Source: Candidatus Omnitrophota bacterium (lineage in GTDB: Bacteria > Omnitrophota > Gorgyraeia > 2-02-FULL-51-18). From it: a stretch of 64,000 nucleotides of DNA. The DNA lies in the NCBI GenBank assembly GCA_016206805.1, contig JACQQX010000054.1, positions 3,743-67,742 of the forward strand. The letters run 5' to 3'. The number at the start of each line of letters is the position of its first letter. Position 1 is the first letter of the stretch. The position numbers were made by a program, and so were the translations under genes. Of this stretch, positions 1-64,000 are shown piece after piece. Below the pieces are notes generated by a model, which saw only the letters and a list, made by a program, of their open reading frames with translations, ran no database searches and was not told where the DNA came from.

Positions 1-378
1 CACCGAAAAACCGACGCGCGTCAAAACCGGCAGATCGATCAAATCATCGGCCATGTAGCATACTTCTTCGGGGCCAACCTTAAATTTCTTGAGAATCTTC
101 TCAAACACCTTCAGCTTATCATGCGCGTTCTGATACAGCTTCACAACCTGAATCTCTTTGGCGCGGCGCACATTGACGCGGGATTTCCGGCCGCTCAAAA
201 GAACCGTCCTGATTCCCGCCCGGCGCAGCATCACCATGCCATGACCATCCTGCGCATCAAAAAACTTGAGCTCATCGCCATGATCCCCGAGAACGATGCG
301 CCCATCGGTCATAACGCCGTCGATATCGACGATGACCAGCTTAACTTTATTAATCCGCTCTTTTAAATCCAATTCCAT
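1..378 (-). CDS. kdsC: 3-deoxy-D-manno-octulosonate 8-phosphate phosphatase KdsC, C-terminus cut by window edge
   Basis: Hand translation of the minus strand from ATG at 378..376 gives MELDLKERINKVKLVIVDIDGVMTDGRIVLGDHGDELKFFDAQDGHGMVMLRRAGIRTVLLSGRKS... It has the HAD DxDGV motif and a KdsC-like sequence, and lies directly downstream of kdsD/kdsA. It is absent from the ORF track because it runs off the window. Confidence 0.8.
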   Translation of the reverse strand, partial: MELDLKERINKVKLVIVDIDGVMTDGRIVLGDHGDELKFFDAQDGHGMVMLRRAGIRTVLLSGRKSRVNVRRAKEIQVVKLYQNAHDKLKVFEKILKKFKVGPEEVCYMADDLIDLPVLTRVGFSV

Positions 379-387
379 GTTGACCCT

Positions 388-455
388 GTCGTGAGTCGTG
401 GGTCGTGAGTGGTGGGCAAGCGTTTGCTCACGACCCACGACTCACCCCTCACGAC
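388..455. repeat. Family R1 GC-rich long hairpin (copy a), built from GTCGTGAG-type units
   Basis: GTCGTGAGTCGTGGGTCGTGAG (388..409) pairs with CTCACGACCCACGACTCAC (428..446). It fills the kdsD-kdsC spacer. A related copy lies at 24050..24117. Confidence 0.8.
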
Positions 456-459
456 TGTT

Positions 460-1422
460 CTAAACAATACCCGCCTTTAAAAGGTCCTGCACGTCCAAAA
501 GGCCGATGGGCTTATGCCGGGAATCCACCACCGGCACTTCGTCGATCTTTTTTAAACGTAAAATCTCAAGCGCTTCGGCCGCCAAGCGCGACGGACCGAT
601 GGTCACGGGCCTGGGCGTCATCACGCGCGAAACCGCGCATTCCAAAAGCACGTCCTCTTTGCCTTTCAAATGCCGCCGCAAATCACCATCCGTAAAGATT
701 CCTTTGAGTTTTCCTTTGGCGTCCACCACCGTCGCCGATCCGGCGCGGGCCCTGGTGATGCGAAAAAGCACTTCCTTCACTTTCATGGTTTCGGGAACCA
801 CGGGGTTATCCCTGCCTTTTCGCATGATGTCGGAAACGCGCAGCAACAGTTTTTTGCCTAACTGGCCGCCGGGGTGATAAAAAGCAAAATCTTCGGCCTT
901 GAAGCCTTTCCGCTCCAAAAGCTCCAGCGCCAGCGCGTCACCCATCGCCAACATCACGGTGGTTGAGGCCGTCGGCGCAAGATTGAGCGGACAGGCTTCT
1001 TTTTTAACGCTCACATCCAGCGCCACGTCACTGGCCTTGGCCAGCGGCGACTTGGCGGCCCCGGTAAAAGAAATGAGTTTGGCGCCGATGCGGCGCACGA
1101 TGGGAAGAATTTTCAGAATCTCTTCGGTTTGACCGCTGCTGGAAAAAGCCAGCACCACGTCGTCTTTGGTGACGCGGCCCAGATCCCCGTGGAGCGCTTC
1201 GGCCGGATGAAGAAAAAGTGAAGGCGTTCCGGTGGAAGAAAGTGTCGCGGATATTTTTTGGGCGATGAAGCTGGGCTTGCCCATGCCGGTCACGACCACG
1301 CGGCCTTTGGATTTTAAAATCAGCGCGCAGGCTTTTTCAAAATGACCGTCGATGCGGTTTATGACATTGGATAGCGCGTCGCGCTCAATCCGAATCACAT
1401 CCTTGGCCACCCTGATCGTCAT
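460..1422 (-). CDS. kdsD: arabinose-5-phosphate isomerase (SIS + tandem CBS domains)
   Basis: 320 aa. SIS motif [41 protein letters not shown] and C-terminal CBS pair. ATG start; 4-nt overlap with kdsA. Confidence 0.9.
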
Positions 1423-2231
1423 TTTTCGACAACCTCTTTCAATTTCAAAAGACGCGCCAGAAGCCGCTCGAGGTCTTTCAATCGCACCATATTCGGTCCA
1501 TCGCTGGGGGCGTGGTCAGGATCTTCATGCACTTCCATGAAAACACCGTCCGCGCCCGCCACCACCGCCGCCTGCGCCAAAACCGGCACGAAACGCCGCT
1601 CCCCGCCGGTGCTTTCTCCGCGCCCGCCCGGCTGTTGCACCGAATGCGTGGCGTCAAACACCACCGGATAGCCCAATTCCTTCATAATCGGAATGGCTCT
1701 GAAATCACTTACAAGCGTATTATAACCGAAAGAAGTCCCGCGTTCGGTAAGAAGAATGCGGTCATTGCCCGCCGAGGCGATCTTTTTGGCGACATTCCCC
1801 ATATCCCAAGGCGCCAGAAACTGGCCCTTCTTTACATTAACTACCTTCCCTGTCTGGGCCGCGGCCAAAAGCAGATCCGTCTGGCGGCATAAAAACGCGG
1901 GGATTTGAAGCACATCCACCGTGAGGGCCGCCTGACGCGCTTCTTCAGCGGTATGCGCATCGGTTAAAAGCGGTAATCCCGTTTCTTCTTTAACGCGGCG
2001 GAGAATATTTAAACCTGCTTCCATGCCCAGGCCGCGATACGATTTCACCGAAGTCCGGTTGGCTTTGTCATAACTGGATTTGTAAATCACGGGCATGTGA
2101 AGGCGTTTGGCGATCTTTTGAATGGCCTTGGCGTGCTTCAAAGCGCTGGGAAGATTCTCGATCGCGCAGGGACCCGCGATCAAAAATAAGGGGCAGCCTT
2201 CCCCCATTTTAATGGAATCGAGGCGGACCAT
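1419..2231 (-). CDS. kdsA: 3-deoxy-8-phosphooctulonate synthase
   Basis: 270 aa. Typical KdsA sequence ([34 protein letters not shown]). Confidence 0.92.
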
Positions 2232-2235
2232 GATT

Positions 2236-4584
<2,349 letters not shown>

Positions 4585-4585
<1 letters not shown>

Positions 4586-5583
4586 TAGCCTTTTACCTCT
4601 TTCTTGATCCGCTTTAAAAGTTCTTCCTGAGAAGTGACGGCCACACCCACCTTGCCAACCACAATGCCGGCGGCGCAGTTGGAAATATGCGCGGCCTCGG
4701 AGGCGGTGGCCTTGGAAGCGCGGGCCAGGGTGTAAGCGCTGATCACCGTATCTCCCGCGCCGGAAACGTCAAAAACTTCCTGGGCAACCGTGGGAATTTT
4801 TTCCATTTTCCTGCCTTGCTGGAAAAGCGCCATTCCGTCTTCGCCGAGAGTGATCAATATCGACTCGCCTTTTAATTTTTCCAAAAGTTTCTGGCCGGCT
4901 TTTTCCAGCGTGTAATCGTCTTTAATCGTAAAACCCACCATGCTGGCCGCTTCATGGTGATTGGGGGTGATCGTCGTGACGCCCTTGTAATAAGAAAAAT
5001 GGGATTCTTTGGGATCAACGGTGATCACGCGGTTATGGCTCTTGGCCATTTTGACGCTCTCCCGCACGAGCCGCTCCACGATAACGCCCTTGCCGTAGTC
5101 TTCAATGATGAGCGCGTCGACTTCTGTTATTTTCTTGCGAATAAAATCAAGGATTTGATCCAGCACCGAATCCGGCACCGGCTGAAGTTCTTCGCGGTCG
5201 ATACGGACAACTTGCTGATGGTGAGCGATGACACGCGTTTTCTGCGTCGTGGGCCTTTTGTGGTCGGTGAATACGCCTTCGCAGTTCACGCCTTTTTTGT
5301 GAAGCTGGCTTCTCAAAATCTCGCCACGAGAATCGTCTCCCACCACACCCGCCAGGTGCGCTTCGCCGCCCAAACACCGGATATTATTGGCCACGTTGGA
5401 AGCCCCGCCCGGCATAAAGTTTTCCGAGTCCACCCACACCACAGGCACCGGCGCTTCCGGAGAAATCCGGGAAACTTTTCCCCAGATAAACTCATCCAAA
5501 ATGAGATCGCCGACAACAAGGACTTTGGCTTTATTAAAGCGGGAAATAACCTGACTTAAGCGAGCAAAATTAAGAAATTTCAT
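4585..5583 (-). CDS. hldA: D-glycero-beta-D-manno-heptose-7-phosphate kinase (RfaE domain I type, PfkB family)
   Basis: PfkB kinase with VLVVGDLILDEFIWG...SPEAPVPV and GAGDTV motifs. I prefer the ATG at 5583 (MKFLNF...). The ORF track extends to a GTG at 5601. Confidence 0.85.
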
Positions 5584-5621
5584 GACGCACCAGTCTATCA
5601 CCCGCCATTCGGCAGTGTCAA
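5584..5621 (-). promoter_or_regulatory. candidate sigma70-type promoter for the heptose kinase operon, very short leader
   Basis: Minus strand reads TTGACA (5621..5616), 18 nt, TAGACT (5597..5592), 8 nt, ATG (5583). Confidence 0.3.
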
Positions 5622-5680
5622 CGACCGGCGGTTTTACGAATTGCCTTGCGGACGAATCCTCCGATGATTTGTGGCTGAAA

Positions 5681-6106
5681 TTAGGCTGAAAGCTGCGCCG
5701 TCATTGTGATAGTGGCTTTGAGAAGTTTGGAGACCGGACACCCCTCTTTAGCCTCTTGAGCCGCCTTTTCAAAGACCGCTTCATCGGCTCCCGGGATTTT
5801 GGCGGACACGGTCAAATGGACTTTGGTAATCGTCCATCCGCTATCCAGCTTTTCCAGAGTGAGATCCGCCGCCGTCTCAACGCGTTCCGGCTTGATATTA
5901 GCGGAACCCAATTGAGCCGACAGAGCCATCGAAAAACAGGCCGCGTGCGCCGCGGCGATCAATTCCTCGGGATTGGTCCCTTTTTCATTTTCAAAACGCC
6001 TCCCAAATGAATACGGCGTTTGCGACAACACTCCGCTTTCCATGGAAACCGTGCCTTTTCCGTCTTTGAGCCCACCCGTCCAAACCGCTGAAGCTTTACG
6101 AATCAT
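5681..6106 (-). CDS. osmC: OsmC family peroxiredoxin
   Basis: 141 aa. OsmC pattern with the two conserved Cys (AAHAACFSMALS and EGCPVSKLL). Confidence 0.85.
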   Translation of the reverse strand: MIRKASAVWTGGLKDGKGTVSMESGVLSQTPYSFGRRFENEKGTNPEELIAAAHAACFSMALSAQLGSANIKPERVETAADLTLEKLDSGWTITKVHLTVSAKIPGADEAVFEKAAQEAKEGCPVSKLLKATITMTAQLSA

Positions 6107-6121
6107 GGCTTTTCCCTTTCT

Positions 6122-6544
6122 CTATCGTTGAATGCGTCCCAAGCGCGTCACTTCCCTAAAATGCATTTTATCCACCGGCTGAACCGACAACCGCGTCCCC
6201 CGCTTCGTCACCAACATCCCCTGGAGTTTTTTATCGGCTTTGAGCTCTTCCAACGCCACAAAGCGTTTGAATTTTTCCACAAACTCCACATCCACCATCA
6301 CCCACCCCGCCTCTTTGATAGTGGAATCAGGATACCCCTCTCTAACAACCCGACAAACCCCCGCTACCCCCGAAGGATCCGCATTCGAATGATAAAAAAG
6401 AACCAGATCGCTTTTACGCATCTGATCCCGCATAAAATTCCGAGCCTGATAATTCCGAACCCCCTCCCAAGAAGTAACCCCATCCCTCTCAAGATCATCA
6501 ATAGAATAAGTAGCAGGCTCGCTTTTCATTAACCAGTATTTCAT
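6122..6544 (-). CDS. EVE (PUA-like) domain protein
   Basis: 140 aa. MKYWLMKSEPATYSIDDL...WEGVRNYQARNFMR...VLFYHS is typical of the EVE/DUF55 family. Confidence 0.8.
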   Translation of the reverse strand: MKYWLMKSEPATYSIDDLERDGVTSWEGVRNYQARNFMRDQMRKSDLVLFYHSNADPSGVAGVCRVVREGYPDSTIKEAGWVMVDVEFVEKFKRFVALEELKADKKLQGMLVTKRGTRLSVQPVDKMHFREVTRLGRIQR

Positions 6545-6640
6545 CTAACATGTCCCTTTTTTCCCCAGTCCAGATAGGGTCTAGTATGCGGTATAAAACA
6601 GAGAGGGTGTGTCAATTGTCAACAACTGACACATAAAGTG

Positions 6641-6895
6641 TCATGCGGCTACCGCCACGCGGTGAATGATTTCTGAAAGATACGATTGGTAGGGGATCCC
6701 CTTGGACCCGGCCAATCGCTTGATCCGACTGATGTCATTGCTGTTGACGCGAATCGTGAGCGTCCTGTCCTTTTTCCTAGCGGCGATGGAGTCGGCGACT
6801 TCACGCAGTTCCCTGCCGGTCACGGGCATGAACTCATCGCGCTCAATCGCGGCCATGATCCTTTTTTCTTCGGCGTTCAATCTGATTTTTTTCAT
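6641..6895 (-). CDS. brnA: BrnA-type antitoxin (RHH/CopG-like), pair 1
   Basis: 84 aa. C-terminal LTIRVNSNDISRIKRLAGSKGIPYQSYLSEIIHR matches the BrnA (COG3514-like) pattern. 4-nt overlap with the upstream toxin gene. Confidence 0.75.
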   Translation of the reverse strand: MKKIRLNAEEKRIMAAIERDEFMPVTGRELREVADSIAARKKDRTLTIRVNSNDISRIKRLAGSKGIPYQSYLSEIIHRVAVAA

Positions 6896-7152
6896 CCTAA
6901 GCCTCCTTTTAAATGTTTTTTCGTGTGTTTGCGGCTCGGAAAAGCCGTCTTGAGAAAATAAACGTTCTTTTCCTCCACGTACGGAACGACCCAGACGTAA
7001 CGCCGAAATTCAAATAGCATAAGCCGCTGGTGCGGTTTCGAGGGATGCTTCTCAATGCCAACGAATCTTGAACCAACCAGTCGCTCAAAAGAAACGCCCC
7101 TTTCTTTTCTCAATTGTTCGTTCTTTTCGAGGCTCCATCGAAACTCCTTCAC
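6892..7152 (-). CDS. brnT: BrnT-type (DUF497-like) toxin, pair 1
   Basis: 86 aa. FRWSLEKNEQLRKERGVSFE...VWVVPYVEEKNVYFLKTAFPSRKHTKKHL. GTG start. Toxin-first order as in BrnTA. Paralog at 48167..48454. Confidence 0.7.
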   Translation of the reverse strand: MKEFRWSLEKNEQLRKERGVSFERLVGSRFVGIEKHPSKPHQRLMLFEFRRYVWVVPYVEEKNVYFLKTAFPSRKHTKKHLKGGLG

Positions 7153-7188
7153 GGATTCAAATATATCATATTACATATGTAAATACAA
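7153..7188 (-). promoter_or_regulatory. candidate brnTA-1 promoter/operator in an AT-rich palindromic region
   Basis: Minus strand reads TTGTAT, 17 nt, TATATT, 7 nt, GTG start. The region contains the palindrome TTACATATGTAA and the related ATTACATTTGTA. Confidence 0.3.
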
Positions 7189-7221
7189 ATGTAATCATAT
7201 TCAGTCAGATCCCGCATTCCT

Positions 7222-7288
7222 TATCGCCTGAAGGTTAATAACCGTCATCTGTCAGCGATCTCCACTATCTTACGCTTGGCCTTATGCC
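7222..7288 (-). pseudogene. displaced remnant of the DUF167 3' end plus the first 9 codons of a cupin-like gene (direct repeat copy A)
   Basis: 59/67 nt identical to 8332..8398. Encodes ...SGHKAKRKIVEIADR* followed by MTVINLQAI..., compared with SGHRAKRKIVEIATR* and MTAINLQAI in the intact genes. Confidence 0.75.
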
Positions 7289-7295
7289 CTGAAAA

Positions 7296-7384
7296 ATGGG
7301 GGAAATGGGGGTCTGAAATGGGGGTCATCTGAAATGAAATGGGGGTCAAAATGGGGGTCAAATCTTTTTCTGACTGCATGTTTG
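7296..7384. repeat. cluster of five ATGGGGG(TC) short repeats followed by a 27-nt motif GGGGTCAAATCTTTTTCTGACTGCATG
   Basis: ATGGGGG starts at 7296, 7305, 7318, 7339 and 7351. The motif at 7354..7380 recurs twice in tandem at 32815..32873. Confidence 0.8.
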
Positions 7385-7396
7385 CATTTTTTGATT

Positions 7397-7732
7397 TCAG
7401 AAAAAACAAGTTTCTAAAATACCCAGCGCCTCGTTCAGGAATTCCGAGGACGCGCGCTCGACATATTTGATCTTGCGGCTGCGATAATCGATGGACTTGA
7501 CCTGGTCCACCATGACCCATCCGGTCAAAGAGGATTGGGGCGGGATCGGGACATGAAAGGGAATTTTCCGATCCGTGTTGGTGATAGGGCAGGCTACAGC
7601 GAATCCCGTGTGCTTATTGAATAAATCATTGCTGACGATCAGTGCCGGCCTTCTTCCTTTTTGCTCATGACCGGCCTGAGGGTCAAACGTCAAAATAACC
7701 AGGTCCCCCTTTTTGGGGATATAGCCGGGCAC
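7397..7732 (-). CDS. mazF: MazF/PemK family endoribonuclease toxin
   Basis: 111 aa. PKKGDLVILTFDPQAGHEQKGRRPALIVS...CPITN is the typical PemK/MazF fold signature. GTG start directly after the mazE stop. Confidence 0.88.
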   Translation of the reverse strand: MPGYIPKKGDLVILTFDPQAGHEQKGRRPALIVSNDLFNKHTGFAVACPITNTDRKIPFHVPIPPQSSLTGWVMVDQVKSIDYRSRKIKYVERASSEFLNEALGILETCFF

Positions 7733-7978
7733 TTACCAGGCTTCCTTTCCCACCGCTTTTCCCCACTCCTCCCGGCTAGGCCTATAGTTTTTCGGCATTT
7801 GGGCGACCAGTTGACGGAGACTGTATTTTCCGCGCACTCTGACCGGCTGAACAAGAATGGCCCCTTTTTGGACACTCACCTCCACCGCGTCACCGACAGC
7901 GACATGGGCCTTTTCCAGCACGTCTCTACTCACCCGTAACCCCTGACTGTTTCCCCATTTCTGAATTTTAGTCACCAT
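7733..7978 (-). CDS. mazE: MazE antitoxin (AbrB/SpoVT domain)
   Basis: 81 aa. TKIQKWGNSQGLRVSRDVLEKAHVAVGDAVEV is a swapped-hairpin AbrB/MazE motif. AGGAGG lies upstream of the ATG. Confidence 0.88.
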   Translation of the reverse strand: MVTKIQKWGNSQGLRVSRDVLEKAHVAVGDAVEVSVQKGAILVQPVRVRGKYSLRQLVAQMPKNYRPSREEWGKAVGKEAW

Positions 7979-7994
7979 GCTTATTCCTCCTAAT

Positions 7995-8034
7995 GGCTAT
8001 ACCAAGTATAGCCTATTCAAGATCTTCTTGTCAA
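7995..8034 (-). promoter_or_regulatory. mazEF promoter with overlapping palindromic operator
   Basis: Minus strand reads TTGACA (8034..8029), 18 nt, TATACT (8010..8005). The palindrome GGCTATAC-N3-GTATAGCC (7995..8013) overlaps the -10. The SD AGGAGG follows. Confidence 0.55.
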
Positions 8035-8076
8035 GCCGCTACCGCGGCCATAGCGATTTTAAATGTAGCCCCCTCT

Positions 8077-8358
8077 CTATCTCCCAAAATACCCGTAAAG
8101 CCAGCGGGAGGTGGAGTCGCTGAGGTTGCGGACAGAGTGGACGGTTTTTGCCGGAATCAAAACTTCTTTGCCGCGTGGCGGGCAGGATTTCTTGCCTTGC
8201 ATTTCTAGTTCTACATTCCCTTCCAAGACCAGGAAGAGCTCATCGGTGTCGTGAACATAGTTTTCCCAGACCTGCCCCGGCGGGTCGGTCCAGACAGCGA
8301 AGCTAAAGCCGCGCGCTTTCCAGTCTTTTTGTATCGCCTGAAGGTTAATAGCCGTCAT
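8077..8358 (-). CDS. small cupin domain protein
   Basis: 93 aa. Cupin_2-like core HDTDELFLVLEGNVELEM...IPAKTVHSVRN. Confidence 0.7.
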   Translation of the reverse strand: MTAINLQAIQKDWKARGFSFAVWTDPPGQVWENYVHDTDELFLVLEGNVELEMQGKKSCPPRGKEVLIPAKTVHSVRNLSDSTSRWLYGYFGR

Positions 8359-8398
8359 CGTGTAGCGATCTCCACTATCTTGCGCTTGGCCCTATGGC
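8332..8398. repeat. direct repeat copy B (DUF167 3' end / cupin 5' end junction)
   Basis: Pairs with 7222..7288, exactly 1110 bp away (59/67 identity). Confidence 0.8.
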
Positions 8399-8579
8399 CA
8401 GAGACGATGGTGACGAGCGACTTGGGCACGCCAAAGCGCTCTTTAAGCGCCCGAATAACCGCCTCATTGGCCAACCCCTCCCGGGGCGGCGCCTTCACGG
8501 TGACGCGATAATGCTTCTCATCGATTTTCTCAACCGACTCCCTCTTAGAGCCCGCCTTCACCTGGACGGATATTTTCAT
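8355..8579 (-). CDS. DUF167 (YggU) family protein
   Basis: MKISVQVKAGSKRESVEKI...VKAPPREGLANEAVIRALKERFGVPKSLVTIVSGHRAKRKIVEI. I prefer the ATG at 8579, which forms an ATGA overlap with the upstream gene stop. The ORF track extends to 8639. Confidence 0.8.
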   Translation of the reverse strand: MKISVQVKAGSKRESVEKIDEKHYRVTVKAPPREGLANEAVIRALKERFGVPKSLVTIVSGHRAKRKIVEIATR

Positions 8580-9346
8580 GAAGTCTCTTGAGCTAGGACG
8601 CCGGTAACAGGACCGAAAGGGGTGCTTAAGGTGATCCAAACGGGGGTTCTTTGCGGGTCTGTGGAGAAATAAACCCAGGCTCGGCCGCGGACGTAGAGTA
8701 TGCCTTTTAGGCGCGTTTTGGGTTCTACTTTGAAGGTGTTGAAGGATTGGCCGTTTCGGAGTTCGCGGGGTTCTTGGGTTTGGACTTCTAGTTCAAGGTC
8801 CCAGTTTTTTTCTTCGCTGTTCACTATCGTGTGAATCTTGTCCCCTACTTTGGCCGGTTGCAACCGAAACCAATAGAAAGCGCTCAAGAGATCATGCGTG
8901 GGGCGTTCCAACGGAAACTCTTTTTTACTTTTATTCCACAGGGACTCGTAAAAACCCTTCTTCTCTTTCCAATCGTAAATGATTCGCTCGTCAGCGCGGT
9001 ATTTGCCCTCGCTGAGTGTTTTGTTGAACTCCAGCGAATGAAAAGTCTCAGCGTCCATGAAGCTATGGATTTCATCGTGAACCGGATAGAGTTTGGATAA
9101 GAAAGCGTTTGTGCCGGCTGTGGCTACCAAGTGATAGGCTTGTCGGCCCTGGCGCTCAACTTTTTCTTGAACTTCAAGCGTTCCGATGCCGATATGCGCG
9201 CCCATCCAGTAAACGTTATAAATAAGCTTTTCCCCCACCTGCGGCGCGGAAAGCGGTGGGGCTATTTCAAACTGAGTTGCTTTATTCGGGGAAAAATTGG
9301 CGATGAGGGCAAAAAGCGCGAGGGCGCAGAAGGTATTTTTTTTCAC
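8576..9346 (-). CDS. DUF3108 domain protein, secreted
   Basis: 256 aa. N-terminal signal peptide (MKKNTFCALALFALIANF) and a GEKLIYNVYWMGAHIGIGTLEV pattern typical of DUF3108. Confidence 0.65.
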   Translation of the reverse strand: MKKNTFCALALFALIANFSPNKATQFEIAPPLSAPQVGEKLIYNVYWMGAHIGIGTLEVQEKVERQGRQAYHLVATAGTNAFLSKLYPVHDEIHSFMDAETFHSLEFNKTLSEGKYRADERIIYDWKEKKGFYESLWNKSKKEFPLERPTHDLLSAFYWFRLQPAKVGDKIHTIVNSEEKNWDLELEVQTQEPRELRNGQSFNTFKVEPKTRLKGILYVRGRAWVYFSTDPQRTPVWITLSTPFGPVTGVLAQETS

Positions 9347-9350
9347 GCCT

Positions 9351-11294
9351 TCACTGGGGTTTCATTAACATATCGACGGCAGTGGCCGACACTTCTTCGG
9401 TTGAAATCGCTTTCAGACACTCGAAGTTGATCGTGCAGCGATGCGCTAGACACGTCACGCAGCCGACATCCTTTTGAATAATTCGGTGTCCGGCGCCCAG
9501 CGGTTTCCATCGCGCGGCGCTTAAACCCGCCGCATTGCGCCCAAAAAGAGTCAGAACCGGCGTACCCACCGCCGCCGCCACATGCACGGGACCGGAGTCA
9601 TTGGAGATCAGGAGCCGGCAGCTTTTAAGAAAAATAGTCAGCTCTCGTAAGCTCAAACGACCCGTCAAATCCACCACGCCGTCACCGAGCCGGCTAGACA
9701 AAGCCTTCCCCAACTCCATTTCTTCTTTTCCGCCGATAAGTGCGATTGGTAGACCAAGCTTTTCTTTTAATTGGCGCGCCAACTCCGCGTACCGCTCCTG
9801 GGGCCAGCGCTTGGAAGGACAGCTCGCCCCCGGATGCAAAGCGATCATGCCACCGGATTTTGGTTTTTGAATGTCATAGGCCGTCAGCGGGATCTCAAAT
9901 TTCTTATCGGGTGAGGACTGGACTCCAAATGCCCGGACAACATCGAGGGTGTATTCGGATTCATGGCGCTTTCCCTCATGCCGCCTATCCGCCGCCCGAT
10001 GCGTCAATAAAAACGGCAAACGAGAATCAAACCCTACGCGGTACGGGATTCCGGCCAAGGCCGGTAAAAGATGAGAGCGCGTGCTGGGATGCAGAATAAA
10101 AACCACGTCAAAATTCCGCCGGCGGATTTCCTTGAGAAATCGCCAGTAGCCCAAAAGCGACCGATGCCTGCCCCCTTTTTCGTAACGATAAGGGATGACT
10201 TCATCCAAAAGCGGGTGCCCCTGCAACAAGTCCTGAGTGTAAGAACGAGTCATCAGCGACAGGTGCGCGTTAGGAAATTGTTCTTTCACGGCCTCCACCG
10301 CCGGAAGCGACAACGCCAAGTCCCCGATCCGGTCCAGCCGGATAAAAAGAACTCGGAGACCACCTGAACTTTTCCATTCATGGCCCAGGAGACGCCTGGC
10401 CTGCTCATAAACTTCCAGCGGCAAAAGCTCGATCATGCATTCGTGATGATAACGGCACTGGGCCTTTTCGCAAGGCGCGCAAAAAAGCGGCTTTCTCAAA
10501 GCAATGCTATGACCGGACCGCGGACCATACTTGCGGGGATCCGTCGGACCAAATAATGCCAACGTCGGAATATCCATCGCGTCGGCAATATGAAGCGGCG
10601 CGCTGTCATTGGTCACCACCAAAGAAGCGGCGCGAATCACGGATTTTAATTCCTCAAAACTTGTCTTGCCGCATAGATCCAGCGCCGCGTGCTTCATAAG
10701 GCTTTTTACTTTTTCCGCGTCTGGGGCGTCCTGTTTGTCGCCGACAAGCGCGATATCACAATCCTCATTCACAGCCAGGCGGTCGAGAAGCTCAGCATAA
10801 TATTCCGCCGGCCATTTTTTGATGTCACTTTTAGAGCCGATGGCCGCGACAACCAAACGCTTTTCTCCGTCAAAAAGTTTGGAGGGCGCCACAGAAAGAA
10901 GCGGTCCATCCGGTAATGAAGTATCCGCGATGCCCTCTAGCGCCGCCAGATGCCGCCGCGCCCGGTGCATCGACTGTTTGCGGAATAAAAAATAATTGTT
11001 CCGGCGTTTTGCCCCACCCAAAAGTCCGATCAGCGAATGACGCAAGTCGATAATGGTGTCATAGCGCTCCTCGCGAATCTTCGCCAGAAAACCAATCTTG
11101 CCGATCAACGAAATTTTTTTATTGTAGGGAATGAGTTTTTGCACGCGCGGGTCGGACTCCAGAACCACAGCAGCGGAGGGACTAGCCACCGCATGGATCT
11201 GAACTTCAGGGGATTGACGCTTAAGCGCCTCAAAAACCGGCAGCGTCAGAACAACATCGCCTAAGTTGGAAAGTGTAACAACAAGGATTTTCAT
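9351..11294 (-). CDS. tandem double GT9 glycosyltransferase (two heptosyltransferase-like domains in one polypeptide)
   Basis: 647 aa. Two GT9 N-termini: MKILVVTLSNLGDVVLTLPVFEALK... and LRVLFIRLDRIGDLALSLPAVEAVK... Two NDSxPxH(I/V)A motifs. Each half ends in a Cys-rich motif. Confidence 0.85.
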   Translation of the reverse strand: MKILVVTLSNLGDVVLTLPVFEALKRQSPEVQIHAVASPSAAVVLESDPRVQKLIPYNKKISLIGKIGFLAKIREERYDTIIDLRHSLIGLLGGAKRRNNYFLFRKQSMHRARRHLAALEGIADTSLPDGPLLSVAPSKLFDGEKRLVVAAIGSKSDIKKWPAEYYAELLDRLAVNEDCDIALVGDKQDAPDAEKVKSLMKHAALDLCGKTSFEELKSVIRAASLVVTNDSAPLHIADAMDIPTLALFGPTDPRKYGPRSGHSIALRKPLFCAPCEKAQCRYHHECMIELLPLEVYEQARRLLGHEWKSSGGLRVLFIRLDRIGDLALSLPAVEAVKEQFPNAHLSLMTRSYTQDLLQGHPLLDEVIPYRYEKGGRHRSLLGYWRFLKEIRRRNFDVVFILHPSTRSHLLPALAGIPYRVGFDSRLPFLLTHRAADRRHEGKRHESEYTLDVVRAFGVQSSPDKKFEIPLTAYDIQKPKSGGMIALHPGASCPSKRWPQERYAELARQLKEKLGLPIALIGGKEEMELGKALSSRLGDGVVDLTGRLSLRELTIFLKSCRLLISNDSGPVHVAAAVGTPVLTLFGRNAAGLSAARWKPLGAGHRIIQKDVGCVTCLAHRCTINFECLKAISTEEVSATAVDMLMKPQ

Positions 11295-12307
11295 TTCACC
11301 GGCCTATTCAATAACTCCCTTGCGGCCCGCATCGCTTCTTCGGGCTTGATCCAGTCCATGCACACCCGATAATTGCAGGAGCGAAAATAGCAGGGAATTT
11401 CACAGCCTACGTCTTTTCTTAAAACAACAATAGGCCCGTTTCCAACCGGGCCGGTTTCCTCGTGGGAGGTTGGTCCGTACAAACCCACAATCGGTGTGGA
11501 CTGACTGGCCGCCAGATGAATGGGGCCTGAGTCGTTGGAAAGAATGAGTTTTACTTTTTTAAGGAGCGCTCCCAGCGTGTCCAAAGACGTTTCGCCGCAT
11601 AGTGACACGACGCGCGGATTCTCAAAATGAGAAACGATCGAGTCCACAAGCTTCGTCTCCCCTTTTGTGCCGCAGAGAATCACAGGACCCGGAAACTCCT
11701 GGAGAAATGATTCAATCCACTTTTTGAAATACTCCACCGGCCAGCGCTTGAGATCCCAATTCCCGCCCGCGTGCACAACAACGGCATTCTCCATACTCAT
11801 GACGCCATGTTCTGTCAGAAGTCCGGTCAGCTCATCAAAAGCCGCTGGGGCCGGATAAAAATCAAGCGCTCGGCCATCAGCCGGAATACCCAGCGCTTCC
11901 ACTAAATGCAGAAAATAATCAACCTTGTGCAACCGTTGCCGTGGAACCGGAACGGCCGTCGTCAACCACCTCGACGACACCGAATAACCGGCCCGATCGG
12001 GGATCCCGGCAAAGGCCGCCCACAATACTTTTGTTTTGGAACGGTGAAAAAAAATAGCTTTATCAAAATGCCTGGCTTTCAAAAGACCGATGAGCTTGAG
12101 CGATCCCCATGAAATAAAAGGGGCGCGATCATCATAAGGAAGGATTTCATCCAGATGCGGATTGTGACGCAAAACCGGCATCACGCGCTCCGGCGCCAGA
12201 CAAGCGATGTGCGCTTTGGGATGGGCTTTACGGATCGCGCGGATGGTCGGAGTCGAACAAAGGACATCCCCAACCCAGTTTTGGTTGACGATAAGAATCC
12301 GTGTCAT
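11291..12307 (-). CDS. GT9 glycosyltransferase (ADP-heptose:LPS heptosyltransferase-like)
   Basis: 338 aa. RILIVNQNWVGDVLCSTPTIRAIRK and SNDSGPIHLAA motifs. Confidence 0.85.
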   Translation of the reverse strand: MTRILIVNQNWVGDVLCSTPTIRAIRKAHPKAHIACLAPERVMPVLRHNPHLDEILPYDDRAPFISWGSLKLIGLLKARHFDKAIFFHRSKTKVLWAAFAGIPDRAGYSVSSRWLTTAVPVPRQRLHKVDYFLHLVEALGIPADGRALDFYPAPAAFDELTGLLTEHGVMSMENAVVVHAGGNWDLKRWPVEYFKKWIESFLQEFPGPVILCGTKGETKLVDSIVSHFENPRVVSLCGETSLDTLGALLKKVKLILSNDSGPIHLAASQSTPIVGLYGPTSHEETGPVGNGPIVVLRKDVGCEIPCYFRSCNYRVCMDWIKPEEAMRAARELLNRPVK

Positions 12308-13074
12308 GCGGTAGAGATTGGGTGGCGTTTTTTACCCAAATGATAAAGGCCTGTGGTTTTGGCCCAAAAACGGAAGAGATTGCCATCCCGGTCAGAAACT
12401 TTGATGCGATGCAGCGCGTAAAGATGATGACGCGTCTTGCCGTGATTGGTGGTGACCGCTCCCGCATAACCCGCTTTTTGAGCCACCTCCATCGCCTTTT
12501 GCGTCACGCCTCCCGCCGGATAACTCAAAAGCGTTATGGGATGTCCTAAAACGTCTTCCAGCCTCTTTTTGGAATCCATCATTTCTACGGCCGCTTGGGC
12601 CTCACTCACCTTCGGAAGAAAAGCGTGCGTCACCGTATGGCTTCCCACTTCCATGCCCGAATCATCCAATATTTTTAAATCTTCCTCGGAAAGCCATTGG
12701 TCTTTATTGATATTTTCGGTGATCATAAAAAACGCGGCCGGAAAACCCATTTTCTTCAGCACCGGAAAAGCGTTGGTAAAATTATCCAGATTGCCGTCAT
12801 CAAACGTGATGGCCACGGTTTTAGGATCTATCCGCTTGCCGGAACGCAAGCGCTCCACAATGTTCTCGACTCGCGTCACGCGATACCCATGGGTTTTTAA
12901 AAATTCCATTTGGCGGCGAAAATTTTCAGGCCTCACATTCAGCGAGGAAACCAGCGGCGCGTCGCTCACCTGGTGATACATCAAAATGGGGACTTCGTAA
13001 TTGGCCCGAAAAAAAAGATAAAACGCGGCCAATACCGCCGCCAGGACGAGAAATCTTTTTTTGATCCCCTTCAT
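12304..13074 (-). CDS. polysaccharide deacetylase (NodB homology domain), membrane-anchored
   Basis: 256 aa. N-terminal TM segment, ILMYHQV and TFDDGNLDNFTNAFPVLKKMGFPAAFF motifs. Confidence 0.85.
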   Translation of the reverse strand: MKGIKKRFLVLAAVLAAFYLFFRANYEVPILMYHQVSDAPLVSSLNVRPENFRRQMEFLKTHGYRVTRVENIVERLRSGKRIDPKTVAITFDDGNLDNFTNAFPVLKKMGFPAAFFMITENINKDQWLSEEDLKILDDSGMEVGSHTVTHAFLPKVSEAQAAVEMMDSKKRLEDVLGHPITLLSYPAGGVTQKAMEVAQKAGYAGAVTTNHGKTRHHLYALHRIKVSDRDGNLFRFWAKTTGLYHLGKKRHPISTA

Positions 13075-15158
13075 GCGGGTACCGGTTCTTTCTTCAGAGA
13101 ATGCAGCACCGCGTCCAATATTTCCTGGACTTCAATCCGCTTCATGCACACCAGCCCTATCGGGCAGCTTCTCAGGTAGCAAGGGCTGCACTGCACCTCC
13201 TTCCAAAAAACCTGGTAGCGTGAGGGCGGCACAAGATGCCGCCGCGGGTCTGTGGGCCCAAAAATTGCAATGAGCGGCACATTTACGCCCGAGGCGATAT
13301 GCATGGGAGCTGAGTCCGAACTGATGAATACCTGGCAACGCCGGACAAGCGAAATAAGCTCGGTAATCGTGGTCTTGCCCACGGCATTGATGGGTTTATT
13401 GCGGGTTTGACGCAATAATTCTTCGGCTAGCGCGGCATCTTCCCGGGAACCCGTGATGACCACACGAATATTGTGTTTGGCCAGTTCGTCGCAGAGTTTG
13501 GCGAAGTTTTCAATCGGCCATTGTTTGGTCGGCCAGCGCGGCGAAGAGCCGGGATTGATCCCTACCAAAGTTTGGCTGGGCGCCACCCATTGCGAGCGCA
13601 TGAAATCGCTGACACTGGCTTCTTCATCCTTTTCCGTCCAAAGCTCAAGCTTCTTGTCCACCGTTTCGATGCCCAAAAGCTTCAACACCATAAACTGGTG
13701 TTCCAGCGGAGGCATGGCGCCGCTGGATCCCCTTGCTCTGCGATTCAAAAGAAAAGACCATTTGCCATTGTCATGTCCGGCGCGCGTCCGGGCCCCGCAA
13801 AGAAAAGCGATCAGATGACTCAAACGATTATTTTGAAGGTCCAATACGATATCAAAATCCTCTTTGGCCAAAAGCATCGCCATTTTGAGCGCCGACCATA
13901 GACGCGGCCCTTCCTCTTCATAGACAATGGCGTCATTCACGTAAGGACAGTTCCGAATGATTTTGCGAGACTTGCGTCCCACCAGCACCGAAATCCACGC
14001 GTCGGGAAAGCGCTCACGAACCGCGCGGATCGATGGAACGCTCAAGATGACATCCCCTAGCGCGCTGAGTTTCACGATGAGAATTCTTTTCTTGGCCGCG
14101 GCTTCTTGATACACTTCGAGTGTTTTTTGAAACATCAGTTCCAGCCCAAACTGGCTTTCGACTTTGCCGCGAAGTGACGCGGCCAATCGCCTGCCCAGCT
14201 CCGGCTCTTTTAAAATCCGCAGCGCCGCATCCGCCAAAAGACGCGGGTCATTGGGCGGCACGAGCAGTCCATCTTTTTCGTTTTCGATGATATCGATCAA
14301 GCCCCCCACGCGAGTCGCGACGACGGGCACGCGGCAAGCTCCCGCCTCGATCGCCACGCGCCCAAAAGCTTCCTCGCCCACCGACGGCACCACCAAAAGC
14401 GACATGCGGGAAATAAGGTCGGGGATGTCATAGCGCGTGCCCAAGAACTCAACGTTGGAAGCAAGCCCCAAGCGCTTGGTCAGCGCCAAAAGCTCTTCTT
14501 TGTACTGCGGCTTGGGCGCGTCTCCGATGATTTGAATTTTAACTTGAGGAAACACGCGCGCCACGCGCGCCATGGCCTTCAAAAAAAGCGGATGTCCCTT
14601 GATCGGCGTCAGGCGGCCCACAAGCCCTATCACCATTTCCTTGGGGGTTTCTGTCGCGGGTTTAAATTCACCCAGATTCACTCCGCGATGAATCAACCGG
14701 ATCTTGGAATGCGGGACACCGAAGTCATCGCGCATGCGCTTACCGATGATGCGGCTGGCGACAATGACAAGCTTCCCCCATCCCATGATACGGCTCATTA
14801 AATGATCGCTGTAAAAACCATGACAAGTGGTGATAAAAGGCACTTGTGCGCGGCGGCTGACCCAATAAGCGATGATGGCCGGCACGCGACTGCGCGCATG
14901 GATCACCTCAATCCCCTCATCTTTGACAATGCGCGTCAAAGCCCGGACCGAAGTGAAAATGGAAAAGGGTGATTTTTTATGCACCGGCAATGCGTAATGA
15001 AGGACGCCGGCTGAAACCAAATCCCCGACCAGCGGGCCGCCGGCTGAAGCCACAAAAGCCTTATGGCCTTTCTGCGCCAAATATTTGGCCAAGTCCACGG
15101 TTCCGCGCTCCACGCCGCCGGATTTGAGCTCTGGAAGAATCTGCAGGATGCGCATCAA
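13071..15158 (-). CDS. GT4-GT9 fusion glycosyltransferase
   Basis: 695 aa. N-terminal GT4 (RILQILPELKSGGVERGTVDL...EAFGRVAIEAGACRVPVVATRVGG). C-terminal GT9 (RILIVKLSALGDVILSVPSIRAVR...SSDSAPMHIA). Confidence 0.85.
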   Translation of the reverse strand: MMRILQILPELKSGGVERGTVDLAKYLAQKGHKAFVASAGGPLVGDLVSAGVLHYALPVHKKSPFSIFTSVRALTRIVKDEGIEVIHARSRVPAIIAYWVSRRAQVPFITTCHGFYSDHLMSRIMGWGKLVIVASRIIGKRMRDDFGVPHSKIRLIHRGVNLGEFKPATETPKEMVIGLVGRLTPIKGHPLFLKAMARVARVFPQVKIQIIGDAPKPQYKEELLALTKRLGLASNVEFLGTRYDIPDLISRMSLLVVPSVGEEAFGRVAIEAGACRVPVVATRVGGLIDIIENEKDGLLVPPNDPRLLADAALRILKEPELGRRLAASLRGKVESQFGLELMFQKTLEVYQEAAAKKRILIVKLSALGDVILSVPSIRAVRERFPDAWISVLVGRKSRKIIRNCPYVNDAIVYEEEGPRLWSALKMAMLLAKEDFDIVLDLQNNRLSHLIAFLCGARTRAGHDNGKWSFLLNRRARGSSGAMPPLEHQFMVLKLLGIETVDKKLELWTEKDEEASVSDFMRSQWVAPSQTLVGINPGSSPRWPTKQWPIENFAKLCDELAKHNIRVVITGSREDAALAEELLRQTRNKPINAVGKTTITELISLVRRCQVFISSDSAPMHIASGVNVPLIAIFGPTDPRRHLVPPSRYQVFWKEVQCSPCYLRSCPIGLVCMKRIEVQEILDAVLHSLKKEPVPA

Positions 15159-17026
15159 CTAATCCTTCGCACGGCTTGTTTTATTGCATCTTCATCTCCT
15201 GAAGGCTGGCGATGCCCATTGCCGGAAGATTCGCTTAAAGCCCGGCTGGCCGCTTGCGGCAGGGTTTCCGGCGTAACGATTGTAATTTTTCCTTGATCCG
15301 ATAAATGACTCAAAAAATCCATGACTTTGGCCTTGGGCGGCGTTCCTGACGGCAGAAACACCAACACCGGCTTTCCCCCCGCAACGGCTTCAGAAACCAT
15401 GGACACCGACTCTCCGGAAACGATAAAAAGATCGGACTGTATCAAAATCGCTTCCATCGTCCCGGCCGGATTGGACTGGTTGGCAATCACTAAAAGCGGG
15501 CAACGTTGGGTATCGGCAAATGTTTTTTTGAGCAAGGCTTCCGCCGCTGCCGGCGTTCTTCGTGAAGAGGTGATCAGTAACAGCGCTTGGGTTTCTTCGC
15601 CGGCCCGGCCGACCGCCTGAGCCAATCCCTCAGTCAAGGCATTGCCCACCAAAAAACCGATGTGTTTTTTGCCCTGGGCTAGCGGCGCGCCTGTGGACTG
15701 GGGCTTTGAAGAAAGCGCCATGGATGTCACAAAAACATTCTCCGCGGCCGTCAAATGGTCATGCAGCGGCACGATCACCGCGTTAAACCGTTTCACGGGG
15801 ACTGACGGCTTATGAATCACCAGCGATTTGGCGCTATTTTCCTTTTTCACAAAAAGATTCACTCCCACCAGCGACGAGCCGCAGGAAATCACCGCGTCCG
15901 CGTAATTGGCGATAATCGACTGATAGGTGCTAGGCTCCAAAACCCATTGATAAAAAACCCCCGGAAACGGAACATGCCCGCGGCAGAGAATACAAAGCGC
16001 TTCCGCTGATCGCCGTAAAAATGGGTTTTTATACCGAACATCGATGATGGTGACGCGCGTGCGTTCATCGGCTATGCCGCACCTGGCGCGCTGCTCGCGG
16101 AAAACCTCCGCGGCGGCCATGGACTGACGATAATGGCCTGCCTTGCCATCGCTCAACACCACGACAAAACGGTCCGGGGAAGATTTCCAGCGCCGATGAG
16201 CCCACAACCACTGACTGGGATAGGCGCGGATTTTTTCTTCAAGACGGTTGGCAAACTTTTGCAAGACGTCGCCTTCCAGCGGCTCCTCGATTTCCAAAAG
16301 ATGGCCTCTGCCCTGACGGGAAACAAAAATAGGAAAGATCAGCGCGTGGGTCCGCTCCGCGAAAACCTCGGCGCCGGTCGGGCTGGACGACAACCTTCCA
16401 AAAAACCGGACAAAGGTTCCGGTTTTTCCGGCGTCCTGGTCTCCCAGGATTCCAATAATCCGCCCGCTTTTAAGCGCGCGCAGGATTTCACGAACCGGCA
16501 TGCCCTTGCCTATCATTTGCGCGCCTTGCGAACTGCGAAGCCCATTGAGAAACGCGTCGGAACGGGGATGTTTTTGCGCGCGCGCCAGCGCCAAAAGCGG
16601 GTAGCCTTTAAGGCCCGCCACCACATTTAAAATCTCCCAATTGCCAAAGTGCGCCGATAAAAAAATGATCCCCCGTCCGCTAGCCAGCGCCCGCTCAAAT
16701 TTTTCAAGACCGGTGATTTTGATCCGTTCTTCCAAGTACCGCTTGTCCATCTCGGGAAAACGGAGCATCTCCACCGCCGTCATCGCCACATGCCCAAAAG
16801 ACTGCCGCGCAATGCGCTTCATTTGGCGCCGGTCGAGCTCTCCCGCAAAAACAGATCGGACGTTTTTCATCGCGATCGGGCGCCTTTTGGACATCAAATA
16901 CACGAGAAAACCGATACCGCGCGCCACCGCCAAAGCCGCAGCAGGCGGAAGAAAACGGAAAATAAACCGCGCCGAACGGGCGGTGTTAAGGATTAAGGCA
17001 TCTTCGAAGGAAATCTTCTTCATCAT
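15155..17026 (-). CDS. LpxL/HtrB-type lipid A late acyltransferase fused to an ELM1/DUF1022-type domain
   Basis: 623 aa. N-terminal lysophospholipid acyltransferase family (AHFGNWE...GILGDQD). C-terminal ELM1-like motifs (LSDGKAGH, VIVPLHD, ITSSRRTP, SGESVSMVSEAVAGGKPV). Confidence 0.8.
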   Translation of the reverse strand: MMKKISFEDALILNTARSARFIFRFLPPAAALAVARGIGFLVYLMSKRRPIAMKNVRSVFAGELDRRQMKRIARQSFGHVAMTAVEMLRFPEMDKRYLEERIKITGLEKFERALASGRGIIFLSAHFGNWEILNVVAGLKGYPLLALARAQKHPRSDAFLNGLRSSQGAQMIGKGMPVREILRALKSGRIIGILGDQDAGKTGTFVRFFGRLSSSPTGAEVFAERTHALIFPIFVSRQGRGHLLEIEEPLEGDVLQKFANRLEEKIRAYPSQWLWAHRRWKSSPDRFVVVLSDGKAGHYRQSMAAAEVFREQRARCGIADERTRVTIIDVRYKNPFLRRSAEALCILCRGHVPFPGVFYQWVLEPSTYQSIIANYADAVISCGSSLVGVNLFVKKENSAKSLVIHKPSVPVKRFNAVIVPLHDHLTAAENVFVTSMALSSKPQSTGAPLAQGKKHIGFLVGNALTEGLAQAVGRAGEETQALLLITSSRRTPAAAEALLKKTFADTQRCPLLVIANQSNPAGTMEAILIQSDLFIVSGESVSMVSEAVAGGKPVLVFLPSGTPPKAKVMDFLSHLSDQGKITIVTPETLPQAASRALSESSGNGHRQPSGDEDAIKQAVRRIS

Positions 17027-17966
17027 GGATCTGAAATTCGATTTGAAGCGTTAAAAGATTGCTGCCGTCAAGTTCCGGCCATGCTCCCTTGGAGATCACG
17101 GGTTCGATTCGAATATAATCCTTTTCCGTTGTCACAACATCGGTCACGGAAAGCCTGCGGCATTCCTGCAAGAAGTTTGTCAAATCTTTGCGGGTATACG
17201 GATGGTGATCATCGAAACGCGCGGCAAACGCGATTTCAATCCCGAGATTTTCAACTGTTTTTTCAAAAGAATAAGGATCGCCGATCGCGCACAATGTCGA
17301 GGCTTTCCTGCCGCGCATCTCTCCCAGCGTTACCGTACGGGAGCGTCGCGCGTCCCAAAAACGCATGGGTTTGTGCGAAGCCTCAAAAATCAGCGCATTG
17401 GGCTTGAGCTCCTGAAGCTTTTGCCGCACTCCCTGCACATTCTTGGCGCCGATATTGCTTTTGGTGAGCACAAAAAGATGGGCGCGTTTCAGATTTTCCA
17501 GCGGCTCGCGCAAAATCCCTGCGGGGATGAGCTTGCCATTGCCAAAAGGCAGCGTCGTGTTGATATTCACAATGTCCAGATCCCGATGAAGCCGACGATG
17601 CTGAAAACCGTCGTCCAGCACCAGAATTTCAGCGCCGTATTTTTGAACGGCCGTTTTGGCCGAACGCACCCGGTCCCGACCGACGATAACGGGAATATTG
17701 GGAAGGCTGCGGCGCAGCTCCTCCACCTCATCCCTGCCGTAACCGCGGATCAATACCGCCACTTTTTTTCCATAATAAGCCAAGTCACGCGCGAGCTTTG
17801 TCACCAGCGGCGTTTTTCCAGTGCCGCCCCAAGTGATATTGCCAACGCTGATCACCTTGGCTTGACTTTTACGAATCCGTCCCGGAAAAAGACGGTAAAG
17901 CGTCTCATCCAACCATAAACCAAAATGGTAAAAAGACGTCAGGGTGGAACTCAAAAATTTTTTCAT
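16986..17966 (-). CDS. lpxK: tetraacyldisaccharide 4'-kinase
   Basis: VISVGNITWGGTGKTPLV P-loop typical of LpxK. I prefer the ATG at 17966 (ATGA overlap with the waaA stop). The ORF track extends to 18038. Confidence 0.88.
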   Translation of the reverse strand: MKKFLSSTLTSFYHFGLWLDETLYRLFPGRIRKSQAKVISVGNITWGGTGKTPLVTKLARDLAYYGKKVAVLIRGYGRDEVEELRRSLPNIPVIVGRDRVRSAKTAVQKYGAEILVLDDGFQHRRLHRDLDIVNINTTLPFGNGKLIPAGILREPLENLKRAHLFVLTKSNIGAKNVQGVRQKLQELKPNALIFEASHKPMRFWDARRSRTVTLGEMRGRKASTLCAIGDPYSFEKTVENLGIEIAFAARFDDHHPYTRKDLTNFLQECRRLSVTDVVTTEKDYIRIEPVISKGAWPELDGSNLLTLQIEFQIHDEEDFLRRCLNP

Positions 17967-19231
17967 AAGCGACCGGCTCCCGTCTCCCTCAGCAGTTCGA
18001 TACTTTTCCGCAAAGCGCCCGAGTGGCGCGACACGCAATCTTTTGCCTTTAAACCCATTGCCTCAGCTTCTCCCGTACGGGTCAGAAGCGCTTCGATCGT
18101 TGATCCCAGATTATCTTGAGTCACTTCCAAAGCGGCGCCGCACCGTTTAAACTCATCCGCCATTTCACGAAAATTACGCATATTCGGCCCAAAAAGAACC
18201 GGTTTAGCGAAAAACGCCGGCTCAACAGGGTTGTGGCCGCCGATGGGCACCAGCGACCCGCCGACAAACACAATCCGGGCGGACGCGTACAAACCGGAAA
18301 GAACGCCCATCTTTCCTAACACCCACACATCCGGCTGGGCGTCATCAACGCTCAAATCGCCGGAGTCCCGCGCGACTTTGACCCGCAATCCTTTTTGCTG
18401 AACCTGGGTCACCACGGCTTCAAGCCGCTCCAAATGACGCGGCGCCAAAAAAAGTTTTAGTAGCGGCTGGCGGCCTTTTAGCGCAACGAACGTTTCCAGT
18501 AGTACGCGCTCTTCCCCTTCATGCGTGCTTCCCGCCATGAAAAGGGTCCATCCGCCGCTTTGGATGGTTTTTTTAAAACCATCCGACCAGTCCTCATTTT
18601 TTTGCGGCGGCTGCCAATCCCATTTGATATTGCCAGTCACCCGCACGCGCGCGGGGTCAGCTCCCAACGCCAGAAAACGCCCGCGCATGGCCTCACTCTG
18701 AACCCCGATCCGGCTGACCGCGCGCAGTACCGGCTTCAAAAACGGCCGAATCAGCCGGTATCGGCTAAAGGCTTTGTCAGAAATTCTACCATTGATAAGA
18801 ACAATGGGGACACTTTTATTCGCACATTCGAAAAAGAGATTGGGCCAAATTTCTGTCTCGAGCACCACCAGCCGCGCCGGGCGGACTTTCAGGATAAATG
18901 ACCGCACGGAAAACCGGAAATCCAATGGAAAATAGAGCGCGACATCGCCAGACCGCTTGAGCCGCTGGGCCACTTCAAAACCAGCGGGGGTAGTGGCCGT
19001 CAACACGCAAGCCCCCGGCAGAACTCGCGCGAACTGCAGCGCCTGCGTGACCTCTCCCACCGACACCGCGTGAATCCAAGTCACCGGCTGGCCCTTTAAC
19101 CGCTCCAGCGTTTCGCCAGACGGAAATCCCAAGCGACACGCAAATCCCTTTTTGTGCCGGCCTCTTAGTATAAAAATGGGTAAATAACAGATGGCGAATA
19201 TAAAAAATAAGATATCGTAAAGTAACCTCAT
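17963..19231 (-). CDS. waaA: 3-deoxy-D-manno-octulosonic acid transferase
   Basis: KdtA/WaaA pattern (WIHAVSVGE, GGSLVPIGGHNPVEPA). I prefer the ATG at 19231 (MRLLYDILFF...). The longer ORF to 19309 reads through repeat R2a. Confidence 0.88.
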   Translation of the reverse strand: MRLLYDILFFIFAICYLPIFILRGRHKKGFACRLGFPSGETLERLKGQPVTWIHAVSVGEVTQALQFARVLPGACVLTATTPAGFEVAQRLKRSGDVALYFPLDFRFSVRSFILKVRPARLVVLETEIWPNLFFECANKSVPIVLINGRISDKAFSRYRLIRPFLKPVLRAVSRIGVQSEAMRGRFLALGADPARVRVTGNIKWDWQPPQKNEDWSDGFKKTIQSGGWTLFMAGSTHEGEERVLLETFVALKGRQPLLKLFLAPRHLERLEAVVTQVQQKGLRVKVARDSGDLSVDDAQPDVWVLGKMGVLSGLYASARIVFVGGSLVPIGGHNPVEPAFFAKPVLFGPNMRNFREMADEFKRCGAALEVTQDNLGSTIEALLTRTGEAEAMGLKAKDCVSRHSGALRKSIELLRETGAGRL

Positions 19232-19258
19232 AGGATCAAATCCGAAACACGGAAAGAT

Positions 19259-19372
19259 AATGCAAAATGTAAAATGAGAAATGTAAAAAATGGTGTCCCT
19301 TCGGGACATTTCATTAGTCTAAGTCGCGGCGGCGACTCCTTATTTTTCATTTTGCATTCTTCATTTTTCATT
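19259..19372 (+). repeat. Family R2 palindromic element, copy a (A-rich AATGnAAA arms plus two GC hairpins)
   Basis: AATGCAAAATGTAAAATGAGAAATGTAAAAAATGG-TGTCCCTTCGGGACA-...-AGTCGCGGCGGCGACT-CCTTATTTTTCATTTTGCATT. Fills the xerC-waaA spacer. Confidence 0.85.
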
Positions 19373-19397
19373 AGCTGATTTCGTGCTTGCCTTTAAT

Positions 19398-20288
19398 TTA
19401 TGCTCTCGGGTGCGCCTTGGCGTAAGCTTCTTTCAATCGAGTTGTCGACACATGCGTGTAAATCTGCGTCGTGGATAAATTCTCATGTCCTAAAAGCTCC
19501 TGCACCGAACGCAAATCAGCGCCGCGGTTTAAAAGATGCGTCGCGAAGGAGTGCCGAAGCGTGTGCGGAGAAACATTCTCGCGCCGGCAGGTTTTCTCAA
19601 TGTATTCATCGACCACTCTCCTGACACTCCGAGTCGTCAGACGCGAACCTCGATTGTGGCGCGAATGATTTAAAAAAAGCGGTTTGGCGTCGGCATCCTT
19701 GCTCTGACGGCGCGCCTCCAAATACCGGCGAATCGCGCGCAGCGCCTGGCCGCCGATCGGGCAGAGCCGCTCTTTTTTTCCCTTGCCCAGCACCCGGCAA
19801 ACCCCGCCGATAAAATCAATCCCGTGAACGTCTAGCCCAACCAATTCCGACACGCGCATCCCGGTAGAATAAATGGTTTCCAATAGCGCGCGATCCCGGC
19901 GGCCGCTCAAATCATCCTCCGGAGACTCCAAAAGCCGCTGAATCTCCCCCTCATCCAGCACCATTGGAAGTTTTTTCTGGAGTTTTGGCGTGGACAACAA
20001 CATCAGCGGATTTTTCTTCACAAAACCCTCCCTCACCAGAAAGCGATAATAAGTGCGGAGGGTCGCCACATGACGGGCGACCGTGCGTTTGGAAAAACCT
20101 TTTTCATTCAAATGCGCCAGATAGCGCCTGAAAAAAACGAGATCCGCTTCCTCCAAAGACACGTTTTCCAGGAAACGCCGGAATCGCCGCAAATCCGAGG
20201 CGTAGCTGGAAAGCGTCAGCGGAGAATAATTCTTCTCGATCTTCAGATAATAGAAAAATTTTTCGAGCGATTTACTCGTCTGATCCAT
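19398..20288 (-). CDS. xerC: tyrosine site-specific recombinase XerC/XerD family
   Basis: Catalytic signature ...HTLRHSFATHLL...LGHENLSTTQIYTHV. I prefer the ATG at 20288 (MDQTSKSLEKFF...). The track ORF to 20432 overlaps the topA 3' end. Confidence 0.88.
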   Translation of the reverse strand: MDQTSKSLEKFFYYLKIEKNYSPLTLSSYASDLRRFRRFLENVSLEEADLVFFRRYLAHLNEKGFSKRTVARHVATLRTYYRFLVREGFVKKNPLMLLSTPKLQKKLPMVLDEGEIQRLLESPEDDLSGRRDRALLETIYSTGMRVSELVGLDVHGIDFIGGVCRVLGKGKKERLCPIGGQALRAIRRYLEARRQSKDADAKPLFLNHSRHNRGSRLTTRSVRRVVDEYIEKTCRRENVSPHTLRHSFATHLLNRGADLRSVQELLGHENLSTTQIYTHVSTTRLKEAYAKAHPRA

Positions 20289-22512
20289 CCGCGCCGTCCT
20301 TTGCTTCGTTTTTGGAAGTTTCGGAGGGCAAGCGGTTGGCGATGAAGGTGCATTCGGGGTATTGGCTGCAGCCATAAAAAGAGCGGCCTTTGCCGGAACG
20401 GGCGCGGCGCCGAACAAGTTGGCCATTGCCACATTGAGGGCATGCCACGCCGGTCGGCAGGGATTTCGCGTTTTTACAATCCGGCCAACCGGAGCAGCTC
20501 ATAAACCGTCCATGACGGCCCCATTTGATAACCATGGGTTTTCCGCATTTGTCGCAAAGCTCATCCGTCGGTTCCGCTTCCCGTTTCACGGTCTGCATTT
20601 GATCTTTGGCTACATTCACTTCCCCGCTGAAGTGGCCATAAAAGTTGCGCACCACCTCCACCCACTGAGCCTTCCCTTCCTCAATCCTGTCCAAGTCCTC
20701 TTCCATGGTCGCTGTGAAATCAAATTCCAACAGCTTCGAAAAAGATTTAACGAGTAAATCCGTGATTAGCATCCCAAGCTCCGTCGGCAAGAGAGCGCCG
20801 CCTTCGCGCCGGATATAGTCGCGGCTGGTCAGTGTTTGAATAATCGGCGCATACGTCGAAGGCCGACCGATCCCCTGCTCTTCAAGCGCCTTCACAAGCG
20901 AAGCGTCCGTGAAACGTCCGGGCGGCTTTGTAAAATGTTGATTGGGTTCGATTTTGACCAGCTGCAATGCTTCGGCGACGGCCAGTGGCGGAAGAATCTT
21001 GTCCGCATCTTCGGTCGTGCGGCCCGACACCGCCAAAAACCCCGGAAACTCAATACGGCTGCCGGTGGACCGGAAAATACAAATGTCTGCGGTGATATCC
21101 ACCGTGACCTGCTCCACAATGGCCGGCGTCATTTGGCTGGAAACATGCTGCTCCCAGATCAGCGAATATAATTTAAACTGGTCCGGCGCTAAATACCGCT
21201 CAATATCCTGAGGGCGCCTGAGAACAGACGTGGCGCGAATAGCTTCATGCGCTTCCTGCGCTTGTTTTTTGGATTTATAAACATTCGGTTTGGCGGGCAA
21301 ATAATCTTTTCCATACGTTTTGGAAATAAACTCACGAACCTCTGTCATCGCCCCGTCAGAAATCCGCACGGAATCAGTGCGCATGTACGTGATAAGACCC
21401 ACGCTTCCCTCGCTGCCGATATCAACGCCCTCGTAAAGGGATTGGGCAATGCGCATGGTTTTGGCCGCCGGGAAACGTAAAGCGTTATAGGCGGACTGCT
21501 GGAGCTTGCTGGTCGTAAAAGGGGCCGAAGGATTGCGTTTTTTATTTTGTTTCTTTAAATCTTTGACGACAAATGCGGCAGACTCGATCTTTTTAAGAAT
21601 GCCCGCGGCTTCTTCTTGTTTTTTCAAATCGGCTTTTTCTTCTCCGATTTTTTCAAGCTTGGCCGTAAAAGACGGGTATTCGCCTTTTTCCTTTTTAAGT
21701 TCGGCTTCTATCGTCCAGTATTCTTCGGGCTTAAACGCCTGGATTTCCCGCTCGCGATCCACGATGAGACGAAGCGCCACCGACTGCACGCGGCCGGCTG
21801 AAAGACCTTTGCCTACCTTCTGCCACAAAAGCGGACTGAGGGAATAACCGACGAGCCTATCCAGTACGCGGCGGGCCTGCTGGGCATCCACCAAGTCCAT
21901 ATTGATCTCGGTGGGATGTTCAAACGCCTTGGTGACGGCTTCTTTAGTGATTTCATTGAACACGACGCGGGTGACTTTCTTGCCTTCACCCAACTCGTTC
22001 TTCAAATGCCAGCTGATCGCCTCGCCCTCACGGTCCGGATCGCAGGCCAGGTAAATCTCGCTTTTATTTTTGGCTTTGGCTTTCAATTCCTTCAGCATTT
22101 TCTTCTTGTCGCGCACCACAATGTACTGCGGCTTAAAGTCGTGCTCGATGTCGATGCCCATCTTGCTTTTGGGCAGATCGACGAGGTGCCCCATGGAAGC
22201 GGCCACTTCGAAGCCGGGGCCCAAATATTTATGAATGGTTTTGCATTTGGCCGGAGATTCGACGATCACCAGAGCCCCTGAATGGTGAGCCTGTCGAACC
22301 ATCTTTTTGCGGGCCCCTCCTCCGACAAATTGAACGATTTCCACCACATCTCCTTCCTTCAAAAGGGTTTCGGCAAGCTGGTCCTTGGGCAAAATTTCAT
22401 AATTAAGCTCCACCACCACCCGCTCTTTGGGGAGCGAAAGCCGCGCCAGAAGCCCGGACAAGGAAAGCGGCTTATCAAAAACCTTTTTTTCACCGTTCAG
22501 CTGAATATTCAT
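20272..22512 (-). CDS. topA: DNA topoisomerase I with an in-frame N-terminal ThiS-like ubiquitin-fold domain
   Basis: 746 aa. Residues 1-66 are ThiS-like and end VEIVQFVGGG. There is no stop, and the frame continues ARKKMVRQAHHSGALVIVESPAKCK (Toprim), then the topoisomerase IA core and C-terminal Zn-ribbon Cys4 motifs. An internal ATG lies at 22302. Confidence 0.9.
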   Translation of the reverse strand: MNIQLNGEKKVFDKPLSLSGLLARLSLPKERVVVELNYEILPKDQLAETLLKEGDVVEIVQFVGGGARKKMVRQAHHSGALVIVESPAKCKTIHKYLGPGFEVAASMGHLVDLPKSKMGIDIEHDFKPQYIVVRDKKKMLKELKAKAKNKSEIYLACDPDREGEAISWHLKNELGEGKKVTRVVFNEITKEAVTKAFEHPTEINMDLVDAQQARRVLDRLVGYSLSPLLWQKVGKGLSAGRVQSVALRLIVDREREIQAFKPEEYWTIEAELKKEKGEYPSFTAKLEKIGEEKADLKKQEEAAGILKKIESAAFVVKDLKKQNKKRNPSAPFTTSKLQQSAYNALRFPAAKTMRIAQSLYEGVDIGSEGSVGLITYMRTDSVRISDGAMTEVREFISKTYGKDYLPAKPNVYKSKKQAQEAHEAIRATSVLRRPQDIERYLAPDQFKLYSLIWEQHVSSQMTPAIVEQVTVDITADICIFRSTGSRIEFPGFLAVSGRTTEDADKILPPLAVAEALQLVKIEPNQHFTKPPGRFTDASLVKALEEQGIGRPSTYAPIIQTLTSRDYIRREGGALLPTELGMLITDLLVKSFSKLLEFDFTATMEEDLDRIEEGKAQWVEVVRNFYGHFSGEVNVAKDQMQTVKREAEPTDELCDKCGKPMVIKWGRHGRFMSCSGWPDCKNAKSLPTGVACPQCGNGQLVRRRARSGKGRSFYGCSQYPECTFIANRLPSETSKNEAKDGADGSDE

Positions 22513-23543
22513 ATCTTGGAAAATCTCTTTCCCGGAAGTTCCTTGACCAGCCCCTTAAGCTCCAGTAGAGCCAGAAACGAAGCCGTCTCGCTCACGGTAA
22601 AGCCTGTTTCCGAAATAATGCCGTCCATCTGCAAAGCCTCGGCGTCTAAAAGATCGAGAATCTTATTTTCTTCCTTGCCCAGTGCCAGATTTTTCAGACG
22701 GTTTTCTCCGTTTTGGGTTTTTGCTTCCAATCCCAGATCGCTCAAAATATCGGCGACGGAAGTCACCATCTTGGCGCCTTGTTTTAAAAGCGCGTTGGTT
22801 CCGAGCGACCGGGACGAATCAATATTGCCGGGCACCGCGAAAACTTCACGGCCCTCTTCCAGCGCGCAGTCCGCGGTGATCAAAGCCCCGCTTTTTGCTT
22901 TGGCCTCGACCACCAGCACGGCATTTGAAAGGCCGCTGATGATGCGGTTTCGCATGGGAAAATAAGCGGCTAGCGGCGCCATGCCCATCGGGTATTCGGA
23001 AATCAAAGCCCCTCTTTTTAAAATAGCTTCGGCCAATTTTTTGTGCTGACGGGGATAAATCGTCGAAAGACCGCAGCCAAAAACAGCCAGTGTCACGCCA
23101 TCCGCCTCCAGCGCTCCCTCATGCGCGGCGGCGTCAATGCCCTCCGCCAAACCACTGACAATCGTCACTCCGGCGGCGGCCATCTGGCGGGAAAAACGTT
23201 TGGCGGTTTCCCGTCCGTAAGTCGAGGCCAGCCGCGAACCCACCACGGCAATCTTCTGTCCGCCGGCGGGCAAGCTGCCCTTCACATACAAAAGAATAGG
23301 GGGATCGTAAATGGCTTTGAGCTCGGCAGGATAGCGCTCGTCAAAAATCCCAATCATGTCGACGCCGGCATCTTCGGCTTTTTTTATTTCAACATCCGCT
23401 TTTTTGAGAAGACCAGGATCGTTGAGGCCGGCCAGGACCGCATCCAAACTTCCGGAGGACTCATAAAGCCGTTTAAAAGTAACGGCGCCCATACCCTCCG
23501 CCAGTGTGATGGCCATCAGTTTTTTCAACGCTTCGGGTTTCAT
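22509..23543 (-). CDS. dprA: DNA processing protein DprA (Smf)
   Basis: 344 aa. VVGSRLASTYG...SGLAEGIDAAAHEGAL...VVEAKAKSGALITA is a typical DprA Rossmann core. Confidence 0.9.
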   Translation of the reverse strand: MKPEALKKLMAITLAEGMGAVTFKRLYESSGSLDAVLAGLNDPGLLKKADVEIKKAEDAGVDMIGIFDERYPAELKAIYDPPILLYVKGSLPAGGQKIAVVGSRLASTYGRETAKRFSRQMAAAGVTIVSGLAEGIDAAAHEGALEADGVTLAVFGCGLSTIYPRQHKKLAEAILKRGALISEYPMGMAPLAAYFPMRNRIISGLSNAVLVVEAKAKSGALITADCALEEGREVFAVPGNIDSSRSLGTNALLKQGAKMVTSVADILSDLGLEAKTQNGENRLKNLALGKEENKILDLLDAEALQMDGIISETGFTVSETASFLALLELKGLVKELPGKRFSKI

Positions 23544-24049
23544 CGGGAAAGTTCCTTCAAAATCCGAACGGCCACCTGATGGGGTGTCTGCCCATCCGTA
23601 TCCATCTTTAGGTCCGCTTGGGCATACTGGGCTTTGCGTTTTTCCAGCAAATCATTCACGCGGCCCGGTAAATCTTCCCCTTTCAAAAGAGGCCGATGCG
23701 CCGAGTCCTTCACGCGCTGAACGATCGTCTCCGGCGTGGCCATGAGCGCGATTACCGTGCCGTTTTTTTTAAGCGCGGCCATGTTGTCAGGATCCAAAAC
23801 CACGCCGCCGCCGGTGGTAATGACGATGCCTTCGCGCGCGGCGGCCTCCGTCACGGCTTTTTTTTCGATCGCTCGGAAGTAAGCCTCGCCCTCTTTTTCA
23901 AAAATAGCCGCGATTTTTCTTTTTTCGGTTTCTTCAATGCGGTGATCGATGTCGATAAGCGGGCGCTTGAGTTCCCGCGCCAGGATCTTCCCAACGCTGG
24001 TTTTGCCGGTGCCCATGAAACCGATGAGAACGATATTTTTCTTAACCAT
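23540..24049 (-). CDS. aroK: shikimate kinase
   Basis: MVKKNIVLIGFMGTGKTSVGKILA P-loop. I prefer the ATG at 24049. The track ORF starts at a GTG (24100) inside the hairpin repeat R1b. Confidence 0.88.
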   Translation of the reverse strand: MVKKNIVLIGFMGTGKTSVGKILARELKRPLIDIDHRIEETEKRKIAAIFEKEGEAYFRAIEKKAVTEAAAREGIVITTGGGVVLDPDNMAALKKNGTVIALMATPETIVQRVKDSAHRPLLKGEDLPGRVNDLLEKRKAQYAQADLKMDTDGQTPHQVAVRILKELSR

Positions 24050-24117
24050 GTCGTGGGTCGTGAGTCGTCGGTCGTGAGAAAGCGGTTGCCCACGGCTCAC
24101 GACCGACGACTCACGAC
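24050..24117. repeat. Family R1 GC-rich long hairpin (copy b)
   Basis: GTCGTGAGTCGTCGGTCGTGAG (24057..24078) forms a perfect 22-bp stem with CTCACGACCGACGACTCACGAC (24096..24117), with a 17-nt loop. It abuts the aroK ATG. Confidence 0.85.
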
Positions 24118-24122
24118 AGGCC

Positions 24123-25247
24123 TCAGAATTCTCTTATTTGTTTTAAATATCCCGTGTAATTGCGCTTGGTTTCGACCAAACTATCCCCGCCAAATTTCTC
24201 CAGCATGCTTTGCGCAAGCTCAAACGCCACCATGGCTTCACCCACAATGCCGCAGGCCGGGACCGCCGTCACATCGGAGCGCTCAACCGTCGCGACTTCT
24301 TTTTCTTTGGTATCGATATGGACCGACTGGAGCGGGCTCATCAGCGTGGCATAGGGCTTGGTGGCGGCTCTCAAAACAAGCGCTTCCCCGTTGGTCACGC
24401 CCCCCTCAAGGCCTCCGGCGCGATTGGTGAAGCGATGAAACCCTTTGCCCTTCTCGTGAAAAATCTCATCATGCACTTCACGGCCAAGCGCCTCGGAAAC
24501 TTTGAAACCCATGCCGATCTCAACGCCTTTGACGGCCTGGATGGACATCAATGCCGCCGCGAGTTTTGCCGTCAAGCGCCTGTCGTAATGCACAAAACTC
24601 CCCAGGCCCGCCGGTACGCCGCTGGCAATCACTTCGAAAATCCCGCCGATAGTGTCTTTTTTGGTTTTGGCTTCGTCAATACGCGCCATCATTTTTTTCT
24701 CGGCGGATTTATCGGCCGAACGCACGGGCGACACTTCCGCCGCGTCGCGGATTTTTTCAAAACTCAGCCCTTCGGTGTTGGCGATAACGCCGCCGATGGA
24801 AACCACGTGGCTAGTGATTTCTATTCCGAATTCTTTCAGGAAAACTTTGCACACGGCTCCGACAGCCACACGCGCCGCTGTTTCGCGCGCGCTGGCCCGC
24901 TCTAAAATATCGCGCACATCTTCGCGGCCATATTTCAAAACGCCGACCAGATCCGCGTGTCCGGGTCGCGGCCGTTTCACGATAGGCAGTTCATTGATTT
25001 TAAAATCTTTATTGGGAATCAACAGCGCGATCGGCCCGCCGATAGTGGTCGTGCCACGAACACCGGACATGATCTCAGCCTGATCTTTTTCAATCGTCAT
25101 GCGTCCGCCGCGACCGTATCCCTGTTGACGACGCACTAAATCCTGGTTAATGTCATCAAGCTTCAACTCAAGCCCCGCCACCATGCCTTCGAGGATGGCC
25201 ACAAGACATTTGCCGTGTGATTCTCCACTGGTTAGAAAACGCAGCAT
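24123..25247 (-). CDS. aroC: chorismate synthase
   Basis: 374 aa. MLRFLTSGESHGK... and RSDVTAVPA motifs. Confidence 0.93.
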   Translation of the reverse strand: MLRFLTSGESHGKCLVAILEGMVAGLELKLDDINQDLVRRQQGYGRGGRMTIEKDQAEIMSGVRGTTTIGGPIALLIPNKDFKINELPIVKRPRPGHADLVGVLKYGREDVRDILERASARETAARVAVGAVCKVFLKEFGIEITSHVVSIGGVIANTEGLSFEKIRDAAEVSPVRSADKSAEKKMMARIDEAKTKKDTIGGIFEVIASGVPAGLGSFVHYDRRLTAKLAAALMSIQAVKGVEIGMGFKVSEALGREVHDEIFHEKGKGFHRFTNRAGGLEGGVTNGEALVLRAATKPYATLMSPLQSVHIDTKEKEVATVERSDVTAVPACGIVGEAMVAFELAQSMLEKFGGDSLVETKRNYTGYLKQIREF

Positions 25248-25288
25248 TTGAACTCCTATTTAATCGTCGTGTTACGTTGCGCGGTTGC

Positions 25289-25382
25289 GGTGTCGAAGCC
25301 CGTATCGTCCAGCGGTTGCGTCGGCGTCACGTTACCGCTAAACGCCCAACGATACGGGTTTCGTTACCGCCAACGCTACCGC
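25289..25382. repeat. Family R4 palindromic element, copy a
   Basis: GGTGTCGAAGCCCGTATCG (25289..25307) pairs imperfectly with CGATACGGGTTTCGTTACC (25350..25368). Shared inner box TC(C/A)AGCGGTTGCGT. Overlaps the prepilin peptidase stop codon. Confidence 0.8.
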
Positions 25383-26152
25383 AAACATCCCAAATACCAT
25401 GCCATAAGTGCCTGCCCGAAGAAAAGATAAAAAAATGCCGCCCCGGCTAGATACGGCCCAAAGGGGATTCTTTCCTGCCCTTCCTTAATGCGCAGATACA
25501 GACCCACGATAGACCCTAAAAATGAGGCTATGAAAATGATCCAGAAAACGCCCTGCCAGCCCAATAAAGCCCCAAGCCCCGCCATAAGCTTCACGTCCCC
25601 TCCACCCATGGCCTCTTTTTTTAAAATACGCTCGGTGATCGCCCCGGCCCCATAAAGCAGCCCTCCACCCACCAATAAACCAATGACCGATTGCAAAAAT
25701 CCCCAAAGCCGGCTTGACTCACCATGAAATTCGGGCCACATCGCGGAGACGGCCAAACCCAAAACAATAGTCGGAAGAGTAATTTCATCCGGAATAATCT
25801 GATAACGCCAGTCGATAACGCTTTCCACCAAAAGCGCCAACGCCAATACCAAATACACGACCCCTTTGGGCGTAAAACCAAAAATAACGTAAAAAAGAAT
25901 AAAAAGGAGTCCTGTCAGTATTTCCACGGCCGGATATTGAGCTGAAATTTTCACGTGGCAGTGACGGCACCGTCCGCCCAATACAAAATAGCTCACGCAG
26001 GGAATATTGTCGTGCCAGGCAACGGCTTTGGAGCAGGCCACACAATGCGATCCGGGATGGACCAGGGACTCATTTCGAGGCAGTCTTAAAATACAGACGT
26101 TGAGAAAGCTCCCCACAATAGCGCCGAAAATAAATGCGGCAATAAACGTCAT
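25376..26152 (-). CDS. prepilin peptidase (A24 family, PilD-like)
   Basis: 258 aa. N-terminal CVAC...CRHC zinc motif, polytopic membrane protein, GGGDVKL active-site region. Confidence 0.85.
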   Translation of the reverse strand: MTFIAAFIFGAIVGSFLNVCILRLPRNESLVHPGSHCVACSKAVAWHDNIPCVSYFVLGGRCRHCHVKISAQYPAVEILTGLLFILFYVIFGFTPKGVVYLVLALALLVESVIDWRYQIIPDEITLPTIVLGLAVSAMWPEFHGESSRLWGFLQSVIGLLVGGGLLYGAGAITERILKKEAMGGGDVKLMAGLGALLGWQGVFWIIFIASFLGSIVGLYLRIKEGQERIPFGPYLAGAAFFYLFFGQALMAWYLGCLR

Positions 26153-26988
26153 TGCCTCAAAGCTTCCAGCATGATTTGACGGACACCCTCCTTCTGACCG
26201 GTCCAGAGTCCGAAGGAAATAGCCGCTTGCCCGGCCAGCATTCCTAAACCATTGGCATGCCGGCGGCCCTGCTCGCGCGCTTTTTTGAGTAAAAGTGTTT
26301 CGGTTGGAGAATAAACCAAATCATAAACGGCCGCTTCTTTTTTGAGAAATTGTAAATCAAACGCCGCCGGATCCTCGGCGCGCATCCCACAGGAAGTCGC
26401 GTTCACCAAAAGATGGATCTTCTCGTCCTTGGCGTGTTCGGGCGAATGGAGGATTTTAACCTCCGTCTCGGGGAAATGGGTTTTGAGATAACCCTGAAGG
26501 CCATGAGCCCGCTCGATCGTACGATTAAAAATATAAATTTTATCGGCGCCGGCATGCGCGAGCGCGAACACCACGCCGCGCGCGGCTCCTCCCGCTCCCA
26601 AAACTAAAATGCTTTTGGTTTCCGGATTGAATTGCAGTTCTTCGCGAAGCGCTCCCAAAAATCCGGGAACGTCCGTGTTGTAACCCAGCAGTCTCCCGTC
26701 GCGGTTCACCACTGTGTTGATGGCGCCAATGCAGCGGTCCAGGTCCGTCGGCACCTCATCGACAAAATTGATGGCGTCTTCTTTGTGGGGCAGCGTGATG
26801 TTAAGGCCTTTAATTTGAAGCGCGCGCATGGCCTCAAAAGCCAGACCCAAAAATTCTTTGTCGACCTGAAAAGCCAGATAAGCGGCGTTAATGCTGAGTT
26901 TTTGAAACGCGGCGTTATGGATCTTTGGGGAAAGCGAGTGGCGGATGGGATTACCGATCACGCCGTAAAGCGCGGTGCGGCTGTCCAC
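26149..26988 (-). CDS. aroE: shikimate dehydrogenase
   Basis: 279 aa. GVIGNPIRHSLSPKIHN, NITLPHK and GAGGAARG motifs. Confidence 0.92.
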   Translation of the reverse strand: MDSRTALYGVIGNPIRHSLSPKIHNAAFQKLSINAAYLAFQVDKEFLGLAFEAMRALQIKGLNITLPHKEDAINFVDEVPTDLDRCIGAINTVVNRDGRLLGYNTDVPGFLGALREELQFNPETKSILVLGAGGAARGVVFALAHAGADKIYIFNRTIERAHGLQGYLKTHFPETEVKILHSPEHAKDEKIHLLVNATSCGMRAEDPAAFDLQFLKKEAAVYDLVYSPTETLLLKKAREQGRRHANGLGMLAGQAAISFGLWTGQKEGVRQIMLEALRQ

Positions 26989-28538
26989 TAGACGCCGTGC
27001 GCGGTTGGCGACTTCTTGGAGATTTTGTGCGCGAGTTTATTGAGGGCGTCAAGATAGGCTTTGACGCTGGCCTCAATCACATCGGTGCTCAGCCCCTGAC
27101 CGATGATGACCTCGTCCTTTTCGCCCGCGACCTTCACCGTGACTTCGCCTTGCGCGTCTTCGCCGACGGTGACGGAGCGGATTTGATAATCCAAAAGACG
27201 GGTCTTGGCGCCCAATAGTTTATCAATAGTCTGATAAGACGCGTGGACCGGGCCATTGCCCGTGCCTTCGGCCTCGATGGTTTTATTTTTATGCTTGATC
27301 TTGATCGACACCCACGGAGCCTTGCCGCTTTCGGTGCGCATACCCAAATGGATCAATTCATAGGTCTTGGGAGCCGCCGTGACCTCTTTGTCGACAAGTG
27401 CCGTCAAATCTTCATCAAACACTTCTTTTTTGCGGTCAGCCAGCGTTTTAAAGTTGTCAAAAACAAGCGCGAGTTCTTTTTCGCTCAGTTTGTACCCCAA
27501 TTTTTGCAGGCGATTTTCAAGCGCATGCCGGCCGGAATGCTTGCCCAGCACCAGGCGCGTTTCACCGAAACCCACGTCCTGGGGACGCATGATTTCATAA
27601 GTCTTGCGGAGTTTCAAAAGCCCGTCCTGATGGATGCCCGACTCATGCGTGAACGCGTTGCGGCCCACAACGGCCTTATTGGGCTGGACAATCATGCCCG
27701 TGAGCGAGCTGACCAAGCGACTGGACTTACAAATCTGATCGCGGCGAACGTTAGTGAATTTACCGGCAAAAATATCCTTACGGGTATCCAGCGCCATGAC
27801 GATTTCTTCCATCGCGGCGTTTCCGGCGCGCTCACCGATGCCGTTCACCGTGCACTCCACCTGACGCGCGCCGAACTTCACCGCCGCCAATGAATTGGCC
27901 ACCGCTAAACCCAAATCATTATGGCAATGCACGCTAATGATGGCTTTATGGATATTGGGAACATTTTCAAAAATACCTTTGATGAGGCTGCCAAACTCGA
28001 AAGGCGTCGTATAGCCCACGGTATCGGGAATATTCACAACCGTGGCGCCGGCATCGATCACTTGGCGTATCACTTCATACAAAAATGGCGGCTCGGTGCG
28101 CGAGGCGTCCTCGGGCGAAAATTCGACTTCGCCGATATGCTGGCGAGCGTGCTTCACGGCCCAGGTGGCGATGCGAACAATCTCATCCTTGGCTTTGTTG
28201 AGCTTGTGCTTGCGATGGATTTCCGAGGTCGCGATAAAAATATGCAAGCGTGAGCGCTTGGCCGGTTTCAAACAGTCCAGCGCGATATCGATATCTTTTT
28301 GCAAAGCCCTCGCCAGCGCGCAAATCGTGGGGCCCTTGATCTCTTTGGCGATTCTTTTGACGGCTTCGGCGTCTCCGGGAGAGGTCACTGGAAAACCGGC
28401 TTCGATAACGTCAACACGGAGCTCCGCCAACTGACGAGCGATCTCGAGTTTCGATTTCTCGTCAAGCGAAGCGCCGGGAGACTGCTCGCCGTCCCGAAGC
28501 GTCGTATCAAATATGTAAATGCGTTTAGAATCAGTCAT
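26988..28538 (-). CDS. leuA: 2-isopropylmalate synthase
   Basis: IYIFDTTLRDGEQSPG, HCHNDLGLAVANSLAA and a C-terminal LeuA dimerisation/regulatory domain. I prefer the ATG at 28538 (MTDSKR...). The track ORF to 28643 reads through repeat R2b. Confidence 0.88.
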   Translation of the reverse strand: MTDSKRIYIFDTTLRDGEQSPGASLDEKSKLEIARQLAELRVDVIEAGFPVTSPGDAEAVKRIAKEIKGPTICALARALQKDIDIALDCLKPAKRSRLHIFIATSEIHRKHKLNKAKDEIVRIATWAVKHARQHIGEVEFSPEDASRTEPPFLYEVIRQVIDAGATVVNIPDTVGYTTPFEFGSLIKGIFENVPNIHKAIISVHCHNDLGLAVANSLAAVKFGARQVECTVNGIGERAGNAAMEEIVMALDTRKDIFAGKFTNVRRDQICKSSRLVSSLTGMIVQPNKAVVGRNAFTHESGIHQDGLLKLRKTYEIMRPQDVGFGETRLVLGKHSGRHALENRLQKLGYKLSEKELALVFDNFKTLADRKKEVFDEDLTALVDKEVTAAPKTYELIHLGMRTESGKAPWVSIKIKHKNKTIEAEGTGNGPVHASYQTIDKLLGAKTRLLDYQIRSVTVGEDAQGEVTVKVAGEKDEVIIGQGLSTDVIEASVKAYLDALNKLAHKISKKSPTAHGV

Positions 28539-28550
28539 AATTAATATAAT

Positions 28551-28653
28551 TAATGAAAAATTTTGAATGTAAAATGTAAAATATTGTGTCGCAAATGCGA
28601 CTTCTATAAGTCCCGCAGGGACTCCATTTTTTACATTTTTCATTTTTCATTTT
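28551..28653 (-). repeat. Family R2 palindromic element, copy b (inverted orientation relative to a, c, d)
   Basis: Contains GTCGCAAATGCGAC and AGTCCCGCAGGGACT hairpins and a CCATTTTTTACATTTTTCATTTTTCATTTT arm. Fills the ilvC-leuA spacer. Confidence 0.85.
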
Positions 28654-28659
28654 ACGTTA

Positions 28660-29643
28660 CTACATCCATTTCATCATGCCGCGGAGCTTAGCGCCCACCA
28701 CTTCCACGGGATGCTTGTCATCCGCGCGGCGGAGCTTCTCGAATTTATTTTTGTCCTTATAAGTCGCCAGAAATTCCTTGGCGAACTTGCCGGACTGCAC
28801 TTCTTTCAAAATCTTCTTCATTTCTTTTTGCGTTTGCTTGTTGATCACGCGGGGGCCGCGGGAAAGATCCCCGTATTCGGCCGTATCGGAAACGCGCTTG
28901 CGCATCCCCTGCACGCCGCCGGCATAAATCAAGTCCGTGATCAGCTTGAGCTCGTGCAAGCATTCAAAATAAGCGACTTCCGGCTGATAGCCGGCGTTCA
29001 CCAGCGTTTCAAAACCCGCTTTGATCAGAGCGCTCGTGCCGCCGCACAAAACAGCCTGCTCACCGAAAAGATCGGTTTCCGTTTCTTCTTTAAAAGTAGT
29101 TTCGATAACGCCCGCACGGGTGCCGCCCAGCGCCTTGGCATAAGCCAACGCTACTTTCTTGGCGTTTTTAGTCGCGTCCTGATGCACGGCGATCAAACAA
29201 GGAACGCCTTTCCCCTCCTCGTAAAGACGGCGAACCAGGCTTCCCGGACCTTTAGGCGCGATCATGAACACGTCGACAAATTTGGGCGGAACGATTTGTT
29301 TGAAATGAATATTGAAGCCGTGCGAAAAAACCAGCGCCTTTCCTTTGGTCAAATAAGGCTCAACGGAATTCTTATAAATATCCGCCTGCAAAGGATCCTG
29401 CGCGAGAATAATAATCATGTCCGAGTTTTTTGCCGCTGTCGCCGCGTCCACCGGATCAAACCCGTCTTTTTTGGCCTGATCGTAGTTTGGTCCACCGGGC
29501 CTCTGGGAAACAATAACCTTCACACCGCTATCGCGAAGATTGAGCGCCTGGCCACGGCCTTGAATGCCGTAACCGATAACCGCCACCGTTTTATCCTTGA
29601 TGAATGAAAGATCCGCGTCGTTGTCGTAATAAATCCTGGCCAT
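28660..29643 (-). CDS. ilvC: ketol-acid reductoisomerase
   Basis: 327 aa. [21 protein letters not shown] and typical class I KARI sequence. Confidence 0.95.
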
Positions 29644-29672
29644 GTCAATTCTCCCTTAAACGTAACAAACAT

Positions 29673-29777
29673 AATGAAAAATACAAAATGAGAAATTTAA
29701 AAAATGGAGTCCCTTTGGGACTTTCATCAAAAGTCGCGCAGCGACACATTATTTTACATTTTGCATTTTTAATTTTA
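29673..29777 (+). repeat. Family R2 palindromic element, copy c
   Basis: AATGAAAAATACAAAATGAGAAATTTAAAAAATGG-AGTCCCTTTGGGACT-...-GTCGCGCAGCGAC-...ATTTTACATTTTGCATTTTTAATTTT. Fills the ilvN-ilvC spacer. Confidence 0.85.
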
Positions 29778-29780
29778 CTT

Positions 29781-30290
29781 TCATTTCGGTTCCTTTTTCG
29801 ACAGCGCGACCGCGCCTGTCTGCGCGATTTCGAGAATGTCGTGTCCTTTTAAAGTTTCAAAAAGTTTCTTTCGATTCTCCCGGGCCTCGGTGCACTCGAT
29901 CGTGGTGATCTTGGCGTTTTCTTCGACGACATGCACCTTGTATGTTTTCATGATCGATTCGAGCGCCTTCTTCAGCTCGGGGGTAGTCCTGAACTTAACA
30001 AGCATCAGCTCGCGGTCGATGTAACCTTCATCGCCCAGGTCCTGCACCTTGATCACGTCGATGAGTTTATTGAGCTGCTTTTTAAGCTGCTCCAGCGTTT
30101 TCTCGTCAACCCTGGCGACAAGCGTAATGCGCGACATGGTCGGGTCTTCGGTTTCTCCCACGGCCAGCGAATCGATATTGAAACCGCGCGCCGCAAAAAG
30201 CCCGATCACATGCGACAAAACGCCCGCCCTATTCTCAACCAACACAGACAATATTCTTTCTTTTATCGGGGTGGTTTCATGAACTGCCAT
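29781..30290 (-). CDS. ilvN: acetolactate synthase small (regulatory) subunit
   Basis: 169 aa. ACT domain LSVLVENRAGVLSHVIGLFAARGFNIDSLAVGETED. Confidence 0.92.
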   Translation of the reverse strand: MAVHETTPIKERILSVLVENRAGVLSHVIGLFAARGFNIDSLAVGETEDPTMSRITLVARVDEKTLEQLKKQLNKLIDVIKVQDLGDEGYIDRELMLVKFRTTPELKKALESIMKTYKVHVVEENAKITTIECTEARENRKKLFETLKGHDILEIAQTGAVALSKKEPK

Positions 30291-30300
30291 ATGAATTTCC

Positions 30301-30341
30301 TATCTCCTATCTCCTGAATCCTGTCTCCTGAATCCTGTCTC
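30301..30341. repeat. short tandem repeats (TATCTCC x2, TGAATCCTGTCTC x2) in the ilvB-ilvN spacer
   Basis: Minus strand reads GAGACAGGATTCA-GGAGACAGGATTCA-GGAGATA-GGAGATA-GGAAATTCAT-ATG. That gives four reiterated GGAGA Shine-Dalgarno-like units upstream of ilvN. Confidence 0.8.
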
Positions 30342-32015
30342 TTACGCCATATCCATAATTTCTTCGAACGATTTGCCGGACGGAATCATCGGGAACACAT
30401 TCTCCTCCGCTTCAACGATAAAATCCAACACACAAGGCCTGTCTTTGATAGTCAGCGACCAACGGATCGCCTCCTCCGCCTCTTGCTTGGTCTTCGCGTG
30501 ACGGCCCACGCCACCGTAGGCCTCAACAAGTTTCACAAAATCAGGATTGCCCTGCATGTCGGAGCTGGAATAGCGGTGGTTGTAAAACGCTTCCTGCCAC
30601 TGACGCACCATGCCCAGATAATTGTTGTTGATGATGGCGATTTTCACCGGCAGCTTGTGCACCACGGCCGTGGCCAGCTCTTGAATATTCATCTGGATCG
30701 AACCGTCGCCGGTGATGCACACCACGATTTTATCGGGAAACGCGAATTGCGCTCCAATGGCCGCGGGGAAACCGTAACCCATGGTTCCCAAACCGCCGCT
30801 GGTTAAAAACTGGTTGGGGCCGCTGACTTTATAATACTGCGCCGCCCACATCTGGTGCTGACCCACGTCGGTCGAAACGATGGCGTCACTGCCGTAAATC
30901 TCACAAAGCTTTTGGATGGCGTATTGGGGCCTCAACTGGCCGTCGTCGCGGTAACGCAGCGGGCTTTCCTTTTTCCATTTTTCGATTTCCGAAAGCCATT
31001 CTTTGGTGTCCGCGGGCTCAACGATTTTATTGAGCTCATGCAGGATCTGACGCACGTCCCCCACGATCGGCACGTCCACTTTCACGTTTTTGGAAATGGC
31101 CGAAGGGTCGACGTCCATGTGAATGATTTTCGCTTTCGGGGCAAATTTCTTCAAGTCCCCGGTCACGCGATCATCAAAGCGCGCGCCCACCGCGATCAAA
31201 AGATCGCATTCATGAACCGCGCGATTGGCGTAAACCGTCCCATGCATGCCCAGCATCCCCATAAACTGCGGATGCGTTCCCGAAACGCCGCCCAAACCCA
31301 TCAGCGTATTGGTGCAGGGCGCTTTGATTTTCTCGACAAACTTAATCAATTCCTTGGCGGCGCCTGAAATAATAACGCCACCGCCCGTGTACACTACCGG
31401 ACGTTTGGACTCGGCGATCATCTTGGCGGCTTTTTTAATCTGTCCCGGATGGCCTTCCAATACGGGTTTGAAACCACGGATATTCACCGTTTCCGGGTAC
31501 TGAAAATCAAATTGCGCAAGGCTGATGTCAGACGGGAAATCAATCAAAACCGGCCCGGGCCGGCCATGTGTGGCCAGCCAAAACGCTTCTTTCAAAACGC
31601 GCGGCAAGTCGTTGACGTCCTTCACGAGAAAATTATGCTTGGTGATCGGGCGGGTAATGCCCGTCACATCAGCTTCCTGAAAAGCATCATTGCCAATCAA
31701 AAAAGATTTGACCTGGCCGGTAACCACCACCAGCGGAATAGAATCCATATAGGCGTCGGCAATCCCGGTCACGGTATTGGTTGCGCCCGGTCCCGACGTC
31801 ACGACCACGACCCCCGGCTTGCCGGTAGAGCGCGCATAACCCTCGGCCATATGCACCGCACCCTGCTCGTGCCGAACCAAAATCACCTTAAACTTCGCGT
31901 CGTAAAGCGCGTCAAAAAGCGGCAAACACGCCCCACCCGGGAGCCCAAAAACATACTCCACGCCCTCTTTGGAAAACGCCTCCACCACCGCCTGAGCACC
32001 CGTTATTTTTGGCAT
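30342..32015 (-). CDS. ilvB: acetolactate synthase large (catalytic) subunit
   Basis: 557 aa. ThDP enzyme with GLGTMGYGFPAAIGA...GDGSIQMNIQEL. Confidence 0.95.
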   Translation of the reverse strand: MPKITGAQAVVEAFSKEGVEYVFGLPGGACLPLFDALYDAKFKVILVRHEQGAVHMAEGYARSTGKPGVVVVTSGPGATNTVTGIADAYMDSIPLVVVTGQVKSFLIGNDAFQEADVTGITRPITKHNFLVKDVNDLPRVLKEAFWLATHGRPGPVLIDFPSDISLAQFDFQYPETVNIRGFKPVLEGHPGQIKKAAKMIAESKRPVVYTGGGVIISGAAKELIKFVEKIKAPCTNTLMGLGGVSGTHPQFMGMLGMHGTVYANRAVHECDLLIAVGARFDDRVTGDLKKFAPKAKIIHMDVDPSAISKNVKVDVPIVGDVRQILHELNKIVEPADTKEWLSEIEKWKKESPLRYRDDGQLRPQYAIQKLCEIYGSDAIVSTDVGQHQMWAAQYYKVSGPNQFLTSGGLGTMGYGFPAAIGAQFAFPDKIVVCITGDGSIQMNIQELATAVVHKLPVKIAIINNNYLGMVRQWQEAFYNHRYSSSDMQGNPDFVKLVEAYGGVGRHAKTKQEAEEAIRWSLTIKDRPCVLDFIVEAEENVFPMIPSGKSFEEIMDMA

Positions 32016-32066
32016 AAAAACCCTTTCAATGATAAGTTTTGCATTGTAACACGAACAGGGGATCTA

Positions 32067-32342
32067 TCACAAATTCTTCAAAAACCTGCGGATTTCATCG
32101 TGAGAACCTATAAGAAGAAACTCCACAACGTCCTCATTCTTGCGAAAAAGGATGCGTTCGTTCAATCCCGCGCGAATCTCCCAAATCTGGCGCCCCAACG
32201 GCGTTAGCCCAAGACCATGCGGAAGATGACCGGTCTCAAAAAAGGCTGTCGTCAAACGAATCGCTTTTTTAACCTGTTTTTTCTTGGCATCCGGGAGGGA
32301 GGCCAAACCTCGATCAAAGACAGAGGCTGAAAAATACCGCAT
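32067..32342 (-). CDS. RelE/ParE-superfamily-like toxin
   Basis: 91 aa, directly downstream (4-nt gap) of an AbrB-type antitoxin. Pattern ...LGRQIWEIRAGLNERILFRKNEDVVEFLLIGSHDE resembles RelE/ParE-fold toxins. Family assignment is tentative. Confidence 0.55.
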   Translation of the reverse strand: MRYFSASVFDRGLASLPDAKKKQVKKAIRLTTAFFETGHLPHGLGLTPLGRQIWEIRAGLNERILFRKNEDVVEFLLIGSHDEIRRFLKNL

Positions 32343-32346
32343 TTGT

Positions 32347-32619
32347 CTAGAGGCTGTCTAAATGACGAAGAAAACCCTCCGCCGAGGCAAACAGCTTTCC
32401 GTTTTTCTGATGAGCGATTTTCAGAAGCTTTTGCAGTTCTTCTTCGGTATAGGCTTCCGTCGGGCGAACTTCCATCTTCGCCAATCGAACCGACTCCGAT
32501 TTCTCATCCACCATAAATCCTACCGTATCCCCTTTTTCCAGTGCGCCAATGGTCATTCGCACCTTCTTGGGAAGGGTGATCTGGCCCTTTGGGCCCAGCG
32601 TTGCCGTGAACCAAGTCAT
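32347..32619 (-). CDS. AbrB/SpoVT-domain antitoxin
   Basis: MTWFTATLGPKGQITLPKKVRMTIGALEKGDTVGFMV is a swapped-hairpin motif. The start could be 32619 (ATGA overlap with the upstream small ORF) or 32637. Confidence 0.7.
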   Translation of the reverse strand: MTWFTATLGPKGQITLPKKVRMTIGALEKGDTVGFMVDEKSESVRLAKMEVRPTEAYTEEELQKLLKIAHQKNGKLFASAEGFLRHLDSL

Positions 32620-32840
32620 GGTTTTCCTCCTTTCCATGATTCCTTACTTAAAGGATACACGAAGCGATTCGGAATGTCAAATTCTAGATCAATAAACCAT
32701 TCCAGAGCGGGCTCTTTGACTTCCCGGATCCTGGGATTCCAAAGCATCCATTTTCCATTGACTTGCCGAACATCCCAATAGCCCTCAACCGAAGGGGTCA
32801 CCGAAGGGGCCGAAGGGGTCAAGTCTTTTCCTGACTGCAT
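32616..32840 (-). CDS. possible small ORF (74 aa) upstream of the AbrB/RelE-like pair; uncertain
   Basis: The stop overlaps the antitoxin ATG as ATGA. The N-terminal codons (MQSGKDLTP...) lie inside the 27-nt repeat motif, so the true start is unclear. No recognisable family. Confidence 0.25.
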   Translation of the reverse strand: MQSGKDLTPSAPSVTPSVEGYWDVRQVNGKWMLWNPRIREVKEPALEWFIDLEFDIPNRFVYPLSKESWKGGKP

Positions 32841-32877
32841 GCCGAAGGGGTCAAGTCTTTTCCTGACTGCATGTTTG
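32790..32877. repeat. CGAAGGGG(T/C) short repeats plus two tandem copies of the 27-nt motif GGGGTCAAGTCTTTTCCTGACTGCATG
   Basis: Motif copies at 32815..32841 and 32847..32873. CGAAGGGG units at about 32790, 32802, 32811 and 32843. Related to 7296..7384. Confidence 0.8.
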
Positions 32878-32963
32878 GTGAATCTTTGAATTTACCGGAC
32901 CAGGTCCGGTTTAATTCATGCCGTTGACAACACGTACGCTATGTGGTACGCCTTCTGTGTGTG

Positions 32964-32983
32964 TTTAGGTGTCAGTCCTCGAC
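32964..32983. repeat. left terminal inverted repeat of the RayT unit
   Basis: TTTAGGTGTCAGTCCTCGAC is the perfect reverse complement of 33912..33931. It overlaps the transposase stop codon. Confidence 0.9.
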
Positions 32984-33874
32984 TTTCGACATTTGGATAG
33001 CCTGCTCTAGCTTTGTCAGTCTATTTCTCAGATCTTTGTCGCGGAGAAGTCTCGGCTCCAGTCTTCTGACTGAGGCACTTACGGCCGAATGGGAAATATT
33101 GAAGCGCTCCCCTATTTGCCTTTGTGTCGCACGCGAGAACTTCCACATCGCATAAATGGCTGTTTTTTTATCATGGCCCTCAAGATGTTTGATCACGTCT
33201 TCGGGCGGTTTCCTAAACAACGCCTTTTTGCCTGCAAAGTCTTTGTTTTTCTTCGGTGAGATCTTGGCTTTCAACCGGTCCAGGAATGCTTCCGATCCGA
33301 TCATAAACCCTCCGATAGCTTCCTTGACGGGGTCTCGACCGGCTTCAAGGCCCTCCATCACAAACCGCCGATAAGCCGCCTTTGATTCAAAGCTTTCAAG
33401 CGTAAACTCCCTGTGAAGGTAGTCGGGCGCTTTTTCCTTAAGGTAGTGCTTCATGCTGGACCAGGGGTGATCTTCCGGTTTCTGGACCATCTTGGCTCTG
33501 ACAGGGTTTAAGTGGACATAGCGCGACAGCTCTAGAAAATAGTGGTCTTTGTCCACCAAGAGCGCCTTGTAGCGGCCCTGAAAGAGATGACCGTAGCGCT
33601 TGTGCCTGCGGTTAAAGCGAACGGTGTAAAGCCCGATAAGCCGTTTCATGGCATGAGAGAGATTGGAATCTTTTGTTTCAAGAAGCAAATGAAAGTGATT
33701 GGGCATCAAGCTGTAGGCATGAACAAGGAAATCAAATCGAGCGGCACAGTCGGCCAAGATCCCAAGGAACAGCTCATAGTCTACGTCGCTTCTGTAAATC
33801 TCCTTTCTCTCATTGCCGCGAGAGTAAACGTGATAAACGGCGTTTGGGAATTCCATTCTTAAGGGCCTTGCCAT
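32972..33874 (-). mobile_element. REP-associated tyrosine transposase-like (RayT / IS200-like Y1 HUH) gene with a C-terminal DnaA-C-like HTH
   Basis: 300 aa. AVYHVYSRGNERKEIY, HUH motif MPNHFHLLLE, catalytic Tyr region LSRYVHLNPVRAKM, and C-terminal AIYAMWKFSRATQRQIGERFNISHSAVSASVRRLE. Confidence 0.8.
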
Positions 33875-33911
33875 GCCGTGATGGTATCAAACGGGAAGAG
33901 GGTTGTCAAAT

Positions 33912-33931
33912 GTCGAGGACTGACACCTAAA
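33912..33931. repeat. right terminal inverted repeat of the RayT unit
   Basis: GTCGAGGACTGACACCTAAA. With CAAAT at 33907..33911 the repeat extends to 25 bp, allowing a 7-nt indel on the left side. Confidence 0.9.
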
Positions 33932-33971
33932 CTTTTCGGTAATTGCTCGATCAAGGTGTCTCCTAATCATG

Positions 33972-34008
33972 GTTACATTTTAACCACGCAATGGTTAAAA
34001 TGTAACCT
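33972..34008. repeat. perfect 16-bp stem / 5-nt loop hairpin
   Basis: GGTTACATTTTAACCA-CGCAA-TGGTTAAAATGTAACC, located between the RayT unit and the alr 3' remnant. Confidence 0.85.
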
Positions 34009-34030
34009 TCTATTTCCCTTCAGCTGCCTT

Positions 34031-34092
34031 TGTAAACCCTGAGATACGGCTACTGAGTCCGCACACGATTTCGTACGGAATGGCCCCCATCT
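34031..34092 (-). pseudogene. displaced remnant of an alanine racemase 3' end (direct repeat copy C)
   Basis: The core 34043..34090 is 44/48 identical to 37708..37755 inside alr. It encodes ..GAIPYEIVCGLSSRI.., compared with ..GTIPYEIVCGLSSRI.. in intact alr. Confidence 0.75.
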
Positions 34093-34234
34093 TTACAATG
34101 TGTCAATTTGAACTTTTAACTACTGATACTTTTACAAGTTCCGATCAAGAAACCGCTTGTAATTGATAAAATTGATGAGTATATTGTAATTCTGATTTAA
34201 ATTACAAATTTTTAAGTATTCAAAAATTCAAAAT

Positions 34235-36817
34235 ATGATGAAACCAACTGCCCATCTCAGAACTGTCGTTTCTTTTCTGGTGGGAGCCATGATCTTAGTG
34301 AGAGTGGCTTCCGTGCACGCGGCCGTACAGACGACCGCGGGCAATGAGACCATTAACGCAAGCGGCATCGCCGAGGGCGTGGTCTTCGGGGGCAATCACA
34401 CTCTGACCGTGTCTGCGTCCACCAACGTCGGAGCGACCAGCGGGTTGAGTTTCAATACCAATAATGTGGTTCGGGGTACCGTCACGTTCGAAGGCAGCTC
34501 GACTTTAAGCGGCGCCATCGGGCAGAACAGCGCCGCCAACGTCGTGAATACGGTCAATGTCGACGGGGCCAACGGCACAACCGTGACCATTGGAGGAACG
34601 GGGACCATTGAGGCGTTGGCGATCGATTTCGGAGGCGACGGCACGCTCGTGATAGGCGATGGTGGCGCTATCGATAATGGCAATTCGCTCGCCGGCGGCT
34701 CGGCGGTCAATGCCGACACGGCCGGACAAGGAGAGCTGCAGTTTGCCGGGAGCGCAGATGTTTACGGCGCCATAGGAACTACACGCGGTCTGCGATTGAT
34801 CACCATTAAAGCGGAGCAGGTTGTTATCCAGGAAGGCAATTCAGTCGTCGCCACCACGGTCAACTTTGCCGCTGACGGCGGCGAGCTCAGATTGGCCGCT
34901 ACCAATTCCAATGTCACCGCGAATTTTACCGCCACAACTTCAGGACAAGGAACGCTGATCCACAGTAACGGCGATCACACGATTACGGGAGAAATAGGGA
35001 CTTCCTCGGCGGCCATTAAACAGGTACAAGTTGGGACCGGCACCAGCGCTTTTAGCGGCAATATCTATGCGGGTGATCTCAATTTCAACGCGGACGGTAC
35101 CGCGACGATCGCCGCCTCAAATGTCGTCAGTGGAACGATCACGACGGATACCGACGGAACTGGCACGGTGACTTATGCCGGATCCACGACCGTCGGCGCG
35201 GCTATCGGTACCGCGGTCACTGCCGCTTTAAAGGCCATCAATGTCAACGGAGGAACGTTCAGTTCCGGTTTCAATATCTCCGCCGACACGATCACCATAT
35301 CCAATGACTCCACGCTTATGAAAATGACGGCTGCCACGACGATCACCGCGGCGACCGATTTTACTTTTGAGAACAGCACGACGGCGGGACTTGACCTCGG
35401 AAGTTATCTGCTGACCCTGACGGGCAAGATCGATCTTAACGACAGCAACGCGCTCGCGACGACCATCAACAGCGCCTCGGATTTCGGACGGATCACCGCT
35501 TCGGGAAACTCCACGTCGAACGCGGCCACGACCGTCAGTGTTACCGTGAACGGGTATGTCGCCAATGGCAGCACCTACAAGATCATCGACGGCGCCGCCG
35601 GTGGGACTGTCGCCGCTCCAACGACGGTGACTGACGACAGCGTCTTGACCTCTTTCACGGGCTCGGGATCCGCGGGTGATCTGACATTAACGGCCACGAC
35701 GACGGCATTACCGACCATCTCTACCGACACAAAGGGTGATAGGGCCGGAACCGCGCTTGACGCTGACGCGTTGTCAGGTACGATGAACTCGACCTATCTA
35801 GCCATTGGGCGCTTGGGTTCCGCGACCGCGGTAACCGAGGCATTGAAGCAGCTCAATCCCCAAAGTTCCGATGCCCCTGTACGCACGACCTTGCAGGTTG
35901 CAAGCGATATCGGCCGTATCGTTTTTGAAAGGCTCGCTTCGGATGGAGGTCTCTCAGGCATTTCATCGGGGGATGCATTTTCAGCGAAGTCGATCTGGGC
36001 AAAACTTGTGGGCGGTTATGCCGACCAGAACGCTAGAAAGGGCGAGGAAGGGTATTCCGCAATTTATGGAGGCGCAACCCTAGGTGTAGATGCCGAGATC
36101 GATGACGCGGACACACTCGGCCTGGCTTTCACCTACGCTCAAAGCGGGATCAATTATGACACGTCTGTCTTCGGAAATACTTTGATTGACGGCTATCAAT
36201 GGACCCTTTATCACGAACATGACTTCAGTGACCGCTGGCGTCTGTACAGTCTCATGGCGTTCGGCCTGAACCACTACGACGGAAGCCGCACAGCCAATAT
36301 CGGCTCGGACACCTATCGGGCGACGTTCGATCATTGGGGCCAGCAGTACACGGCTCAAACGGAGCTTGGGTATGATCTGAGCAGCGGGCCTGTGACCGTG
36401 ACTCCTCTGGCCTCGATCGGGTACACACACCTGACGCTTGGCGGCTATCGGGAGATCGGAGCGGGAGAGATCAGCCTTCAGGTAGACAGGCAACAGTACG
36501 ATACGGTCGAATCCGGATTGGGTCTGAAACTAACGCATCCGGCGAAAGCGGGAAGCAATCAGCCCTCCACCGATCTTCACGGGATGTGGTACTGGGACAT
36601 GGTTGGAGACAGGACCGATATCAGCTCAAATTTTTCGGGCGGCGCCACGTCATTCAAAACGCTGGGAGTCGAACCGGATCGACACCGATTTGTTGTCGGA
36701 GGACTGCTTAATTTTAGCTGCGGAAGCCATACCGATGTTTCCGTAGGATACGATGTGGAGTTTAAAGACAGATTCATCAGTCATAATGGGATGCTGAAAG
36801 TGCGGCATCAGTTCTGA
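34235..36817 (+). CDS. autotransporter (type Va) outer-membrane protein
   Basis: 860 aa and the only plus-strand gene. Signal peptide MMKPTAHLRTVVSFLVGAMILVRVASVHA. Cys-free T/G/A/N/S-rich passenger. C-terminal beta-barrel domain from about 35990 (SIWAKLVGGYADQN...) ending in the OMP-type terminal ...LKVRHQF. Confidence 0.8.
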   Translation: MMKPTAHLRTVVSFLVGAMILVRVASVHAAVQTTAGNETINASGIAEGVVFGGNHTLTVSASTNVGATSGLSFNTNNVVRGTVTFEGSSTLSGAIGQNSAANVVNTVNVDGANGTTVTIGGTGTIEALAIDFGGDGTLVIGDGGAIDNGNSLAGGSAVNADTAGQGELQFAGSADVYGAIGTTRGLRLITIKAEQVVIQEGNSVVATTVNFAADGGELRLAATNSNVTANFTATTSGQGTLIHSNGDHTITGEIGTSSAAIKQVQVGTGTSAFSGNIYAGDLNFNADGTATIAASNVVSGTITTDTDGTGTVTYAGSTTVGAAIGTAVTAALKAINVNGGTFSSGFNISADTITISNDSTLMKMTAATTITAATDFTFENSTTAGLDLGSYLLTLTGKIDLNDSNALATTINSASDFGRITASGNSTSNAATTVSVTVNGYVANGSTYKIIDGAAGGTVAAPTTVTDDSVLTSFTGSGSAGDLTLTATTTALPTISTDTKGDRAGTALDADALSGTMNSTYLAIGRLGSATAVTEALKQLNPQSSDAPVRTTLQVASDIGRIVFERLASDGGLSGISSGDAFSAKSIWAKLVGGYADQNARKGEEGYSAIYGGATLGVDAEIDDADTLGLAFTYAQSGINYDTSVFGNTLIDGYQWTLYHEHDFSDRWRLYSLMAFGLNHYDGSRTANIGSDTYRATFDHWGQQYTAQTELGYDLSSGPVTVTPLASIGYTHLTLGGYREIGAGEISLQVDRQQYDTVESGLGLKLTHPAKAGSNQPSTDLHGMWYWDMVGDRTDISSNFSGGATSFKTLGVEPDRHRFVVGGLLNFSCGSHTDVSVGYDVEFKDRFISHNGMLKVRHQF

Positions 36818-37620
36818 TCCACCCAGCCGGACCAATGATCGGCGTTGATCTCTATGATCTTCGCGGTCGGAGGACTGCCCTCCTTCTGAACGAAATTTCG
36901 AGCGATGAAAGGCGGGACAATCTTATCTTTTCGGCCTACCAGGTGTTCTTGGGGGATCGCGGCGACTTTGGCCGCGACGTCCATGGGATCCAAAGAACCG
37001 CTCAAAGGACTCACGCGATGATGGCGGTTCACGGCCTCCGGATCAAGATTTCCGGCAATCGTCCTTAAAAAAACCGCGTCGTGCCGTCTGGCGGCCAAAA
37101 GGACCACCACCGCTCCTCCTCCCGAGTAGCCCGTAAGGCGCACTTTTTGAGCGCCGGCCTGTTGTTTCAACTCATTCACCGCGCGGTCCATCGCCGCGAT
37201 CACTTCTTCGGAGAATCGTTTTTCCGCCCAATAGACCGAGTCGCAAGGAGGTTCGACCGGCGCATACTGGCCGGGCCGCGCCAAATAAGCTACGTTGTCG
37301 GACGGATCTTTGGAAGCCAGCTCTAGGACGAGCGCGTGCCTGGGCGTCGGGTCATCCGAGAGCCTGTTTCGCGAACGCCAGGCCAGTCCGTCCCCTTCTA
37401 TATAGACATGAAGCGTCTCTCCGGGTCTTTTGAAGCGTGTGTATGAGGTGAGGACGAACGGATCCGCGGAGATCAGCGCTTTTTGAAAACCGCCGTTTCT
37501 GGCGAGGCTGTCCGCATCCAAGCGCGCGTTCAAAGAGGAAGAGAAAGTGGCGCATCCAGAGGAGATGCCCAGGAGAAGAATCACGGTCGCGCAGAGAGTC
37601 GGTTTTTTTAAGAGCATCAC
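36808..37620 (-). CDS. alpha/beta-hydrolase-fold lipoprotein (serine hydrolase)
   Basis: 270 aa. Lipobox LLLGISSGC, nucleophile elbow GYSGGG. Its 3' end overlaps the autotransporter 3' end by 10 nt (convergent). Confidence 0.65.
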   Translation of the reverse strand: MMLLKKPTLCATVILLLGISSGCATFSSSLNARLDADSLARNGGFQKALISADPFVLTSYTRFKRPGETLHVYIEGDGLAWRSRNRLSDDPTPRHALVLELASKDPSDNVAYLARPGQYAPVEPPCDSVYWAEKRFSEEVIAAMDRAVNELKQQAGAQKVRLTGYSGGGAVVVLLAARRHDAVFLRTIAGNLDPEAVNRHHRVSPLSGSLDPMDVAAKVAAIPQEHLVGRKDKIVPPFIARNFVQKEGSPPTAKIIEINADHWSGWVDQN

Positions 37621-37623
37621 GGA

Positions 37624-38847
37624 TTACTCTAAGCTATTGTAAACCCGATGGCAACCTGCGCGTGAGCGCTTGGACTCATTACGAGTAAACCGCTTGTAGA
37701 TTCTGGGGATACGGCTACTGAGTCCGCATACGATTTCGTAAGGAATGGTCCCTATCCAGCGGGCGAGGTCTTCGGCGAGGACCCTGATTGCGCCGTCCTG
37801 ACCGATGAGCGTCACCTCATCCCAGCGTTTCGCCGATGGGAGTGCCCCCACGTCCACCAGCGTCTGGTCCATGGTGACGCGGCCCACGACGGGACAGGCC
37901 CTCCCGCGCACGATGACGTGGCTTTTATTTGAAAGCGCCCACCGGTAGCCGTGGCTGTAACCCACGGGCAGGGTGGCGATGCGCGTCGGGCGCGACACGC
38001 GATGGGTGGCGCCATAACTTAAGACCCGCCCCTTCCCCGCGTCCTTCAAAAAAGCGATTCGCGTCTTGAGACTCAAAATGGGGCGAATGCCACGCGGCAG
38101 TTTTTCATCCGACGGCCTCAGGCCGTACAAAATAATGCCTGGTCTCACGAGATTGAGGTGCGATTTTTTGAAACGAATCACCCCGAGGCTGTTGGCCGCG
38201 TGCCGGTAGCGGGCCCTGACACCCCGGGCTTCCAGGCGCGCGATCACCTTTTCGAAACAATCCAGCTGATCGAGTGTGTGAATTTTTTCCGAGTGATCGG
38301 CGCGGGAAAAGTGCGTGTAAAGCCCTTCCACGGTGATGTTTTCCATCCGGGCGATTTCCAAAACAAAGTCCTCGGCATGCTCATGCCACACGCCGAGCCG
38401 GCCCATGCCGGTGTCGATTTTGACATGCACGGGGAATCGGCCGTTTTCGGGCGCGGCCTCCTCAAAAAACCGGGCGTCTTCCGCTGACGACACCGTGGGC
38501 GTGATCCGGTGGCGGATAAAAAGGCGGACCTGACTCCGGTGACAACTGCCCAGAACCAGAATCCGCGCCGCAGGAAGGGCTTTTCGGAGAGCCATCGCCT
38601 CATCGAGTGTCGCCACACCAAAAAAATTCACTCCACCCTTCTGCAAGGCCTTGGCCACGGGAACCATTCCGTGGCCGTAAGCGTCCGCTTTCACGATGGC
38701 CAGCACTTCTGTTTTTTGATTTTTTAAAATACGGCGGACGACTTTTAAATTGTTGATCAGAGCATCTAGGTGCACTTCGGCCCATAGGAGCGGAGTTGGG
38801 GTCGACGTTGGGGTCTGACCCCCGACCAATGGCCTCTTGGCGCTCAT
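37624..38847 (-). CDS. alr: alanine racemase
   Basis: AIVKADAYGHG PLP-lysine motif and the Alr C-terminal domain. I prefer the ATG at 38847 (ATGA overlap with the tsaB stop). It has an unusual N-terminal PLVGGQTPTSTPTP extension and a roughly 23-aa C-terminal extension after RIYK. Confidence 0.88.
   Translation of the reverse strand: MSAKRPLVGGQTPTSTPTPLLWAEVHLDALINNLKVVRRILKNQKTEVLAIVKADAYGHGMVPVAKALQKGGVNFFGVATLDEAMALRKALPAARILVLGSCHRSQVRLFIRHRITPTVSSAEDARFFEEAAPENGRFPVHVKIDTGMGRLGVWHEHAEDFVLEIARMENITVEGLYTHFSRADHSEKIHTLDQLDCFEKVIARLEARGVRARYRHAANSLGVIRFKKSHLNLVRPGIILYGLRPSDEKLPRGIRPILSLKTRIAFLKDAGKGRVLSYGATHRVSRPTRIATLPVGYSHGYRWALSNKSHVIVRGRACPVVGRVTMDQTLVDVGALPSAKRWDEVTLIGQDGAIRVLAEDLARWIGTIPYEIVCGLSSRIPRIYKRFTRNESKRSRAGCHRVYNSLE
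37695..37756. repeat. direct repeat copy D (inside the alr 3' region)
   Basis: Pairs with 34031..34092. The two copies bracket the hydrolase and autotransporter genes. Confidence 0.8.
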
Positions 38848-38875
38848 CGCTGTTTCCCCAGGGGGGTCAGACCCC
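38798..38875. repeat. GGGGTC cluster with the inverted pair GGGGTCTGACCCC / GGGGTCAGACCCC across the tsaB-alr junction
   Basis: GGGGTC at 38798. GGGGTCTGACCCC at 38810..38822. GGGGTCAGACCCC at 38863..38875. The last two are reverse complements of each other and each is itself palindromic. Confidence 0.8.
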
Positions 38876-39467
38876 GGGTCACATTGCAATCGCGGGGATG
38901 AAGATAAAGGGGCTCAAGCTTTTCGGGAGGGATGAATTTTTTATTCCGGATAAGGTCTAGCGCGATTTTACCGATGCTGGCGGCGCTGGGAAACGTGTCT
39001 TCAGGAACCCATTCCACGGAGCCGACCTGTTTTAAAAAATCTTCCCGGGAAAATAAACCGGGCTTTATGATTTCCTTAAATTTTTCTCCAATGTCGTAAC
39101 TGGCGCCATACACCATCCCCTTGCGCGCGTCGCGCATGACGGCAACCCGTCCCTTGAGACCGCTGGCATGGGCCAATGCGGCGAGGCTGGAAATGCCCAC
39201 CACTTTGGCGCCCAGCGTCACAGCCAGCATCTTGGCAGTCATCACACCCACCCGCAAACCCGTAAACGATCCGGGCCCCAACCCCACGGCCACAAAATGG
39301 ATATCCGCGGGTTTTATTTTATGTTTACGACACAACCCGTCGATGGTCACGATTAGCATTTCGGAGGGCGAGTCACCGGACTCCGACTCTCGCCAGGCCG
39401 CCGCTGGTCCTGCCAGAAGCGCTACACTCAACCTTCGCGAAGAGGTATCAAAAGCGAGCAGTGTCAT
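38844..39467 (-). CDS. tsaB: tRNA t6A37 biosynthesis protein TsaB
   Basis: 207 aa. LLAFDTSS...GPGSFTGLRVG is the typical YeaZ/TsaB pattern. Confidence 0.88.
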   Translation of the reverse strand: MTLLAFDTSSRRLSVALLAGPAAAWRESESGDSPSEMLIVTIDGLCRKHKIKPADIHFVAVGLGPGSFTGLRVGVMTAKMLAVTLGAKVVGISSLAALAHASGLKGRVAVMRDARKGMVYGASYDIGEKFKEIIKPGLFSREDFLKQVGSVEWVPEDTFPSAASIGKIALDLIRNKKFIPPEKLEPLYLHPRDCNVTRGLTPLGKQR

Positions 39468-39916
39468 TTGACTTCAATCTGACGCGAAGAAGGTCCGGCG
39501 TGCTTCATGGTTATTTTCAAATGTTTCGCTGGCAAAAGATTTCTTCCACGCTCGGCCCACTCGATTAGACAAACACCACCCGAGCGCATGCATTCCTCCG
39601 CCAAAAAAGCGTCTTCGCCCTCCACCCGCGCCAAACGATACCAGTCCAGATGATACACTTTTTCACGCCCGGCGTATTCATGAATCAATGTAAAAGTGGG
39701 ACTGGAAACCGTTTCATCGGCCTTTTTGACACCCAGTCCATGGGCTATCCCTTTGACCAGCGTCGTTTTGCCCGCGCCCAGCTCACCGGTCAAAGCAACC
39801 ACGTCCCCCGCTTTGAGCTGCTGGCCTATCGCTTGGCCTATCTTTCTGGTTTGGGCCAGTGAAATGGTTTTAAAAATGCTCAAAACCTTTTCCTTCCAGC
39901 AAAGAATAAGTCCCAT
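39464..39916 (-). CDS. tsaE: tRNA t6A37 biosynthesis ATPase TsaE
   Basis: 150 aa. GELGAGKTTLVKGI P-loop and SPTFTLIHEY motif. The start is uncertain, because the annotated start overlaps thiL by 47 nt. Confidence 0.85.
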   Translation of the reverse strand: MGLILCWKEKVLSIFKTISLAQTRKIGQAIGQQLKAGDVVALTGELGAGKTTLVKGIAHGLGVKKADETVSSPTFTLIHEYAGREKVYHLDWYRLARVEGEDAFLAEECMRSGGVCLIEWAERGRNLLPAKHLKITMKHAGPSSRQIEVK

Positions 39917-40787
39917 CCTTTTTTAAAATACGAAGGCCGTATTTTTTTTCAACGACTTTTCCGATCGGGTGGATGGGCGCCATTTTTTTTCTGTCATAAG
40001 TCAACGTGAGCTTTGCCGCGTCGCGGGGCGCAAGCGTAAAAAGAAGCTCGAAGTCCTCGCCATCCGTCAAAGCTTTTTGCAGATTTTCATATTTGGAAAC
40101 AGGGATAGCGTCTTCGCTGAGAATAAACCCCACCCGACTAGCCTGCGACATGCGCGTCAAATCCGATGCCAGACCGTCCGAAAGGTCCATCATCGCGTGG
40201 ATTTTAAAATGCTCTGTCAGATAGCGCGCTTCTTTGATTCTCGGCGTGAAATTTAAATGTTTTTTTGAGGAATAACTGCCGCCAAGTTCCCCAGTGACAA
40301 ACACGACATCCCCCGCTTTGGCTCCCGAACGCAGCGCCGCTTTCCCGCGGCCGACCTCTCCCAAAAGAGCCACGCTGATGATTATTTTATCCGAATGATT
40401 GGTATCCCCTCCCACCAGCTTCACGCCAAAGGCGCGCGCCAAATCATTCATCCCCTTGTACAAATCTTTCACAAAATCTACCCGCAAGTCGGACGGCACT
40501 CCCAAAGCCACCACCGCGCATTGAGGCGCGCCACCCATGGCCGCGATATCGCTCACGTTCACGGCAAGCGCTTTTCGGCCGATCTCATACGCGGTGGCTT
40601 CCCCACGCCGGAAATGCCGGTCTTCGATCAGCATGTCCGTTGTAAAAAGAAGGTCTTTGGCGCCGCCCAAACGCAGCACCGCGGCGTCATCGCCAATCCC
40701 CATCACAACGGACTTATCCGCTTTCTTCACCCATCCACGGATTTGTTCAATCAAACCAAACTCACCGATGGCGTTGAGTGTTTTCAT
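39870..40787 (-). CDS. thiL: thiamine-monophosphate kinase
   Basis: 305 aa. IGDDAAV...TTDMLIEDRHF and AIR synthase-like fold motifs. Confidence 0.9.
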   Translation of the reverse strand: MKTLNAIGEFGLIEQIRGWVKKADKSVVMGIGDDAAVLRLGGAKDLLFTTDMLIEDRHFRRGEATAYEIGRKALAVNVSDIAAMGGAPQCAVVALGVPSDLRVDFVKDLYKGMNDLARAFGVKLVGGDTNHSDKIIISVALLGEVGRGKAALRSGAKAGDVVFVTGELGGSYSSKKHLNFTPRIKEARYLTEHFKIHAMMDLSDGLASDLTRMSQASRVGFILSEDAIPVSKYENLQKALTDGEDFELLFTLAPRDAAKLTLTYDRKKMAPIHPIGKVVEKKYGLRILKKDGTYSLLEGKGFEHF

Positions 40788-41557
40788 TTTAATTCCTTCA
40801 GCCCAAAAAAATGAGCGGCGGTTTGAGTGGTCGTGTTTTCAAGCTCTTCGACGCTAATTTTACGGGACTGGGCCAGAAAACGCGCCACGTCCACCAAGTG
40901 CGCCGGCTCATTGCGCTTTCCACGATGGGGCTGAGGCGCCAAATAAGGAGAATCGGTTTCCAGCATGATGCGGTCCAAGGGTATTTGGGTAGCCACTTCA
41001 AGAAGCGCTCCGGCATTTTTAAAAGTAATATTCCCCGTGAAAGACGCATGAAATCCCAAATCCAAAAGCTTGAAAAGGGCCGTTTCATCGTAAGAAAAGC
41101 AATGCATGACCCCCTTAAGGCGTCCCTTGTGTCGGGCGAGCATCTCAAAGGTATCCTCAAACGCGTTGCGGGAGTGAACGATAACCGGAAGCTCGGCGTC
41201 CATGGCGATGCCCAGCATGCGCTCAAATACTTTCTTTTGAACGGCAGGAGCCGCCTCGCTTTTAAAATAATCCAAACCGATCTCGCCAATTGCCGAGGGT
41301 TTTTTCTCTTTTACAAAACGTTCTAGAGTTTTCCAGTCCTCATCCCCTATTTCATGCGCGGAATGCGGATGAAGTCCGGCTGTAAATCGCATAAAAGAAT
41401 GCTGGCTGGCCAGCTTCCAAGCCGCTTCATTGTTTTGAGGATCAGTGCCGACGTTGATCAGTCCCTTCACCCCAGCCGCGCGGGCCCGATCAATCACCGC
41501 GTCACGGTCAGCGTCAAAAGCATCAAAATGAAGATGGCAATGAGTATCTACCAACAT
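40784..41557 (-). CDS. tatD: TatD family metal-dependent hydrolase
   Basis: 257 aa. MLVDTHCHLHF...IGEIGLDY...HSR...ETDSPYL. Confidence 0.9.
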   Translation of the reverse strand: MLVDTHCHLHFDAFDADRDAVIDRARAAGVKGLINVGTDPQNNEAAWKLASQHSFMRFTAGLHPHSAHEIGDEDWKTLERFVKEKKPSAIGEIGLDYFKSEAAPAVQKKVFERMLGIAMDAELPVIVHSRNAFEDTFEMLARHKGRLKGVMHCFSYDETALFKLLDLGFHASFTGNITFKNAGALLEVATQIPLDRIMLETDSPYLAPQPHRGKRNEPAHLVDVARFLAQSRKISVEELENTTTQTAAHFFGLKELK

Positions 41558-41693
41558 AAATTCGAAGCACGAAGCACGAAATTCGAAACAAACTCCAATT
41601 TTTCAAATTTCAATTTTCCAAACCTCTTGTTTGATATTTTGGTCATTTTAATTTTGAATTTGTTTCGTGCTTCGTGCTTCGGATTTCGTGCTT
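41558..41693. repeat. Family R3 136-bp element, copy a (GC-rich CGAAGCACGAA terminal inverted repeats, AT-rich core)
   Basis: AAATTCGAAGCACGAAGCACGAAATTCGAAACAAAC...GAATTTGTTTCGTGCTTCGTGCTTCGGATTTCGTGCTT. It abuts the tatD ATG and contains the last 17 codons and the stop of the cysteine desulfurase ORF. Confidence 0.85.
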
Positions 41694-42842
41694 ATTTTCT
41701 GTGGATGCTTTTCTCAATCTCTCCACAATCCCCGGTATTTCTTTCAGCACAAAATCGATCTCTTCCTCGGTAGTAAATCGCCCCAGCGAAAACCGGATCG
41801 CCGCGCGGGCCAGTTTCTCCGGCAGTCCCATGGCGATCAACACATGCGACGGCTCCACCGAACCCGCCGTGCAGGCCGAACCCGTGGAAACATAGATTTT
41901 TTTGAGGTCCAGGTTCATGAGAAGAGTTTCGCCGTCCAGGCCCTCGAAAGACATGTTGAGCGTATTGGCCACACGCCTTTGGGGATCGCCATTCACCTGC
42001 ACATTCCCGACGGCGGACTTAAAACCATTTTCCAGTTTATCTCTCAACACGCCGACTCTTTTCATATCGCCGGCATATTCGGCGGCAACCAGCTCCACCG
42101 CTTTTCCGAATCCCACAATGCCGGCCACATTCTCAGTGCCCGGACGCATATTTTTTTCCTGATGGCCTCCATGCGTAACGGCCTTGAGCTTCACGCCTTT
42201 GCGGACATAAAGCGCGCCGATGCCCTTGGGGCCGTAAATTTTATGCGCGGAAACTGACAACAGATCTATTCCCATCCCCTCAATGTCGATAGGAATTTTC
42301 CCGAAAGACTGGACGGCGTCCGTGTGAAACCAGGCCCCATGGCGATGCGCGAGAGCCGCGATTTCACCAATAGGCTGAATGGTGCCGACTTCATTATTGG
42401 CGTGCATGATGCTGACAAGCGCCGTTCGATCCGTTATCGCCTTTTCCAGCTCATCCGCCCGCACGATGCCTTGAGCGTCCACGGGAACAACGGTGACCTT
42501 AACGCCTTTTTTAGATAAATATTGCGCGGCATGCAAAATGGCTTGGTGTTCAATGGCCGAAACCACCAGATGATCCCTGCCCGGCGCGCGTTCTTCCATG
42601 GCGCCTTTCAAAGCAAGATTGTCCGCCTCGGTGCCGCCCGAGGTAAAAACAATATCCCCCGGCTCCACATCGAGAAAATCAGCCAGCCTCTCACGCGACT
42701 GATCAATCGCGTGTCGCGTAGCCTGGCCTTTTTGATGAAAACTGGAAGCATTGCCAAACTGTTCGAAAAAAAAGGGTTTCATAGCTTCAAAAACCCGCGC
42801 ATCCACCGGAGTAGTGGAATTATAGTCGAGGTAAGCTTCCAT
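41643..42842 (-). CDS. cysteine desulfurase (NifS/IscS-like, class V aminotransferase)
   Basis: 399 aa. PLP-lysine SAHKIYGPKG and catalytic loop STGSACTAGS. The C-terminal tail ...ENKHEIRSTKHETNSKLK is encoded by repeat R3a. Confidence 0.9.
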   Translation of the reverse strand: MEAYLDYNSTTPVDARVFEAMKPFFFEQFGNASSFHQKGQATRHAIDQSRERLADFLDVEPGDIVFTSGGTEADNLALKGAMEERAPGRDHLVVSAIEHQAILHAAQYLSKKGVKVTVVPVDAQGIVRADELEKAITDRTALVSIMHANNEVGTIQPIGEIAALAHRHGAWFHTDAVQSFGKIPIDIEGMGIDLLSVSAHKIYGPKGIGALYVRKGVKLKAVTHGGHQEKNMRPGTENVAGIVGFGKAVELVAAEYAGDMKRVGVLRDKLENGFKSAVGNVQVNGDPQRRVANTLNMSFEGLDGETLLMNLDLKKIYVSTGSACTAGSVEPSHVLIAMGLPEKLARAAIRFSLGRFTTEEEIDFVLKEIPGIVERLRKASTENKHEIRSTKHETNSKLK

Positions 42843-43109
42843 CTAAAATCCTTTATAGGTCTTCTCGTTACGCCGCACAACGCGCAAAATAACTACACGA
42901 GCTTCTTTATCCAATATAGCGTAAACAATCCGCCAATCACGGAACCGAACCCGATGCAATGTTTGATCTAGCTTTTTTACTCCAAATGGCCTTGGGTTCC
43001 GAGCCAAAGAGAAAATGGTTTTATCTATTTTAGAAAATATTTCTTTGGGCAGCTTGTCCAGATCCCTTTCAGCATGGGGTTCTAGAGCAATGTCATAGAG
43101 CTTGTTCAC
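42843..43109 (-). CDS. relE: RelE/ParE family toxin
   Basis: 88 aa. ...LHRVRFRDWRIVYAILDKEARVVILRVVRRNEKTY is the typical RelE/StbE pattern. Its TAG stop is immediately followed by the desulfurase ATG. Confidence 0.8.
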   Translation of the reverse strand: MNKLYDIALEPHAERDLDKLPKEIFSKIDKTIFSLARNPRPFGVKKLDQTLHRVRFRDWRIVYAILDKEARVVILRVVRRNEKTYKGF

Positions 43110-43339
43110 TATCGCTTCAGCCGTTTGGTCCGATAAGAAGCGTAGGAAGTGCTTTTGGCGGGTTGGGCTTGATAGCTTTGAAGACGCTCATGCCCGACGC
43201 GTAAATCTTCAATATCCTCTTGGTATAAGGTTTCCAGTGCCTCTGTCACAAGCTTGGCAATGGAGGTTCCCCTCTCAACAGCCAAATGTTTAATCGACTT
43301 ATGTAGCGCCTCTGGCAAATACACCATTGTTCGAATCAT
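43109..43339 (-). CDS. ribbon-helix-helix (CopG/RelB-like) antitoxin
   Basis: 76 aa. TMVYLPEALHKSIKHLAVERGTSIAKLVTEALETLY is an RHH motif. 1-nt overlap with the toxin start. Confidence 0.75.
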   Translation of the reverse strand: MIRTMVYLPEALHKSIKHLAVERGTSIAKLVTEALETLYQEDIEDLRVGHERLQSYQAQPAKSTSYASYRTKRLKR

Positions 43340-43382
43340 CTCTCTCTCCTTGATTTAACCCAATTATGGCATAATGGCATAA

Positions 43383-45032
43383 TTATGTCAAATCACCCTT
43401 CTTAGATTCTATTCTAGGGAAAAGTGGGGCAGCTTTAGAAACAACTCCTCCGGTTAAGAAATATTCGTCAACACTACCTTTGATAAAAATGTTTTTTTCT
43501 ATTGATTCTTTCATTCCTAATTGAGTCCAAATTTCTTTACCAATCGTAGGCATAAAAGGCCACACAGCCCTTGCCGTCACTTTCAAGACCCCTGCCAAAG
43601 TATTAATTACACATCTAAGTTCCTCGAACTTACCCTGCTTGGCAAGAGCCCATGGCGCCGATCGTTCAATATATTTGTTAGCTTCGCTTACAATAGCCCA
43701 AACTTCCGCCAAAACTTCTGAGAATGCCAGTCGGCGCATCAATTCTAAAATTTTATCAGGCAAGTTACTGGCCATTGCCTCCAACGTAGCTCTATTTTTA
43801 AAGATTAATTTGGCAATTTCATCAGGATTAGCTTCATCATAAGAGAGCTTTTGCATTTTTTCAGGATTGAATGCAGGGATCTCACCTTCAAAATACTTCT
43901 CGCACATGGTTAACGTCCGGTTCAGCAAGTTTCCCAGATCATTGGCCAGGTCCGTGTTGTAGCGCAGAATAAAAGCTTCCTCGCTGAACGTGCCGTCTTG
44001 GCCGAACGACGCTTCGCGCAGCAGAAAATAGCGATAGGCGTCCACTCCGAAACGATCGACGATTTCCAGCGGATCCACGACATTGCCGCGAGACTTGGAC
44101 ATTTTCTCACCACCCTGCACCCACCAGCCGTGAGCGAAAATCATCTTGGGAGTCGGAAGCCCCAGCGCTTCCAGTAAAATAGGCCAATAAACCGCGTGAT
44201 GCCTCAAAATATCTTTGCCGATGATATGCACATCCGCCGGCCACCATTTTTTCTGCAATTTCTCATCAACACCATAACCCACGGCGCTGATGTAATTGAT
44301 CAGCGCGTCAAACCAGACATAGGTGACATGCGCATCGCTTAGAGGAGACGGGATGCCCCAAAGCAGGCGATTTTTGGGCCGGGAAATGCACAAATCCTGC
44401 AGCACATTATTTTCCAGAAACCCCAACACTTCATTGCGCCTTGTTTCGGGCAGGATCACCAGATCCTTGGCCTCGCGAATGGTGCGGATCAACCACTCCT
44501 GCTTGTCCGACATCTTCAGAAAATAGTTTTCTTCTTCAATGCGCTCCACCGGGCGCTTGCACTCGGGGCAAAGATTTTTTCCATTCTCTTGAAAAACTTG
44601 CCCTTCAGTCCAAAACGTTTCATCCGGCGTACAATACCAACCGGAATAACCGGCCTTATACACCCGCCCACGCTTCTCAAGTTCTTTCCATACCGCCTGA
44701 ACGGCTTTGACATGCCGCGGCTCAGTCGTACGAATAAAATCGTCATAAGAAATATCGAGCTTCGTCCAGAGATCCTTAAAAGTAGCGGAAATCTTATCGA
44801 CAAATTCCTGCGGCGCCATGCCGGCCGCCTGCGCCGCCTTATCAATTTTCTGTCCGTGCTCGTCGGTGCCGGTCAGAAAATGAACATGGTCTTTCCCGTA
44901 GCGTAGCCGCATAAACCGCGCGAGCGTATCGGCGGCGATATTGGTGTAGGAGTGGCCGATATGCGGCCGCGAATTCACATAATAAAGCGGTGTGGTCAGA
45001 TAAAATCGTTTGGTGATTGTCTTATTGGTCAT
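43383..45032 (-). CDS. metG: methionine--tRNA ligase
   Basis: 549 aa. YYVNSRPHIGH (HIGH) and KMSKSRGN (KMSKS) motifs, plus a Cys knuckle CPECKRP. Confidence 0.95.
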   Translation of the reverse strand: MTNKTITKRFYLTTPLYYVNSRPHIGHSYTNIAADTLARFMRLRYGKDHVHFLTGTDEHGQKIDKAAQAAGMAPQEFVDKISATFKDLWTKLDISYDDFIRTTEPRHVKAVQAVWKELEKRGRVYKAGYSGWYCTPDETFWTEGQVFQENGKNLCPECKRPVERIEEENYFLKMSDKQEWLIRTIREAKDLVILPETRRNEVLGFLENNVLQDLCISRPKNRLLWGIPSPLSDAHVTYVWFDALINYISAVGYGVDEKLQKKWWPADVHIIGKDILRHHAVYWPILLEALGLPTPKMIFAHGWWVQGGEKMSKSRGNVVDPLEIVDRFGVDAYRYFLLREASFGQDGTFSEEAFILRYNTDLANDLGNLLNRTLTMCEKYFEGEIPAFNPEKMQKLSYDEANPDEIAKLIFKNRATLEAMASNLPDKILELMRRLAFSEVLAEVWAIVSEANKYIERSAPWALAKQGKFEELRCVINTLAGVLKVTARAVWPFMPTIGKEIWTQLGMKESIEKNIFIKGSVDEYFLTGGVVSKAAPLFPRIESKKGDLT

Positions 45033-45880
45033 TGGTTATTCTCATTTAATCGGTCCCACAATACCGAAAGCGCCAGTTTCGTGTGAATCGTTCCTGAAAG
45101 ATTTTCCCGGAACTCACCCAAAAGCTCAATGCGCCGCTCAAGCTCGGACGAGCGGAAGCGCCGGGCGGCCTTGCGCCACTGGCTGCGCCGCGCTGAATCG
45201 GTCAGGTCCTCAGCGCCCGCTTTCATCAAAAACGCCCCACGATAAAACTCGATCAGCGTGTCCAGCATCACGGCGATGCGGTCACGGGAAAGTTTTGTCA
45301 AATCCGGCGGCGTTGTCGAGAAACCCTCCGCATAGTTTAAAAGCTCCCTGTTTAAAACTGCCTCCTCTTCATCCAGCGCCGTCTCGACGGCGCGCGGCAG
45401 AAAAGGATGCGTTTGAACCCGCGAACGTATCGTGACCAGGATTTTTTCCAAAGCCGAGGCGATCAAAACAAAATAAGCGTGTCCGGGCGGCTCTTCCAAA
45501 GTCTTCAAAAGGGCGTTCTGCGCTATTTCATTCATCCGGTCGGCTTCTTCAATAATAAACACCTTGCAAGGCGCCCGCAGCGGCTTAAAACCGGCGCGCG
45601 TGATGAGCGAACGGACTTCTTCCACTTTGATGCCTTGCGCGTCCTTTTCGGGAGCCAGGATAAAAAGATCCGCGTGAGAACCTTTTAAAGCCTGACGGCA
45701 ATCGATGCACGCGCCACACGCTTCGCCGCGCGCGCCCTCGCGGCAAAAAAGAGTTTGAGCCAGCCACAGCGCCGCTTCTTTTTGGCCCGAATCCCGGGCG
45801 CCTGTAAACAAAAGCGCGTGCGCGAGCTGACTGCGCCCAATCGCCCGCTTCAAAGCGTCGGTTTCTTTAGAGGATGTCAC
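45029..45880 (-). CDS. holB: DNA polymerase III subunit delta'
   Basis: 283 aa. AHALLFTGARDSG..., a CGACIDC zinc module, VFIIEEADRMN, TIRSR. Confidence 0.85.
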   Translation of the reverse strand: MTSSKETDALKRAIGRSQLAHALLFTGARDSGQKEAALWLAQTLFCREGARGEACGACIDCRQALKGSHADLFILAPEKDAQGIKVEEVRSLITRAGFKPLRAPCKVFIIEEADRMNEIAQNALLKTLEEPPGHAYFVLIASALEKILVTIRSRVQTHPFLPRAVETALDEEEAVLNRELLNYAEGFSTTPPDLTKLSRDRIAVMLDTLIEFYRGAFLMKAGAEDLTDSARRSQWRKAARRFRSSELERRIELLGEFRENLSGTIHTKLALSVLWDRLNENNQ

Positions 45881-46514
45881 GGAGAATATTCATCACTTTC
45901 GCGTGCACTTGGTCAATCGTATCGGATTCCTGCAGCGGAATGCGCCTAAAACGACCGGGCTCACGGCGGGCAATGGCCAGAAACCCGTTCCGAACTTTCT
46001 GATGGAAGTAAACGCTCTTTTTTTCCATGCGGTCCAGCGCCCTTTTGCCCCGCAGACGGCCCAAGCCATCGGCGACCGGCAGATCAAAAAAAAGACTCAT
46101 GGTGGGCCGCACGAAACCGGTCGTCATTTTCCCCACTTGCTCAATCCATTTTACGTTCACGCCGGCGCCATACCCCTGATAAGCCACCGTCGCGTCCAGC
46201 CACCGGTCACAAAGAACGATTTTTCCCTTCTCAAGCTCGGGGCGGATGATTTCTTCCACAATCTGCGCGCGGCTGGCCATGTAGAGCAGCGTTTCGCAAA
46301 GCGGGGTGATAGACGCGTTCTTGCGATCCAAGAGCACATCCCGGATCTTTTCGCCAAGCTTTGTGCCGCCCGGCTCCCGCGTCAAAAACACGGACCGGCC
46401 CTCTCTCTTCAAAGCATCATAAAGAATCTGGATCTGAGTCGACTTCCCGCTTCCTTCTCCGCCTTCAAACGTAATCAACATCCCTTTTTTCTTGGGATTC
46501 AAAGTTTTCTCCAT
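45867..46514 (-). CDS. tmk: thymidylate kinase
   Basis: ITFEGGEGSGKSTQ P-loop and DRW/LID motifs. The start may be the internal ATG at 46481 (MLITFEG...). Confidence 0.9.
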   Translation of the reverse strand: MEKTLNPKKKGMLITFEGGEGSGKSTQIQILYDALKREGRSVFLTREPGGTKLGEKIRDVLLDRKNASITPLCETLLYMASRAQIVEEIIRPELEKGKIVLCDRWLDATVAYQGYGAGVNVKWIEQVGKMTTGFVRPTMSLFFDLPVADGLGRLRGKRALDRMEKKSVYFHQKVRNGFLAIARREPGRFRRIPLQESDTIDQVHAKVMNILRDIL

Positions 46515-47908
46515 TCAGTTTTACCACCAGGCAAGTCCGTCAATAGGATGCCTTTTGCCAGTAACTTTTGACGAATTTTATCTGCCAGTTTAAAATTTTT
46601 ATTCCTTTTCGCTTCATCTCGTTGATAAATACCCTCTTCAATTTCTTGTTTAAGCTCCTTATCCACCACTCTCAGCTTTGCCGGATCCATATCCAAGCAA
46701 AGAACTTTCTCAAAAAATAAACGAATTTTTCTGGCCGTGTCCAGAAAGAGATCCGCCTGTTTATGCTGGATAAGTCTGGCATATGCCAAATCAATCATGT
46801 TATGAAAAACAGCTAAAACCTGCGGGGTATTAAAATCATTGTCCATTGCTCTTTCAATATCTGAGCCAAATGAAACCAACTCCGTTTTTGTTTTACTGGT
46901 CAATTGGGAGGCTTTATCAAAAAAATTCAAAAAACGCTCTCTAATGGCCCGCGCCATTTGCATCTTCTCTTCCGAGTAATCTAACGGCATAGAATAATGA
47001 GTGAGCAAGAAAAGCATCTTTAGATCTTCAATTGCATGAGGGTTTTTATCTTCAAGCGTTTTTAGCGTTATAAAGTTTTTTAATGATTTGGACATTTTCT
47101 GGCCATTGACGGTAATCAGTCCGTGATGGACCCAGTAGCTGACCGGATTTGTACCCGTTAACCCTTCAAATTGCGCTATCTCATTTTCATGATGCGGGAA
47201 GATTAAATCCAAACCGCCGCCGTGAATATCAAAAACGTCCCCAAGATATTTTTGGCTCATCGCTGAACATTCAATATGCCAGCCAGGCCGTCCTTTACTC
47301 CAAGGACTTTCCCAAAAGGGCTCTCCCTCTTTGGATTTTTTCCAAAGAGCGAAATCCAGAGGATTCCGTTTCTTTTCATTCTTTTCAATACGGACATTTT
47401 TTAGGATGGCATCCGTATCCTGATGGGACAATTTACCGTACCCGGGAAATTTTTTGACATCATAATAGACATCGCCATCGCTGAGATAAGCGATATTCCT
47501 GTCAATCAGTCCTGATATAAACTTTATCATATCGGGAATGTGCTTGGTTGCCCAGGGCTCATGATCAGGGTCTCTAATACCAAATTTGATTAAATTCTCG
47601 TGATAAAGACTATAAAATCTGGTGGAAACATTTTTTGTTTCTAGGCTGAGATCTCCGTTGGACGATCGTGCTTTCTCAATAATTTTGTCATCAATATCAG
47701 TCACATTTCGAACAAATGTAACTTCATATTTATGACTGCTCTTCGCCAGATAGTTGCGCATTACTTCAAAAACATAGACGGATCGAAGATGACCAATATG
47801 AGGTTCGTCATAAACGGTAGGCCCGCAAACATACATCCGAACCTGCCCTTTTTTTAGAGGCTCAAATACTTCCTTTTGACGTTTAAGAGAATTATAGATT
47901 TCAAGCAT
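46499..47908 (-). CDS. cysS: cysteine--tRNA ligase
   Basis: 469 aa. CGPTVYDEPHIGH and KMSKSLKN motifs. The start ATG shares one base with the brnA-2 TAA stop (TAATG). Confidence 0.95.
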   Translation of the reverse strand: MLEIYNSLKRQKEVFEPLKKGQVRMYVCGPTVYDEPHIGHLRSVYVFEVMRNYLAKSSHKYEVTFVRNVTDIDDKIIEKARSSNGDLSLETKNVSTRFYSLYHENLIKFGIRDPDHEPWATKHIPDMIKFISGLIDRNIAYLSDGDVYYDVKKFPGYGKLSHQDTDAILKNVRIEKNEKKRNPLDFALWKKSKEGEPFWESPWSKGRPGWHIECSAMSQKYLGDVFDIHGGGLDLIFPHHENEIAQFEGLTGTNPVSYWVHHGLITVNGQKMSKSLKNFITLKTLEDKNPHAIEDLKMLFLLTHYSMPLDYSEEKMQMARAIRERFLNFFDKASQLTSKTKTELVSFGSDIERAMDNDFNTPQVLAVFHNMIDLAYARLIQHKQADLFLDTARKIRLFFEKVLCLDMDPAKLRVVDKELKQEIEEGIYQRDEAKRNKNFKLADKIRQKLLAKGILLTDLPGGKTEWRKL

Positions 47909-48180
47909 TATGCGGCAATAGCGTGTGAGACATATTTATGAATAATGCTGGCCACAAGCGTCTGATAGGGAATACCCTCTTCAGCGGCCCTGACTTTGAT
48001 TCGATTCAAATCGGCTTTTGAAATACGGATGTTCATTCTCTGATCCTTTTTAAGCGTGTTTCTGGCAATAACAGCGTAATGTGCCAATTCCCGCTTAGTT
48101 GGCTTAACCGCTTTCCATTCCCCCTGCTCAATAGAGTCAAGAATATCCTGCTCTTCTTTATCCAGTTTATACTTCTTCAT
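47908..48180 (-). CDS. brnA: BrnA-type antitoxin, pair 2
   Basis: 90 aa. MNIRISKADLNRIKVRAAEEGIPYQTLVASIIHKYV. Paralog of 6641..6895. Confidence 0.75.
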   Translation of the reverse strand: MKKYKLDKEEQDILDSIEQGEWKAVKPTKRELAHYAVIARNTLKKDQRMNIRISKADLNRIKVRAAEEGIPYQTLVASIIHKYVSHAIAA

Positions 48181-48454
48181 CGTTTCCTCCCAATAAATAC
48201 TGTTTTGTCAGTTTGCGGCTCGGTATAATTGTTTTCAAAAAAATCTTTTGCTCATTTTCCACAAAAGGGACGACATAAACGTACTCGTTGATAACAAGAA
48301 TGAACTGTTTTTGATGCTGGTAACGCCCCTTTCCCGGAACTATCTTTAAAATTGACCCTTCTCCCAAAGCTGTTACAACAGCCTCAAAAGAGATTCCTCT
48401 TTCCAAAATGAGCTTCTGATTTTTTGCCTGATCCCACTCGTAGAGTTTATCCAC
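48167..48454 (-). CDS. brnT: BrnT-type (DUF497-like) toxin, pair 2
   Basis: 95 aa. YEWDQAKNQKLILERGISFE...VYVVPFVENEQKIFLKTIIPSRKLTKQYL. GTG start. Paralog of 6892..7152. Confidence 0.7.
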   Translation of the reverse strand: MDKLYEWDQAKNQKLILERGISFEAVVTALGEGSILKIVPGKGRYQHQKQFILVINEYVYVVPFVENEQKIFLKTIIPSRKLTKQYLLGGNDEEV

Positions 48455-48489
48455 TAGTCAAGATTACCTTAATGTGTGCCTTTTGTCAA
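48455..48489 (-). promoter_or_regulatory. candidate sigma70-type promoter of brnTA-2 (near-leaderless geometry)
   Basis: Minus strand reads TTGACA (48489..48484), 17 nt, TAATCT (48466..48461), 6 nt, GTG start (48454). Confidence 0.45.
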
Positions 48490-48590
48490 TACATCTAGGC
48501 GGATAAGAATAGGGGGGCGATTCCCGCGCGGGGGGAATCGTGCGTCCGCCAGGCGGATACCCCACCGGAGCTCACTTGCGCCAGGATGTC

Positions 48591-49316
48591 TTAGTGGGAT
48601 TTCTTGTGAGGAGGGTTTCCATCGAAATCTTTGAGTTCGTTTTCGATTTTGTCGATTTCGTGCTGGAGTTTTTCAAGCGCTTGAGTGAGGGGGTCCGGCA
48701 GCGTCGTGTAGTCGAGATTGATGCCATGCGGCAGCTTGCGGCCTTGCCGGCTGGCGATACGACCCGGCACGCCCACCACCGTCGAGTTGGCGGGAACATC
48801 ACGCAAAACAACAGCATTGGCGCCCACACTGACATTGTCACCGATATGGATATTGCCTAAAATCTTGGCGCCGGTGCCGATAACAACATTGTCGCCGAGC
48901 GTAGGATGCCGCTTACCCTTTTCTTTACCGGTGCCGCCCAACGTTACCCCTTGAAAAAGCGTCACATTGTCGCCGATAACGCTTGTTTCGCCGATCACCA
49001 CTCCCATGCCATGATCGATAAAAAAACGCTTGCCGATGACAGCGCCCGGGTGGATTTCAATGCCGGTGATCCAGCGGGCCGACTGGGAAATAAAGCGCGC
49101 CAGAAAAAAGAAACGGGCCTTATGCACCGCGTGGGCGATGCGGTAATAAAAAAGCGCGTGTAGTCCCGGATAGGTGAGAATCACGCTGATCTCTCCGGCC
49201 GCCGCCGGATCACGCTCCATCACCGCTTTGACATCATCATTGAAAAAAATCTTATAAATTACGACTTTTGCCGCGATTAGCGAAACAATGACAAGTATCA
49301 GGATAAGAAAAATCAA
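48591..49316 (-). CDS. cysE: serine O-acetyltransferase
   Basis: ERDPAA...[14 protein letters not shown] plus hexapeptide repeats ([25 protein letters not shown]). The only upstream start is a TTG at 49316, giving a hydrophobic N-terminal 19 aa. The start is uncertain. Confidence 0.88.
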
Positions 49317-49333
49317 GTCAGATTCCTCCGGTT

Positions 49334-49469
49334 AAATCCGAAGCGCGAATATCGAAATCCGAAACAAATTCAAATTTTTCAAATTTCAATTTTATAAACA
49401 TCTTGTTTGATTTTTTGGTCATTCTAATTTCTAATTTGTTTCGTGCTTCGCGCTTCGGATTTCGTGCTT
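49334..49469. repeat. Family R3 136-bp element, copy b
   Basis: AAATCCGAAGCGCGAATATCGAAATCCGAAACAAATTC...TAATTTGTTTCGTGCTTCGCGCTTCGGATTTCGTGCTT. It contains the last 15 codons and the stop of ispF. Confidence 0.85.
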
Positions 49470-49936
49470 TTTTCTATAAGCGCTGTCGCCCAGCAGGCGA
49501 TCGCGTCGCCTTTGCCGATAGCGCCAAAGCCTTCGTTGGTTTTTGCCTTGATCCCGATCCGATCCAAAGCGATGCCGAAGTCCCGCGCGATATTTTTTTT
49601 CATCGCTTCCCGGTAAGGCCCCATCTTGGGCAATTCCGCCAAAATAACCGCGTCCACATTGGCGACCGACCAGCCCTTTCTCTTCAAAAGCGCTTTTGTT
49701 TTAGAGGCAAAAAGCGCGCTGCCGGCGTTCTTGAAAGCGGGGTCCGTGTCAGAAAAGTGCGCGCCGATATCCCCCTCACCCATGGCGCCCAAAAGCGCGT
49801 CCACCAACGCGTGATAAAGCGCGTCCGCGTCCGAATGCCCGGCAAGCCCCTTGTTGAAAGGGATGGCGACACCTCCCAGCACCAGCTTACGCCCTTTTTT
49901 CAGGGCGTGAATGTCATACCCGATTCCGGTGCGCAT
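49424..49936 (-). CDS. ispF: 2-C-methyl-D-erythritol 2,4-cyclodiphosphate synthase
   Basis: MRTGIGYDIHAL...GHSDADALYHAL...GDIG. I prefer the ATG at 49936 (the track ORF starts at 49960). The C-terminal tail ...STKSEARSTKQIRN is encoded by repeat R3b. Confidence 0.9.
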   Translation of the reverse strand: MRTGIGYDIHALKKGRKLVLGGVAIPFNKGLAGHSDADALYHALVDALLGAMGEGDIGAHFSDTDPAFKNAGSALFASKTKALLKRKGWSVANVDAVILAELPKMGPYREAMKKNIARDFGIALDRIGIKAKTNEGFGAIGKGDAIACWATALIEKSTKSEARSTKQIRN

Positions 49937-50603
49937 AAAATTGATAAAGGTCGACGTCATCGGGTGTTGTGATTTTCAAATTTTGTTTTTCCCCTTCCAC
50001 CAGCTTCACGCGAACACCGGATCCTTCAAAAAGCCCGGCTTCATCGGTGGCCAAAAACGCTTTCTTGCCCAAACGGCGATAAGCCTGACGCAAAAGATCT
50101 TTCCGGAATACCTGCGGCGTTTGGGCCAAAAAAAGCCGCTCCCGCTTAACGGTTCTCCGGACGTACTCATTTTTGGCGTCGGCTTCTTTTACCGTCGCCG
50201 CGACAGGCTCCACGGGAATAGCCGCGCCCGTTTCGCGAACGCCATCCAAAAGTCTTTTACAAAGAGCGGGACTCACCAGCGGCCGCGCCGCGTCGTGCAC
50301 CAGCACCCATTCGGAAGAGGGCGCTGTTTCCAAAAAAGCGTTTCGGACCGATTCGGCGCGGGTCTTGCCCCCCGCCACAACTTTTACTTTGGCGATTTTT
50401 TCGCCATCCACCAGCTGAATGATTTCCCGCAAATGACGCGCGGGCGCGGCGATAACAATGTCCAAAAACGCGTGGCAGCGCTTTAACCGCGCCAGGGTGT
50501 GCAATAAAAGCGGCTTGCCGTCGATCTCGAATAAAGCTTTTGATCCTTTGGCCTTCAAACGCCGTCCCAGCCCCGCTGCCGGAACAATGGCCGACACCTT
50601 CAT
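49914..50603 (-). CDS. ispD: 2-C-methyl-D-erythritol 4-phosphate cytidylyltransferase
   Basis: MKVSAIVPAAGLGRRL...HDAARP. I prefer the ATG at 50603, 1 nt after the upstream stop. The track ORF starts at 50630. Confidence 0.9.
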   Translation of the reverse strand: MKVSAIVPAAGLGRRLKAKGSKALFEIDGKPLLLHTLARLKRCHAFLDIVIAAPARHLREIIQLVDGEKIAKVKVVAGGKTRAESVRNAFLETAPSSEWVLVHDAARPLVSPALCKRLLDGVRETGAAIPVEPVAATVKEADAKNEYVRRTVKRERLFLAQTPQVFRKDLLRQAYRRLGKKAFLATDEAGLFEGSGVRVKLVEGEKQNLKITTPDDVDLYQFYAHRNRV

Positions 50604-50604
50604 T

Positions 50605-51609
50605 TCAACGAGAACTCGGTAACTTTCCAAAAATCATCCGCCCGGCCGCGGTTTGCAAGACAGATGTCACTACAATTCTCTGAAGCGTTCCAAGCGATCT
50701 GCGGCCATTTTCCACCACCACCATCGTGCCGTCATCCAGATACCCGATGGCCTGATTGGGCTCTTTGCCCTCTTTAACCAGTTTCACATCCAGTGTTTCA
50801 TTGGGAAGAATAATGGGTTTCAGCGCGTTGGCCAGATCATTGATGTTGAGAATAGTCACGCCTTGAAACTCGGCCACTTTATTCAAATTAAAGTCATTGG
50901 TCAAAACCTTAGCGCCCACCACTTTCGCGAGTTTAACGAGCTTTTCGTCCACCGTCAGCGACTCCGCAAAATCTTTTTCATCGATTTTCAAATTCACATG
51001 CGATAGCTTCTTCAGCTTATTCAAAATATCCAGGCCCCGTCGTCCGCGCGCGCGCTTCAGGGCATCCTGGGAATCCGCCACCTGCTGAAGCTCCTTCAAA
51101 ATGAAACGCGGAATCATGAACCGGCCTTCAACGAACTTCGTCTGGCAAATATCCAGAATCCGGCCGTCGATGATGACGCTGGTGTCCAAAAGAAAAATCT
51201 CATCGCGCTGGTCCTGCCGCTCAAATTTGACATAGGGGATGATGACATTGAATTCATCGCGGCCGCGCATGGAAAAAATCACGCCAAAATAGCAGAGAAT
51301 AAGAACCAAAACCAATTTGAGCGCCGAACCGAAAGTTTGATCCAGGTCCGGGATCAAATCGATGGCCTGAATCAAAAAACGGGAGACAATCAGCGCGAGG
51401 ATCAAGCCAAACACAGCGGCTGAAAGGCCGCGCAAGGAAAGCTTTCCCGCGCCCCGCTCAATCAAGACGATGATCAGCGCCACAACTGCGCCGGCGCCAA
51501 TACCAAAAAGCCCCCAGCCGCTGCCAAAACCCTCATATGCAGAACCCAGCTGGAACCCGACCACCATACTAATTAAAACAAATAGAATCCTGATGAAACC
51601 AAATGTCAT
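50605..51609 (-). CDS. yacL: membrane-anchored PIN/TRAM domain protein (YacL-like)
   Basis: 334 aa. Four N-terminal TM helices, a PIN domain (LLDTSVIIDGRI), and a C-terminal TRAM-like beta domain. Sits upstream of ispD-ispF, as B. subtilis yacL does. Confidence 0.8.
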   Translation of the reverse strand: MTFGFIRILFVLISMVVGFQLGSAYEGFGSGWGLFGIGAGAVVALIIVLIERGAGKLSLRGLSAAVFGLILALIVSRFLIQAIDLIPDLDQTFGSALKLVLVLILCYFGVIFSMRGRDEFNVIIPYVKFERQDQRDEIFLLDTSVIIDGRILDICQTKFVEGRFMIPRFILKELQQVADSQDALKRARGRRGLDILNKLKKLSHVNLKIDEKDFAESLTVDEKLVKLAKVVGAKVLTNDFNLNKVAEFQGVTILNINDLANALKPIILPNETLDVKLVKEGKEPNQAIGYLDDGTMVVVENGRRSLGTLQRIVVTSVLQTAAGRMIFGKLPSSR

Positions 51610-51613
51610 TATC

Positions 51614-52348
51614 CTATCCCTTCTTCAGCAGCTTCCAGGGGTTGGCCTTGATGTCCTCGGTGAACGCTTCCAAATTCTCGGCGATTTTTTTGTTCTTCAA
51701 CAAATGGCCGATCGTGCCTTCCCCCTCCCGCAGGCGGGCTAAAATGACGCGCGCCGAAGCGGCGGCTTCCTTTAAGTCCGCCATCATTTCAGAAAACTGA
51801 AGCGCGGCCTTATCGGCATGAGTGAACGTGCCCTTTAAAGAGGCTTTAAACTCAGGGTCCGACACCACCTCACCGATATTGTCGACGGCAAATTCGATTT
51901 TACTGATCAATCGCGTGCCGCTCGTCGTCAAGTCATCCAGCGCGATGGATTCCTTCCCAAAAAGCGTTCCGCCCACCGGAATGGTTTTGGCGCCGCCGAC
52001 ACCTGGGATGATTTCAATATATTTTTCTCCCAATAAACCCAGGCTATTGATCCGCACTTCCGAATCTTCCTCGATGTACATGCCTTCGACGATCCGCGCA
52101 TAAACCTCCGCCTGGGTCTTTCCCTCAGCCCCACGAACCACACGGATCTCCTTCACCTCGCCAATGTCCACGCCGGCCAACCGGATCGGAGAACCTTTGG
52201 TGACGCCGCTGATCGTGCTGAAAATAAAACGCACCGTGTATCCCGGCTTCAGGTAAAAATCACCGGCTTTGAAAATAAGGAACAATAAAACACCGATAGC
52301 CGTGACCACAAAAATGCCTACTTTCAGTTCGAGCCCGGCCTTCCTCAT
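51614..52348 (-). CDS. mlaD: MCE-domain protein MlaD-like
   Basis: 244 aa. N-terminal TM segment and an MCE domain (GSPIRLAGVDIGEVKEI). Confidence 0.8.
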   Translation of the reverse strand: MRKAGLELKVGIFVVTAIGVLLFLIFKAGDFYLKPGYTVRFIFSTISGVTKGSPIRLAGVDIGEVKEIRVVRGAEGKTQAEVYARIVEGMYIEEDSEVRINSLGLLGEKYIEIIPGVGGAKTIPVGGTLFGKESIALDDLTTSGTRLISKIEFAVDNIGEVVSDPEFKASLKGTFTHADKAALQFSEMMADLKEAAASARVILARLREGEGTIGHLLKNKKIAENLEAFTEDIKANPWKLLKKG

Positions 52349-53124
52349 TCGCTGGAACCTCCTTTTAGTGATTTAAAATTAACATCCGTGATCGGTCCCG
52401 CCGCGGACCCCGTGATGAACTGCCTGACGACGGGGTCTTGTGAATGCCGGATCTGGTCCGGCGTCCCCACCTGTATGATCTGTCCCTGATACATCATCGC
52501 GATGCGCGTGGCGATTTTATAAGCGCTCACCATGTCATGCGTCACCACCACCGAAGTCACCTTCAGCTTATCATGCATTTCAATAATCAGGTCATTGATC
52601 GCGTCCGCCATAATGGGGTCCAGTCCCGTCGTGGGCTCATCATACAACAAAATCTCGGGCCTCATGCAAATAGCCCGCGCCAGCGCTACCCGCTTTTTCA
52701 TGCCGCCGGAAAGCTCGGACGGCTTCAAATCCTGGATGCCTTTGAGTCCCACCAGCTCCAGCGCCTCCTCCACACGGTCATGGATCGCCCCTTCACTCAA
52801 ATCCGTATGCTCAATCAAATTGAAACCGACATTCTCTCCCACCGTCATCGAATCAAAAAGAGCCGCCGCCTGAAAAAGCATCCCGAAGCGCATGCGCAAC
52901 CGGTTGATTTCTTTAATCGAAAGCCCCGCCACATTCACGCCATCGACGACGATCTGTCCCTCATCCGGACGCATCAAACCGATCATGTGTTTCAAAAACA
53001 CGCTCTTCCCGCATCCGGACCGTCCGATGATGACCAGCGTCTCACCCTTACTGATCCGCAAGCTCAAACGATTCAGCACCCGCCGGCCGTTAAATGTTTT
53101 GGTGACTTGAATCGCTTCGATCAT
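52345..53124 (-). CDS. mlaF: ABC transporter ATP-binding protein MlaF-like
   Basis: 259 aa. Walker A GRSGCGKS, signature LSGGMKKR, Walker B LLYDEPT. Confidence 0.88.
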   Translation of the reverse strand: MIEAIQVTKTFNGRRVLNRLSLRISKGETLVIIGRSGCGKSVFLKHMIGLMRPDEGQIVVDGVNVAGLSIKEINRLRMRFGMLFQAAALFDSMTVGENVGFNLIEHTDLSEGAIHDRVEEALELVGLKGIQDLKPSELSGGMKKRVALARAICMRPEILLYDEPTTGLDPIMADAINDLIIEMHDKLKVTSVVVTHDMVSAYKIATRIAMMYQGQIIQVGTPDQIRHSQDPVVRQFITGSAAGPITDVNFKSLKGGSSE

Positions 53125-53137
53125 CCGACACTTCTTT

Positions 53138-53974
53138 TCATGAAATAAAATAAAAAATCATCGTAAAGATGGCGTCCGACACGATGATCAGGATGAACGA
53201 CAGCACCACGGCCTGAGTGGTCGCTTTGCCAACCCCCTCAGCGCCGCCTTCCACGCGCATTCCCTCAAAACAGGAAATAATGCAAATCACGCAAGCGAAG
53301 ACCAGGGACTTGAAAAGCCCGGTAAAGATATCCTTGAGAACCAGCGGGTCAAAAGACATTTTGAAATACATCGCATGGGTGAGACCCAGCTTATAAACAG
53401 AAACGAGATATCCCCCCATGATGCCGACAAAATCGGCGTAAATGGTCAAAAGCGGCAGCATGGTGAAAAGCGCGATAAAACGCGGCGTGACAAGGTATTT
53501 GACGGGATTGGCGGCCAGCGTTTCCAAGGCGTCGATCTGCTCGGTAACTTTCATGCTGCCCAGTTCCGCGGCGATCGAAGCCCCGACGCGGCCGGCAACC
53601 ACCAGCGCCGTCAACACCGGACCGATTTCGCGGGTCATGGAGATGGAAACAAGGCTTGGGATGTACATTTCGGCGTTTACTTTTTGCATCTGATAAGCGC
53701 TTTGAAACGCCAGCACGATACCGATGAAAAAGCTGGTCAGTGTGGCGATTGGGAGAGAATCAACGCCGATTCTGACCATCTGTTCGTAAATCTGTTTGGG
53801 CCGGAAAGGCGGCACGGCGATCCAAAAAAGAGTTTGAAAAAAGAGGCAAAAAGCGCCGCCGGAAAACTCGACAAAACCCACCGCGGATTGCCCCAGCTTT
53901 TCAATGAAAAGCCTCAATCGCCCCTCCTTTGTTGAAATGAGCTCAAAACTGAAGCTTACGTTCCACTCCCACAA
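53138..53974 (-). CDS. mlaE: ABC transporter permease MlaE-like
   Basis: 278 aa polytopic permease with an MlaE-type sequence (REIGPVLTALVVAGRVGASIAAELGSMKVTEQIDAL). Confidence 0.88.
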   Translation of the reverse strand: MWEWNVSFSFELISTKEGRLRLFIEKLGQSAVGFVEFSGGAFCLFFQTLFWIAVPPFRPKQIYEQMVRIGVDSLPIATLTSFFIGIVLAFQSAYQMQKVNAEMYIPSLVSISMTREIGPVLTALVVAGRVGASIAAELGSMKVTEQIDALETLAANPVKYLVTPRFIALFTMLPLLTIYADFVGIMGGYLVSVYKLGLTHAMYFKMSFDPLVLKDIFTGLFKSLVFACVICIISCFEGMRVEGGAEGVGKATTQAVVLSFILIIVSDAIFTMIFYFIS

Positions 53975-55316
53975 AACGTTCTTCTTCTCTCAGCCCCAAC
54001 TTGACCGAATCTTTGGAGCGAAGACGGAACTCAAAACCCACTTCCATCTTTTCGGCGTCCGGCTCAACCACTTCTTCTTCAACGTTGAAACGCCGGAACT
54101 GCAGCTTGGCTTTTTCTCCCAGTGACCGCTCCATGAGAAACTCAGGGTTCTCACGGATATCCGCGGGACGACGAAATTCCCAATTTCCCCAAACCACCGT
54201 GTCCTGCTCCGCCTGGCTGATCAAGGACTCCAAAACACCCGACTGAAAAAGAGTCGAGAGCTCAACCGGCTTATTGGCCAGCCGCATCACTGAACCGTCT
54301 TCCAGCAAAATCCTCGAGTCCGTCACCATCAGCGTCGGGTAAATTCCGATAAGATTGACGCTAATCGCTTTAAAATTTTTGGCCTTCAGCCAGCCGTCTA
54401 TCATGTGAAAGCGAATTTCGGTGTTCGGCGTATCGGGGTTTCCATGAATGTCGATAAAAATATCCACCCGGCCCGGCGCCGCGCCCTCACCTATGGCGCC
54501 CCCCATCAGAAAATCAAAATCCGACAAGGGAATATCTTTGCCGTTTAACTTCAGCCGGATTTGATTCCCGGCTTGAAAATCCACAACTCCCTCCAGATCC
54601 AGATGATTCATCAGCCGAGCGGTGATCTGGCCGGCATCATGCGACAACTCAAACTGCGCGCTGGATTCATAAACAGCCGGCTTCCAGTTGATCACCGTGC
54701 CTTCGGTCGCCATCCGGCCGGTGATCACCTCTTCCTGGGTCAGCGGCATAAACTCAAAACGGCCTTCCAGCTTCACGGTCGTGGATAAATCCATGCCCAA
54801 CAGCTCCACATGGCGCACGGGAACTTCGATTTCAAAAGCGCTGTCCTGGTACATCATCGCCACGCCGGTGATCTTGTCACCACCCGGCAAATGCACGGTC
54901 ATATTGTCCACCCGCACCGAAATTTGTTCTTTCTGAGACAGCGCCCACTCCCGTACCCAGCCAAAAATAGGAAAACGACTGCGCCGGTTAAGCCCTGTCG
55001 GCGGGCTCCAATAAACTTCCGGATCCTGGATGACAACGCTGAATTGGGAAGCGAAGGATTTGGATAAGAAATCAAGAAATCGGTACTGGAAACGCACACT
55101 CTTCGCCGAGAACAACCCTTCCACCCGGACGTCCTCAAACTCCACATGGCCAAAAAGATGGCCATGGGCACTGCCGATCTGGACGTCCAACCCCGTCTGG
55201 GCGCTCAAAAAAGACTCCAGAAAATCCGTCGCGCGAAAAATCAGCGATTCTTTTTTAGCGTTAAGAAAGAGCGATGCCGCCGCTGCCAGCGCAACGATTA
55301 AAAAGAAACGTCTCAC
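53943..55316 (-). CDS. hypothetical secreted beta-rich protein (possibly AsmA/TamB-like)
   Basis: 457 aa. GTG start directly after the clpC stop. Signal/anchor MRRFFLIVALAAAASLFL and a C-terminus ...VGVERKLQF. No motif that I can assign with confidence. Confidence 0.6.
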   Translation of the reverse strand: MRRFFLIVALAAAASLFLNAKKESLIFRATDFLESFLSAQTGLDVQIGSAHGHLFGHVEFEDVRVEGLFSAKSVRFQYRFLDFLSKSFASQFSVVIQDPEVYWSPPTGLNRRSRFPIFGWVREWALSQKEQISVRVDNMTVHLPGGDKITGVAMMYQDSAFEIEVPVRHVELLGMDLSTTVKLEGRFEFMPLTQEEVITGRMATEGTVINWKPAVYESSAQFELSHDAGQITARLMNHLDLEGVVDFQAGNQIRLKLNGKDIPLSDFDFLMGGAIGEGAAPGRVDIFIDIHGNPDTPNTEIRFHMIDGWLKAKNFKAISVNLIGIYPTLMVTDSRILLEDGSVMRLANKPVELSTLFQSGVLESLISQAEQDTVVWGNWEFRRPADIRENPEFLMERSLGEKAKLQFRRFNVEEEVVEPDAEKMEVGFEFRLRSKDSVKLGLREEERFVGVERKLQF

Positions 55317-57809
55317 TTACTTGGCGCCGGCGGCGCTTTTGGCTCCCTGTTCAAAGACGAGCTTGTCCTCACCCTCCCGAACCGTGACGTGAATGATTTC
55401 ATTCGGCCGGATCTTGCGGGCAAGCAGTTCCTCGGCAATCGGATCTTCGAGGTATTTTTGCAATGTCCGGCGAAGCGGCCGCGCGCCGTACATGACGTCA
55501 AACCCCTTGGAAATAAGGAATTCCTTGGCTTTTGAATCCAGAGCCAACTCGATGCCGCGCTCGCTCAGACGCTTGGAAAACTGGCTGATCTCGATATCGA
55601 CTATCTTCAGAAGCTCTTCGCGGGACAGTCTTTGGAAAACAATGATGTCATCCACGCGGTTGAGAAACTCCGGCTTGAATGTCTTTTTCATTTCTTCCAA
55701 CAACCGGCCCTTCATGTCCTTATAGTCGCCCGAAAGCTCCTGCGCTTTGAAACCGATGCTCCCCTGCTTGCGCAAAAGATCGGCGCCCACATTGGATGTC
55801 ATGATCAAAAGCACGTTGCGGAAGTCCACCTTGCGGCCCAGCGAATCGGTGAGGCGGCCTTCTTCCATCACCTGGAGCAGCATATTGAACACATCCGGAT
55901 GCGCTTTTTCGATTTCATCCAAAAGCACGATGCAGTACGGTCGGCGGCGGACCCGCTCAGTGAGCTGACCCCCCTCTTCATAACCCACATAGCCGGGAGG
56001 CGCGCCCACCAAACGCGAGACGTTGAATTTTTCCATGTATTCGGACATGTCAAAACTGATCAGCGCGTTCTCGTCGTTGAAGAGAAACTCCGCCAGCGCG
56101 CGGGCCAAAAGCGTTTTACCCACACCCGTGGGCCCCAGGAAAATAAAAGATCCGATCGGCCGGCGGGGATCTTTGAGTCCCGCACGGGATCGGCGCACCG
56201 CGTGCGCGATGGATGAAATGGCTTCCTCCTGCCCGACCACCCGCTTGCGCAGCTCGTCTTCGACGCGCAGGAGCCTGGCGGTTTCCTTTTCTTCCAGACG
56301 CGAAACCGGAATGCCGGTCGACTTGGAAATAATGCGGGCAATTTCCTCTTCGCCGATCTCCAGCTCAATCTTGGAGCGCGACTCCATCCATTCTTTTTTG
56401 GATTTTTCCGCGAGGCGCTTGGCTTCACGCTCCTGGTCTCTCAAAGCGGCCGCTTTTTCAAAATCCTGCTCTTTGATGGTGTCTTCTTTTTCCTTTTTGA
56501 GCATTTCAAGCTTCTTCTCAAGCTCTTTGATCTCGGGGGGCGCCGTATGCGTGGAAAGCCGCGCGTGCGCTCCCGCCTCATCAATCAAATCGATGGCTTT
56601 ATCGGGTAAAAACCGGCCGGCGATGTACCGGTCGGAGAGCTTGGCCGCCGCTTCCAAAGCCGCGTCGAGAATTCTGACCTTATGATGAGCTTCATATTTG
56701 TCGCGAAGTCCGCGGAGAATTTGAATGGTTTCCTCAACCGATGGCGGATCCACCATGATGGTTTGAAAGCGCCGTTCAAGGGCCGTGTCTTTTTCGATGT
56801 ATTTGCGGTATTCATCGAGTGTGGTCGCGCCGATGCACTGGATCTCGCCGCGCGCCAGCGCCGGTTTCAGGATATTGGAGGCGTCGATAGCGCCCTCCGC
56901 GCCGCCGGCCCCGACCAATGTGTGCAATTCATCGATGAACAGAATAATATTTTCCGAGCGCTTGATTTCATCCATCACGGCCTTGATGCGTTCTTCAAAC
57001 TGGCCGCGGTATTTGGTTCCGGCCACCATCAGCGCCAGATCCAGCGTAATCACTCTCTTGTTTCTTAAGATTTCGGGCACGTCGCCGCTAAATACTTTTT
57101 GGGCCAGTCCTTCGACAATAGCGGACTTTCCGACACCGGCCTCCCCCAGTAAAACAGGATTATTTTTACGCCGACGCGAAAGCGTTTGCATCACACGCTC
57201 GATTTCATCCTCACGGCCAATCACCGGATCCAGTTTTCCTTCCCGCGCAAGCTTGGTCAGGTCCCGCCCAAAAGCGTCCAACGCGGGCGTTTTTGTTTTT
57301 CCCGTGGAAGTCGGTCCGCCGCCGCTGGGAGGCGCTTGCGGCGTGGAAGGCCCAAATTGAGAACCGGGAGTAGTGGAACCCAAAAGCTTGATGACTTCTT
57401 CGCGGACCTTCTCAAGATCGAGGCCCATATTCATAAAAACCTGGCTGGCGACGCCTTCGCCTTCGCGAATCAAGCCCAGCAGCAAATGTTCGGTGCCGAT
57501 ATAATTATGACCCAGCGTTCTGGCCTCTTCCATGGCCAATTCCATCACTTTTTTGGCTTTGGGGGTAAACGGCAGGTCGCCCGAAACAACGGTAGCGGGT
57601 CCGACCTGAACAAGCTTCTCGACTTCCAGGCGGATGTTATTGAGATTCATTCCAAGGCTTTGCAGAACCGCGGCGGCCACCCCTTCCCCTTCCCTCAAAA
57701 GCCCCAGGAGGATGTGCTCGGTTCCGATATAATCATGATTAAAACGCTTGGCCTCTTGCTTGGCCAGAAGAATGACTTTCCGCGCGCGCTCAGTAAATTT
57801 ATTGAACAT
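55317..57809 (-). CDS. clpC: ATP-dependent Clp protease ATP-binding subunit ClpC
   Basis: 830 aa. Double Clp_N repeat, two AAA+ modules ([16 protein letters not shown]) and a middle UVR motif ([11 protein letters not shown]). Confidence 0.93.
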
Positions 57810-57939
57810 GAATCTTCTCCTTCACCACTATATTACAACAAAACTGTCATCTCGAGGAGCGCTTTTTGCGACGAGAGATCTTGTTCTTGTGTTCTTTAAA
57901 GAAGATTTCTCGGCCTTTGGCCTCGAAATGACAATGTGG

Positions 57940-58995
57940 CTAACGGCCTTCGAGACGGCGGCGGATCAGATTGGCCCGCTTCACGTCCCGCTGGGCCGAA
58001 CTCAAAACCTTGCCTTCGATTTTTTGCAGATGGGCCGGCTGCGTCAGGATAAAAAGCTCGTTCACCGCGCGGCGGTCAATGTCATTGATCAACCCCATAT
58101 CCACGCCCAAGCGCACCATGGACAGCAAACTCATGGTTTCTTTGGTGTTGATGATGTAGGCGCTGCGCAAAGCCCCGTTGGCGCGCCAAATCTTATCCTG
58201 CAGCGTCTCGCGGTTTTGCTTCATCAATGTCTTTCGCGCGTTTTCTTCATGACCGATGACCTGGCGGATGATGCGCTCCAGATTATCGATGATGTCTTCC
58301 TCGGCGGAGCCTAGCGTCACTTGATTGGAGATCTGAAAAAAATTGCCTTCGGCCTCGGTGCCCTCTCCGTACAGTCCCCGCGCCGTCATGCCGAGTTTCG
58401 TGATGGCCTGCAGCACGCGGCTGATTTGCTTGGTCATCACCAGCGCCGGCAAATGCAGCATCACCGAAGCGCGCAGTCCTGTGCCGGCATTGGTCGGGCA
58501 GGCGGTCAAGTACCCCCAGTCGTCCTGATACGCGAACTTCACTTTTTTATGCAGCGAGTCGTCCAACCGGCTGGCGATGCGCCAACATTCCTGGAGATTG
58601 AATCCCGACTGCATGACCTGAATCCGCAAATGATCTTCTTCGTTGATCATAATGCTGATGATTTCCTTGTCGCCGACGACAACGGCTTTGTAATCGGGGT
58701 GCAGAATCTGTTCGCGGCTGATCAGATGGCGTTCCAGGAGAAATTGCTTGTCCACATCGTCCACTTCGGACATCCGGATGGCCAGCGCCGAGCGCGTCAG
58801 TTCCGTGCCCGCCAAAGCGGTTTCCAGGATTTCGAGCGCTTCCTTTTCCAGCTTCTTGCTGGCCCAATGCGAAAAAGGCATTTTCTCAAGATTGCGCGCC
58901 AGGCGGATGCGCGAACTCATCACGATGTCGGAGTTGGGGCCGGTCCCCCGCAGCCATTCGCAGGTGTGCTTCAGAAGATGATCGATATTGGTCAT
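57940..58995 (-). CDS. mcsB: protein arginine kinase McsB
   Basis: 351 aa. Phosphagen-kinase fold motifs (SSRIRLARNL, EEDHLRIQ, CPTNAGTGLRASVMLHLP). ATGA overlap with mcsA. Confidence 0.88.
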   Translation of the reverse strand: MTNIDHLLKHTCEWLRGTGPNSDIVMSSRIRLARNLEKMPFSHWASKKLEKEALEILETALAGTELTRSALAIRMSEVDDVDKQFLLERHLISREQILHPDYKAVVVGDKEIISIMINEEDHLRIQVMQSGFNLQECWRIASRLDDSLHKKVKFAYQDDWGYLTACPTNAGTGLRASVMLHLPALVMTKQISRVLQAITKLGMTARGLYGEGTEAEGNFFQISNQVTLGSAEEDIIDNLERIIRQVIGHEENARKTLMKQNRETLQDKIWRANGALRSAYIINTKETMSLLSMVRLGVDMGLINDIDRRAVNELFILTQPAHLQKIEGKVLSSAQRDVKRANLIRRRLEGR

Positions 58996-59540
58996 ACTTT
59001 GGTATGCTCTTTCAATTTCTTTTCGAGAAATTTGATCTTGTCCCGCAGCGCCGCCGCCTCTTCAAACTCCTCATTCTTGATCGCCCGGGTCAGATCTATT
59101 TTGGCCTGGTCCAGATCCCCGCGCAGCTTGTCGGATACTTTCAAGTCCTTGATCACCGTGGGACTGGGCGATTTGCCCACATGCTGATTGGCGCCGTGGA
59201 TTCTTTTTAAAAGCGGCGTGAGGCTGGCCTTGAAAGAAACGTAGCAATCACTGCACCCCAAGCGCCCCACTTTTTTAAAATCTTCGTAAGAAAGCCCGCA
59301 ATTGGGACATTTGTTTTTAGGGAGCGGCCCGGCCTGGACACCTGAAACGCTGGGAGTTGCGGGCTGGGTTTCCACATCCGATAACGCCGACAGGAGGTCC
59401 GCTATTCCAAAATGCTGCTCGGCTTCAGAGCCTTTGGTTTTGGCGCATCCCTCACAAAGGTTGAGCTTGGTGATTTGCTCGTTGATGATTTCGGTCAGAT
59501 GAACCGTCGCTTTATTTTTGCCGCATTCGTCACACAGCAT
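58992..59540 (-). CDS. mcsA: McsA-like activator (Cys-rich zinc fingers plus UVR motif)
   Basis: 182 aa. CDECGKNKA...CEGC, CPNCG...CSDC and a C-terminal UVR EEFEEAAALRDKIKFLE. Confidence 0.8.
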   Translation of the reverse strand: MLCDECGKNKATVHLTEIINEQITKLNLCEGCAKTKGSEAEQHFGIADLLSALSDVETQPATPSVSGVQAGPLPKNKCPNCGLSYEDFKKVGRLGCSDCYVSFKASLTPLLKRIHGANQHVGKSPSPTVIKDLKVSDKLRGDLDQAKIDLTRAIKNEEFEEAAALRDKIKFLEKKLKEHTKV

Positions 59541-60414
59541 GCGTGATTCGCACTCCCTCTTTGGACGTGAGCTTGTGGAATTCCCTGCTCAAGCGCAGCG
59601 TCGTCTTGCCGGGCTTGCCGGCGCCAATCATGCGGTTGTCAATGTTGGCCACGGGCACGATTTCAGCGGCAGTGCCGGTCAGGAAAACCTCGTCGGCGGT
59701 GTACAAATCATGACGGGTAAAAATGTCCTCGCGCACGGCGAACTCCAGTCTGCGCGCCAAACGCATTACCGTGTCACGCGTGATTCCTTTTAAAATACCC
59801 ACATAAGGCGGCGGGGTGACAATCTCTTTTCCCTTCACGTAAAAAATATTCTCCCCCGTGCATTCGGTGACATAGCCTTGGGCGTTCAAAAGAATGCCCT
59901 CATCCACGCCGGCATTGGTCGCTTCAATCTTGGCCAGAATATTGTTCAGATAATTCAGCGTCTTAAGCTGCGGGTTGAGCGCTTCCGGATGGTTGCGCAC
60001 CGTCGGCACGGTGACCAGCGTCAAACCCTTGTCGTAATAGGCCTTGGGATACAGCGCGATTTTATCCGTGATGATGAAAATGCCGGCCTTGGGACACTTC
60101 CTCGGGTCAAGGCCCAGATCGCCCACGCCGCGCGTCACGACAAGGCGAATATAAGCGTCTTTCAAACCATTGGCCTTCAAAGTCTCGATCACCGCTCGCG
60201 CCATTTCGTCCCGGGAGAGCGGGATCTCAAGCATCAGCGTGTGGGCCGACTCATAAAGACGATCGATATGCTCGCGCAATTTAAACACAAGGCCATCATA
60301 AGAACGGATCCCTTCAAAAACACCGTCGCCGTACAAAAGTCCGTGATCAAAAACGCTGACACGCGCCTCGCTTTTGTCGACCAATTTCCCATCCATATAA
60401 ATTTTAAGGCTCAT
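59530..60414 (-). CDS. ilvE: branched-chain amino acid aminotransferase (class IV)
   Basis: 294 aa. FDHGLLYGDGVFEGIR...GITR...TGTAAEIVPV. Confidence 0.9.
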   Translation of the reverse strand: MSLKIYMDGKLVDKSEARVSVFDHGLLYGDGVFEGIRSYDGLVFKLREHIDRLYESAHTLMLEIPLSRDEMARAVIETLKANGLKDAYIRLVVTRGVGDLGLDPRKCPKAGIFIITDKIALYPKAYYDKGLTLVTVPTVRNHPEALNPQLKTLNYLNNILAKIEATNAGVDEGILLNAQGYVTECTGENIFYVKGKEIVTPPPYVGILKGITRDTVMRLARRLEFAVREDIFTRHDLYTADEVFLTGTAAEIVPVANIDNRMIGAGKPGKTTLRLSREFHKLTSKEGVRITHAV

Positions 60415-60435
60415 AAAACTCCTTACGAAGACGTT

Positions 60436-60545
60436 AATGCAAAATTTGAAATGAAAAATGTAAAAAATGGAGTCCCTTCGGGACTTATAATGAAAGCCGC
60501 GCCAGCGGCTCCTTATTTTTCATTTCGCATTTTTCACTTTGCATT
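60436..60545 (+). repeat. Family R2 palindromic element, copy d
   Basis: AATGCAAAATTTGAAATGAAAAATGTAAAAAATGG-AGTCCCTTCGGGACT-...-AGCCGCGCCAGCGGCT-CCTTATTTTTCATTTCGCATTTTTCACTTTGCATT. Lies in the lolD-ilvE spacer. Confidence 0.85.
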
Positions 60546-60586
60546 GTCTGTTCCAAATTTTGCATGCATTGTCTGTTCCAAATTTT
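60541..60586. repeat. tandem duplication of the 21-nt unit GCATTGTCTGTTCCAAATTTT
   Basis: Units at 60541..60561 and 60566..60586, separated by GCAT. They directly follow R2d. Confidence 0.85.
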
Positions 60587-60596
60587 ACACTTGATT

Positions 60597-61274
60597 CTAC
60601 TTCCATTTTCCCGTAACGATGTCCCATACGCGATGGGCCATTCTAGCAATTCTTTCATCATGAGTCACTATCAATACTGTCTTTGCCTCTTTGACGAAAA
60701 AATCCCGCAATAGCTCGGCGACGCCTGTCCCGGAAACAGGGTCCAGGTTGCCGGTAGGCTCGTCGCAAAAAAGAATGTCGGGGTCGTTCATCAGCGCGCG
60801 CGCGATTGCCGTCCGCTGCTGTTCTCCCCCGGAAAGTTCCGTCGGAAAATGCGTCAGGCGATGGCCCAGCCCCACACGTTCCAAAAGCGATGAAGCCTTT
60901 TGCCGCGCGGCCCTGCGGACTTGGCGATCGCCATGAATCAAGGCCGGAAACATCACATTCTCGAGCGCTGAAAACTCCGATAGCAGATGATAAAATTGGA
61001 AGACAAAGCCGATTTTTTTCGCGCGTAACTCGGCGCGGCAGGATTCCGGCAGCCGGTGAATGTCCGATCCCAATAAATGAACTTTTCCCGACGTCGGCCG
61101 GTCAAGACCGGAGACAATATTTAAAAGCGTGGTCTTCCCGGATCCCGAAGGGCCTAAAATCGCCACGCCCTCCCCCTTGCGGACGGAAAACGTAATGTCT
61201 TTTAAAATTTCAAGACGTTTCCGCCCGTCGGGGTAAGCCTTGCCCACGCCCCGAACTTCAAGAACGTCACTCAT
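60597..61274 (-). CDS. lolD: lipoprotein-releasing ABC transporter ATP-binding protein LolD-like
   Basis: 225 aa. GPSGSGKTT, LSGGEQQR and ILFCDEPTGNLD motifs. Confidence 0.85.
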   Translation of the reverse strand: MSDVLEVRGVGKAYPDGRKRLEILKDITFSVRKGEGVAILGPSGSGKTTLLNIVSGLDRPTSGKVHLLGSDIHRLPESCRAELRAKKIGFVFQFYHLLSEFSALENVMFPALIHGDRQVRRAARQKASSLLERVGLGHRLTHFPTELSGGEQQRTAIARALMNDPDILFCDEPTGNLDPVSGTGVAELLRDFFVKEAKTVLIVTHDERIARMAHRVWDIVTGKWK

Positions 61275-62448
61275 AACGAAGCGCTTTCACCGGATCCAGC
61301 CGCGCGGCCATCACCGCTGGGTAAAGTGCCGACAAAAAACTCAAGGCCAGCGCCACCGCGATCACCCACGCGGTATCCGCGGGATCCATGCTCACTGGCA
61401 GCTTATCCATGTAATAAATCTCTCGCGGCAGGTCGATAAACGAATATTTCTTGAGCAGCGCGCAAAGCCCGATCCCCACACCGCAGCCGGTCAAGGCGCC
61501 GATGCCGCCGATGAGAAACCCGTCGATGGCAAATATGGCCATGAGGCTGAAAGGCTTGGCTCCCAACGCCTTTAAAACGCCTATGTCTTTAGTCTTGTCC
61601 ATCACTAAAATCGTGAGGCTTCCGGCGATATTGAGGCAAGCCACAAAAATAATCAGCGCCAGAATCAAAAACATCACCATTTTTTCAAGCTGCAGCGCTC
61701 CGAAAAGCGTTTTATTGGTTTCCATCCAGGTGCGGACGATATAGGGAAAGCCCAGGAGATCCTGGATCTGGCCTTTGACACTTTTGGCGTCTTCCGGATT
61801 TTTTAAAGCGATGGAAAGGCCCCGCGTGCTATTTTTGAAATCGAATAACGCCGAAGCGCTTTCCCAGTTGAGAAAAATAAGATTGGCGTCAAACTCATAC
61901 ATGCCGGAAGAGAAAACGCCCTCCACCACAAAAGGGGCCGGTTTTTTCTTCATTTGCGTCACCAGCCCGACTTGAGATCCCATCTTGATGCCCATGCGCT
62001 TTTTAAGCTCCGAGCCGATCACCACCCCTCCCGGAACGTCGCTCAATGTTCCATCCACCAGATAATCGTAGAACTTGGAAACGTTTTTTTCCTTTGGAGG
62101 GTCAATGCCGCGAACGAGGACTCCGCTGCTCCACTGCTGGTTTTGAATCAGCGCCTGTCCTTCGATAAAAGGCGCCATCTGCGCGATGCCGCCAATAGCC
62201 GCCAGCCGCTCGGCCACTTCCTCCGTTTCATCGAAAACCCCGTCTTTTTCCAGCACCAGATGCGCGCGGGTGCCGATAATGCGGGATTTGAGCTCTTCGT
62301 CGAAGCCGTTCATGACGGCAAGCACGGTGATGAGGGCGGCGACACCCACGGTAATGCCCAGGATGGAAATGGTGCTGATCACTCCGACAAAAGGATGGCG
62401 GCGCTTAGACCAGATATAGCGCCGGGCGATGAGCCACTCGTAAGTCAT
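61267..62448 (-). CDS. lolC: lipoprotein-releasing system permease LolC/E family (MacB-FtsX fold)
   Basis: 393 aa. IARRYIWSKRRHPFVGVISTISILGITVGVAALITVLAVMNGF is typical of LolC/E. C-terminal FtsX domain. Confidence 0.85.
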   Translation of the reverse strand: MTYEWLIARRYIWSKRRHPFVGVISTISILGITVGVAALITVLAVMNGFDEELKSRIIGTRAHLVLEKDGVFDETEEVAERLAAIGGIAQMAPFIEGQALIQNQQWSSGVLVRGIDPPKEKNVSKFYDYLVDGTLSDVPGGVVIGSELKKRMGIKMGSQVGLVTQMKKKPAPFVVEGVFSSGMYEFDANLIFLNWESASALFDFKNSTRGLSIALKNPEDAKSVKGQIQDLLGFPYIVRTWMETNKTLFGALQLEKMVMFLILALIIFVACLNIAGSLTILVMDKTKDIGVLKALGAKPFSLMAIFAIDGFLIGGIGALTGCGVGIGLCALLKKYSFIDLPREIYYMDKLPVSMDPADTAWVIAVALALSFLSALYPAVMAARLDPVKALRYE

Positions 62449-62483
62449 GCTGAAAATACTTCGGTGTTCGTCATGCGTCCGAC

Positions 62484-62593
62484 GGTAACGAAGCCCGTAT
62501 CGTCAAGCGGTTGCGTTTTGCGTGTTTGACTTCGACGATGCCGCGGCCGCATACCGATACGGGCTTCGTTACCGCAACCGATCAACGCTACCG
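62484..62593. repeat. Family R4 palindromic element, copy b
   Basis: A perfect 19-bp stem: GGTAACGAAGCCCGTATCG (62484..62502) pairs with CGATACGGGCTTCGTTACC (62555..62573). Shared inner box TCAAGCGGTTGCGT. It contains the lysS stop codon. Confidence 0.85.
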
Positions 62594-63996
62594 GACTTCA
62601 TCTGGGGAAAAAGAATGACTTCCCTGATGGAGGACTGCCCCGTGAGAATCATCACCAGCCGGTCAACGCCGATCCCCAGCCCTCCGGCCGGCGGCATGCC
62701 GTGTTCCAATGCGGTGAGAAAATCTTCATCCACTTCCTGGGAAGTGGCTTCCTTGCCTTTTTCGCGAAGCTCTTCCCGAAAACGCTCCCTTTGATCAATG
62801 GGATCATTGAGCTCGGAATAACCGTTGGCCACTTCCATGCCGCCGATGTAAAGCTCGAAACGCTCGCTCAAGGCGGGATTTTTTTTATTCTTCTTGGCCA
62901 GTGGACTGAGCTCCGTAAAATAGTCCGTCACAAAAACAGGGTGATTCTTTTTCTCGCCCGGATCCAAAAGCTCGCCCACGATATTGATGATTTGGGTGCG
63001 GGAAAGATCCTTGCCTTCGATTTTCACGCCTTTTTTCTTGAGCTTTTCCGCCCACAGCTCGATCGGGTCGTCCGGTTGGATGCCGAACGAATCTTTCATG
63101 AGGTCCGCGAAAGACACGCGATCCCATTGCCCCAACTCTGCGGAACTGCCGGAGTCTTTCACCGCCTGCCTGATCAACGTTTCGGTCAGCGCCATCACGT
63201 CATTCACATCATGATAGGCCGTATACACTTCAAGCATGGTGAACTCGGGATTGTGGCGGGTCGAAATGCCTTCGTTGCGGAAACTTTTATTGATTTCATA
63301 AACCTTGTCGAACCCGCCCACCAGAAGTTTTTTCAAATAAAGCTCCGGCGCCACGCGCAAATAAAGATCCCTATTGAGCGCTTCGTGATGCGTTTTAAAA
63401 GGCTTGCCGGCCGCGCCCCCCGGGATGGGATGCATCATCGGCGTTTCGACTTCGAGATAATTTTGTTCATCCAGCGTTCTACGCAGCGAGCGGACCACCA
63501 AGGCGCGTTTTTTAAAAATAGCTTTGATTTCGTCGTTGGACGCCAGGTCCAGATAACGCTGGCGGTAACGGGTTTCGACGTCCTTCAGGCCATGCCATTT
63601 TTCGGGCAAGGGTCTGAGGCTTTTGGATAAAATCGTGAGTTTTTGAACGCGGATTGAAATCTCGCCGGTTTTTGTCTTAAAAAGCTCTCCTTCAACACCG
63701 AGAATATCGCCGATGTCCAGCGCGTCAAAAAGTTTCTTCTCATTGTCGGAAAGGTTTTCGCCCTTGACAAATAGCTGAATCCGGCCGGTCTCGTCTTTCA
63801 AGTCGCAAAAAGCGGTCTTGCCCATGAGCCGCAGGGCCGTCATCCGCCCGGCCGTCCGCGCTTTTTTATTCTCTTCAAAAGAAGAAACCACGTCCGCGAT
63901 GAAAGCGTCTTTCAAAAACTTCCCGCCAAAAGGCTCCAGCCCCAAAGCCTTCACAGCCTCGAGCTTTTTGAGTCGCTCTTTCATCAAATCATTCAA
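62569..63996 (-). CDS. lysS: lysine--tRNA ligase (class II)
   Basis: 475 aa. OB-fold N-domain and class II motifs (FRNEGISTRHNPEFTMLE, GGLGIGVDRLVM). The last codons ...SGSVDRLR* lie in repeat R4b. Confidence 0.95.
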   Translation of the reverse strand: MNDLMKERLKKLEAVKALGLEPFGGKFLKDAFIADVVSSFEENKKARTAGRMTALRLMGKTAFCDLKDETGRIQLFVKGENLSDNEKKLFDALDIGDILGVEGELFKTKTGEISIRVQKLTILSKSLRPLPEKWHGLKDVETRYRQRYLDLASNDEIKAIFKKRALVVRSLRRTLDEQNYLEVETPMMHPIPGGAAGKPFKTHHEALNRDLYLRVAPELYLKKLLVGGFDKVYEINKSFRNEGISTRHNPEFTMLEVYTAYHDVNDVMALTETLIRQAVKDSGSSAELGQWDRVSFADLMKDSFGIQPDDPIELWAEKLKKKGVKIEGKDLSRTQIINIVGELLDPGEKKNHPVFVTDYFTELSPLAKKNKKNPALSERFELYIGGMEVANGYSELNDPIDQRERFREELREKGKEATSQEVDEDFLTALEHGMPPAGGLGIGVDRLVMILTGQSSIREVILFPQMKSGSVDRLR

Positions 63997-64000
63997 TGGC

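Follow-up and report, generated by a model that had tools for sequence, protein, structure and literature searches.

The 64-kb stretch of Candidatus Omnitrophota DNA analysed here (the window) carries a short repeated element, which we call R2, in four gene spacers: xerC/waaA (copy a), ilvC/leuA (copy b), ilvN/ilvC (copy c) and lolD/ilvE (copy d). The names that the original prediction had given to the flanking genes all proved correct by NCBIfam, and these genes lie on the minus strand throughout; transcription therefore runs xerC>a>waaA, ilvB-ilvN>c>ilvC>b>leuA and lolCE-lolD>d>ilvE. Relative to this direction, copy b points one way and the other three copies the opposite way. All four sit inside operons, a placement that fits a host function too, though nearly every gene junction in the window is co-directional. 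From the coordinates, R2 takes up 71% (a), 90% (b), about 80% (c) and 63% (d) of its spacer.

A profile HMM built from the four copies (nhmmer) returned exactly these four places in the window, with forward-orientation E-values between 6e-35 and 1e-28. Each of them was also matched in reverse (E ~1e-14 to 1e-16), because the element is nearly palindromic; all copies nevertheless have a polarity, scoring 96-116 bits forward versus 48-55 bits in reverse. A covariance model (CM) gave 114-122 bits. Profile and covariance model together thus confirmed the four predicted copies and refined their limits, with copy b reaching 28659 rather than 28653. The hairpin motif AGTCSC-N3-5-GSGACT occurred four times where 0.02 occurrences were expected by chance. 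Copies are 109-118 bp long, at a density of four per 64 kb in the window, and share a mean column identity of 79% (alignment A1, short flanks included). They occur in both orientations, and the genes beyond their outer flanks are unrelated.

Table 1 Coordinates of R2 copies, their hairpins and other features of the window
Feature	Position	Strand	Description
R2 copy a	19257..19374	+	nhmmer E=1.1e-33; CM 122 bits; between xerC stop (19398) and waaA start (19231); antisense to operon
Copy a hairpin 1	19294..19308		TGTCCC-TTC-GGGACA; pair A-T -> T-A relative to b, c, d
Copy a hairpin 2	19322..19337		AGTCGC-GGCG-GCGACT
R2 copy b	28551..28659	-	nhmmer E=9.8e-29; CM 117 bits; same sense as operon
Copy b hairpin 1	28609..28623		AGTCCC-GCA-GGGACT (+ strand reading)
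Copy b hairpin 2	28588..28601		GTCGC-AAAT-GCGAC (+ strand reading)
R2 copy c	29671..29783	+	nhmmer E=9.3e-31; CM 114 bits; antisense to operon
Copy c hairpin 1	29708..29722		AGTCCC-TTT-GGGACT
Copy c hairpin 2	29733..29745		GTCGC-GCA-GCGAC
R2 copy d	60434..60547	+	nhmmer E=6.2e-35; CM 122 bits; between lolD stop (60597) and ilvE start (60414); antisense to operon
Copy d hairpin 1	60471..60485		AGTCCC-TTC-GGGACT
Copy d hairpin 2	60495..60510		AGCCGC-GCCA-GCGGCT; one pair T-A -> C-G relative to a, b, c
Y1_Tnp/RAYT-like ORF	32972-33874	minus	300 aa; Pfam Y1_Tnp E = 7.8e-13
GTCGTGA-armed family	385-455 and 24050-24120		in the window
GCACGAA-armed family	41557-41697 and 49333-49473		in the window

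Every copy follows one order: TAATG-(heptamers)-AAAAAATGG, hairpin 1, 5-13 variable nucleotides, hairpin 2, and CC/ACxxTATTTT-(heptamers)-CATTA. The two arms, ~40 nt each, consist of four to five tandem 7-nt units (AATGnAA). TRF detected a period of 7 or 14 in the arms of all four copies (2.0-4.4 units, 76-100% matches, consensus AATGTAA / ATTTTTC), missing the right arm of copy b. The predicted architecture of A-rich AATGnAAA arms as inverted repeats around two GC hairpins was thereby confirmed, in the form of tandem 7-nt units. The two halves of R2 are themselves homologous: once the right one is reverse-complemented, both read ...AAAAAT(G/A)GGAGTC(C/G)C-loop-G(G/C)GACT, so that R2 is an inverted duplication of a ~50-nt arm-plus-hairpin unit. 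The 5' foot of the hairpins, GGAGTC (also GGTGTC), is conserved. Copies a and b end in TAATG...CATTA, while c and d lack the right-hand TA. Apart from this TA, present at both ends in two of the four copies, no longer direct repeat that might mark a target-site duplication was found at the ends of the four copies.

On either strand, R2 is predicted to fold into a three-way junction, in which the arms—75-85% complementary to one another—pair as a ~23-bp A-T-rich closing stem and the two GC hairpins form the branches. The energies were -28 to -38 kcal/mol, with z = -4.5 to -5.8 versus shuffled sequences. A separate comparison of the plus and minus strands gave -38.4/-33.2 (a), -30.6/-30.6 (b), -24.9/-28.5 (c) and -38.0/-37.8 kcal/mol (d); both strands fold equally well, and folding energy revealed no preference for the mRNA strand.

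The original prediction held that structure rather than sequence is selected, pointing to compensatory changes in both hairpins. Those changes are exact: copy a has TGTCCC/GGGACA and copy d GCCGC/GCGGC. Hairpins 1 and 2 are fully (100%) paired in every copy, with both stem substitutions (2/2) compensated, and the hairpin loops differ among copies. Over the whole structure, 90% of pair cells in the four copies hold standard pairs, versus 34-51% with slid partners. The arm stem is 85% paired, and eight of its pairs depart by unpaired cells only versus one that is compensated. Pairs changed on both sides numbered 3 among the four copies versus 1.0 ± 0.8 in shuffles, with 9 of 500 shuffles reaching 3. 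When the related element of locus L012 (see below) was added, this number rose to 11, versus 3.4 ± 1.5 in shuffles (0/500) and 0-3 with slid partners. The hairpins thus show a clear structural constraint, the arms a weaker one.

Wobble pairs offer a view on which strand this constraint concerns. Copies a, c and d carry three to four G.T pairs each on the strand antisense to the mRNA, versus one to two A.C mismatches. The G.T pairs therefore follow the element's own polarity, not transcription, and nothing points to selection on the mRNA fold specifically. The claim of selected structure accordingly stands in part: pairing is conserved and the hairpins are compensated, but selection on the element is not established, as the statistic is thin with four copies, changes in the arms are mostly disruptive and there is no strand bias. 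For the hairpins alone, selection of structure is supported, yet this is not evidence of host function. Given the strand-neutral fold, the disruptive arm changes and the precedent of REPINs, the complementarity can reflect propagation, or maintenance of a palindrome at the DNA level, instead of an RNA function for the host.

A GC hairpin followed by a T-rich arm on each strand could in principle make R2 a bidirectional intrinsic terminator or attenuator. In copies a, b and c, a consensus scan indeed flagged CCATTTTTTA after hairpin 1 and, on the other strand, CCTTATTTTT or ACATTATTTT after hairpin 2, and an arm-only element on another contig (L005, described below) lies downstream of a gene end. 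However, the stems comprise just 5-6 bp, the T runs are interrupted and begin 2-3 nt past the stem, and the two arms, one A-rich and the other T-rich, would pair with each other. Terminator-like sites in the region (25) were not above the chance level of shuffled sequences (18.7 ± 4.2). Furthermore, the genes downstream—leuA, ilvC, waaA and ilvE—belong to essential pathways and have no evident promoters of their own. We regard a role as terminator as very unlikely.

The copies lie precisely at gene junctions. The first base of copy b directly follows the ilvC stop codon TAG (28660-28662), and its other end lies 12 nt before the leuA ATG (28538), a start that has no Shine-Dalgarno sequence. One end of copy c overlaps and supplies the ilvN stop codon TGA (29781-29783), and the Shine-Dalgarno sequence and ATG (29643) of ilvC follow 28 nt past the other. 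The ilvE start at 60414 is preceded by AAGGAG. Since the T-rich 3' arm of R2 contains no stop codon in any frame, downstream genes gain false upstream extensions. That of leuA, starting MKNVKNGVPAGL, lengthens the protein from 516 to 551 aa (ORF 26988-28643, true start 28538), and that of waaA, beginning MSRRDTIFY, from 422 to 448 aa. The prediction had described such spurious N-terminal extensions as MKNVKNGVPxGL peptides. This applies to leuA only: the waaA extension is read in a frame other than MxNxKNGVP, and the MxNxKNGVP frames of copies a, c and d run antisense to the genes. For annotation, R2 consequently yields both false N-terminal extensions (leuA, waaA) and antisense phantom ORFs, and it probably breaks assemblies too.

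Might the peptide (MKNVKNGVPxGL...) be a genuine small protein encoded by R2? A forward frame starting M-x-N-x-K-N-G-V-P runs without a stop through every copy. Just ~13 residues are common to the copies, though, because indels between the hairpins shift the frame, which in three of them (a, c and d) runs antisense to the operon. It is preceded by no ribosome-binding site, and the T-rich arms are open in three frames merely for want of stop codons. Queried as one concatenate, all open frames gave no match with E ≤ 10 in a database of 5.8 billion sequences. The probability of a coding element is, in our judgement, negligible.

To place R2 in an evolutionary context, we compared the window with six loci of the same gene order and, by gene coordinates alone, with a seventh (P0004 contig). 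The IlvC of the window is identical to MBI4432823.1 from a Candidatus Omnitrophota MAG. The nearest relative, L010 (GCA_016197155.1; 88% identity in IlvC, 85% in LeuA, 92% in IlvB), is empty at both ilvN/ilvC and ilvC/leuA, the two junctions it covers; its contig ends before xerC/waaA. The ilvC and leuA genes adjoin without a spacer (0 nt) in L010, L094 and L097 and are separated by 9 nt in L096 and by 3 nt in the P0004 contig; the ilvN/ilvC spacer measures 14 nt (L010), 32 nt (L012), 31 nt (L094), 11 nt (L096) and 21 nt (P0004 contig). The xerC and waaA genes overlap or lie 5-33 nt apart in five of the five relatives whose sequence reaches that far. At all three junctions compared (xerC/waaA, ilvN/ilvC and ilvC/leuA), the closest relatives thus have empty sites, with the genes overlapping or 0-33 nt apart, so that copies a, b and c are insertions relative to them. 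The sister lineage L010 being empty at both covered junctions, these insertions are recent. The formal alternative to a gain of R2 would be its precise loss from the relatives. Comparison of orthologous spacers, which the original prediction had proposed, hence revealed a presence/absence difference at three of three junctions, and the empty junctions support the MITE/REP-like mobile origin that it had suggested.

One relative carries an R2-like element of its own. In L012, the ilvC/leuA junction contains an insert in the same orientation as copy b (nhmmer E = 3e-9, CM 108 bits), with a near-identical hairpin 2 (AGTCGCC/GGCGACT), a hairpin 1 of GCCAC/GTGGC and arms of GCGAAAA/GTGAAAA units. 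As L012 is not the sister of the window lineage and its own closer relatives are empty at ilvC/leuA, independent insertion is more parsimonious than descent with several precise losses. A motif common to the flank of copy d and the L012 spacer, GTTCCAAATTT, was at chance level and was set aside.

Beyond this element and that of L005, a contig labelled Bacteroidetes in which AATGnAAA arms surround a short centre devoid of hairpins (CM 65 bits), no further R2 copies were found in 1.15 Mb of other loci. Of these searches, the metagenome loci retrieved via IlvC (relatives among the matches listed had ≤72% identity) supplied 0.9 Mb that served as a negative control. An arm-anchored pattern was also run against 185,579 species genomes, the source genome not being among them; it returned nine stretches, eight of them chance matches in AT-rich genomes and one real, namely L005. 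Plasmid blastn with R2 gave no match. A search of viral contigs with the hairpin-1 motif produced 29 matches, all to one unrelated conserved phage hairpin. As for Rfam, whose search had likewise been proposed, there were zero matches at gathering score over the window, the nearest to R2 being a chance match (E = 0.21), and no family matches R2.

Taken together, R2 is a small non-coding, nearly palindromic dispersed repeat and probably a non-autonomous mobile element of the MITE/REPIN type, for which no cognate transposase was found in the window. A possible, if unlikely, alternative is that R2 is an RNA element selected by the host, either exapted or of non-mobile origin, which would stabilise the message between cistrons, serve in processing (through RNase III or by blocking exonucleases) or set the expression ratio of adjacent cistrons. 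Each copy lies between the two cistrons of a co-directional gene pair, stems are conserved while loops and inter-hairpin spacer vary, and a closing stem of ~23 bp offers sufficient length for a double-strand-specific RNase. Unrelated palindromes also occupy ilvC-flanking junctions (window, L012, L013, L016 and L097), which could mean selection for a structured spacer. Yet the nearest relatives manage without a spacer at the same junctions, and copies lie both ways round with respect to transcription. The equal folding of the strands and wobble pairs that do not favour the mRNA strand, the decay of the arms through uncompensated changes and the lack of an Rfam match speak against this explanation as well.

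Within the mobile-element interpretation, REPINs are an obvious point of reference. In Pseudomonas fluorescens SBW25, they are ~70-110-bp inverted doublets that form hairpins, commonly show compensatory changes and number in the hundreds (PMC3116915). R2 resembles them in that two short GC-rich palindromes stand in inverted orientation on either side of a variable spacer, the whole being ~110 bp long and able to fold in single-stranded DNA or mRNA. It is likewise extragenic and dispersed, it shows compensated changes in stems, no direct repeat beyond the TA of two copies is visible at its ends and a RAYT-like Y1 gene lies in the same segment. In contrast to REPINs, whose units are themselves the paired arms, the GC units of R2 are each self-paired inside A/T-rich heptamer arms. 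Enterobacterial REPs have a conserved 5' tetranucleotide, GTAG; R2 contains no GTAG-type motif and carries GGAGTC at the hairpin foot instead.

The RAYT-like ORF is closest to NCBIfam REP_Tyr_transpos (REP-associated tyrosine transposase), with a score of 72.7 bits where the cut-off is 80; its tail is DnaA-C-like. Unlike in REP-RAYT systems, it is flanked by inverted repeats other than the element in question: 29-nt repeats, GGTGTCAGTCCTCGAC, which in the window occur only there and are unlike R2. These repeats are also present in L129 and L130 and are conserved around homologues in other phyla; they flank a homologue of 79% identity from a Thermodesulfobacteriota MAG and one of 47% identity from a second Omnitrophota MAG. 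With its own conserved flanking repeats, the gene looks like a self-contained IS-like unit. A link between this gene and R2 was not supported: its flanks differ, its L129 and L130 homologues have no adjoining heptamer palindromes and no homologue was present in the other loci compared. A string common to its flank and copy a, GGTGTC-N8-ACATTT, was noticed post hoc and in one copy only. The window contains no transposase or autonomous element with R2 ends, this sole transposase gene having unrelated ends. Hairpin-using HUH transposases, then, exist in this genome and are at most candidates for moving R2.

Several traits of MITEs are seen in R2, which is shorter than ~300 bp, non-coding and without a conserved ORF, has inverted arms and is missing from empty sites in relatives; no parent insertion sequence with the same ends lies in the window. 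Correia/NEMIS elements of Neisseria and other bacterial MITEs are ~100-150-bp non-coding sequences with terminal inverted repeats, often located between co-transcribed genes. They are co-transcribed with the flanking genes, their paired ends form a long double-stranded RNA stem and they show presence/absence polymorphism. R2 is similar in size, co-transcribed junctions, long stem and polymorphism, and in the TA at both ends of two copies. It differs in having no sequence similarity to them, no consistent TA duplication (2/4) and no parent IS in the window, and in its heptamer arms and two internal GC hairpins. ERIC/IRU sequences of Enterobacteriaceae, ~127-bp imperfect palindromes found in transcribed intergenic regions in either orientation, are known only from enterobacteria and vibrios; R2 has no sequence similarity to ERIC, which is not known to have heptamer arms. 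With no cognate transposase found in the window and no consistent target duplication, R2 cannot be firmly assigned to either REPIN-RAYT systems or classical MITEs. Its sequence family is new, and its architecture, which combines heptamer-repeat arms with two GC hairpins, is a variant on the known MITE/REPIN kind.

How might such an element spread and persist? We propose a copy- or cut-and-paste step that needs the folded form, be it a single-strand hairpin or a cruciform. This requirement would explain why the hairpin stems are perfectly paired and have changed only by compensated substitutions. A Y1/HUH transposase would be the most plausible enzyme class, as no target duplication is visible and a RAYT-like gene lies in the window. 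Surviving copies would then be the harmless ones, transcribed within the operon mRNA and folding compactly. Such a compact fold would keep the upstream stop codon near the downstream start and hide the many AUG and GGAG motifs of R2, and translation signals would be left in place or replaced: a stop codon comes from copy c itself, and ilvC and ilvE keep their Shine-Dalgarno sequences. Should the host be affected at all, for instance because RNase III-type enzymes cleave the long stem, 3' exonucleases are blocked or transcription partly terminates, this would be a side effect.

The heptamer arms connect R2 to a wider pattern. Among tandem arrays scoring ≥ 40 in the Omnitrophota loci, 15 had periods of 7 or 14, whereas periods 8, 10, 11 and 13 together accounted for one; heptamer arrays are thus the dominant non-triplet tandem repeats in these loci. 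Over all loci, ~32 of 77 period-7/14 arrays had an inverted partner (≥72% complementary) within 220 nt, and the unpaired ones reached at most ~67% complementarity. Heptamer repeats are reported to be over-represented in bacteria, with slippage proposed as the cause, and the Xanthomonas (GGGAATC)n arrays include 70-75 convergent pairs able to form stem-loops (PMC4692102). Intra-operon TAACTGA arrays are found in Beggiatoaceae, and cold-shock proteins have been suggested as heptamer binders (PMC4679880). R2 shares with the arrays of Xanthomonas, Nostoc/Calothrix and Beggiatoaceae, which have no known function, its 7-nt units, an intergenic and often intra-operon location and variability in length and sequence among close relatives (PMC4692102, PMC4679880). 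Those arrays, however, are described as simple-sequence repeats at conserved positions rather than as a dispersed element whose internal order is fixed. Their units are either rich in G (quadruplex-forming) or contain stop codons, and no pair of GC hairpins is embedded in them.

The dominance of heptamer arrays, many of them with an inverted partner, the slippage proposed for their excess (PMC4692102) and the fact that the unit sequence differs between lineages would be expected if R2 were not mobile at all, each copy having arisen in place by heptamer slippage and hairpin-templated copying. This is highly improbable, since the four copies align end to end—in how the heptamer variants are ordered, in the two hairpins and over parts of the spacer—with a common polarity, for which independent local origin cannot account. 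Slippage may instead explain how the arms diversified after insertion.

Palindromes with other heptamer units recur in the window and elsewhere. Besides the GTCGTGA- and GCACGAA-armed families (Table 1), L026 has AGTGCAC arms around two central hairpins. The ilvC/leuA junction holds a 247-nt palindrome of CATGAAG/CATGAGA units in L013 and a palindrome of GTATCARR units in L016, and ilvN/ilvC is occupied by other palindromes in L013 and L097. A GAGACAG/GATTCAG array at ilvB/ilvN, common to the window and L010, is non-palindromic. The heptamer unit differs by lineage (ATGnAAA, GCGAAAA, CATGAAG, GTATCAAG). One could therefore view R2 as a single flavour of a distinct, widespread and undescribed class of intercistronic palindromes with tandem-heptamer arms, a reading that we consider distinctly unlikely. 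Its basis is the recurrence of unrelated units (ATGnAAA, GCGAAAA, CATGAAG, GTCGTGA, GCACGAA and AGTGCAC) in this genome and in distant lineages, the plan of two central hairpins shared in some cases (L012, L026) and the repeated colonisation of ilvC-flanking junctions.

Read as a mobile element of the MITE/REPIN type, R2 offers a dated presence/absence marker between close Omnitrophota lineages that is usable for strain tracking. It also implies that tightly coupled operon junctions can absorb a 110-bp insert provided that the insert folds on itself; one insert even donates a stop codon. The more intriguing lead is that the same operon junctions hold, in several lineages, palindromes with heptamer arms that are unrelated in sequence. 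If these did form a class, a dedicated mechanism would be implied, for instance a hairpin-recognising Y1 transposase or a module targeting heptamer palindromes, or else a use by the host, for example as multi-register stems for cold-shock-type RNA chaperones with a 7-nt footprint that tune the coupling of cistrons. Such palindromes are frequent, and their recurrence at the same junctions in several uncultured lineages connects mobile or structured elements with the bacterial excess of 7-nt repeats, which has long been noted without being explained.

The arms of R2, a palindromic repeat of ~115 bp built of AATGnAA heptamers around two GC hairpins, and its core look like separable modules, since a contig labelled as a Bacteroidetes MAG (L005, JAEWAC010000045.1) carries, downstream of an msrB-like gene, a hairpin whose arms match those of R2 (AAATGAAAAATGCAAAATGTAAAAAATGG) and which is without both GC hairpins. 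The R2 plan also recurs without sequence similarity to R2: in a locus from a distant organism (L026; IlvC 60% identical), heptamer arms are combined with two central hairpins. Within the window, a tandem duplication of GCATTGTCTGTTCCAAATTTT, its two copies separated by GCAT, starts within the final 5 nt of R2 copy d, the copy between lolD and ilvE. It continues beyond the element in the direction of the lolD stop and may be a scar left by slippage at the end of this copy.

Coordinates of repeats, palindromic elements and the transposase gene
Feature	Locus	Position	Strand
Tandem duplication, 21 nt	Window	60541-60586	
Hairpin with R2-type arms, 97 nt	L005	7376-7472	
AGTGCAC/AGTTCAC heptamer-armed element	L026	270-410	
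GTCGTGA/GTCGTGG-armed palindrome, 71 nt (second family)	Window	385-455; 24050-24120	
GCACGAA-armed element, AT-rich centre, 141 nt (third family)	Window	41557-41697; 49333-49473	
GGTAACGAAGCCCGTATCGTC...-armed intergenic palindrome (fourth family)	Window	25266-25376; 62483-62596	
Palindromic insert, TGTCATT(T/G)CGAG...CTCG(A/C)(G/A)ATGACA ends	Window	57810-57939	
Y1_Tnp / RAYT-like transposase gene, 300 aa	Window	32972-33874	-
Inverted repeats, 29 nt (GGTGTCAGTCCTCGAC)	Window	32963-32991; 33904-33932	
Direct repeats, 49 nt, 92% identical	Window	34043-34091; 37708-37756	
Heptamer array, ilvB|ilvN spacer	Window	30291-30341	
Heptamer array, ilvB|ilvN spacer	L010	6352-6396	
Palindromic inserts, ilvC-flanking junctions	L013	1794-2040; 684-806	
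Palindromic insert, ilvC-flanking junction	L012	10988-11108	
Palindromic insert, ilvC-flanking junction	L097	9901-10000	
Palindromic insert, ilvC-flanking junction	L016	downstream of ilvC	

Inspecting the window revealed further palindrome families. The two GTCGTGA-family loci are 86% complementary to each other, the second copy filling the aroC|aroK junction. GCACGAA-family copies, in direct orientation and 88% identical, lie 7.8 kb apart and adjoin a gene for an aminotransferase and ispF (YgbB). Copies of the GGTAACGAAGCCCGTATCGTC family fill two spacers, one of 128 nt upstream of aroC and one of 120 nt upstream of lolCE. Upstream of an ATP:guanido phosphotransferase gene lies the TGTCATT(T/G)CGAG-ended insert, to which a family in the relative L097 is related (904-1223 and 9901-10000, ilvN|ilvC included).

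The transposase gene, which encodes a DnaA-C-like tail, belongs to a variable region on the upstream side of ilvB. It sits between inverted repeats, the downstream one overlapping its last codons (VED-stop). Homologues from two other MAGs, one of Thermodesulfobacteriota (L129) and one of Omnitrophota (L130), are bracketed by the same 29-nt repeats. Homologues of ~300 aa number in the thousands, many of them on ~1-kb contigs; a tblastn search with the protein against the other compared loci returned no match. Downstream of the gene, positions 32788-32872 hold a perfect 32-nt tandem duplication (two copies of GCCGAAGGGGTCAAGTCTTTTCCTGACTGCAT) and repeats of the 12-nt ACCGAAGGGGTC. Near these duplications is a palindrome, ACCGGACC(A/T)GGTCCGGT, and a similar one adjoins other Y1_Tnp genes in L130. 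Two genes, that of the autotransporter (34235-36817) and the one after it, are enclosed by the 49-nt direct repeats. The stretch from alr to ilvB contains a variable block, marked by these repeats and by the transposase, that has no counterpart at this place in the gene lists for the loci of the relatives.

The ilvB|ilvN spacer holds a non-palindromic array of GAGACAG/GATTCAG heptamers with repeated AGGAG. In contrast to the R2 insertions, this array shows conservation of both its position and its type of unit in L010, the nearest relative of the window.

At least five lineages have palindromic inserts, unrelated to one another, at the two junctions flanking ilvC (ilvC|leuA and ilvN|ilvC), whereas most of the remaining junctions in this syntenic block hold none. 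The ilvC-flanking junctions may represent an insertion hot spot or, alternatively, may be places where a structured spacer is selected for.

What the first reader, a model, noticed from the sequence alone, without database searches (positions are those of the whole stretch)
20272..22512. ThiS-like sulfur-carrier domain fused in frame, without a stop codon, to DNA topoisomerase I
- The first 66 codons of the topA ORF (22512..22315) read MNIQLNGEKKVFDKPLSLSGLLARLSLPKERVVVELNYEILPKDQLAETLLKEGDVVEIVQFVGGG.
- That is the length, beta-grasp pattern and C-terminal Gly-Gly(-Gly) of ThiS. From memory, Bacillus-type ThiS also ends ...HFVGGG.
- I re-read the junction on the minus strand: GTC GGA GGA GGG GCC CGC AAA AAG ATG GTT CGA CAG. 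There is no stop codon, so translation continues into ...ALVIVESPAKCK, the canonical TopA N-terminus.
- ThiS needs a free GG carboxylate to be adenylated and thiocarboxylated, so a fusion either needs proteolytic release after GG (as in eukaryotic ubiquitin fusions or JAMM-processed bacterial carriers) or the domain has a new role on TopA.
- An internal ATG (22302) preceded by AGGAGG (formed by the Gly codons themselves) could also yield ordinary TopA. Two isoforms are therefore plausible.
- No thiF, thiG, thiH or thiO is visible in the window. dprA-topA adjacency is common, but a ThiS wedge between them is not something I know of.
Basis: partly seen in the sequence, partly recalled or inferred. 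Interest (0 to 1): 0.72.

Follow-up and report, generated by a model that had tools for sequence, protein, structure and literature searches.

The report
ThiS sulfur carrier fused to TopA
In a large group of uncultured Omnitrophota bacteria, the small ubiquitin-like sulfur-carrier protein ThiS is encoded as one continuous protein with the essential enzyme DNA topoisomerase I, so these cells probably have to cut ThiS free, much as eukaryotes cut ubiquitin from its fusion proteins.

Summary
ORF 20272..22512 (-) encodes 746 aa: a canonical ThiS (residues 1-66, TIGR01683 75.8 bits against a cutoff of 37.45), a 14-residue linker with no stop codon, then a complete TopA.

It is not an assembly error. 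105 of the 120 best database relatives carry the same ThiS+TopA architecture. They are 54-74% identical to the window protein, and every one that has a name is Omnitrophica/Omnitrophota.

- **Junction:** in 104 full-length fusions Gly-Gly is invariant, while the Gly codons vary synonymously. The linker varies from a few to 35 residues, and about 60 in one fragment. AlphaFold2 predicts it disordered.
- **Internal start:** only the window protein has a Met in the linker, so the proposed internal-ATG isoform is not a conserved feature.
- **Syntenic relatives:** all states occur. One has a clean separate thiS (…FVGGG*) with an in-frame topA. Two are split but keep tails after GGG (GGGA*, GGGARLAR*). 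Others have no thiS.
- **Window context:** no thiF, thiG, thiH, thiO or JAMM gene is present.

Best reading: a stop-codon-loss fusion of two adjacent genes. ThiS is probably released by cleavage after GG, as in MoaD-MoaE fusions. Cleavage is inferred, not shown. I found no published description. It is a new variant of a known kind and moderately interesting.

The parts
20272..22512 (-). Single 746-aa ORF: ThiS - linker - TopA (GenBank MBI4432816.1, annotated only as 'type I DNA topoisomerase')
22315..22512 (-). ThiS domain, residues 1-66, ending FVGGG. It keeps the family-invariant residues N6, G7, E35, N37, D55, E58 and G64-66.
   Evidence: TIGR01683 75.8 bits and PF02597 54.9 bits. PDB ThiS sequence hits. 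AF2 pLDDT 86-91 for residues 1-62 with beta-grasp secondary structure. Conservation profile matches free ThiS.
22315..22323 (-). Gly64-Gly65-Gly66 codons (GGA GGA GGG). This is the diglycine that would be the ThiS C-terminus and is the predicted cleavage site.
   Evidence: GG invariant in 104/104 fusions and GGG in 102/104. Codons vary synonymously between loci.
22273..22314 (-). Linker, residues 67-80 (ARKKMVRQAHHSGA). Variable, low-complexity and predicted disordered.
   Evidence: Linker median 6 aa, up to 35, about 60 in fragment P0124. pLDDT <50 for residues 63-77.
22300..22302 (-). In-frame ATG (Met71). A possible internal start, unique to this genome among the fusions examined.
   Evidence: AGGAGG at 22316..22321 lies 13 nt upstream.
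20272..22272 (-). TopA proper, residues 81-746. Toprim 81-188 (E85, D158/D160), Topoisom_bac 203-621 with catalytic Tyr376 (codon 21385..21387), two C4 zinc ribbons (about residues 651-725).
   Evidence: TIGR01051 809 bits and Pfam. Invariant columns. Foldseek hits to E. coli, S. mutans and M. tuberculosis TopA.
22509..23543 (-). dprA, immediately upstream. Its TGA overlaps the thiS-topA ATG (ATGA), which suggests translational coupling.
19398..20288 (-). xerC-like tyrosine recombinase, immediately downstream. It overlaps the topA 3' end by 17 nt and belongs to the conserved synteny block.
   Evidence: Same gene order in L082-L091.

Best explanation
**What it is.** This is a real gene fusion, conserved across a lineage, between a canonical thiS and the housekeeping topA in a clade of Candidatus Omnitrophota. 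In these genomes thiS sits between dprA and topA. In most of them the thiS stop codon is missing, so the ribosome reads through a short, unconstrained spacer into the in-frame topA.

**How it probably works.** The product is most likely a precursor. The flexible ...VGGG tail and linker would be cut after Gly-Gly by a Ubl-processing peptidase. A JAMM/MPN+ enzyme of the Mec/DR0402 type is the obvious candidate. Cleavage would yield a normal 66-aa ThiS with a free glycine carboxylate for adenylation and thiocarboxylation, plus a TopA with a short Ala/Ser-initiated N-terminal extension.

**Shown here**
- The fusion exists and is widely distributed.
- The ThiS signature residues and GG are retained.
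- The linker is disordered and variable.
- TopA is intact.
- Fused and split states interconvert.

**Inferred, not shown**
- The cleavage itself.
- The identity of the protease.
- That this ThiS still carries sulfur.
For: 1. **Real and widespread.** 105 of the 120 best full-length relatives have PF02597+Toprim+Topoisom_bac+Zn_ribbon. They are 54-74% identical and all named ones are Omnitrophica/Omnitrophota, some on contigs of up to 1.59 Mb. Independent fragments show the same junction.
2. **Constraint on GG at the protein level.** GG is 104/104 and GGG is 102/104. The Gly codons differ between loci: GGA GGA GGG, GGC GGC GGC, GGC GGC GGG, GGG GGC GGC. The residues immediately after vary freely in sequence and length.
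3. **ThiS domain still under ThiS-type selection.** Mean pairwise identity is only 50%, against 68-77% for the TopA parts. Even so, N6, G7, E35, N37, D55, E58 and G64-66 are invariant or nearly so (98-100%), as in free-standing ThiS. Per-site conservation correlates with free ThiS at Spearman 0.83.
4. **Disordered junction.** AF2 gives a confident beta-grasp (pLDDT 86-91) and a confident TopA joined by a segment with pLDDT <50 (residues 63-77). The widely varying linker length argues against a fixed intramolecular docking geometry.
5. **Natural split variants in the same synteny.**
   - L091 has thiS ending exactly ...FVGGG-TAA, then 12 nt containing AAGGA, then the topA ATG, in the same frame. 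One stop-codon substitution would convert it to the fused form. It also shows this ThiS can be a normal free protein.
   - L089 (FVGGGA*) and L084 (FVGGGARLAR*) carry residues beyond GGG. These would also need C-terminal trimming.
   - The three split loci form one clade nested among fused clades in an NJ tree of the TopA core.
6. **Small residue after GGG.** It is Ala in 79 and Ser in 17 of 104, although Lys, Pro and Glu are common elsewhere in the linkers.
7. **Precedent.** MoaD-MoaE linear fusions must be cleaved after the terminal Gly to be active (MoaX, PMC4326299). In Deinococcus the JAMM DR0402 does this (PMC8832034).
8. **Weak literature hints.** In the KO table of Seymour et al. 2023, one Omnitrophota genome lists thiS, topA, moaD, moeB and K21140 (mec, a JAMM, by my reading of KEGG), but no thiG or thiF. 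An Omnitrophica genome has thi4 clustered with thiS and thiF and lacks thiG (PMC13325395).
Against: - No protease, E1, ThiG or Thi4 was found in this window or in about 150 kb of related loci. I could not scan whole genomes, so the partner enzymes are unverified for any genome that carries the fusion.
- There is no proteomic evidence of cleavage.
- ThiS and TopA have no known reason to be made in equal amounts, so the fusion gives no obvious advantage. It may simply be tolerated.
- GGG could be kept partly as a flexible hinge.
- The free-ThiS comparison set was chosen by similarity to the fusion profile, which inflates the correlation.
- The NJ tree has no support values, so the direction of change (fusion ancestral, or several independent fusions) is unresolved.
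- The Omnitrophota KO evidence rests on two or three genomes from a truncated table.
Confidence: 0.5

Rival explanations
1. The fusion is stable and never cleaved. The ThiS module has lost sulfur-carrier function and serves TopA in cis. It could act as a folding, solubility or expression-enhancing N-terminal Ubl domain, like ubiquitin in Ub-ribosomal protein fusions before cleavage. It could also be a docking or regulatory domain, for example binding an E1-like or other partner.
For: - The architecture has been kept across deep divergence in the clade.
- The TopA N-terminus tolerates extensions of 4 to more than 60 residues.
- Engineered N-terminal ThiS and MoaD tags are reported to raise expression of fusion partners in E. 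coli (abstract of PMC3906898).
- No protease was found nearby.
Against: - It does not explain the absolute invariance of GG with synonymous codon variation.
- It does not explain why exactly the free-ThiS signature residues are retained.
- TopA does well without it in syntenic relatives, both with thiS absent (L083, L090, P0357) and with thiS split (L091, L089, L084).
- Linker length is unconstrained and predicted disordered, which is unlike a domain with a fixed interface.
Confidence: 0.3
2. Ordinary TopA is made by internal initiation: in this genome at Met71 (22302), or elsewhere at near-cognate codons. The upstream ThiS part would then effectively be a separate cistron, so two isoforms coexist.
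For: - In this window an in-frame ATG lies 13 nt downstream of AGGAGG.
- In split locus L089 topA restarts at an ATG 13 nt after GGAGG, so reinitiation in this region is feasible.
Against: - Only 1 of 104 fusions has any Met in the linker.
- Four other junctions have no ATG and non-SD Gly codons.
- The 13-nt spacing is beyond the usual 5-9 nt optimum.
- Internal initiation would not free the ThiS C-terminus, because ribosomes starting at codon 1 still make the fusion.
Confidence: 0.1
3. The ThiS part is a functionless relic of an accidental read-through fusion that is drifting towards loss.
For: - The ThiS domain evolves faster than TopA (50% against 68-77% mean identity).
- It has been lost outright in some relatives, including P0357, where a low-complexity N-terminal extension takes its place.
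Against: - Family-signature positions remain invariant even between pairs that are only 24% identical.
- All 104 domains are intact and full-length, and Pfam-positive.
- AF2 folds the domain confidently.
Confidence: 0.07
4. An assembly or sequencing artefact removed a stop codon.
For: None beyond the prior that short-ORF fusions in MAGs are often errors. One relative (L082/P0002) does carry a probable frameshift error, but inside topA, not at the junction.
Against: - The same junction occurs in more than 100 distinct sequence clusters from NCBI, ENA, JGI and Logan assemblies.
- The identical protein appears in two assemblies.
Confidence: 0.01

Closest known systems
MoaD-MoaE linear fusions (M. 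tuberculosis MoaX; D. radiodurans DR2607 cleaved by JAMM DR0402; archaeal SAMP1-MoaE cleaved by HvJAMM1)
   Same: An N-terminal ThiS/MoaD-family beta-grasp sulfur carrier is joined through its Gly-Gly tail to a downstream protein. The carrier cannot work until the glycine carboxylate is exposed. Cleavage after Gly has been shown to be required (PMC4326299, PMC8832034).
   Different: - There the partner is the carrier's own enzymatic partner (MoaE). Here it is an unrelated essential DNA enzyme.
- Neither cleavage nor a protease has been shown for ThiS-TopA.
ThiS-ThiG and ThiS-ThiF fusions; ThiS fused to sulfite reductase (Iyer, Burroughs & Aravind 2006, PMC1779556)
   Same: These involve the same carrier family in a fused state in bacteria. 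ThiS-ThiG fusions (P0130, P0136) also turned up among the hits to my profile.
   Different: - Those fusions link proteins of one pathway.
- 'Topoisomerase' does not occur at all in that survey or in the 2007 beta-grasp survey PMC1949818.
Eukaryotic ubiquitin fusion genes (Ub-L40/UBA52, Ub-S27a/RPS27A, polyubiquitin)
   Same: A Ubl is encoded head-to-tail, through GG, with an unrelated, abundant, essential housekeeping protein. The arrangement is conserved over long evolutionary time. The free Ubl is generated only by processing (established knowledge).
   Different: - Processing there is by cysteine DUBs.
- The carrier is a protein modifier, not a sulfur carrier.
- This is analogy only. No homology of the arrangement is implied.
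C-terminally extended carriers trimmed by JAMM (QbsE/QbsD; CysO-Mec+)
   Same: Bacterial ThiS/MoaD-like proteins with residues beyond GG need a JAMM peptidase (established knowledge). The split variants here, GGGA* and GGGARLAR*, look like that.
   Different: Those systems have the JAMM and E1 genes in the same operon. Here none is adjacent.

Membership tests
ThiS sulfur-carrier family (TIGR01683 / PF02597) | Sequence match above curated family cutoffs | tested here: met
   TIGR01683 75.8 bits (cutoff 37.45) and PF02597 54.9 bits (cutoff 22.5) for residues 1-66. phmmer hits to PDB ThiS 2K5P, 1TYG_B and 1F0Z.
ThiS sulfur-carrier family (TIGR01683 / PF02597) | Beta-grasp fold of about 66 residues | tested here: met
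   The AF2 model gives pLDDT 86-91 for residues 1-62, with strands at 2-5, 8-11, 32-36 and 56-61 and a helix at 18-24. No separate fold search of the isolated domain was run.
ThiS sulfur-carrier family (TIGR01683 / PF02597) | Gly-Gly at the free C-terminus of the polypeptide | tested here: not met
   The GG motif is present and invariant, but in the encoded protein it is internal and followed by 680 residues. It would be met only after proteolysis. It is met directly in the split relative L091.
ThiS sulfur-carrier family (TIGR01683 / PF02597) | Genomic association with thiF plus thiG/thiH/thiO, or with thi4 | tested here: not met
   None is present in the 64-kb window or in the flanks of nine related loci. 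Only a ThiL-like gene and a NifS-like gene lie 17-20 kb away. Whole genomes could not be examined.
ThiS sulfur-carrier family (TIGR01683 / PF02597) | C-terminal adenylation and thiocarboxylate formation | not testable with these tools
   This is biochemical.
Bacterial DNA topoisomerase I (TIGR01051 topA_bact) | Full-length equivalog match with Toprim, the Topoisom_bac core and zinc ribbons | tested here: met
   809 bits (cutoff 456.4). PF01751, PF01131 and PF01396 x2. Foldseek to 4RUL, 6OZW and 1ECL, with TM up to 0.96 on the target.
Bacterial DNA topoisomerase I (TIGR01051 topA_bact) | Catalytic residues: Toprim Glu and DxD, and the active-site Tyr in the ...TYMRTDS motif | tested here: met
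   E85, D158, D160, Y376, R378, T379 and D380 are invariant in 89 aligned relatives. Motif GLITYMRTDS is read directly.
Processed Ubl/sulfur-carrier linear fusion (MoaD-MoaE type) | Carrier at the N-terminus with GG at the junction | tested here: met
Processed Ubl/sulfur-carrier linear fusion (MoaD-MoaE type) | Downstream partner is the carrier's own pathway enzyme | tested here: not met
   The partner is TopA.
Processed Ubl/sulfur-carrier linear fusion (MoaD-MoaE type) | JAMM/MPN+ (or other) peptidase present in the genome, and cleavage after Gly | not testable with these tools
   No JAB family hit in the window. The only hint is K21140 in one Omnitrophota genome in a published KO table. Cleavage needs an experiment.

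The most novel reading that the evidence does not exclude
The ThiS module is not just a passenger. It would be a bacterial counterpart of ubiquitin-fusion genes with a regulatory meaning. Either TopA is made as an inactive or mislocalised pro-enzyme whose Toprim N-terminus is freed only when a GG-specific peptidase removes ThiS, or ThiS stays attached as a cis-acting Ubl that recruits an E1-like or JAMM partner to TopA. Either way, DNA topology control would be tied to the cell's sulfur-relay or Ubl machinery in Omnitrophota.
Probability: 0.15. Interest if true: 0.85.

Novelty: new variant of a known kind. Interest (0 to 1): 0.55.

Why it matters
All known ThiS/MoaD chemistry needs a free Gly-Gly carboxylate. 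A whole bacterial clade that encodes its ThiS only as the N-terminus of an essential, unrelated enzyme therefore implies one of two things:
- an unrecognised, obligatory Ubl-processing step in bacteria, formally like ubiquitin-ribosomal protein fusions in eukaryotes;
- a new, non-carrier use of a ThiS domain on topoisomerase I.

The clade contains natural fused, split, tailed and thiS-less variants in one syntenic locus. That makes the question directly testable by comparative genomics (does a JAMM/E1 co-occur with the fused state?) and by simple expression experiments.

There is also a practical annotation point. These proteins are labelled only 'type I DNA topoisomerase'. KO-based or name-based pathway reconstructions will therefore miss thiS, or count it oddly, in Omnitrophota thiamine and sulfur-relay predictions.

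Tried and rejected
- **Profile search of 50%-identity representatives.** It found only 6 fusion fragments at E<=1e-30. Full-length fusions do not appear, presumably because they are clustered under ordinary TopA representatives, so this undercounts. The full-length search corrected it.
- **Last homologue search, with the 66-aa free ThiS of L091.** It returned only 2 candidates because of the word-index limit, so it could not size the split clade.
- **Whole-genome presence of ThiF, ThiG, Thi4 or JAMM in fusion-bearing genomes.** No tool reaches beyond 10 kb of flank.
  - The KO table of Seymour et al. is truncated to about 2-3 genomes.
  - Their 'thiamine' module uses only thiC plus thiD, so their statement that thiamine synthesis is common does not bear on ThiS.
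  - The supplement of PMC13325395 is not held.
- **afdb50 fold library.** It was unavailable. The PDB fold search returned only TopA structures.
- **Gly codons conserved as an SD sequence.** Rejected, because the codons vary.
- **Prepilin peptidase PilD as the protease.** It lies four genes upstream in the conserved synteny and cleaves after Gly. I consider this unlikely, because it is a membrane enzyme that recognises hydrophobic prepilin leaders.
- **Alternative genetic code or a hidden stop.** There is no stop of any kind at the junction.


Full report
**1.

- The minus strand of the window carries one ORF, 20272..22512, of 746 codons.
- Its first 66 residues (MNIQLNGEKK...EIVQFVGGG) score 75.8 bits against the NCBIfam equivalog model for ThiS (TIGR01683, cutoff 37.45). 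They score 54.9 bits against Pfam ThiS (PF02597, cutoff 22.5).
- By sequence alone they also hit solved ThiS structures: 2K5P/3CWI, 1F0Z, and B. subtilis ThiS in the ThiS-ThiG complex 1TYG_B.
- The junction reads GTC GGA GGA GGG GCC CGC AAA AAG ATG GTT CGA CAG with no stop codon.
- From residue 81 (LVIVESPAKCKT) the protein is a complete bacterial topoisomerase I:
  - TIGR01051 scores 809 bits against a cutoff of 456.
  - The Toprim Glu85 and Asp158/Asp160, the catalytic Tyr376 in GLITYMRTDS, and two C4 zinc ribbons are all present. These positions are invariant among 89 relatives.
- The dprA stop overlaps the start of this ORF (ATGA at 22512..22509), and xerC overlaps its end.

**2. It is not an artefact**

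- The identical 746-aa protein is in GenBank (MBI4432816.1, 'Candidatus Omnitrophota bacterium', 73-kb contig). It is also in a separate Logan assembly of SRR12113385.
- A search with the full protein found the same four-domain architecture in 105 of the 120 best hits.
  - The architecture is PF02597 + Toprim + Topoisom_bac + Zn_ribbon.
  - The hits are 54-74% identical to the window protein and come from NCBI, ENA, JGI and Logan.
  - Some lie on contigs of up to 1.59 Mb, and every named one is Omnitrophica/Omnitrophota.
- Fragments found with the N-terminal 170 residues, and with a junction profile run against 1.84 billion representatives, show the same junction.
- Outside this lineage the profile found only free ThiS and the already known ThiS-ThiG fusions.

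**3. Anatomy of the junction across 104 full-length fusions**

- Gly-Gly is invariant (104/104). GGG occurs in 102; the two exceptions read CGG and SGG.
- The next residue is Ala (79) or Ser (17), with a few Lys, Gly, Gln and Thr.
- What follows is an A/K/G/S/P/E-rich spacer. Its median length is 6 residues, it reaches 35, and it is about 60 in fragment P0124. TopA then starts at ...A/S-LVIVESP.
- At the DNA level the three Gly codons differ between loci: GGA GGA GGG here, and GGC GGC GGC, GGC GGC GGG and GGG GGC GGC elsewhere. The constraint is therefore on the protein, not on a Shine-Dalgarno-like GGAGG.
- Only the window protein has a Met anywhere in the linker, and the other four junctions I read contain no ATG. 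It is not part of the conserved design.

**4. The ThiS module is under ThiS-like selection**

- It evolves faster than TopA. Mean pairwise identity is 50%, against 68-77% for the TopA parts.
- N6, G7, E35, N37, D55, E58 and G64-66 are invariant or nearly so (98-100%) among the fusions.
- The same positions are invariant in 25 free-standing ThiS representatives. The per-site conservation profiles correlate at Spearman 0.83.
- The caveat is that the free set was selected by similarity to the fusion profile.
- AlphaFold2, run with an 89-sequence alignment, gives three regions:
  - a confident beta-grasp, pLDDT 86-91 for residues 1-62;
  - a confident TopA;
  - a segment with pLDDT below 50 covering exactly the VGGG tail and linker, residues 63-77.
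- This is a beads-on-a-string picture.

**5. Synteny and natural variants**

The gene order ilvBHC-leuA-aroE-pilD-aroC-aroK-dprA-[thiS-topA]-xerC-waaA-lpxK is conserved in fusions as distant as 55-66% identity. Within this same block I found every other state:

| State | Locus | What is there |
|---|---|---|
| Clean split | L091 | thiS of 66 codons ending ...FVGGG-TAA, then 12 nt including AAGGA, then the topA ATG in the same reading frame. The free ThiS protein is recorded from NCBI, Logan and ENA. |
| Split by in-frame stop | L089 | ...FVGGGA-TAA-GCC-ATG, followed by a 63-residue linker-like extension on TopA |
| Split by frameshift | L084 | ...FVGGGARLAR*, with the TopA frame open upstream through a K/R-rich linker-like stretch |
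| thiS absent | L083, L090 | dprA directly followed by topA |
| thiS absent | P0357 | a low-complexity extension in place of ThiS |

- A neighbour-joining tree of the TopA core places the three split loci in one clade nested among several fused clades. It has no support values.
- Fusion and fission at this site evidently happen by single small mutations, and both states are viable.

**6. Mechanism**

Shown here:
- This is a stop-codon-level fusion of two adjacent, in-frame genes.
- ThiS keeps its family signature, including GG.
- The spacer is unconstrained and disordered.
- TopA is intact and does not depend on the covalent link.

Inferred:
- ThiS is released by cleavage after GG. All known ThiS/MoaD chemistry uses the terminal glycine carboxylate (established knowledge). 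On that basis, retention of GG and of the carrier signature is most simply explained by release.
- The two 'tailed' split variants (GGGA*, GGGARLAR*) would need the same trimming. That suggests a C-terminal processing activity is available in the clade.

Precedent:
- MoaD-MoaE fusions are inactive until cut after Gly (MoaX, PMC4326299). In Deinococcus the JAMM peptidase DR0402 does this (PMC8832034).

Gaps:
- I could not verify the protease or E1. No ThiF, ThiG or JAB hit occurs in this window or in the flanks of related loci, and whole genomes are out of reach.
- The only hints come from the literature:
  - One Omnitrophota genome in Seymour et al.'s KO table lists thiS, topA, moaD, moeB and K21140 (mec/JAMM, by my reading of KEGG), without thiG or thiF.
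  - An Omnitrophica genome has thi4 clustered with thiS and thiF and no thiG (PMC13325395). It raises the possibility that ThiS in this phylum serves Thi4 or another acceptor rather than ThiG.

I put cleavage at about 0.5.

**7. Rivals**

- **Stable, uncleaved fusion (about 0.3).** ThiS would act as a cis domain for solubility, expression or docking. This fits the long retention and the absence of a nearby protease. It leaves unexplained the GG invariance, the retained carrier signature, the free variation in linker length, and the viability of split and thiS-less relatives.
- **Internal initiation (about 0.1, this genome only).** It cannot free the ThiS C-terminus.
- **Decaying relic (about 0.07).** This is contradicted by the conserved signature.
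- **Assembly error.** Excluded.

**8. Comparison with known systems and novelty**

- Known ThiS/MoaD fusions join pathway partners: ThiS-ThiG, ThiS-ThiF, sulfite reductase-ThiS, MoaD-MoaE and MoaD-AOR (PMC1779556).
- Neither that survey nor the 2007 beta-grasp survey contains the word 'topoisomerase'.
- Searches for PF02597 with topoisomerase, and for sulfur carrier with topoisomerase I, found nothing relevant.
- The two Omnitrophota genome papers I checked mention neither topoisomerase nor ubiquitin.
- The proteins are in public databases but are named only 'type I DNA topoisomerase'.
- I classify this as a new variant of a known kind: a sulfur-carrier/Ubl linear fusion, here with a functionally unrelated, essential partner. 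That makes it formally closest to eukaryotic ubiquitin-fusion genes, by analogy only.

**9. Verdict**

- Its interpretation is partly supported. ThiS identity, the true fusion and the need for release or a new role all stand. The two-isoform idea is not general, and the artefact route is refuted.
- Interest is 0.55. It is a real and undescribed clade-wide oddity with a clear, testable prediction. However, the most likely explanation is a tolerated fusion plus a processing step of a kind already known from MoaD-MoaE, and the key step is unproven.

Noticed in passing
window 9351-17026 (-): The LPS-core cluster next to the finding is full of other multi-domain fusions: a protein with two GT9 heptosyltransferase modules (9351-11294), a GT4+GT9 fusion (13071-15158), and a lipid A acyltransferase fused to an ELM1-like domain (15155-17026). 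The same fused architectures recur in related loci, so gene fusion of neighbours seems common in this lineage.
   Followed up: partly
L091 2172-2400; L089 4746-5010; L084 3464-3760: There are three natural 'split' versions of the thiS-topA junction: a clean GGG-stop with an RBS, GGGA-stop, and GGGARLAR-stop with a frameshift. I could not tell whether L084 and L089 are real or sequencing errors, because each comes from a single contig.
   Followed up: partly
window 39870-40787 (-) and 41643-42842 (-): A ThiL-like AIR-synthase-family protein (thiamine-monophosphate kinase type) and a class-V aminotransferase (NifS/IscS-like cysteine desulfurase) flank a TatD gene 17-20 kb from the ThiS fusion. 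They are the only thiamine- or sulfur-relay-related genes in the window.
   Followed up: partly
protein P0129, not in the window: A 259-aa protein reads ThiS...FVGGG-SPAR-ALVIISPGARSDIKRW and continues as a GT9-like heptosyltransferase. It is either a second kind of ThiS-X fusion in the same lineage or a chimeric contig.
   Followed up: no
window 7397-7732, 42843-43109, 47908-48454 (-): Three toxin-antitoxin-type genes are scattered among housekeeping genes: MazF/PemK, ParE, and BrnT with a probable BrnA partner.
   Followed up: no
window 32972-33874 (-) and 34235-36817 (+): There is an IS200/Y1-transposase-like gene. Beside it lies the only large plus-strand gene, an 860-aa autotransporter with a Thr/Gly/Ala-rich passenger, in a window otherwise almost entirely minus-strand.
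   Followed up: no
window 55317-59540 (-): A ClpC-like ATPase sits with an McsB-like and an McsA-like (UVR motif) gene. This arrangement is usually associated with Firmicutes, yet here it is in an LPS-making organism. McsB was recognised by sequence only and not scanned.
   Followed up: no
window 36808-37620 (-) and 53943-55316 (-): Two sizeable ORFs (270 and 457 aa) have no Pfam match at E<=1e-5.
   Followed up: no
L082 337-2542: In the relative P0002 the thiS-topA gene is broken into two overlapping calls (241 + 512 aa) by a probable frameshift inside topA. The ThiS-TopA junction itself is intact.
   Followed up: no

What the first reader, a model, noticed from the sequence alone, without database searches (positions are those of the whole stretch)
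32964..33931. RayT-type HUH tyrosine transposase inside a 968-bp unit bounded by perfect 20-bp inverted repeats
- The 300-aa protein has the Y1 HUH signature (NHFHLLLE, YVHLNPVRA) and a C-terminal DnaA-C-like HTH.
- It is flanked by TTTAGGTGTCAGTCCTCGAC (32964..32983) and its exact reverse complement (33912..33931). The repeat extends to 25 bp with one 7-nt indel. The left repeat overlaps the stop codon.
- RayTs are normally flanked by inverted REPs and are thought to mobilise REP/BIME sequences. This window is unusually rich in palindromic intergenic elements (families R1-R4).
- None of the families I could read share the flanking sequence. Either the cognate REP lies elsewhere in the genome, or the unit behaves as an IS-like element.
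- The unit sits exactly between a TA cassette with GGGGTC repeats and the alr islet, in the most rearranged part of the window.
Basis: partly seen in the sequence, partly recalled or inferred. Interest (0 to 1): 0.55.

Follow-up and report, generated by a model that had tools for sequence, protein, structure and literature searches.

The report
Inverted-repeat-bounded tyrosine transposase element (TIRtron)
This is a small, apparently intact jumping-gene unit of an already described but little-studied type: a single-strand-DNA-cutting tyrosine transposase gene framed by inverted repeats. Near-identical copies of a close relative sit in several unrelated places, which suggests the whole unit moves.

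Summary
A 300-aa ORF (32972-33874, minus strand) lies between inverted repeats with a perfect 20-nt core. Ungapped, the repeats extend to 29 nt (27/29), and they occur nowhere else in the 64 kb.

The protein has an HUH/Y1 nuclease domain. Its best structural match is E. coli TnpA-REP (4ER8). Its C-terminal HTH matches DnaA domain IV.

This architecture is already published as TIRYT/TIRtron (Di Nocera 2013). It corresponds to TnpA-REP subclass 2.1 (Quentin 2018) and RAYT Group 1 (Bertels 2017).

The same repeats flank homologs at 79%, 70%, 60% and 59% protein identity. A 70%-identical relative, also exactly 968 bp, occurs in six contigs at 99.8-100% identity, with four unrelated right flanks and three unrelated left flanks. 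The family therefore behaves like an insertion sequence.

The gene-proximal repeat carries the -35 box of a conserved promoter. The distal repeat encodes the last six codons.

A REP-type hairpin is not supported. No target duplication is seen. This genome's copy number is unknown.

Verdict: ordinary new member of a known kind. Two side results are new: indirect evidence of autonomous mobility, and unexplained short "stutter" duplications at element ends.

The parts
32964..33931 (.). The whole 968-bp unit (TIRtron): inverted repeat, gene, inverted repeat
   Evidence: Two relatives have units of exactly the same length: L001 1792-2759 and the P0007 element, TATAGGTG...CACCTAGA.
33904..33932 (.). 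Gene-proximal (5') terminal inverted repeat. Read from the outer end on the minus strand: (G)TTTA GGTGTCAG TCCTCGACATT TGACA
   Evidence: I1. The outer GKGTCAG is invariant in 21 of 21 arms from 11 elements. It fits the published GGGGWSAS motif at 7 of 8 positions.
32963..32991 (.). Gene-distal (3') terminal inverted repeat. It encodes the last six codons (MSKVED) and the TGA stop
   Evidence: In relatives the same DNA motif, ACTGACAC, is read in another frame (..SKTDT* in L116/L119 versus ..VED* here). The constraint is therefore on the DNA.
32972..33874 (-). TIRYT gene, 300 aa, apparently intact
   Evidence: It keeps all 38 columns that are invariant in a 42-sequence family alignment. An identical protein is recorded once, from a Candidatus Omnitrophica MAG contig of 73,248 bp (P0001).
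33458..33859 (-). HUH/Y1 nuclease domain (residues 6-139), with HUH = H60-F-H62 and catalytic Y119 in the motif Y---NP
   Evidence: Pfam Y1_Tnp covers residues 11-121. NCBIfam REP_Tyr_transpos covers residues 6-139 at 72.7 bits, below its cutoff of 80. Foldseek gives 4ER8 at E 6.6e-7, then the ISDra2 and IS608 TnpA structures.
32990..33181 (-). C-terminal helix-turn-helix domain (residues 232-295), similar to DnaA domain IV
   Evidence: The family profile matches DnaA domain IV structures 3PVP, 1L8Q, 2HCB, 2Z4R and 8BTG at E 3.7e-5 to 1.1e-4. The single sequence gives HTH_24 at 22.1 bits (cutoff 21.9) and a weak Bac_DnaA_C hit. Several homologs carry precomputed PF08299 hits.
33881..33909 (-). 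Predicted promoter. The -35 box TTGACA (33904-33909) lies inside the 5' repeat, followed by a 17-nt spacer and a TG-extended -10 box TACCAT (33881-33886), 6 nt before the ATG
   Evidence: scores it 10 of 12, the best site in the region. The same TTGACA-17 nt-TGATA-like layout is kept in L001, L108, L106, L119, L122 and L123. Function is inferred, not shown.

Best explanation
The 968-bp unit is a TIRtron. This is an IS-like element whose only gene encodes a TIRYT, a RAYT-clade HUH/Y1 tyrosine nuclease fused to a C-terminal DnaA-domain-IV-like HTH. The gene is framed by about 29-nt terminal inverted repeats.

**Proposed working**
- The HTH domain binds the repeats as double-stranded DNA.
- The HUH/Y1 domain nicks and rejoins one DNA strand at the outer edge of each repeat (...CTGACACC+TAAA), through a 5'-phosphotyrosine intermediate at Y119.
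- The whole unit moves without making a target-site duplication.
- The 5' repeat also supplies the -35 box of the transposase promoter, so transposase binding should repress its own gene.

**Shown**
- The domain architecture, catalytic residues and fold.
- Conservation of the repeats around homologs down to about 30% identity.
- DNA-level constraint on the 3' repeat.
- Near-identical copies of related units in unrelated flanks, with boundaries at the repeat ends.
- Absence of a target duplication.

**Inferred**
- Which domain binds what, and the strand chemistry. These follow by analogy with TnpA-REP and IS608.
- Autoregulation.
- Whether this particular copy is active.
For: **Protein**
- Family and fold assignments.

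**The repeats travel with the gene**
- L001 (79% identity): 28-nt arms.
- L003 (59%): perfect 29-nt arms.
- L002 (60%): 26-nt arms.
- Distant relatives L004, L005, L010, L012 and L122 have arms starting GGGGTCAG or GGTGTCAG.

**Mobility of the unit**
- The P0007 element (70% protein identity to the window protein) is 968 bp and 99.8-100% identical in six contigs.
- Its flanks fall to about 20-30% identity immediately outside TATAGGTG...CACCTAGA. There are 4 different right flanks and 3 different left flanks.
- Two contigs start exactly at the left end.
- Two contigs of one long-read Pirellulales MAG share only a 766-bp repeat-bounded unit, at 93.6% identity.
- The 953- and 956-nt contigs L106 and L107 consist of the element alone.

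**Derivatives**
- L087 is an internally deleted copy of about 290 bp that keeps both ends.
- Solo ends occur in L086/L090 and L089.

**Literature**
- The architecture matches TIRYT/TIRtron, including repeats that overlap gene ends and the GGGGWSAS motif (PMC3733652).
- It also matches subclass 2.1, with its Bac_DnaA_C/HTH C-terminus and no REPs nearby (PMC6006769).
- RAYT Group 1, which maps onto subclass 2.1 in 291 of 292 sequences, is the most IS-like RAYT group.
Against: - For the window's own copy there is no second copy and no empty site. The exact protein is on record from one contig only.
- The element was assembled through inside a 73-kb contig, which argues for one or few copies in this genome.
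- Some relatives sit stably in one context across samples (P0016, P0029).
- Published surveys find low copy number for class 2 genes and state that formal evidence for autonomous mobility is lacking (PMC6006769).
- Multiple contexts in short-read metagenome contigs could partly reflect strain mixtures or chimeric joins. L109 and L110 share a right flank but differ on the left.
- No biochemical data exist for any TIRYT in the literature I could search.
- How a single-tyrosine enzyme would use ends that present the same sequence on opposite strands is unresolved.
Confidence: 0.78

Rival explanations
1. It is a domesticated, immobile RAYT-like gene. The gene itself no longer moves. Its product acts in trans on short repeat-derived sequences (REPIN- or MITE-like) scattered elsewhere in the genome, and the flanking repeats are merely the nearest pair of such sequences.
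For: - The nearest curated model is REP_Tyr_transpos and the best fold match is TnpA-REP.
- Solo ends and a 290-bp deletion derivative exist in metagenomes.
- Some TIR families are moderately repeated in published genomes (PMC3733652).
- The unit appears to be single copy in this contig.
- The P0016 and P0029 copies are stable across samples.
Against: - No extra copy of the repeat exists in 64 kb, and the GGGGWSAS motif is not enriched there (9 found against 11.2 expected).
- The arms are not GTAG palindromes and fold weakly.
- Whole units, not just ends, recur in unrelated flanks.
- The metagenome scan for the repeat gave only 9 loci, far from REP-like abundance.
Confidence: 0.15
2. This particular copy is a stranded relic. 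It belongs to the mobile family but is now fixed and inactive in this genome.
For: - The two arms differ at 2 of 29 positions, and both differences fall in the inner TTGACA-like part of the 3' arm.
- There is no junction 'stutter' at its own ends, unlike many relatives.
- The protein is on record from a single contig.
Against: - The ORF is intact and keeps all 38 family-invariant residues, including H60, H62 and Y119.
- The promoter scores 10 of 12.
- The outer 20 nt of both arms are identical.
- Degenerate inner 3' arms are also seen in the recently mobile P0007 element.
Confidence: 0.35
3. The inverted repeats are only regulatory sites (an operator at the promoter and a site at the gene end) for an HTH protein. 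They have no role in recombination.
For: - The 5' arm contains the -35 box.
- The protein has an HTH domain.
Against: - The most conserved part is the outer GKGTCAG, not the promoter part.
- The limits of identity between copies in different flanks coincide with the outer repeat edges.
- The 3' arm is kept at the DNA level across reading frames.
- An HUH/Y1 catalytic core is conserved.
Confidence: 0.03

Closest known systems
TIRYT / TIRtron (Di Nocera, De Gregorio and Rocco 2013, BMC Genomics 14:522). Equivalent to TnpA-REP subclass 2.1, subgroup 2.1.2 (Quentin et al. 2018, BMC Genomics 19:475) and to RAYT Group 1 (Bertels et al. 2017)
   Same: - A RAYT-like Y1 gene of about 300 aa, flanked by long terminal inverted repeats instead of GTAG REPs.
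- Repeats at a fixed short distance from the gene, overlapping its end.
- An outer motif fitting GGGGWSAS (7 of 8 here, exact in relatives).
- A C-terminal Bac_DnaA_C/HTH-type domain, and the Y---NP motif.
- Occasional solo, dimeric or clustered repeat copies.
   Different: - The host is a Candidatus Omnitrophota MAG, and the sequence family is distinct (GGTGTCAG...TTGACA arms).
- The published work gives no evidence that the unit moves. Here a sister element is seen in several unrelated flanks.
- As far as I could find, promoter-in-repeat, frame-independent conservation of the 3' arm and junction 'stutters' are not described in those papers.
E. coli TnpA-REP (RAYT) and its REPtron (Ton-Hoang et al. 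2012; Messing et al. 2012, PDB 4ER8)
   Same: - Best structural match of the N-terminal domain.
- The same HUH/Y1 catalytic layout.
- The gene is flanked by repeats in inverted orientation.
   Different: - TnpA-REP is 165 aa and has no HTH domain.
- Its flanking repeats are GTAG-tagged hairpin-forming REPs present in hundreds of copies.
- It is a single-copy domesticated gene. None of these three features is met here.
IS200/IS605 family (IS608, ISDra2)
   Same: - An HUH/Y1 fold.
- No target-site duplication.
- A small, single-gene mobile unit.
   Different: - The IS200 model scores only 15.6 bits against a cutoff of 55.
- Those elements have different subterminal hairpins on one strand and no terminal inverted repeats.
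- Their transposase is about 130-150 aa without an HTH domain.

Membership tests
TIRYT/TIRtron (TnpA-REP subclass 2.1) | HUH motif and single catalytic tyrosine in a Y---NP motif | tested here: met
   The window protein has H60-F-H62 and Y119-V-H-L-N123-P124. H60 is at least 90% conserved in the 42-sequence alignment; H62, Y119, N123 and P124 are invariant. Pfam Y1_Tnp gives E 7.8e-13.
TIRYT/TIRtron (TnpA-REP subclass 2.1) | Closer to the RAYT clade than to IS200 transposases | tested here: met
   REP_Tyr_transpos scores 72.7 bits and transpos_IS200 scores 15.6 bits. The top Foldseek hit is 4ER8. The protein falls below NCBIfam's equivalog cutoff of 80 bits, as expected for a sister subclass.
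TIRYT/TIRtron (TnpA-REP subclass 2.1) | C-terminal extension with a Bac_DnaA_C / HTH_23 / HTH_28-type helix-turn-helix | tested here: met
   The family profile matches DnaA domain IV structures at E 3.7e-5 over residues 232-295. The single sequence gives HTH_24 at the cutoff and weak Bac_DnaA_C and HTH_23 hits. The AlphaFold model is helical over residues 236-295.
TIRYT/TIRtron (TnpA-REP subclass 2.1) | [quoted passage not shown] | tested here: met
   The arms are 29 nt with 27/29 complementary. They are conserved in L001, L002, L003 and more distant relatives.
TIRYT/TIRtron (TnpA-REP subclass 2.1) | Repeat shares the GGGGWSAS motif (true of many, not all, published TIRs) | tested here: inconclusive
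   The window has GGTGTCAG, a 7 of 8 match. The motif is exact (GGGGTCAG) in L004, L005, L010 and L122.
TIRYT/TIRtron (TnpA-REP subclass 2.1) | Falls inside subclass 2.1 / RAYT Group 1 in a phylogeny or with the authors' profiles | not tested
Assignment rests on the features above.
RAYT / REPtron in the strict sense | Flanking repeats are short GTAG-tagged palindromes that form stable hairpins | tested here: not met
   There is no GTAG tag. Folding free energy of the window's arms is -2.8 to -3.8 kcal/mol with z-scores of -0.2 to -0.5. No compensatory change occurs at any of 9 candidate pairs in 21 arms, and the stem is broken in several 3' arms.
RAYT / REPtron in the strict sense | Cognate repeat family dispersed at high copy in the host genome | tested here: inconclusive
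   No extra copy occurs in the 64-kb window. The metagenome scan found only 9 loci with the repeat core.
IS200/IS605 | Transposase matches the IS200/IS605 TnpA models | tested here: not met
   NF033573 scores 15.6 bits against a cutoff of 55.
IS200/IS605 | Ends carry dissimilar subterminal hairpins on one strand, without terminal inverted repeats | tested here: not met
   The ends are inverted repeats.
Autonomous insertion sequence (behaviour) | Several near-identical copies with unrelated flanks and sharp common ends | tested here: inconclusive
   This is met for relatives: the P0007 element and the L015/L016 pair. It is not shown for the window's own element, which has one known copy.

The most novel reading that the evidence does not exclude
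TIRtrons are autonomous transposons driven by a RAYT-clade Y1 enzyme, a clade otherwise regarded as domesticated and for which 'formal evidence for autonomous mobility' is said to be lacking. The short tandem 'stutters' of the end junction are found at 7 of 30 ends against 2.4% of control sites. Under this reading they are footprints of repeated cleavage and rejoining, or of insertion into an existing end followed by collapse. They would then mark the cleavage site and reveal self-end targeting.
Probability: 0.4. Interest if true: 0.55.

Novelty: new member of a known kind. Interest (0 to 1): 0.3.

Why it matters
TIRYTs (subclass 2.1 / RAYT Group 1) are one of the largest groups of Y1 HUH proteins, yet nothing is known about what they do. 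They sit between true insertion sequences (IS200/IS605) and the domesticated REP-associated enzymes.

A compact, apparently intact 968-bp example with sharply defined ends is a convenient substrate for the first biochemical and genetic tests. A sister element shows signs of recent movement. Together these can address two questions: whether this branch still transposes itself, and how a single-tyrosine enzyme handles inverted-repeat ends.

For annotation, the practical message is that such genes with their repeats should be called as mobile-element units, not just 'transposase'.

Tried and rejected
- **REP-like hairpin in each arm (TGTCA-AAT-GTC-GAG-GAC-TGACA).** Folding energies are no better than shuffles for the window's arms. 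The 21-arm comparison shows no compensatory changes and broken pairs in several 3' arms. Rejected as a supported feature; not excluded.
- **Viral contig scan for the repeat core.** The 15 hits do not extend beyond the 16-mer and were treated as chance.
- **Metagenome scan.** It gave 9 loci. Only L086/L090, L087 and L089 carry full-length arms; L082-L085 and L088 share only the outer part.
- **Empty-site search for the window.** The closest homolog of the neighbouring autotransporter is 59% identical and has different upstream genes. Uninformative.
- **Empty-site search for the P0016 element.** I used its DUF1428 neighbour. The 84%-identical relative has a different downstream gene. Uninformative.
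- **L119 versus L120.** A 100%-identical block extends well beyond the element, to about 550 nt upstream. This is recombination of a larger segment and is not evidence for repeat-bounded movement.
- **L010 'two copies'.** They are a perfect 1464-bp tandem duplication, not two insertions.
- **Single-sequence phmmer against PDB.** It found nothing relevant; a family profile was needed.
- **Rfam on 32000-34400.** Nothing credible.
- **Target-site duplication or shared target motif.** None found among the P0007 flanks.
- **Plasmid search.** Only relatives at 40% identity or less, on 29 of 72,556 plasmids. The P. aeruginosa record with three hits is a toxin/immunity array with shorter RAYT-like genes and was not pursued.
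Full report
**1. What is there**

The window holds a 300-aa ORF on the minus strand at 32972-33874.

- **Flanking repeat.** The ORF is flanked by TTTAGGTGTCAGTCCTCGAC (32964-32983) and its exact reverse complement (33912-33931).
- **Uniqueness.** These are the only two matches in 64 kb, even at three mismatches. No dinucleotide-preserving shuffle produced one.
- **Length.** Without gaps the repeat runs 29 nt (32963-32991 / 33904-33932) with 27 of 29 complementary.
- **Overlap with the gene.** The left arm contains the stop codon and the last six codons.
- **Size.** The unit is 968 bp.

**2. The protein**

- **Family models.** Pfam places residues 11-121 in Y1_Tnp (E 7.8e-13). NCBIfam gives REP_Tyr_transpos 72.7 bits, under its equivalog cutoff of 80, and IS200 only 15.6 bits.
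- **Conserved residues.** A 42-sequence alignment of homologs (41-79% identity) has 38 invariant columns, all kept in the window protein. They include H62, the GHLFQGR block and Y119 in RY.HLNP; H60, the first histidine of the HUH motif H60-F-H62, is conserved in at least 90% of the sequences and is also kept here.
- **Structure.** The AlphaFold model is confident (pLDDT 87.8). Its best match among solved structures is E. coli TnpA-REP bound to a REP hairpin (4ER8, E 6.6e-7), followed by the ISDra2, IS608 and IS200 transposases.
- **C-terminus.** A profile of the alignment matches DnaA domain IV over residues 232-295 (3PVP, E 3.7e-5, and four other DnaA entries).

**3. The repeats belong to the gene family, not to this locus**

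- **Source and family size.** The identical protein comes from a Candidatus Omnitrophica MAG contig of 73 kb. More than 7,800 homologs were scored.
- **Close relatives.** The same arms flank the homolog in L001 (79% identity, 28-nt arms, unit again exactly 968 bp), L002 (60%) and L003 (59%, perfect 29-nt arms).
- **Distant relatives.** L004, L005, L010, L012 and L122 have arms starting GGGGTCAG or GGTGTCAG.
- **Conserved positions.** In 21 arms from 11 elements, G-GTCAG (positions 6 and 8-12) is invariant. An inner TTGACA-like block is nearly so.
- **DNA-level constraint.** The 3' arm is read in different frames in different elements (...VED* here...SKTDT* in L116 and L119). The conservation is therefore on the DNA, not the peptide.

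**4. Comparison with the literature**

- **Di Nocera et al. 2013** (PMC3733652) described RAYT-like genes flanked by long terminal inverted repeats instead of GTAG REPs. They named them TIRYTs and TIRtrons. They noted repeats that overlap the gene ends, a shared GGGGWSAS motif, and solo, dimeric or clustered repeat copies in some genomes.
- **Quentin et al. 2018** (PMC6006769) equate most TIRYTs with TnpA-REP subclass 2.1. This subclass has a Bac_DnaA_C/HTH-type C-terminus, no REPs nearby and a Y---NP motif. [quoted passage not shown]
- **Bertels et al. 2017** (PMC5581495) found Group 1 to be the most IS-like of the true RAYT groups, with 6.3% duplicates and 1.2% on plasmids.
- **Coverage.** Only those first two papers use the term TIRYT in the searchable library.

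The window's unit meets every architectural criterion I could test. The GGGGWSAS motif is matched at 7 of 8 positions. It fails the criteria of a strict REPtron and of IS200/IS605 (see the membership table). It is a new member of a known kind.

**5. Does the unit move?**

For the window's copy I cannot say. For the family the evidence is good but indirect.

- **P0007 element.** The protein P0007 is 70% identical to the window protein and is encoded on six contigs from six samples. The DNA is 99.8-100% identical over exactly 968 bp (TATAGGTGTCAG...CTGACACCTAGA). Identity drops to random level immediately outside, with four different right flanks and three different left flanks. Two contigs begin exactly at the left end.
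- **Element-only contigs.** Contigs of 953 and 956 nt (P0006) consist of the element alone.
- **Two copies in one genome.** Two contigs of one long-read Pirellulales MAG share only a 766-bp repeat-bounded unit at 93.6% identity.
- **Nested and neighbouring elements.** Elements sit next to or inside one another in L108 and L113, and L002 carries two different TIRtrons 570 nt apart.
- **Derivatives.** A deletion derivative of about 290 bp keeps both ends (L087). Solo ends occur in L086/L090 and L089.
- **No target duplication.** None is seen, as expected for HUH/Y1 chemistry.

*Caveats.* Short-read metagenome contigs can be chimeric across repeats. L109 and L110 share a right flank but differ on the left. 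Other relatives are stable in one context.

**6. Anatomy of the ends and likely working**

- **Layout from the outside in.** An AT-rich tetranucleotide comes first; it is mirrored at both ends in the closer relatives. Then follow GG(T/G)GTCAG and 11-12 nt, then TTGACA.
- **Promoter.** At the 5' end TTGACA is followed after 17 nt by a TGATA-type -10 box just upstream of the ATG. In the window this is TTGACA (33904-33909), a 17-nt spacer and TG-extended TACCAT (33881-33886), scoring 10 of 12, the best site in the region. The layout is conserved in relatives.
- **Two functional parts.** In several 3' arms the TTGACA part is degenerate while the outer part is intact. I read the outer 17-20 nt as the recombination site and the inner part mainly as the promoter.
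- **Hairpin.** A REP-like hairpin within each arm is not supported.
- **Mechanism I consider most likely.** The HTH binds the repeat. The HUH/Y1 domain nicks and rejoins a single strand at the outer boundary. The unit moves without target duplication. Occupancy of the 5' repeat represses the promoter. This is inference from TnpA-REP and IS608 biochemistry (PMC3333891, PMC3479197). No step has been shown for any TIRYT.

**7. Unexplained features**

- **Junction 'stutter'.** In 7 of 30 element ends, an 8-16-nt piece spanning the flank-repeat junction recurs in tandem within 60 nt outside the end. This compares with 2.4% of 2,550 control positions. An eighth case, L087, was mis-anchored in that script. 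Examples:
  - L119 3' end: CACCTAAGC four times.
  - L003: GACACCTTAT three times.
  - L122: GCAAGGGGGTCAG twice.
  - L001 and L087: TTTAGGTG twice.
- **The window's own ends have no stutter.** However, the adjacent CCGAAGGGGTCA x4 (32789-32821) is the same phenomenon in a second repeat family.
- **Possible origins.** One is insertion into an existing end followed by recombinational collapse. Another is repeated imprecise cleavage and rejoining. I could not discriminate between them.

**8. Surroundings**

The 175 nt between the toxin-antitoxin cassette (weak MazE-like and ParE-like hits) and the unit is a small cluster of other repeat families.

- **Sibling repeat family.** Two tandem 32-nt units, GCCGAAGGGGTCAAGTCTTTTCCTGACTGCAT (32809-32872), have relatives next to the same kind of element or solo end in L002, L003, L086/L090 and L089.
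- **Palindrome.** ACCGGACCAGGTCCGGT (32894-32910) matches a motif that flanks a 192-aa Y1 gene in L089 and is dispersed there.
- **Dispersal.** None of these families is found elsewhere in the window.
- **Base composition.** G+C is 0.40-0.50 across 32000-34250 against 0.52-0.60 on either side, in keeping with an accessory islet.

**9. Verdict**

The object is an ordinary, apparently intact member of the published TIRYT/TIRtron class in an Omnitrophota genome. The added value is indirect evidence that such units move as a whole, a clearer picture of the ends, and the junction stutters.

Noticed in passing
window 32789-32872: There are two tandem 32-nt units (GCCGAAGGGGTCAAGTCTTTTCCTGACTGCAT), plus CCGAAGGGGTCA repeated four times. 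They resemble solo ends of a sibling inverted-repeat family (GGGGTCAAG...TGAC). Relatives lie in the same orientation, 20-110 nt outside the same kind of element or solo end, in L002, L086/L090 and L089; a further copy lies about 540 nt downstream of the L003 element.
   Followed up: partly
window 32894-32910: A near-perfect palindrome, ACCGGACCAGGTCCGGT, is unique in the window. The same motif forms the inverted repeats around a 192-aa Y1_Tnp gene in L089 (1604-2182) and occurs about 5 times within 4 kb there.
   Followed up: partly
many loci, e.g. L119 3395-3443, L003 3890-3940, L122 3' flank, L001 1784-1800, L109 328-350: Short tandem 'stutter' copies of the flank-repeat junction lie just outside one end of the element. 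They occur at 7 of 30 ends against 2.4% of control positions. The origin is unknown.
   Followed up: partly
window 33971-34007: A perfect 16-bp stem with a 5-nt loop (GGTTACATTTTAACCA cgcaa TGGTTAAAATGTAACC) lies 40 nt outside the 5' repeat, between divergent genes. It has no other copy in the window and no credible Rfam match.
   Followed up: partly
window 33953-33963: AAGGTGTCTCC lies about 20 nt outside the 5' end. It resembles the outer repeat (TAGGTGTCAGTCC) and is inverted relative to the adjacent end. It may be an end remnant or chance (read).
   Followed up: no
window 391-445 and 24057-24117: Two long perfect hairpins built from GTCGTGAG-like units have 19- and 22-bp stems and 17-nt loops. 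They form another repeat family, unrelated to the finding.
   Followed up: no
L087 650-942: An element of about 290 bp keeps both inverted repeats, the promoter and the start codon. It lacks roughly residues 8-235 of the gene, so it is a miniature non-autonomous derivative.
   Followed up: yes
L108 1-1841; L113 943-1023; L002 935-3390: Elements are nested or adjacent. In L108 fragments of other TIRYT genes flank the P0007 element on both sides. L002 has two different TIRtrons, each just downstream of a paralogous 144- or 148-aa gene.
   Followed up: partly
L119 vs L120 (L119 1898-3640): A block of about 1.7 kb (DUF1428 gene, TIRtron and the start of the next gene) is 100% identical between two contigs whose upstream DNA is only 58-81% identical. 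A segment larger than the element has been exchanged.
   Followed up: yes
L126 (P. aeruginosa NZ_CP116719.1) 14239-14931, 16538-17230, 22170-22862: Three 230-aa RAYT-like 'transposase' genes are interspersed in an array of small toxin-domain and hypothetical genes (deaminase, EndoU, DNA/RNA non-specific endonuclease and glutamine deamidase domains), possibly toxin/immunity modules.
   Followed up: no
window 32067-32637: The two small genes left of the islet give only weak toxin-antitoxin signals: MazE_antitoxin at 20.7 bits and ParE_like at 18.5 bits, both below their cutoffs.
   Followed up: partly
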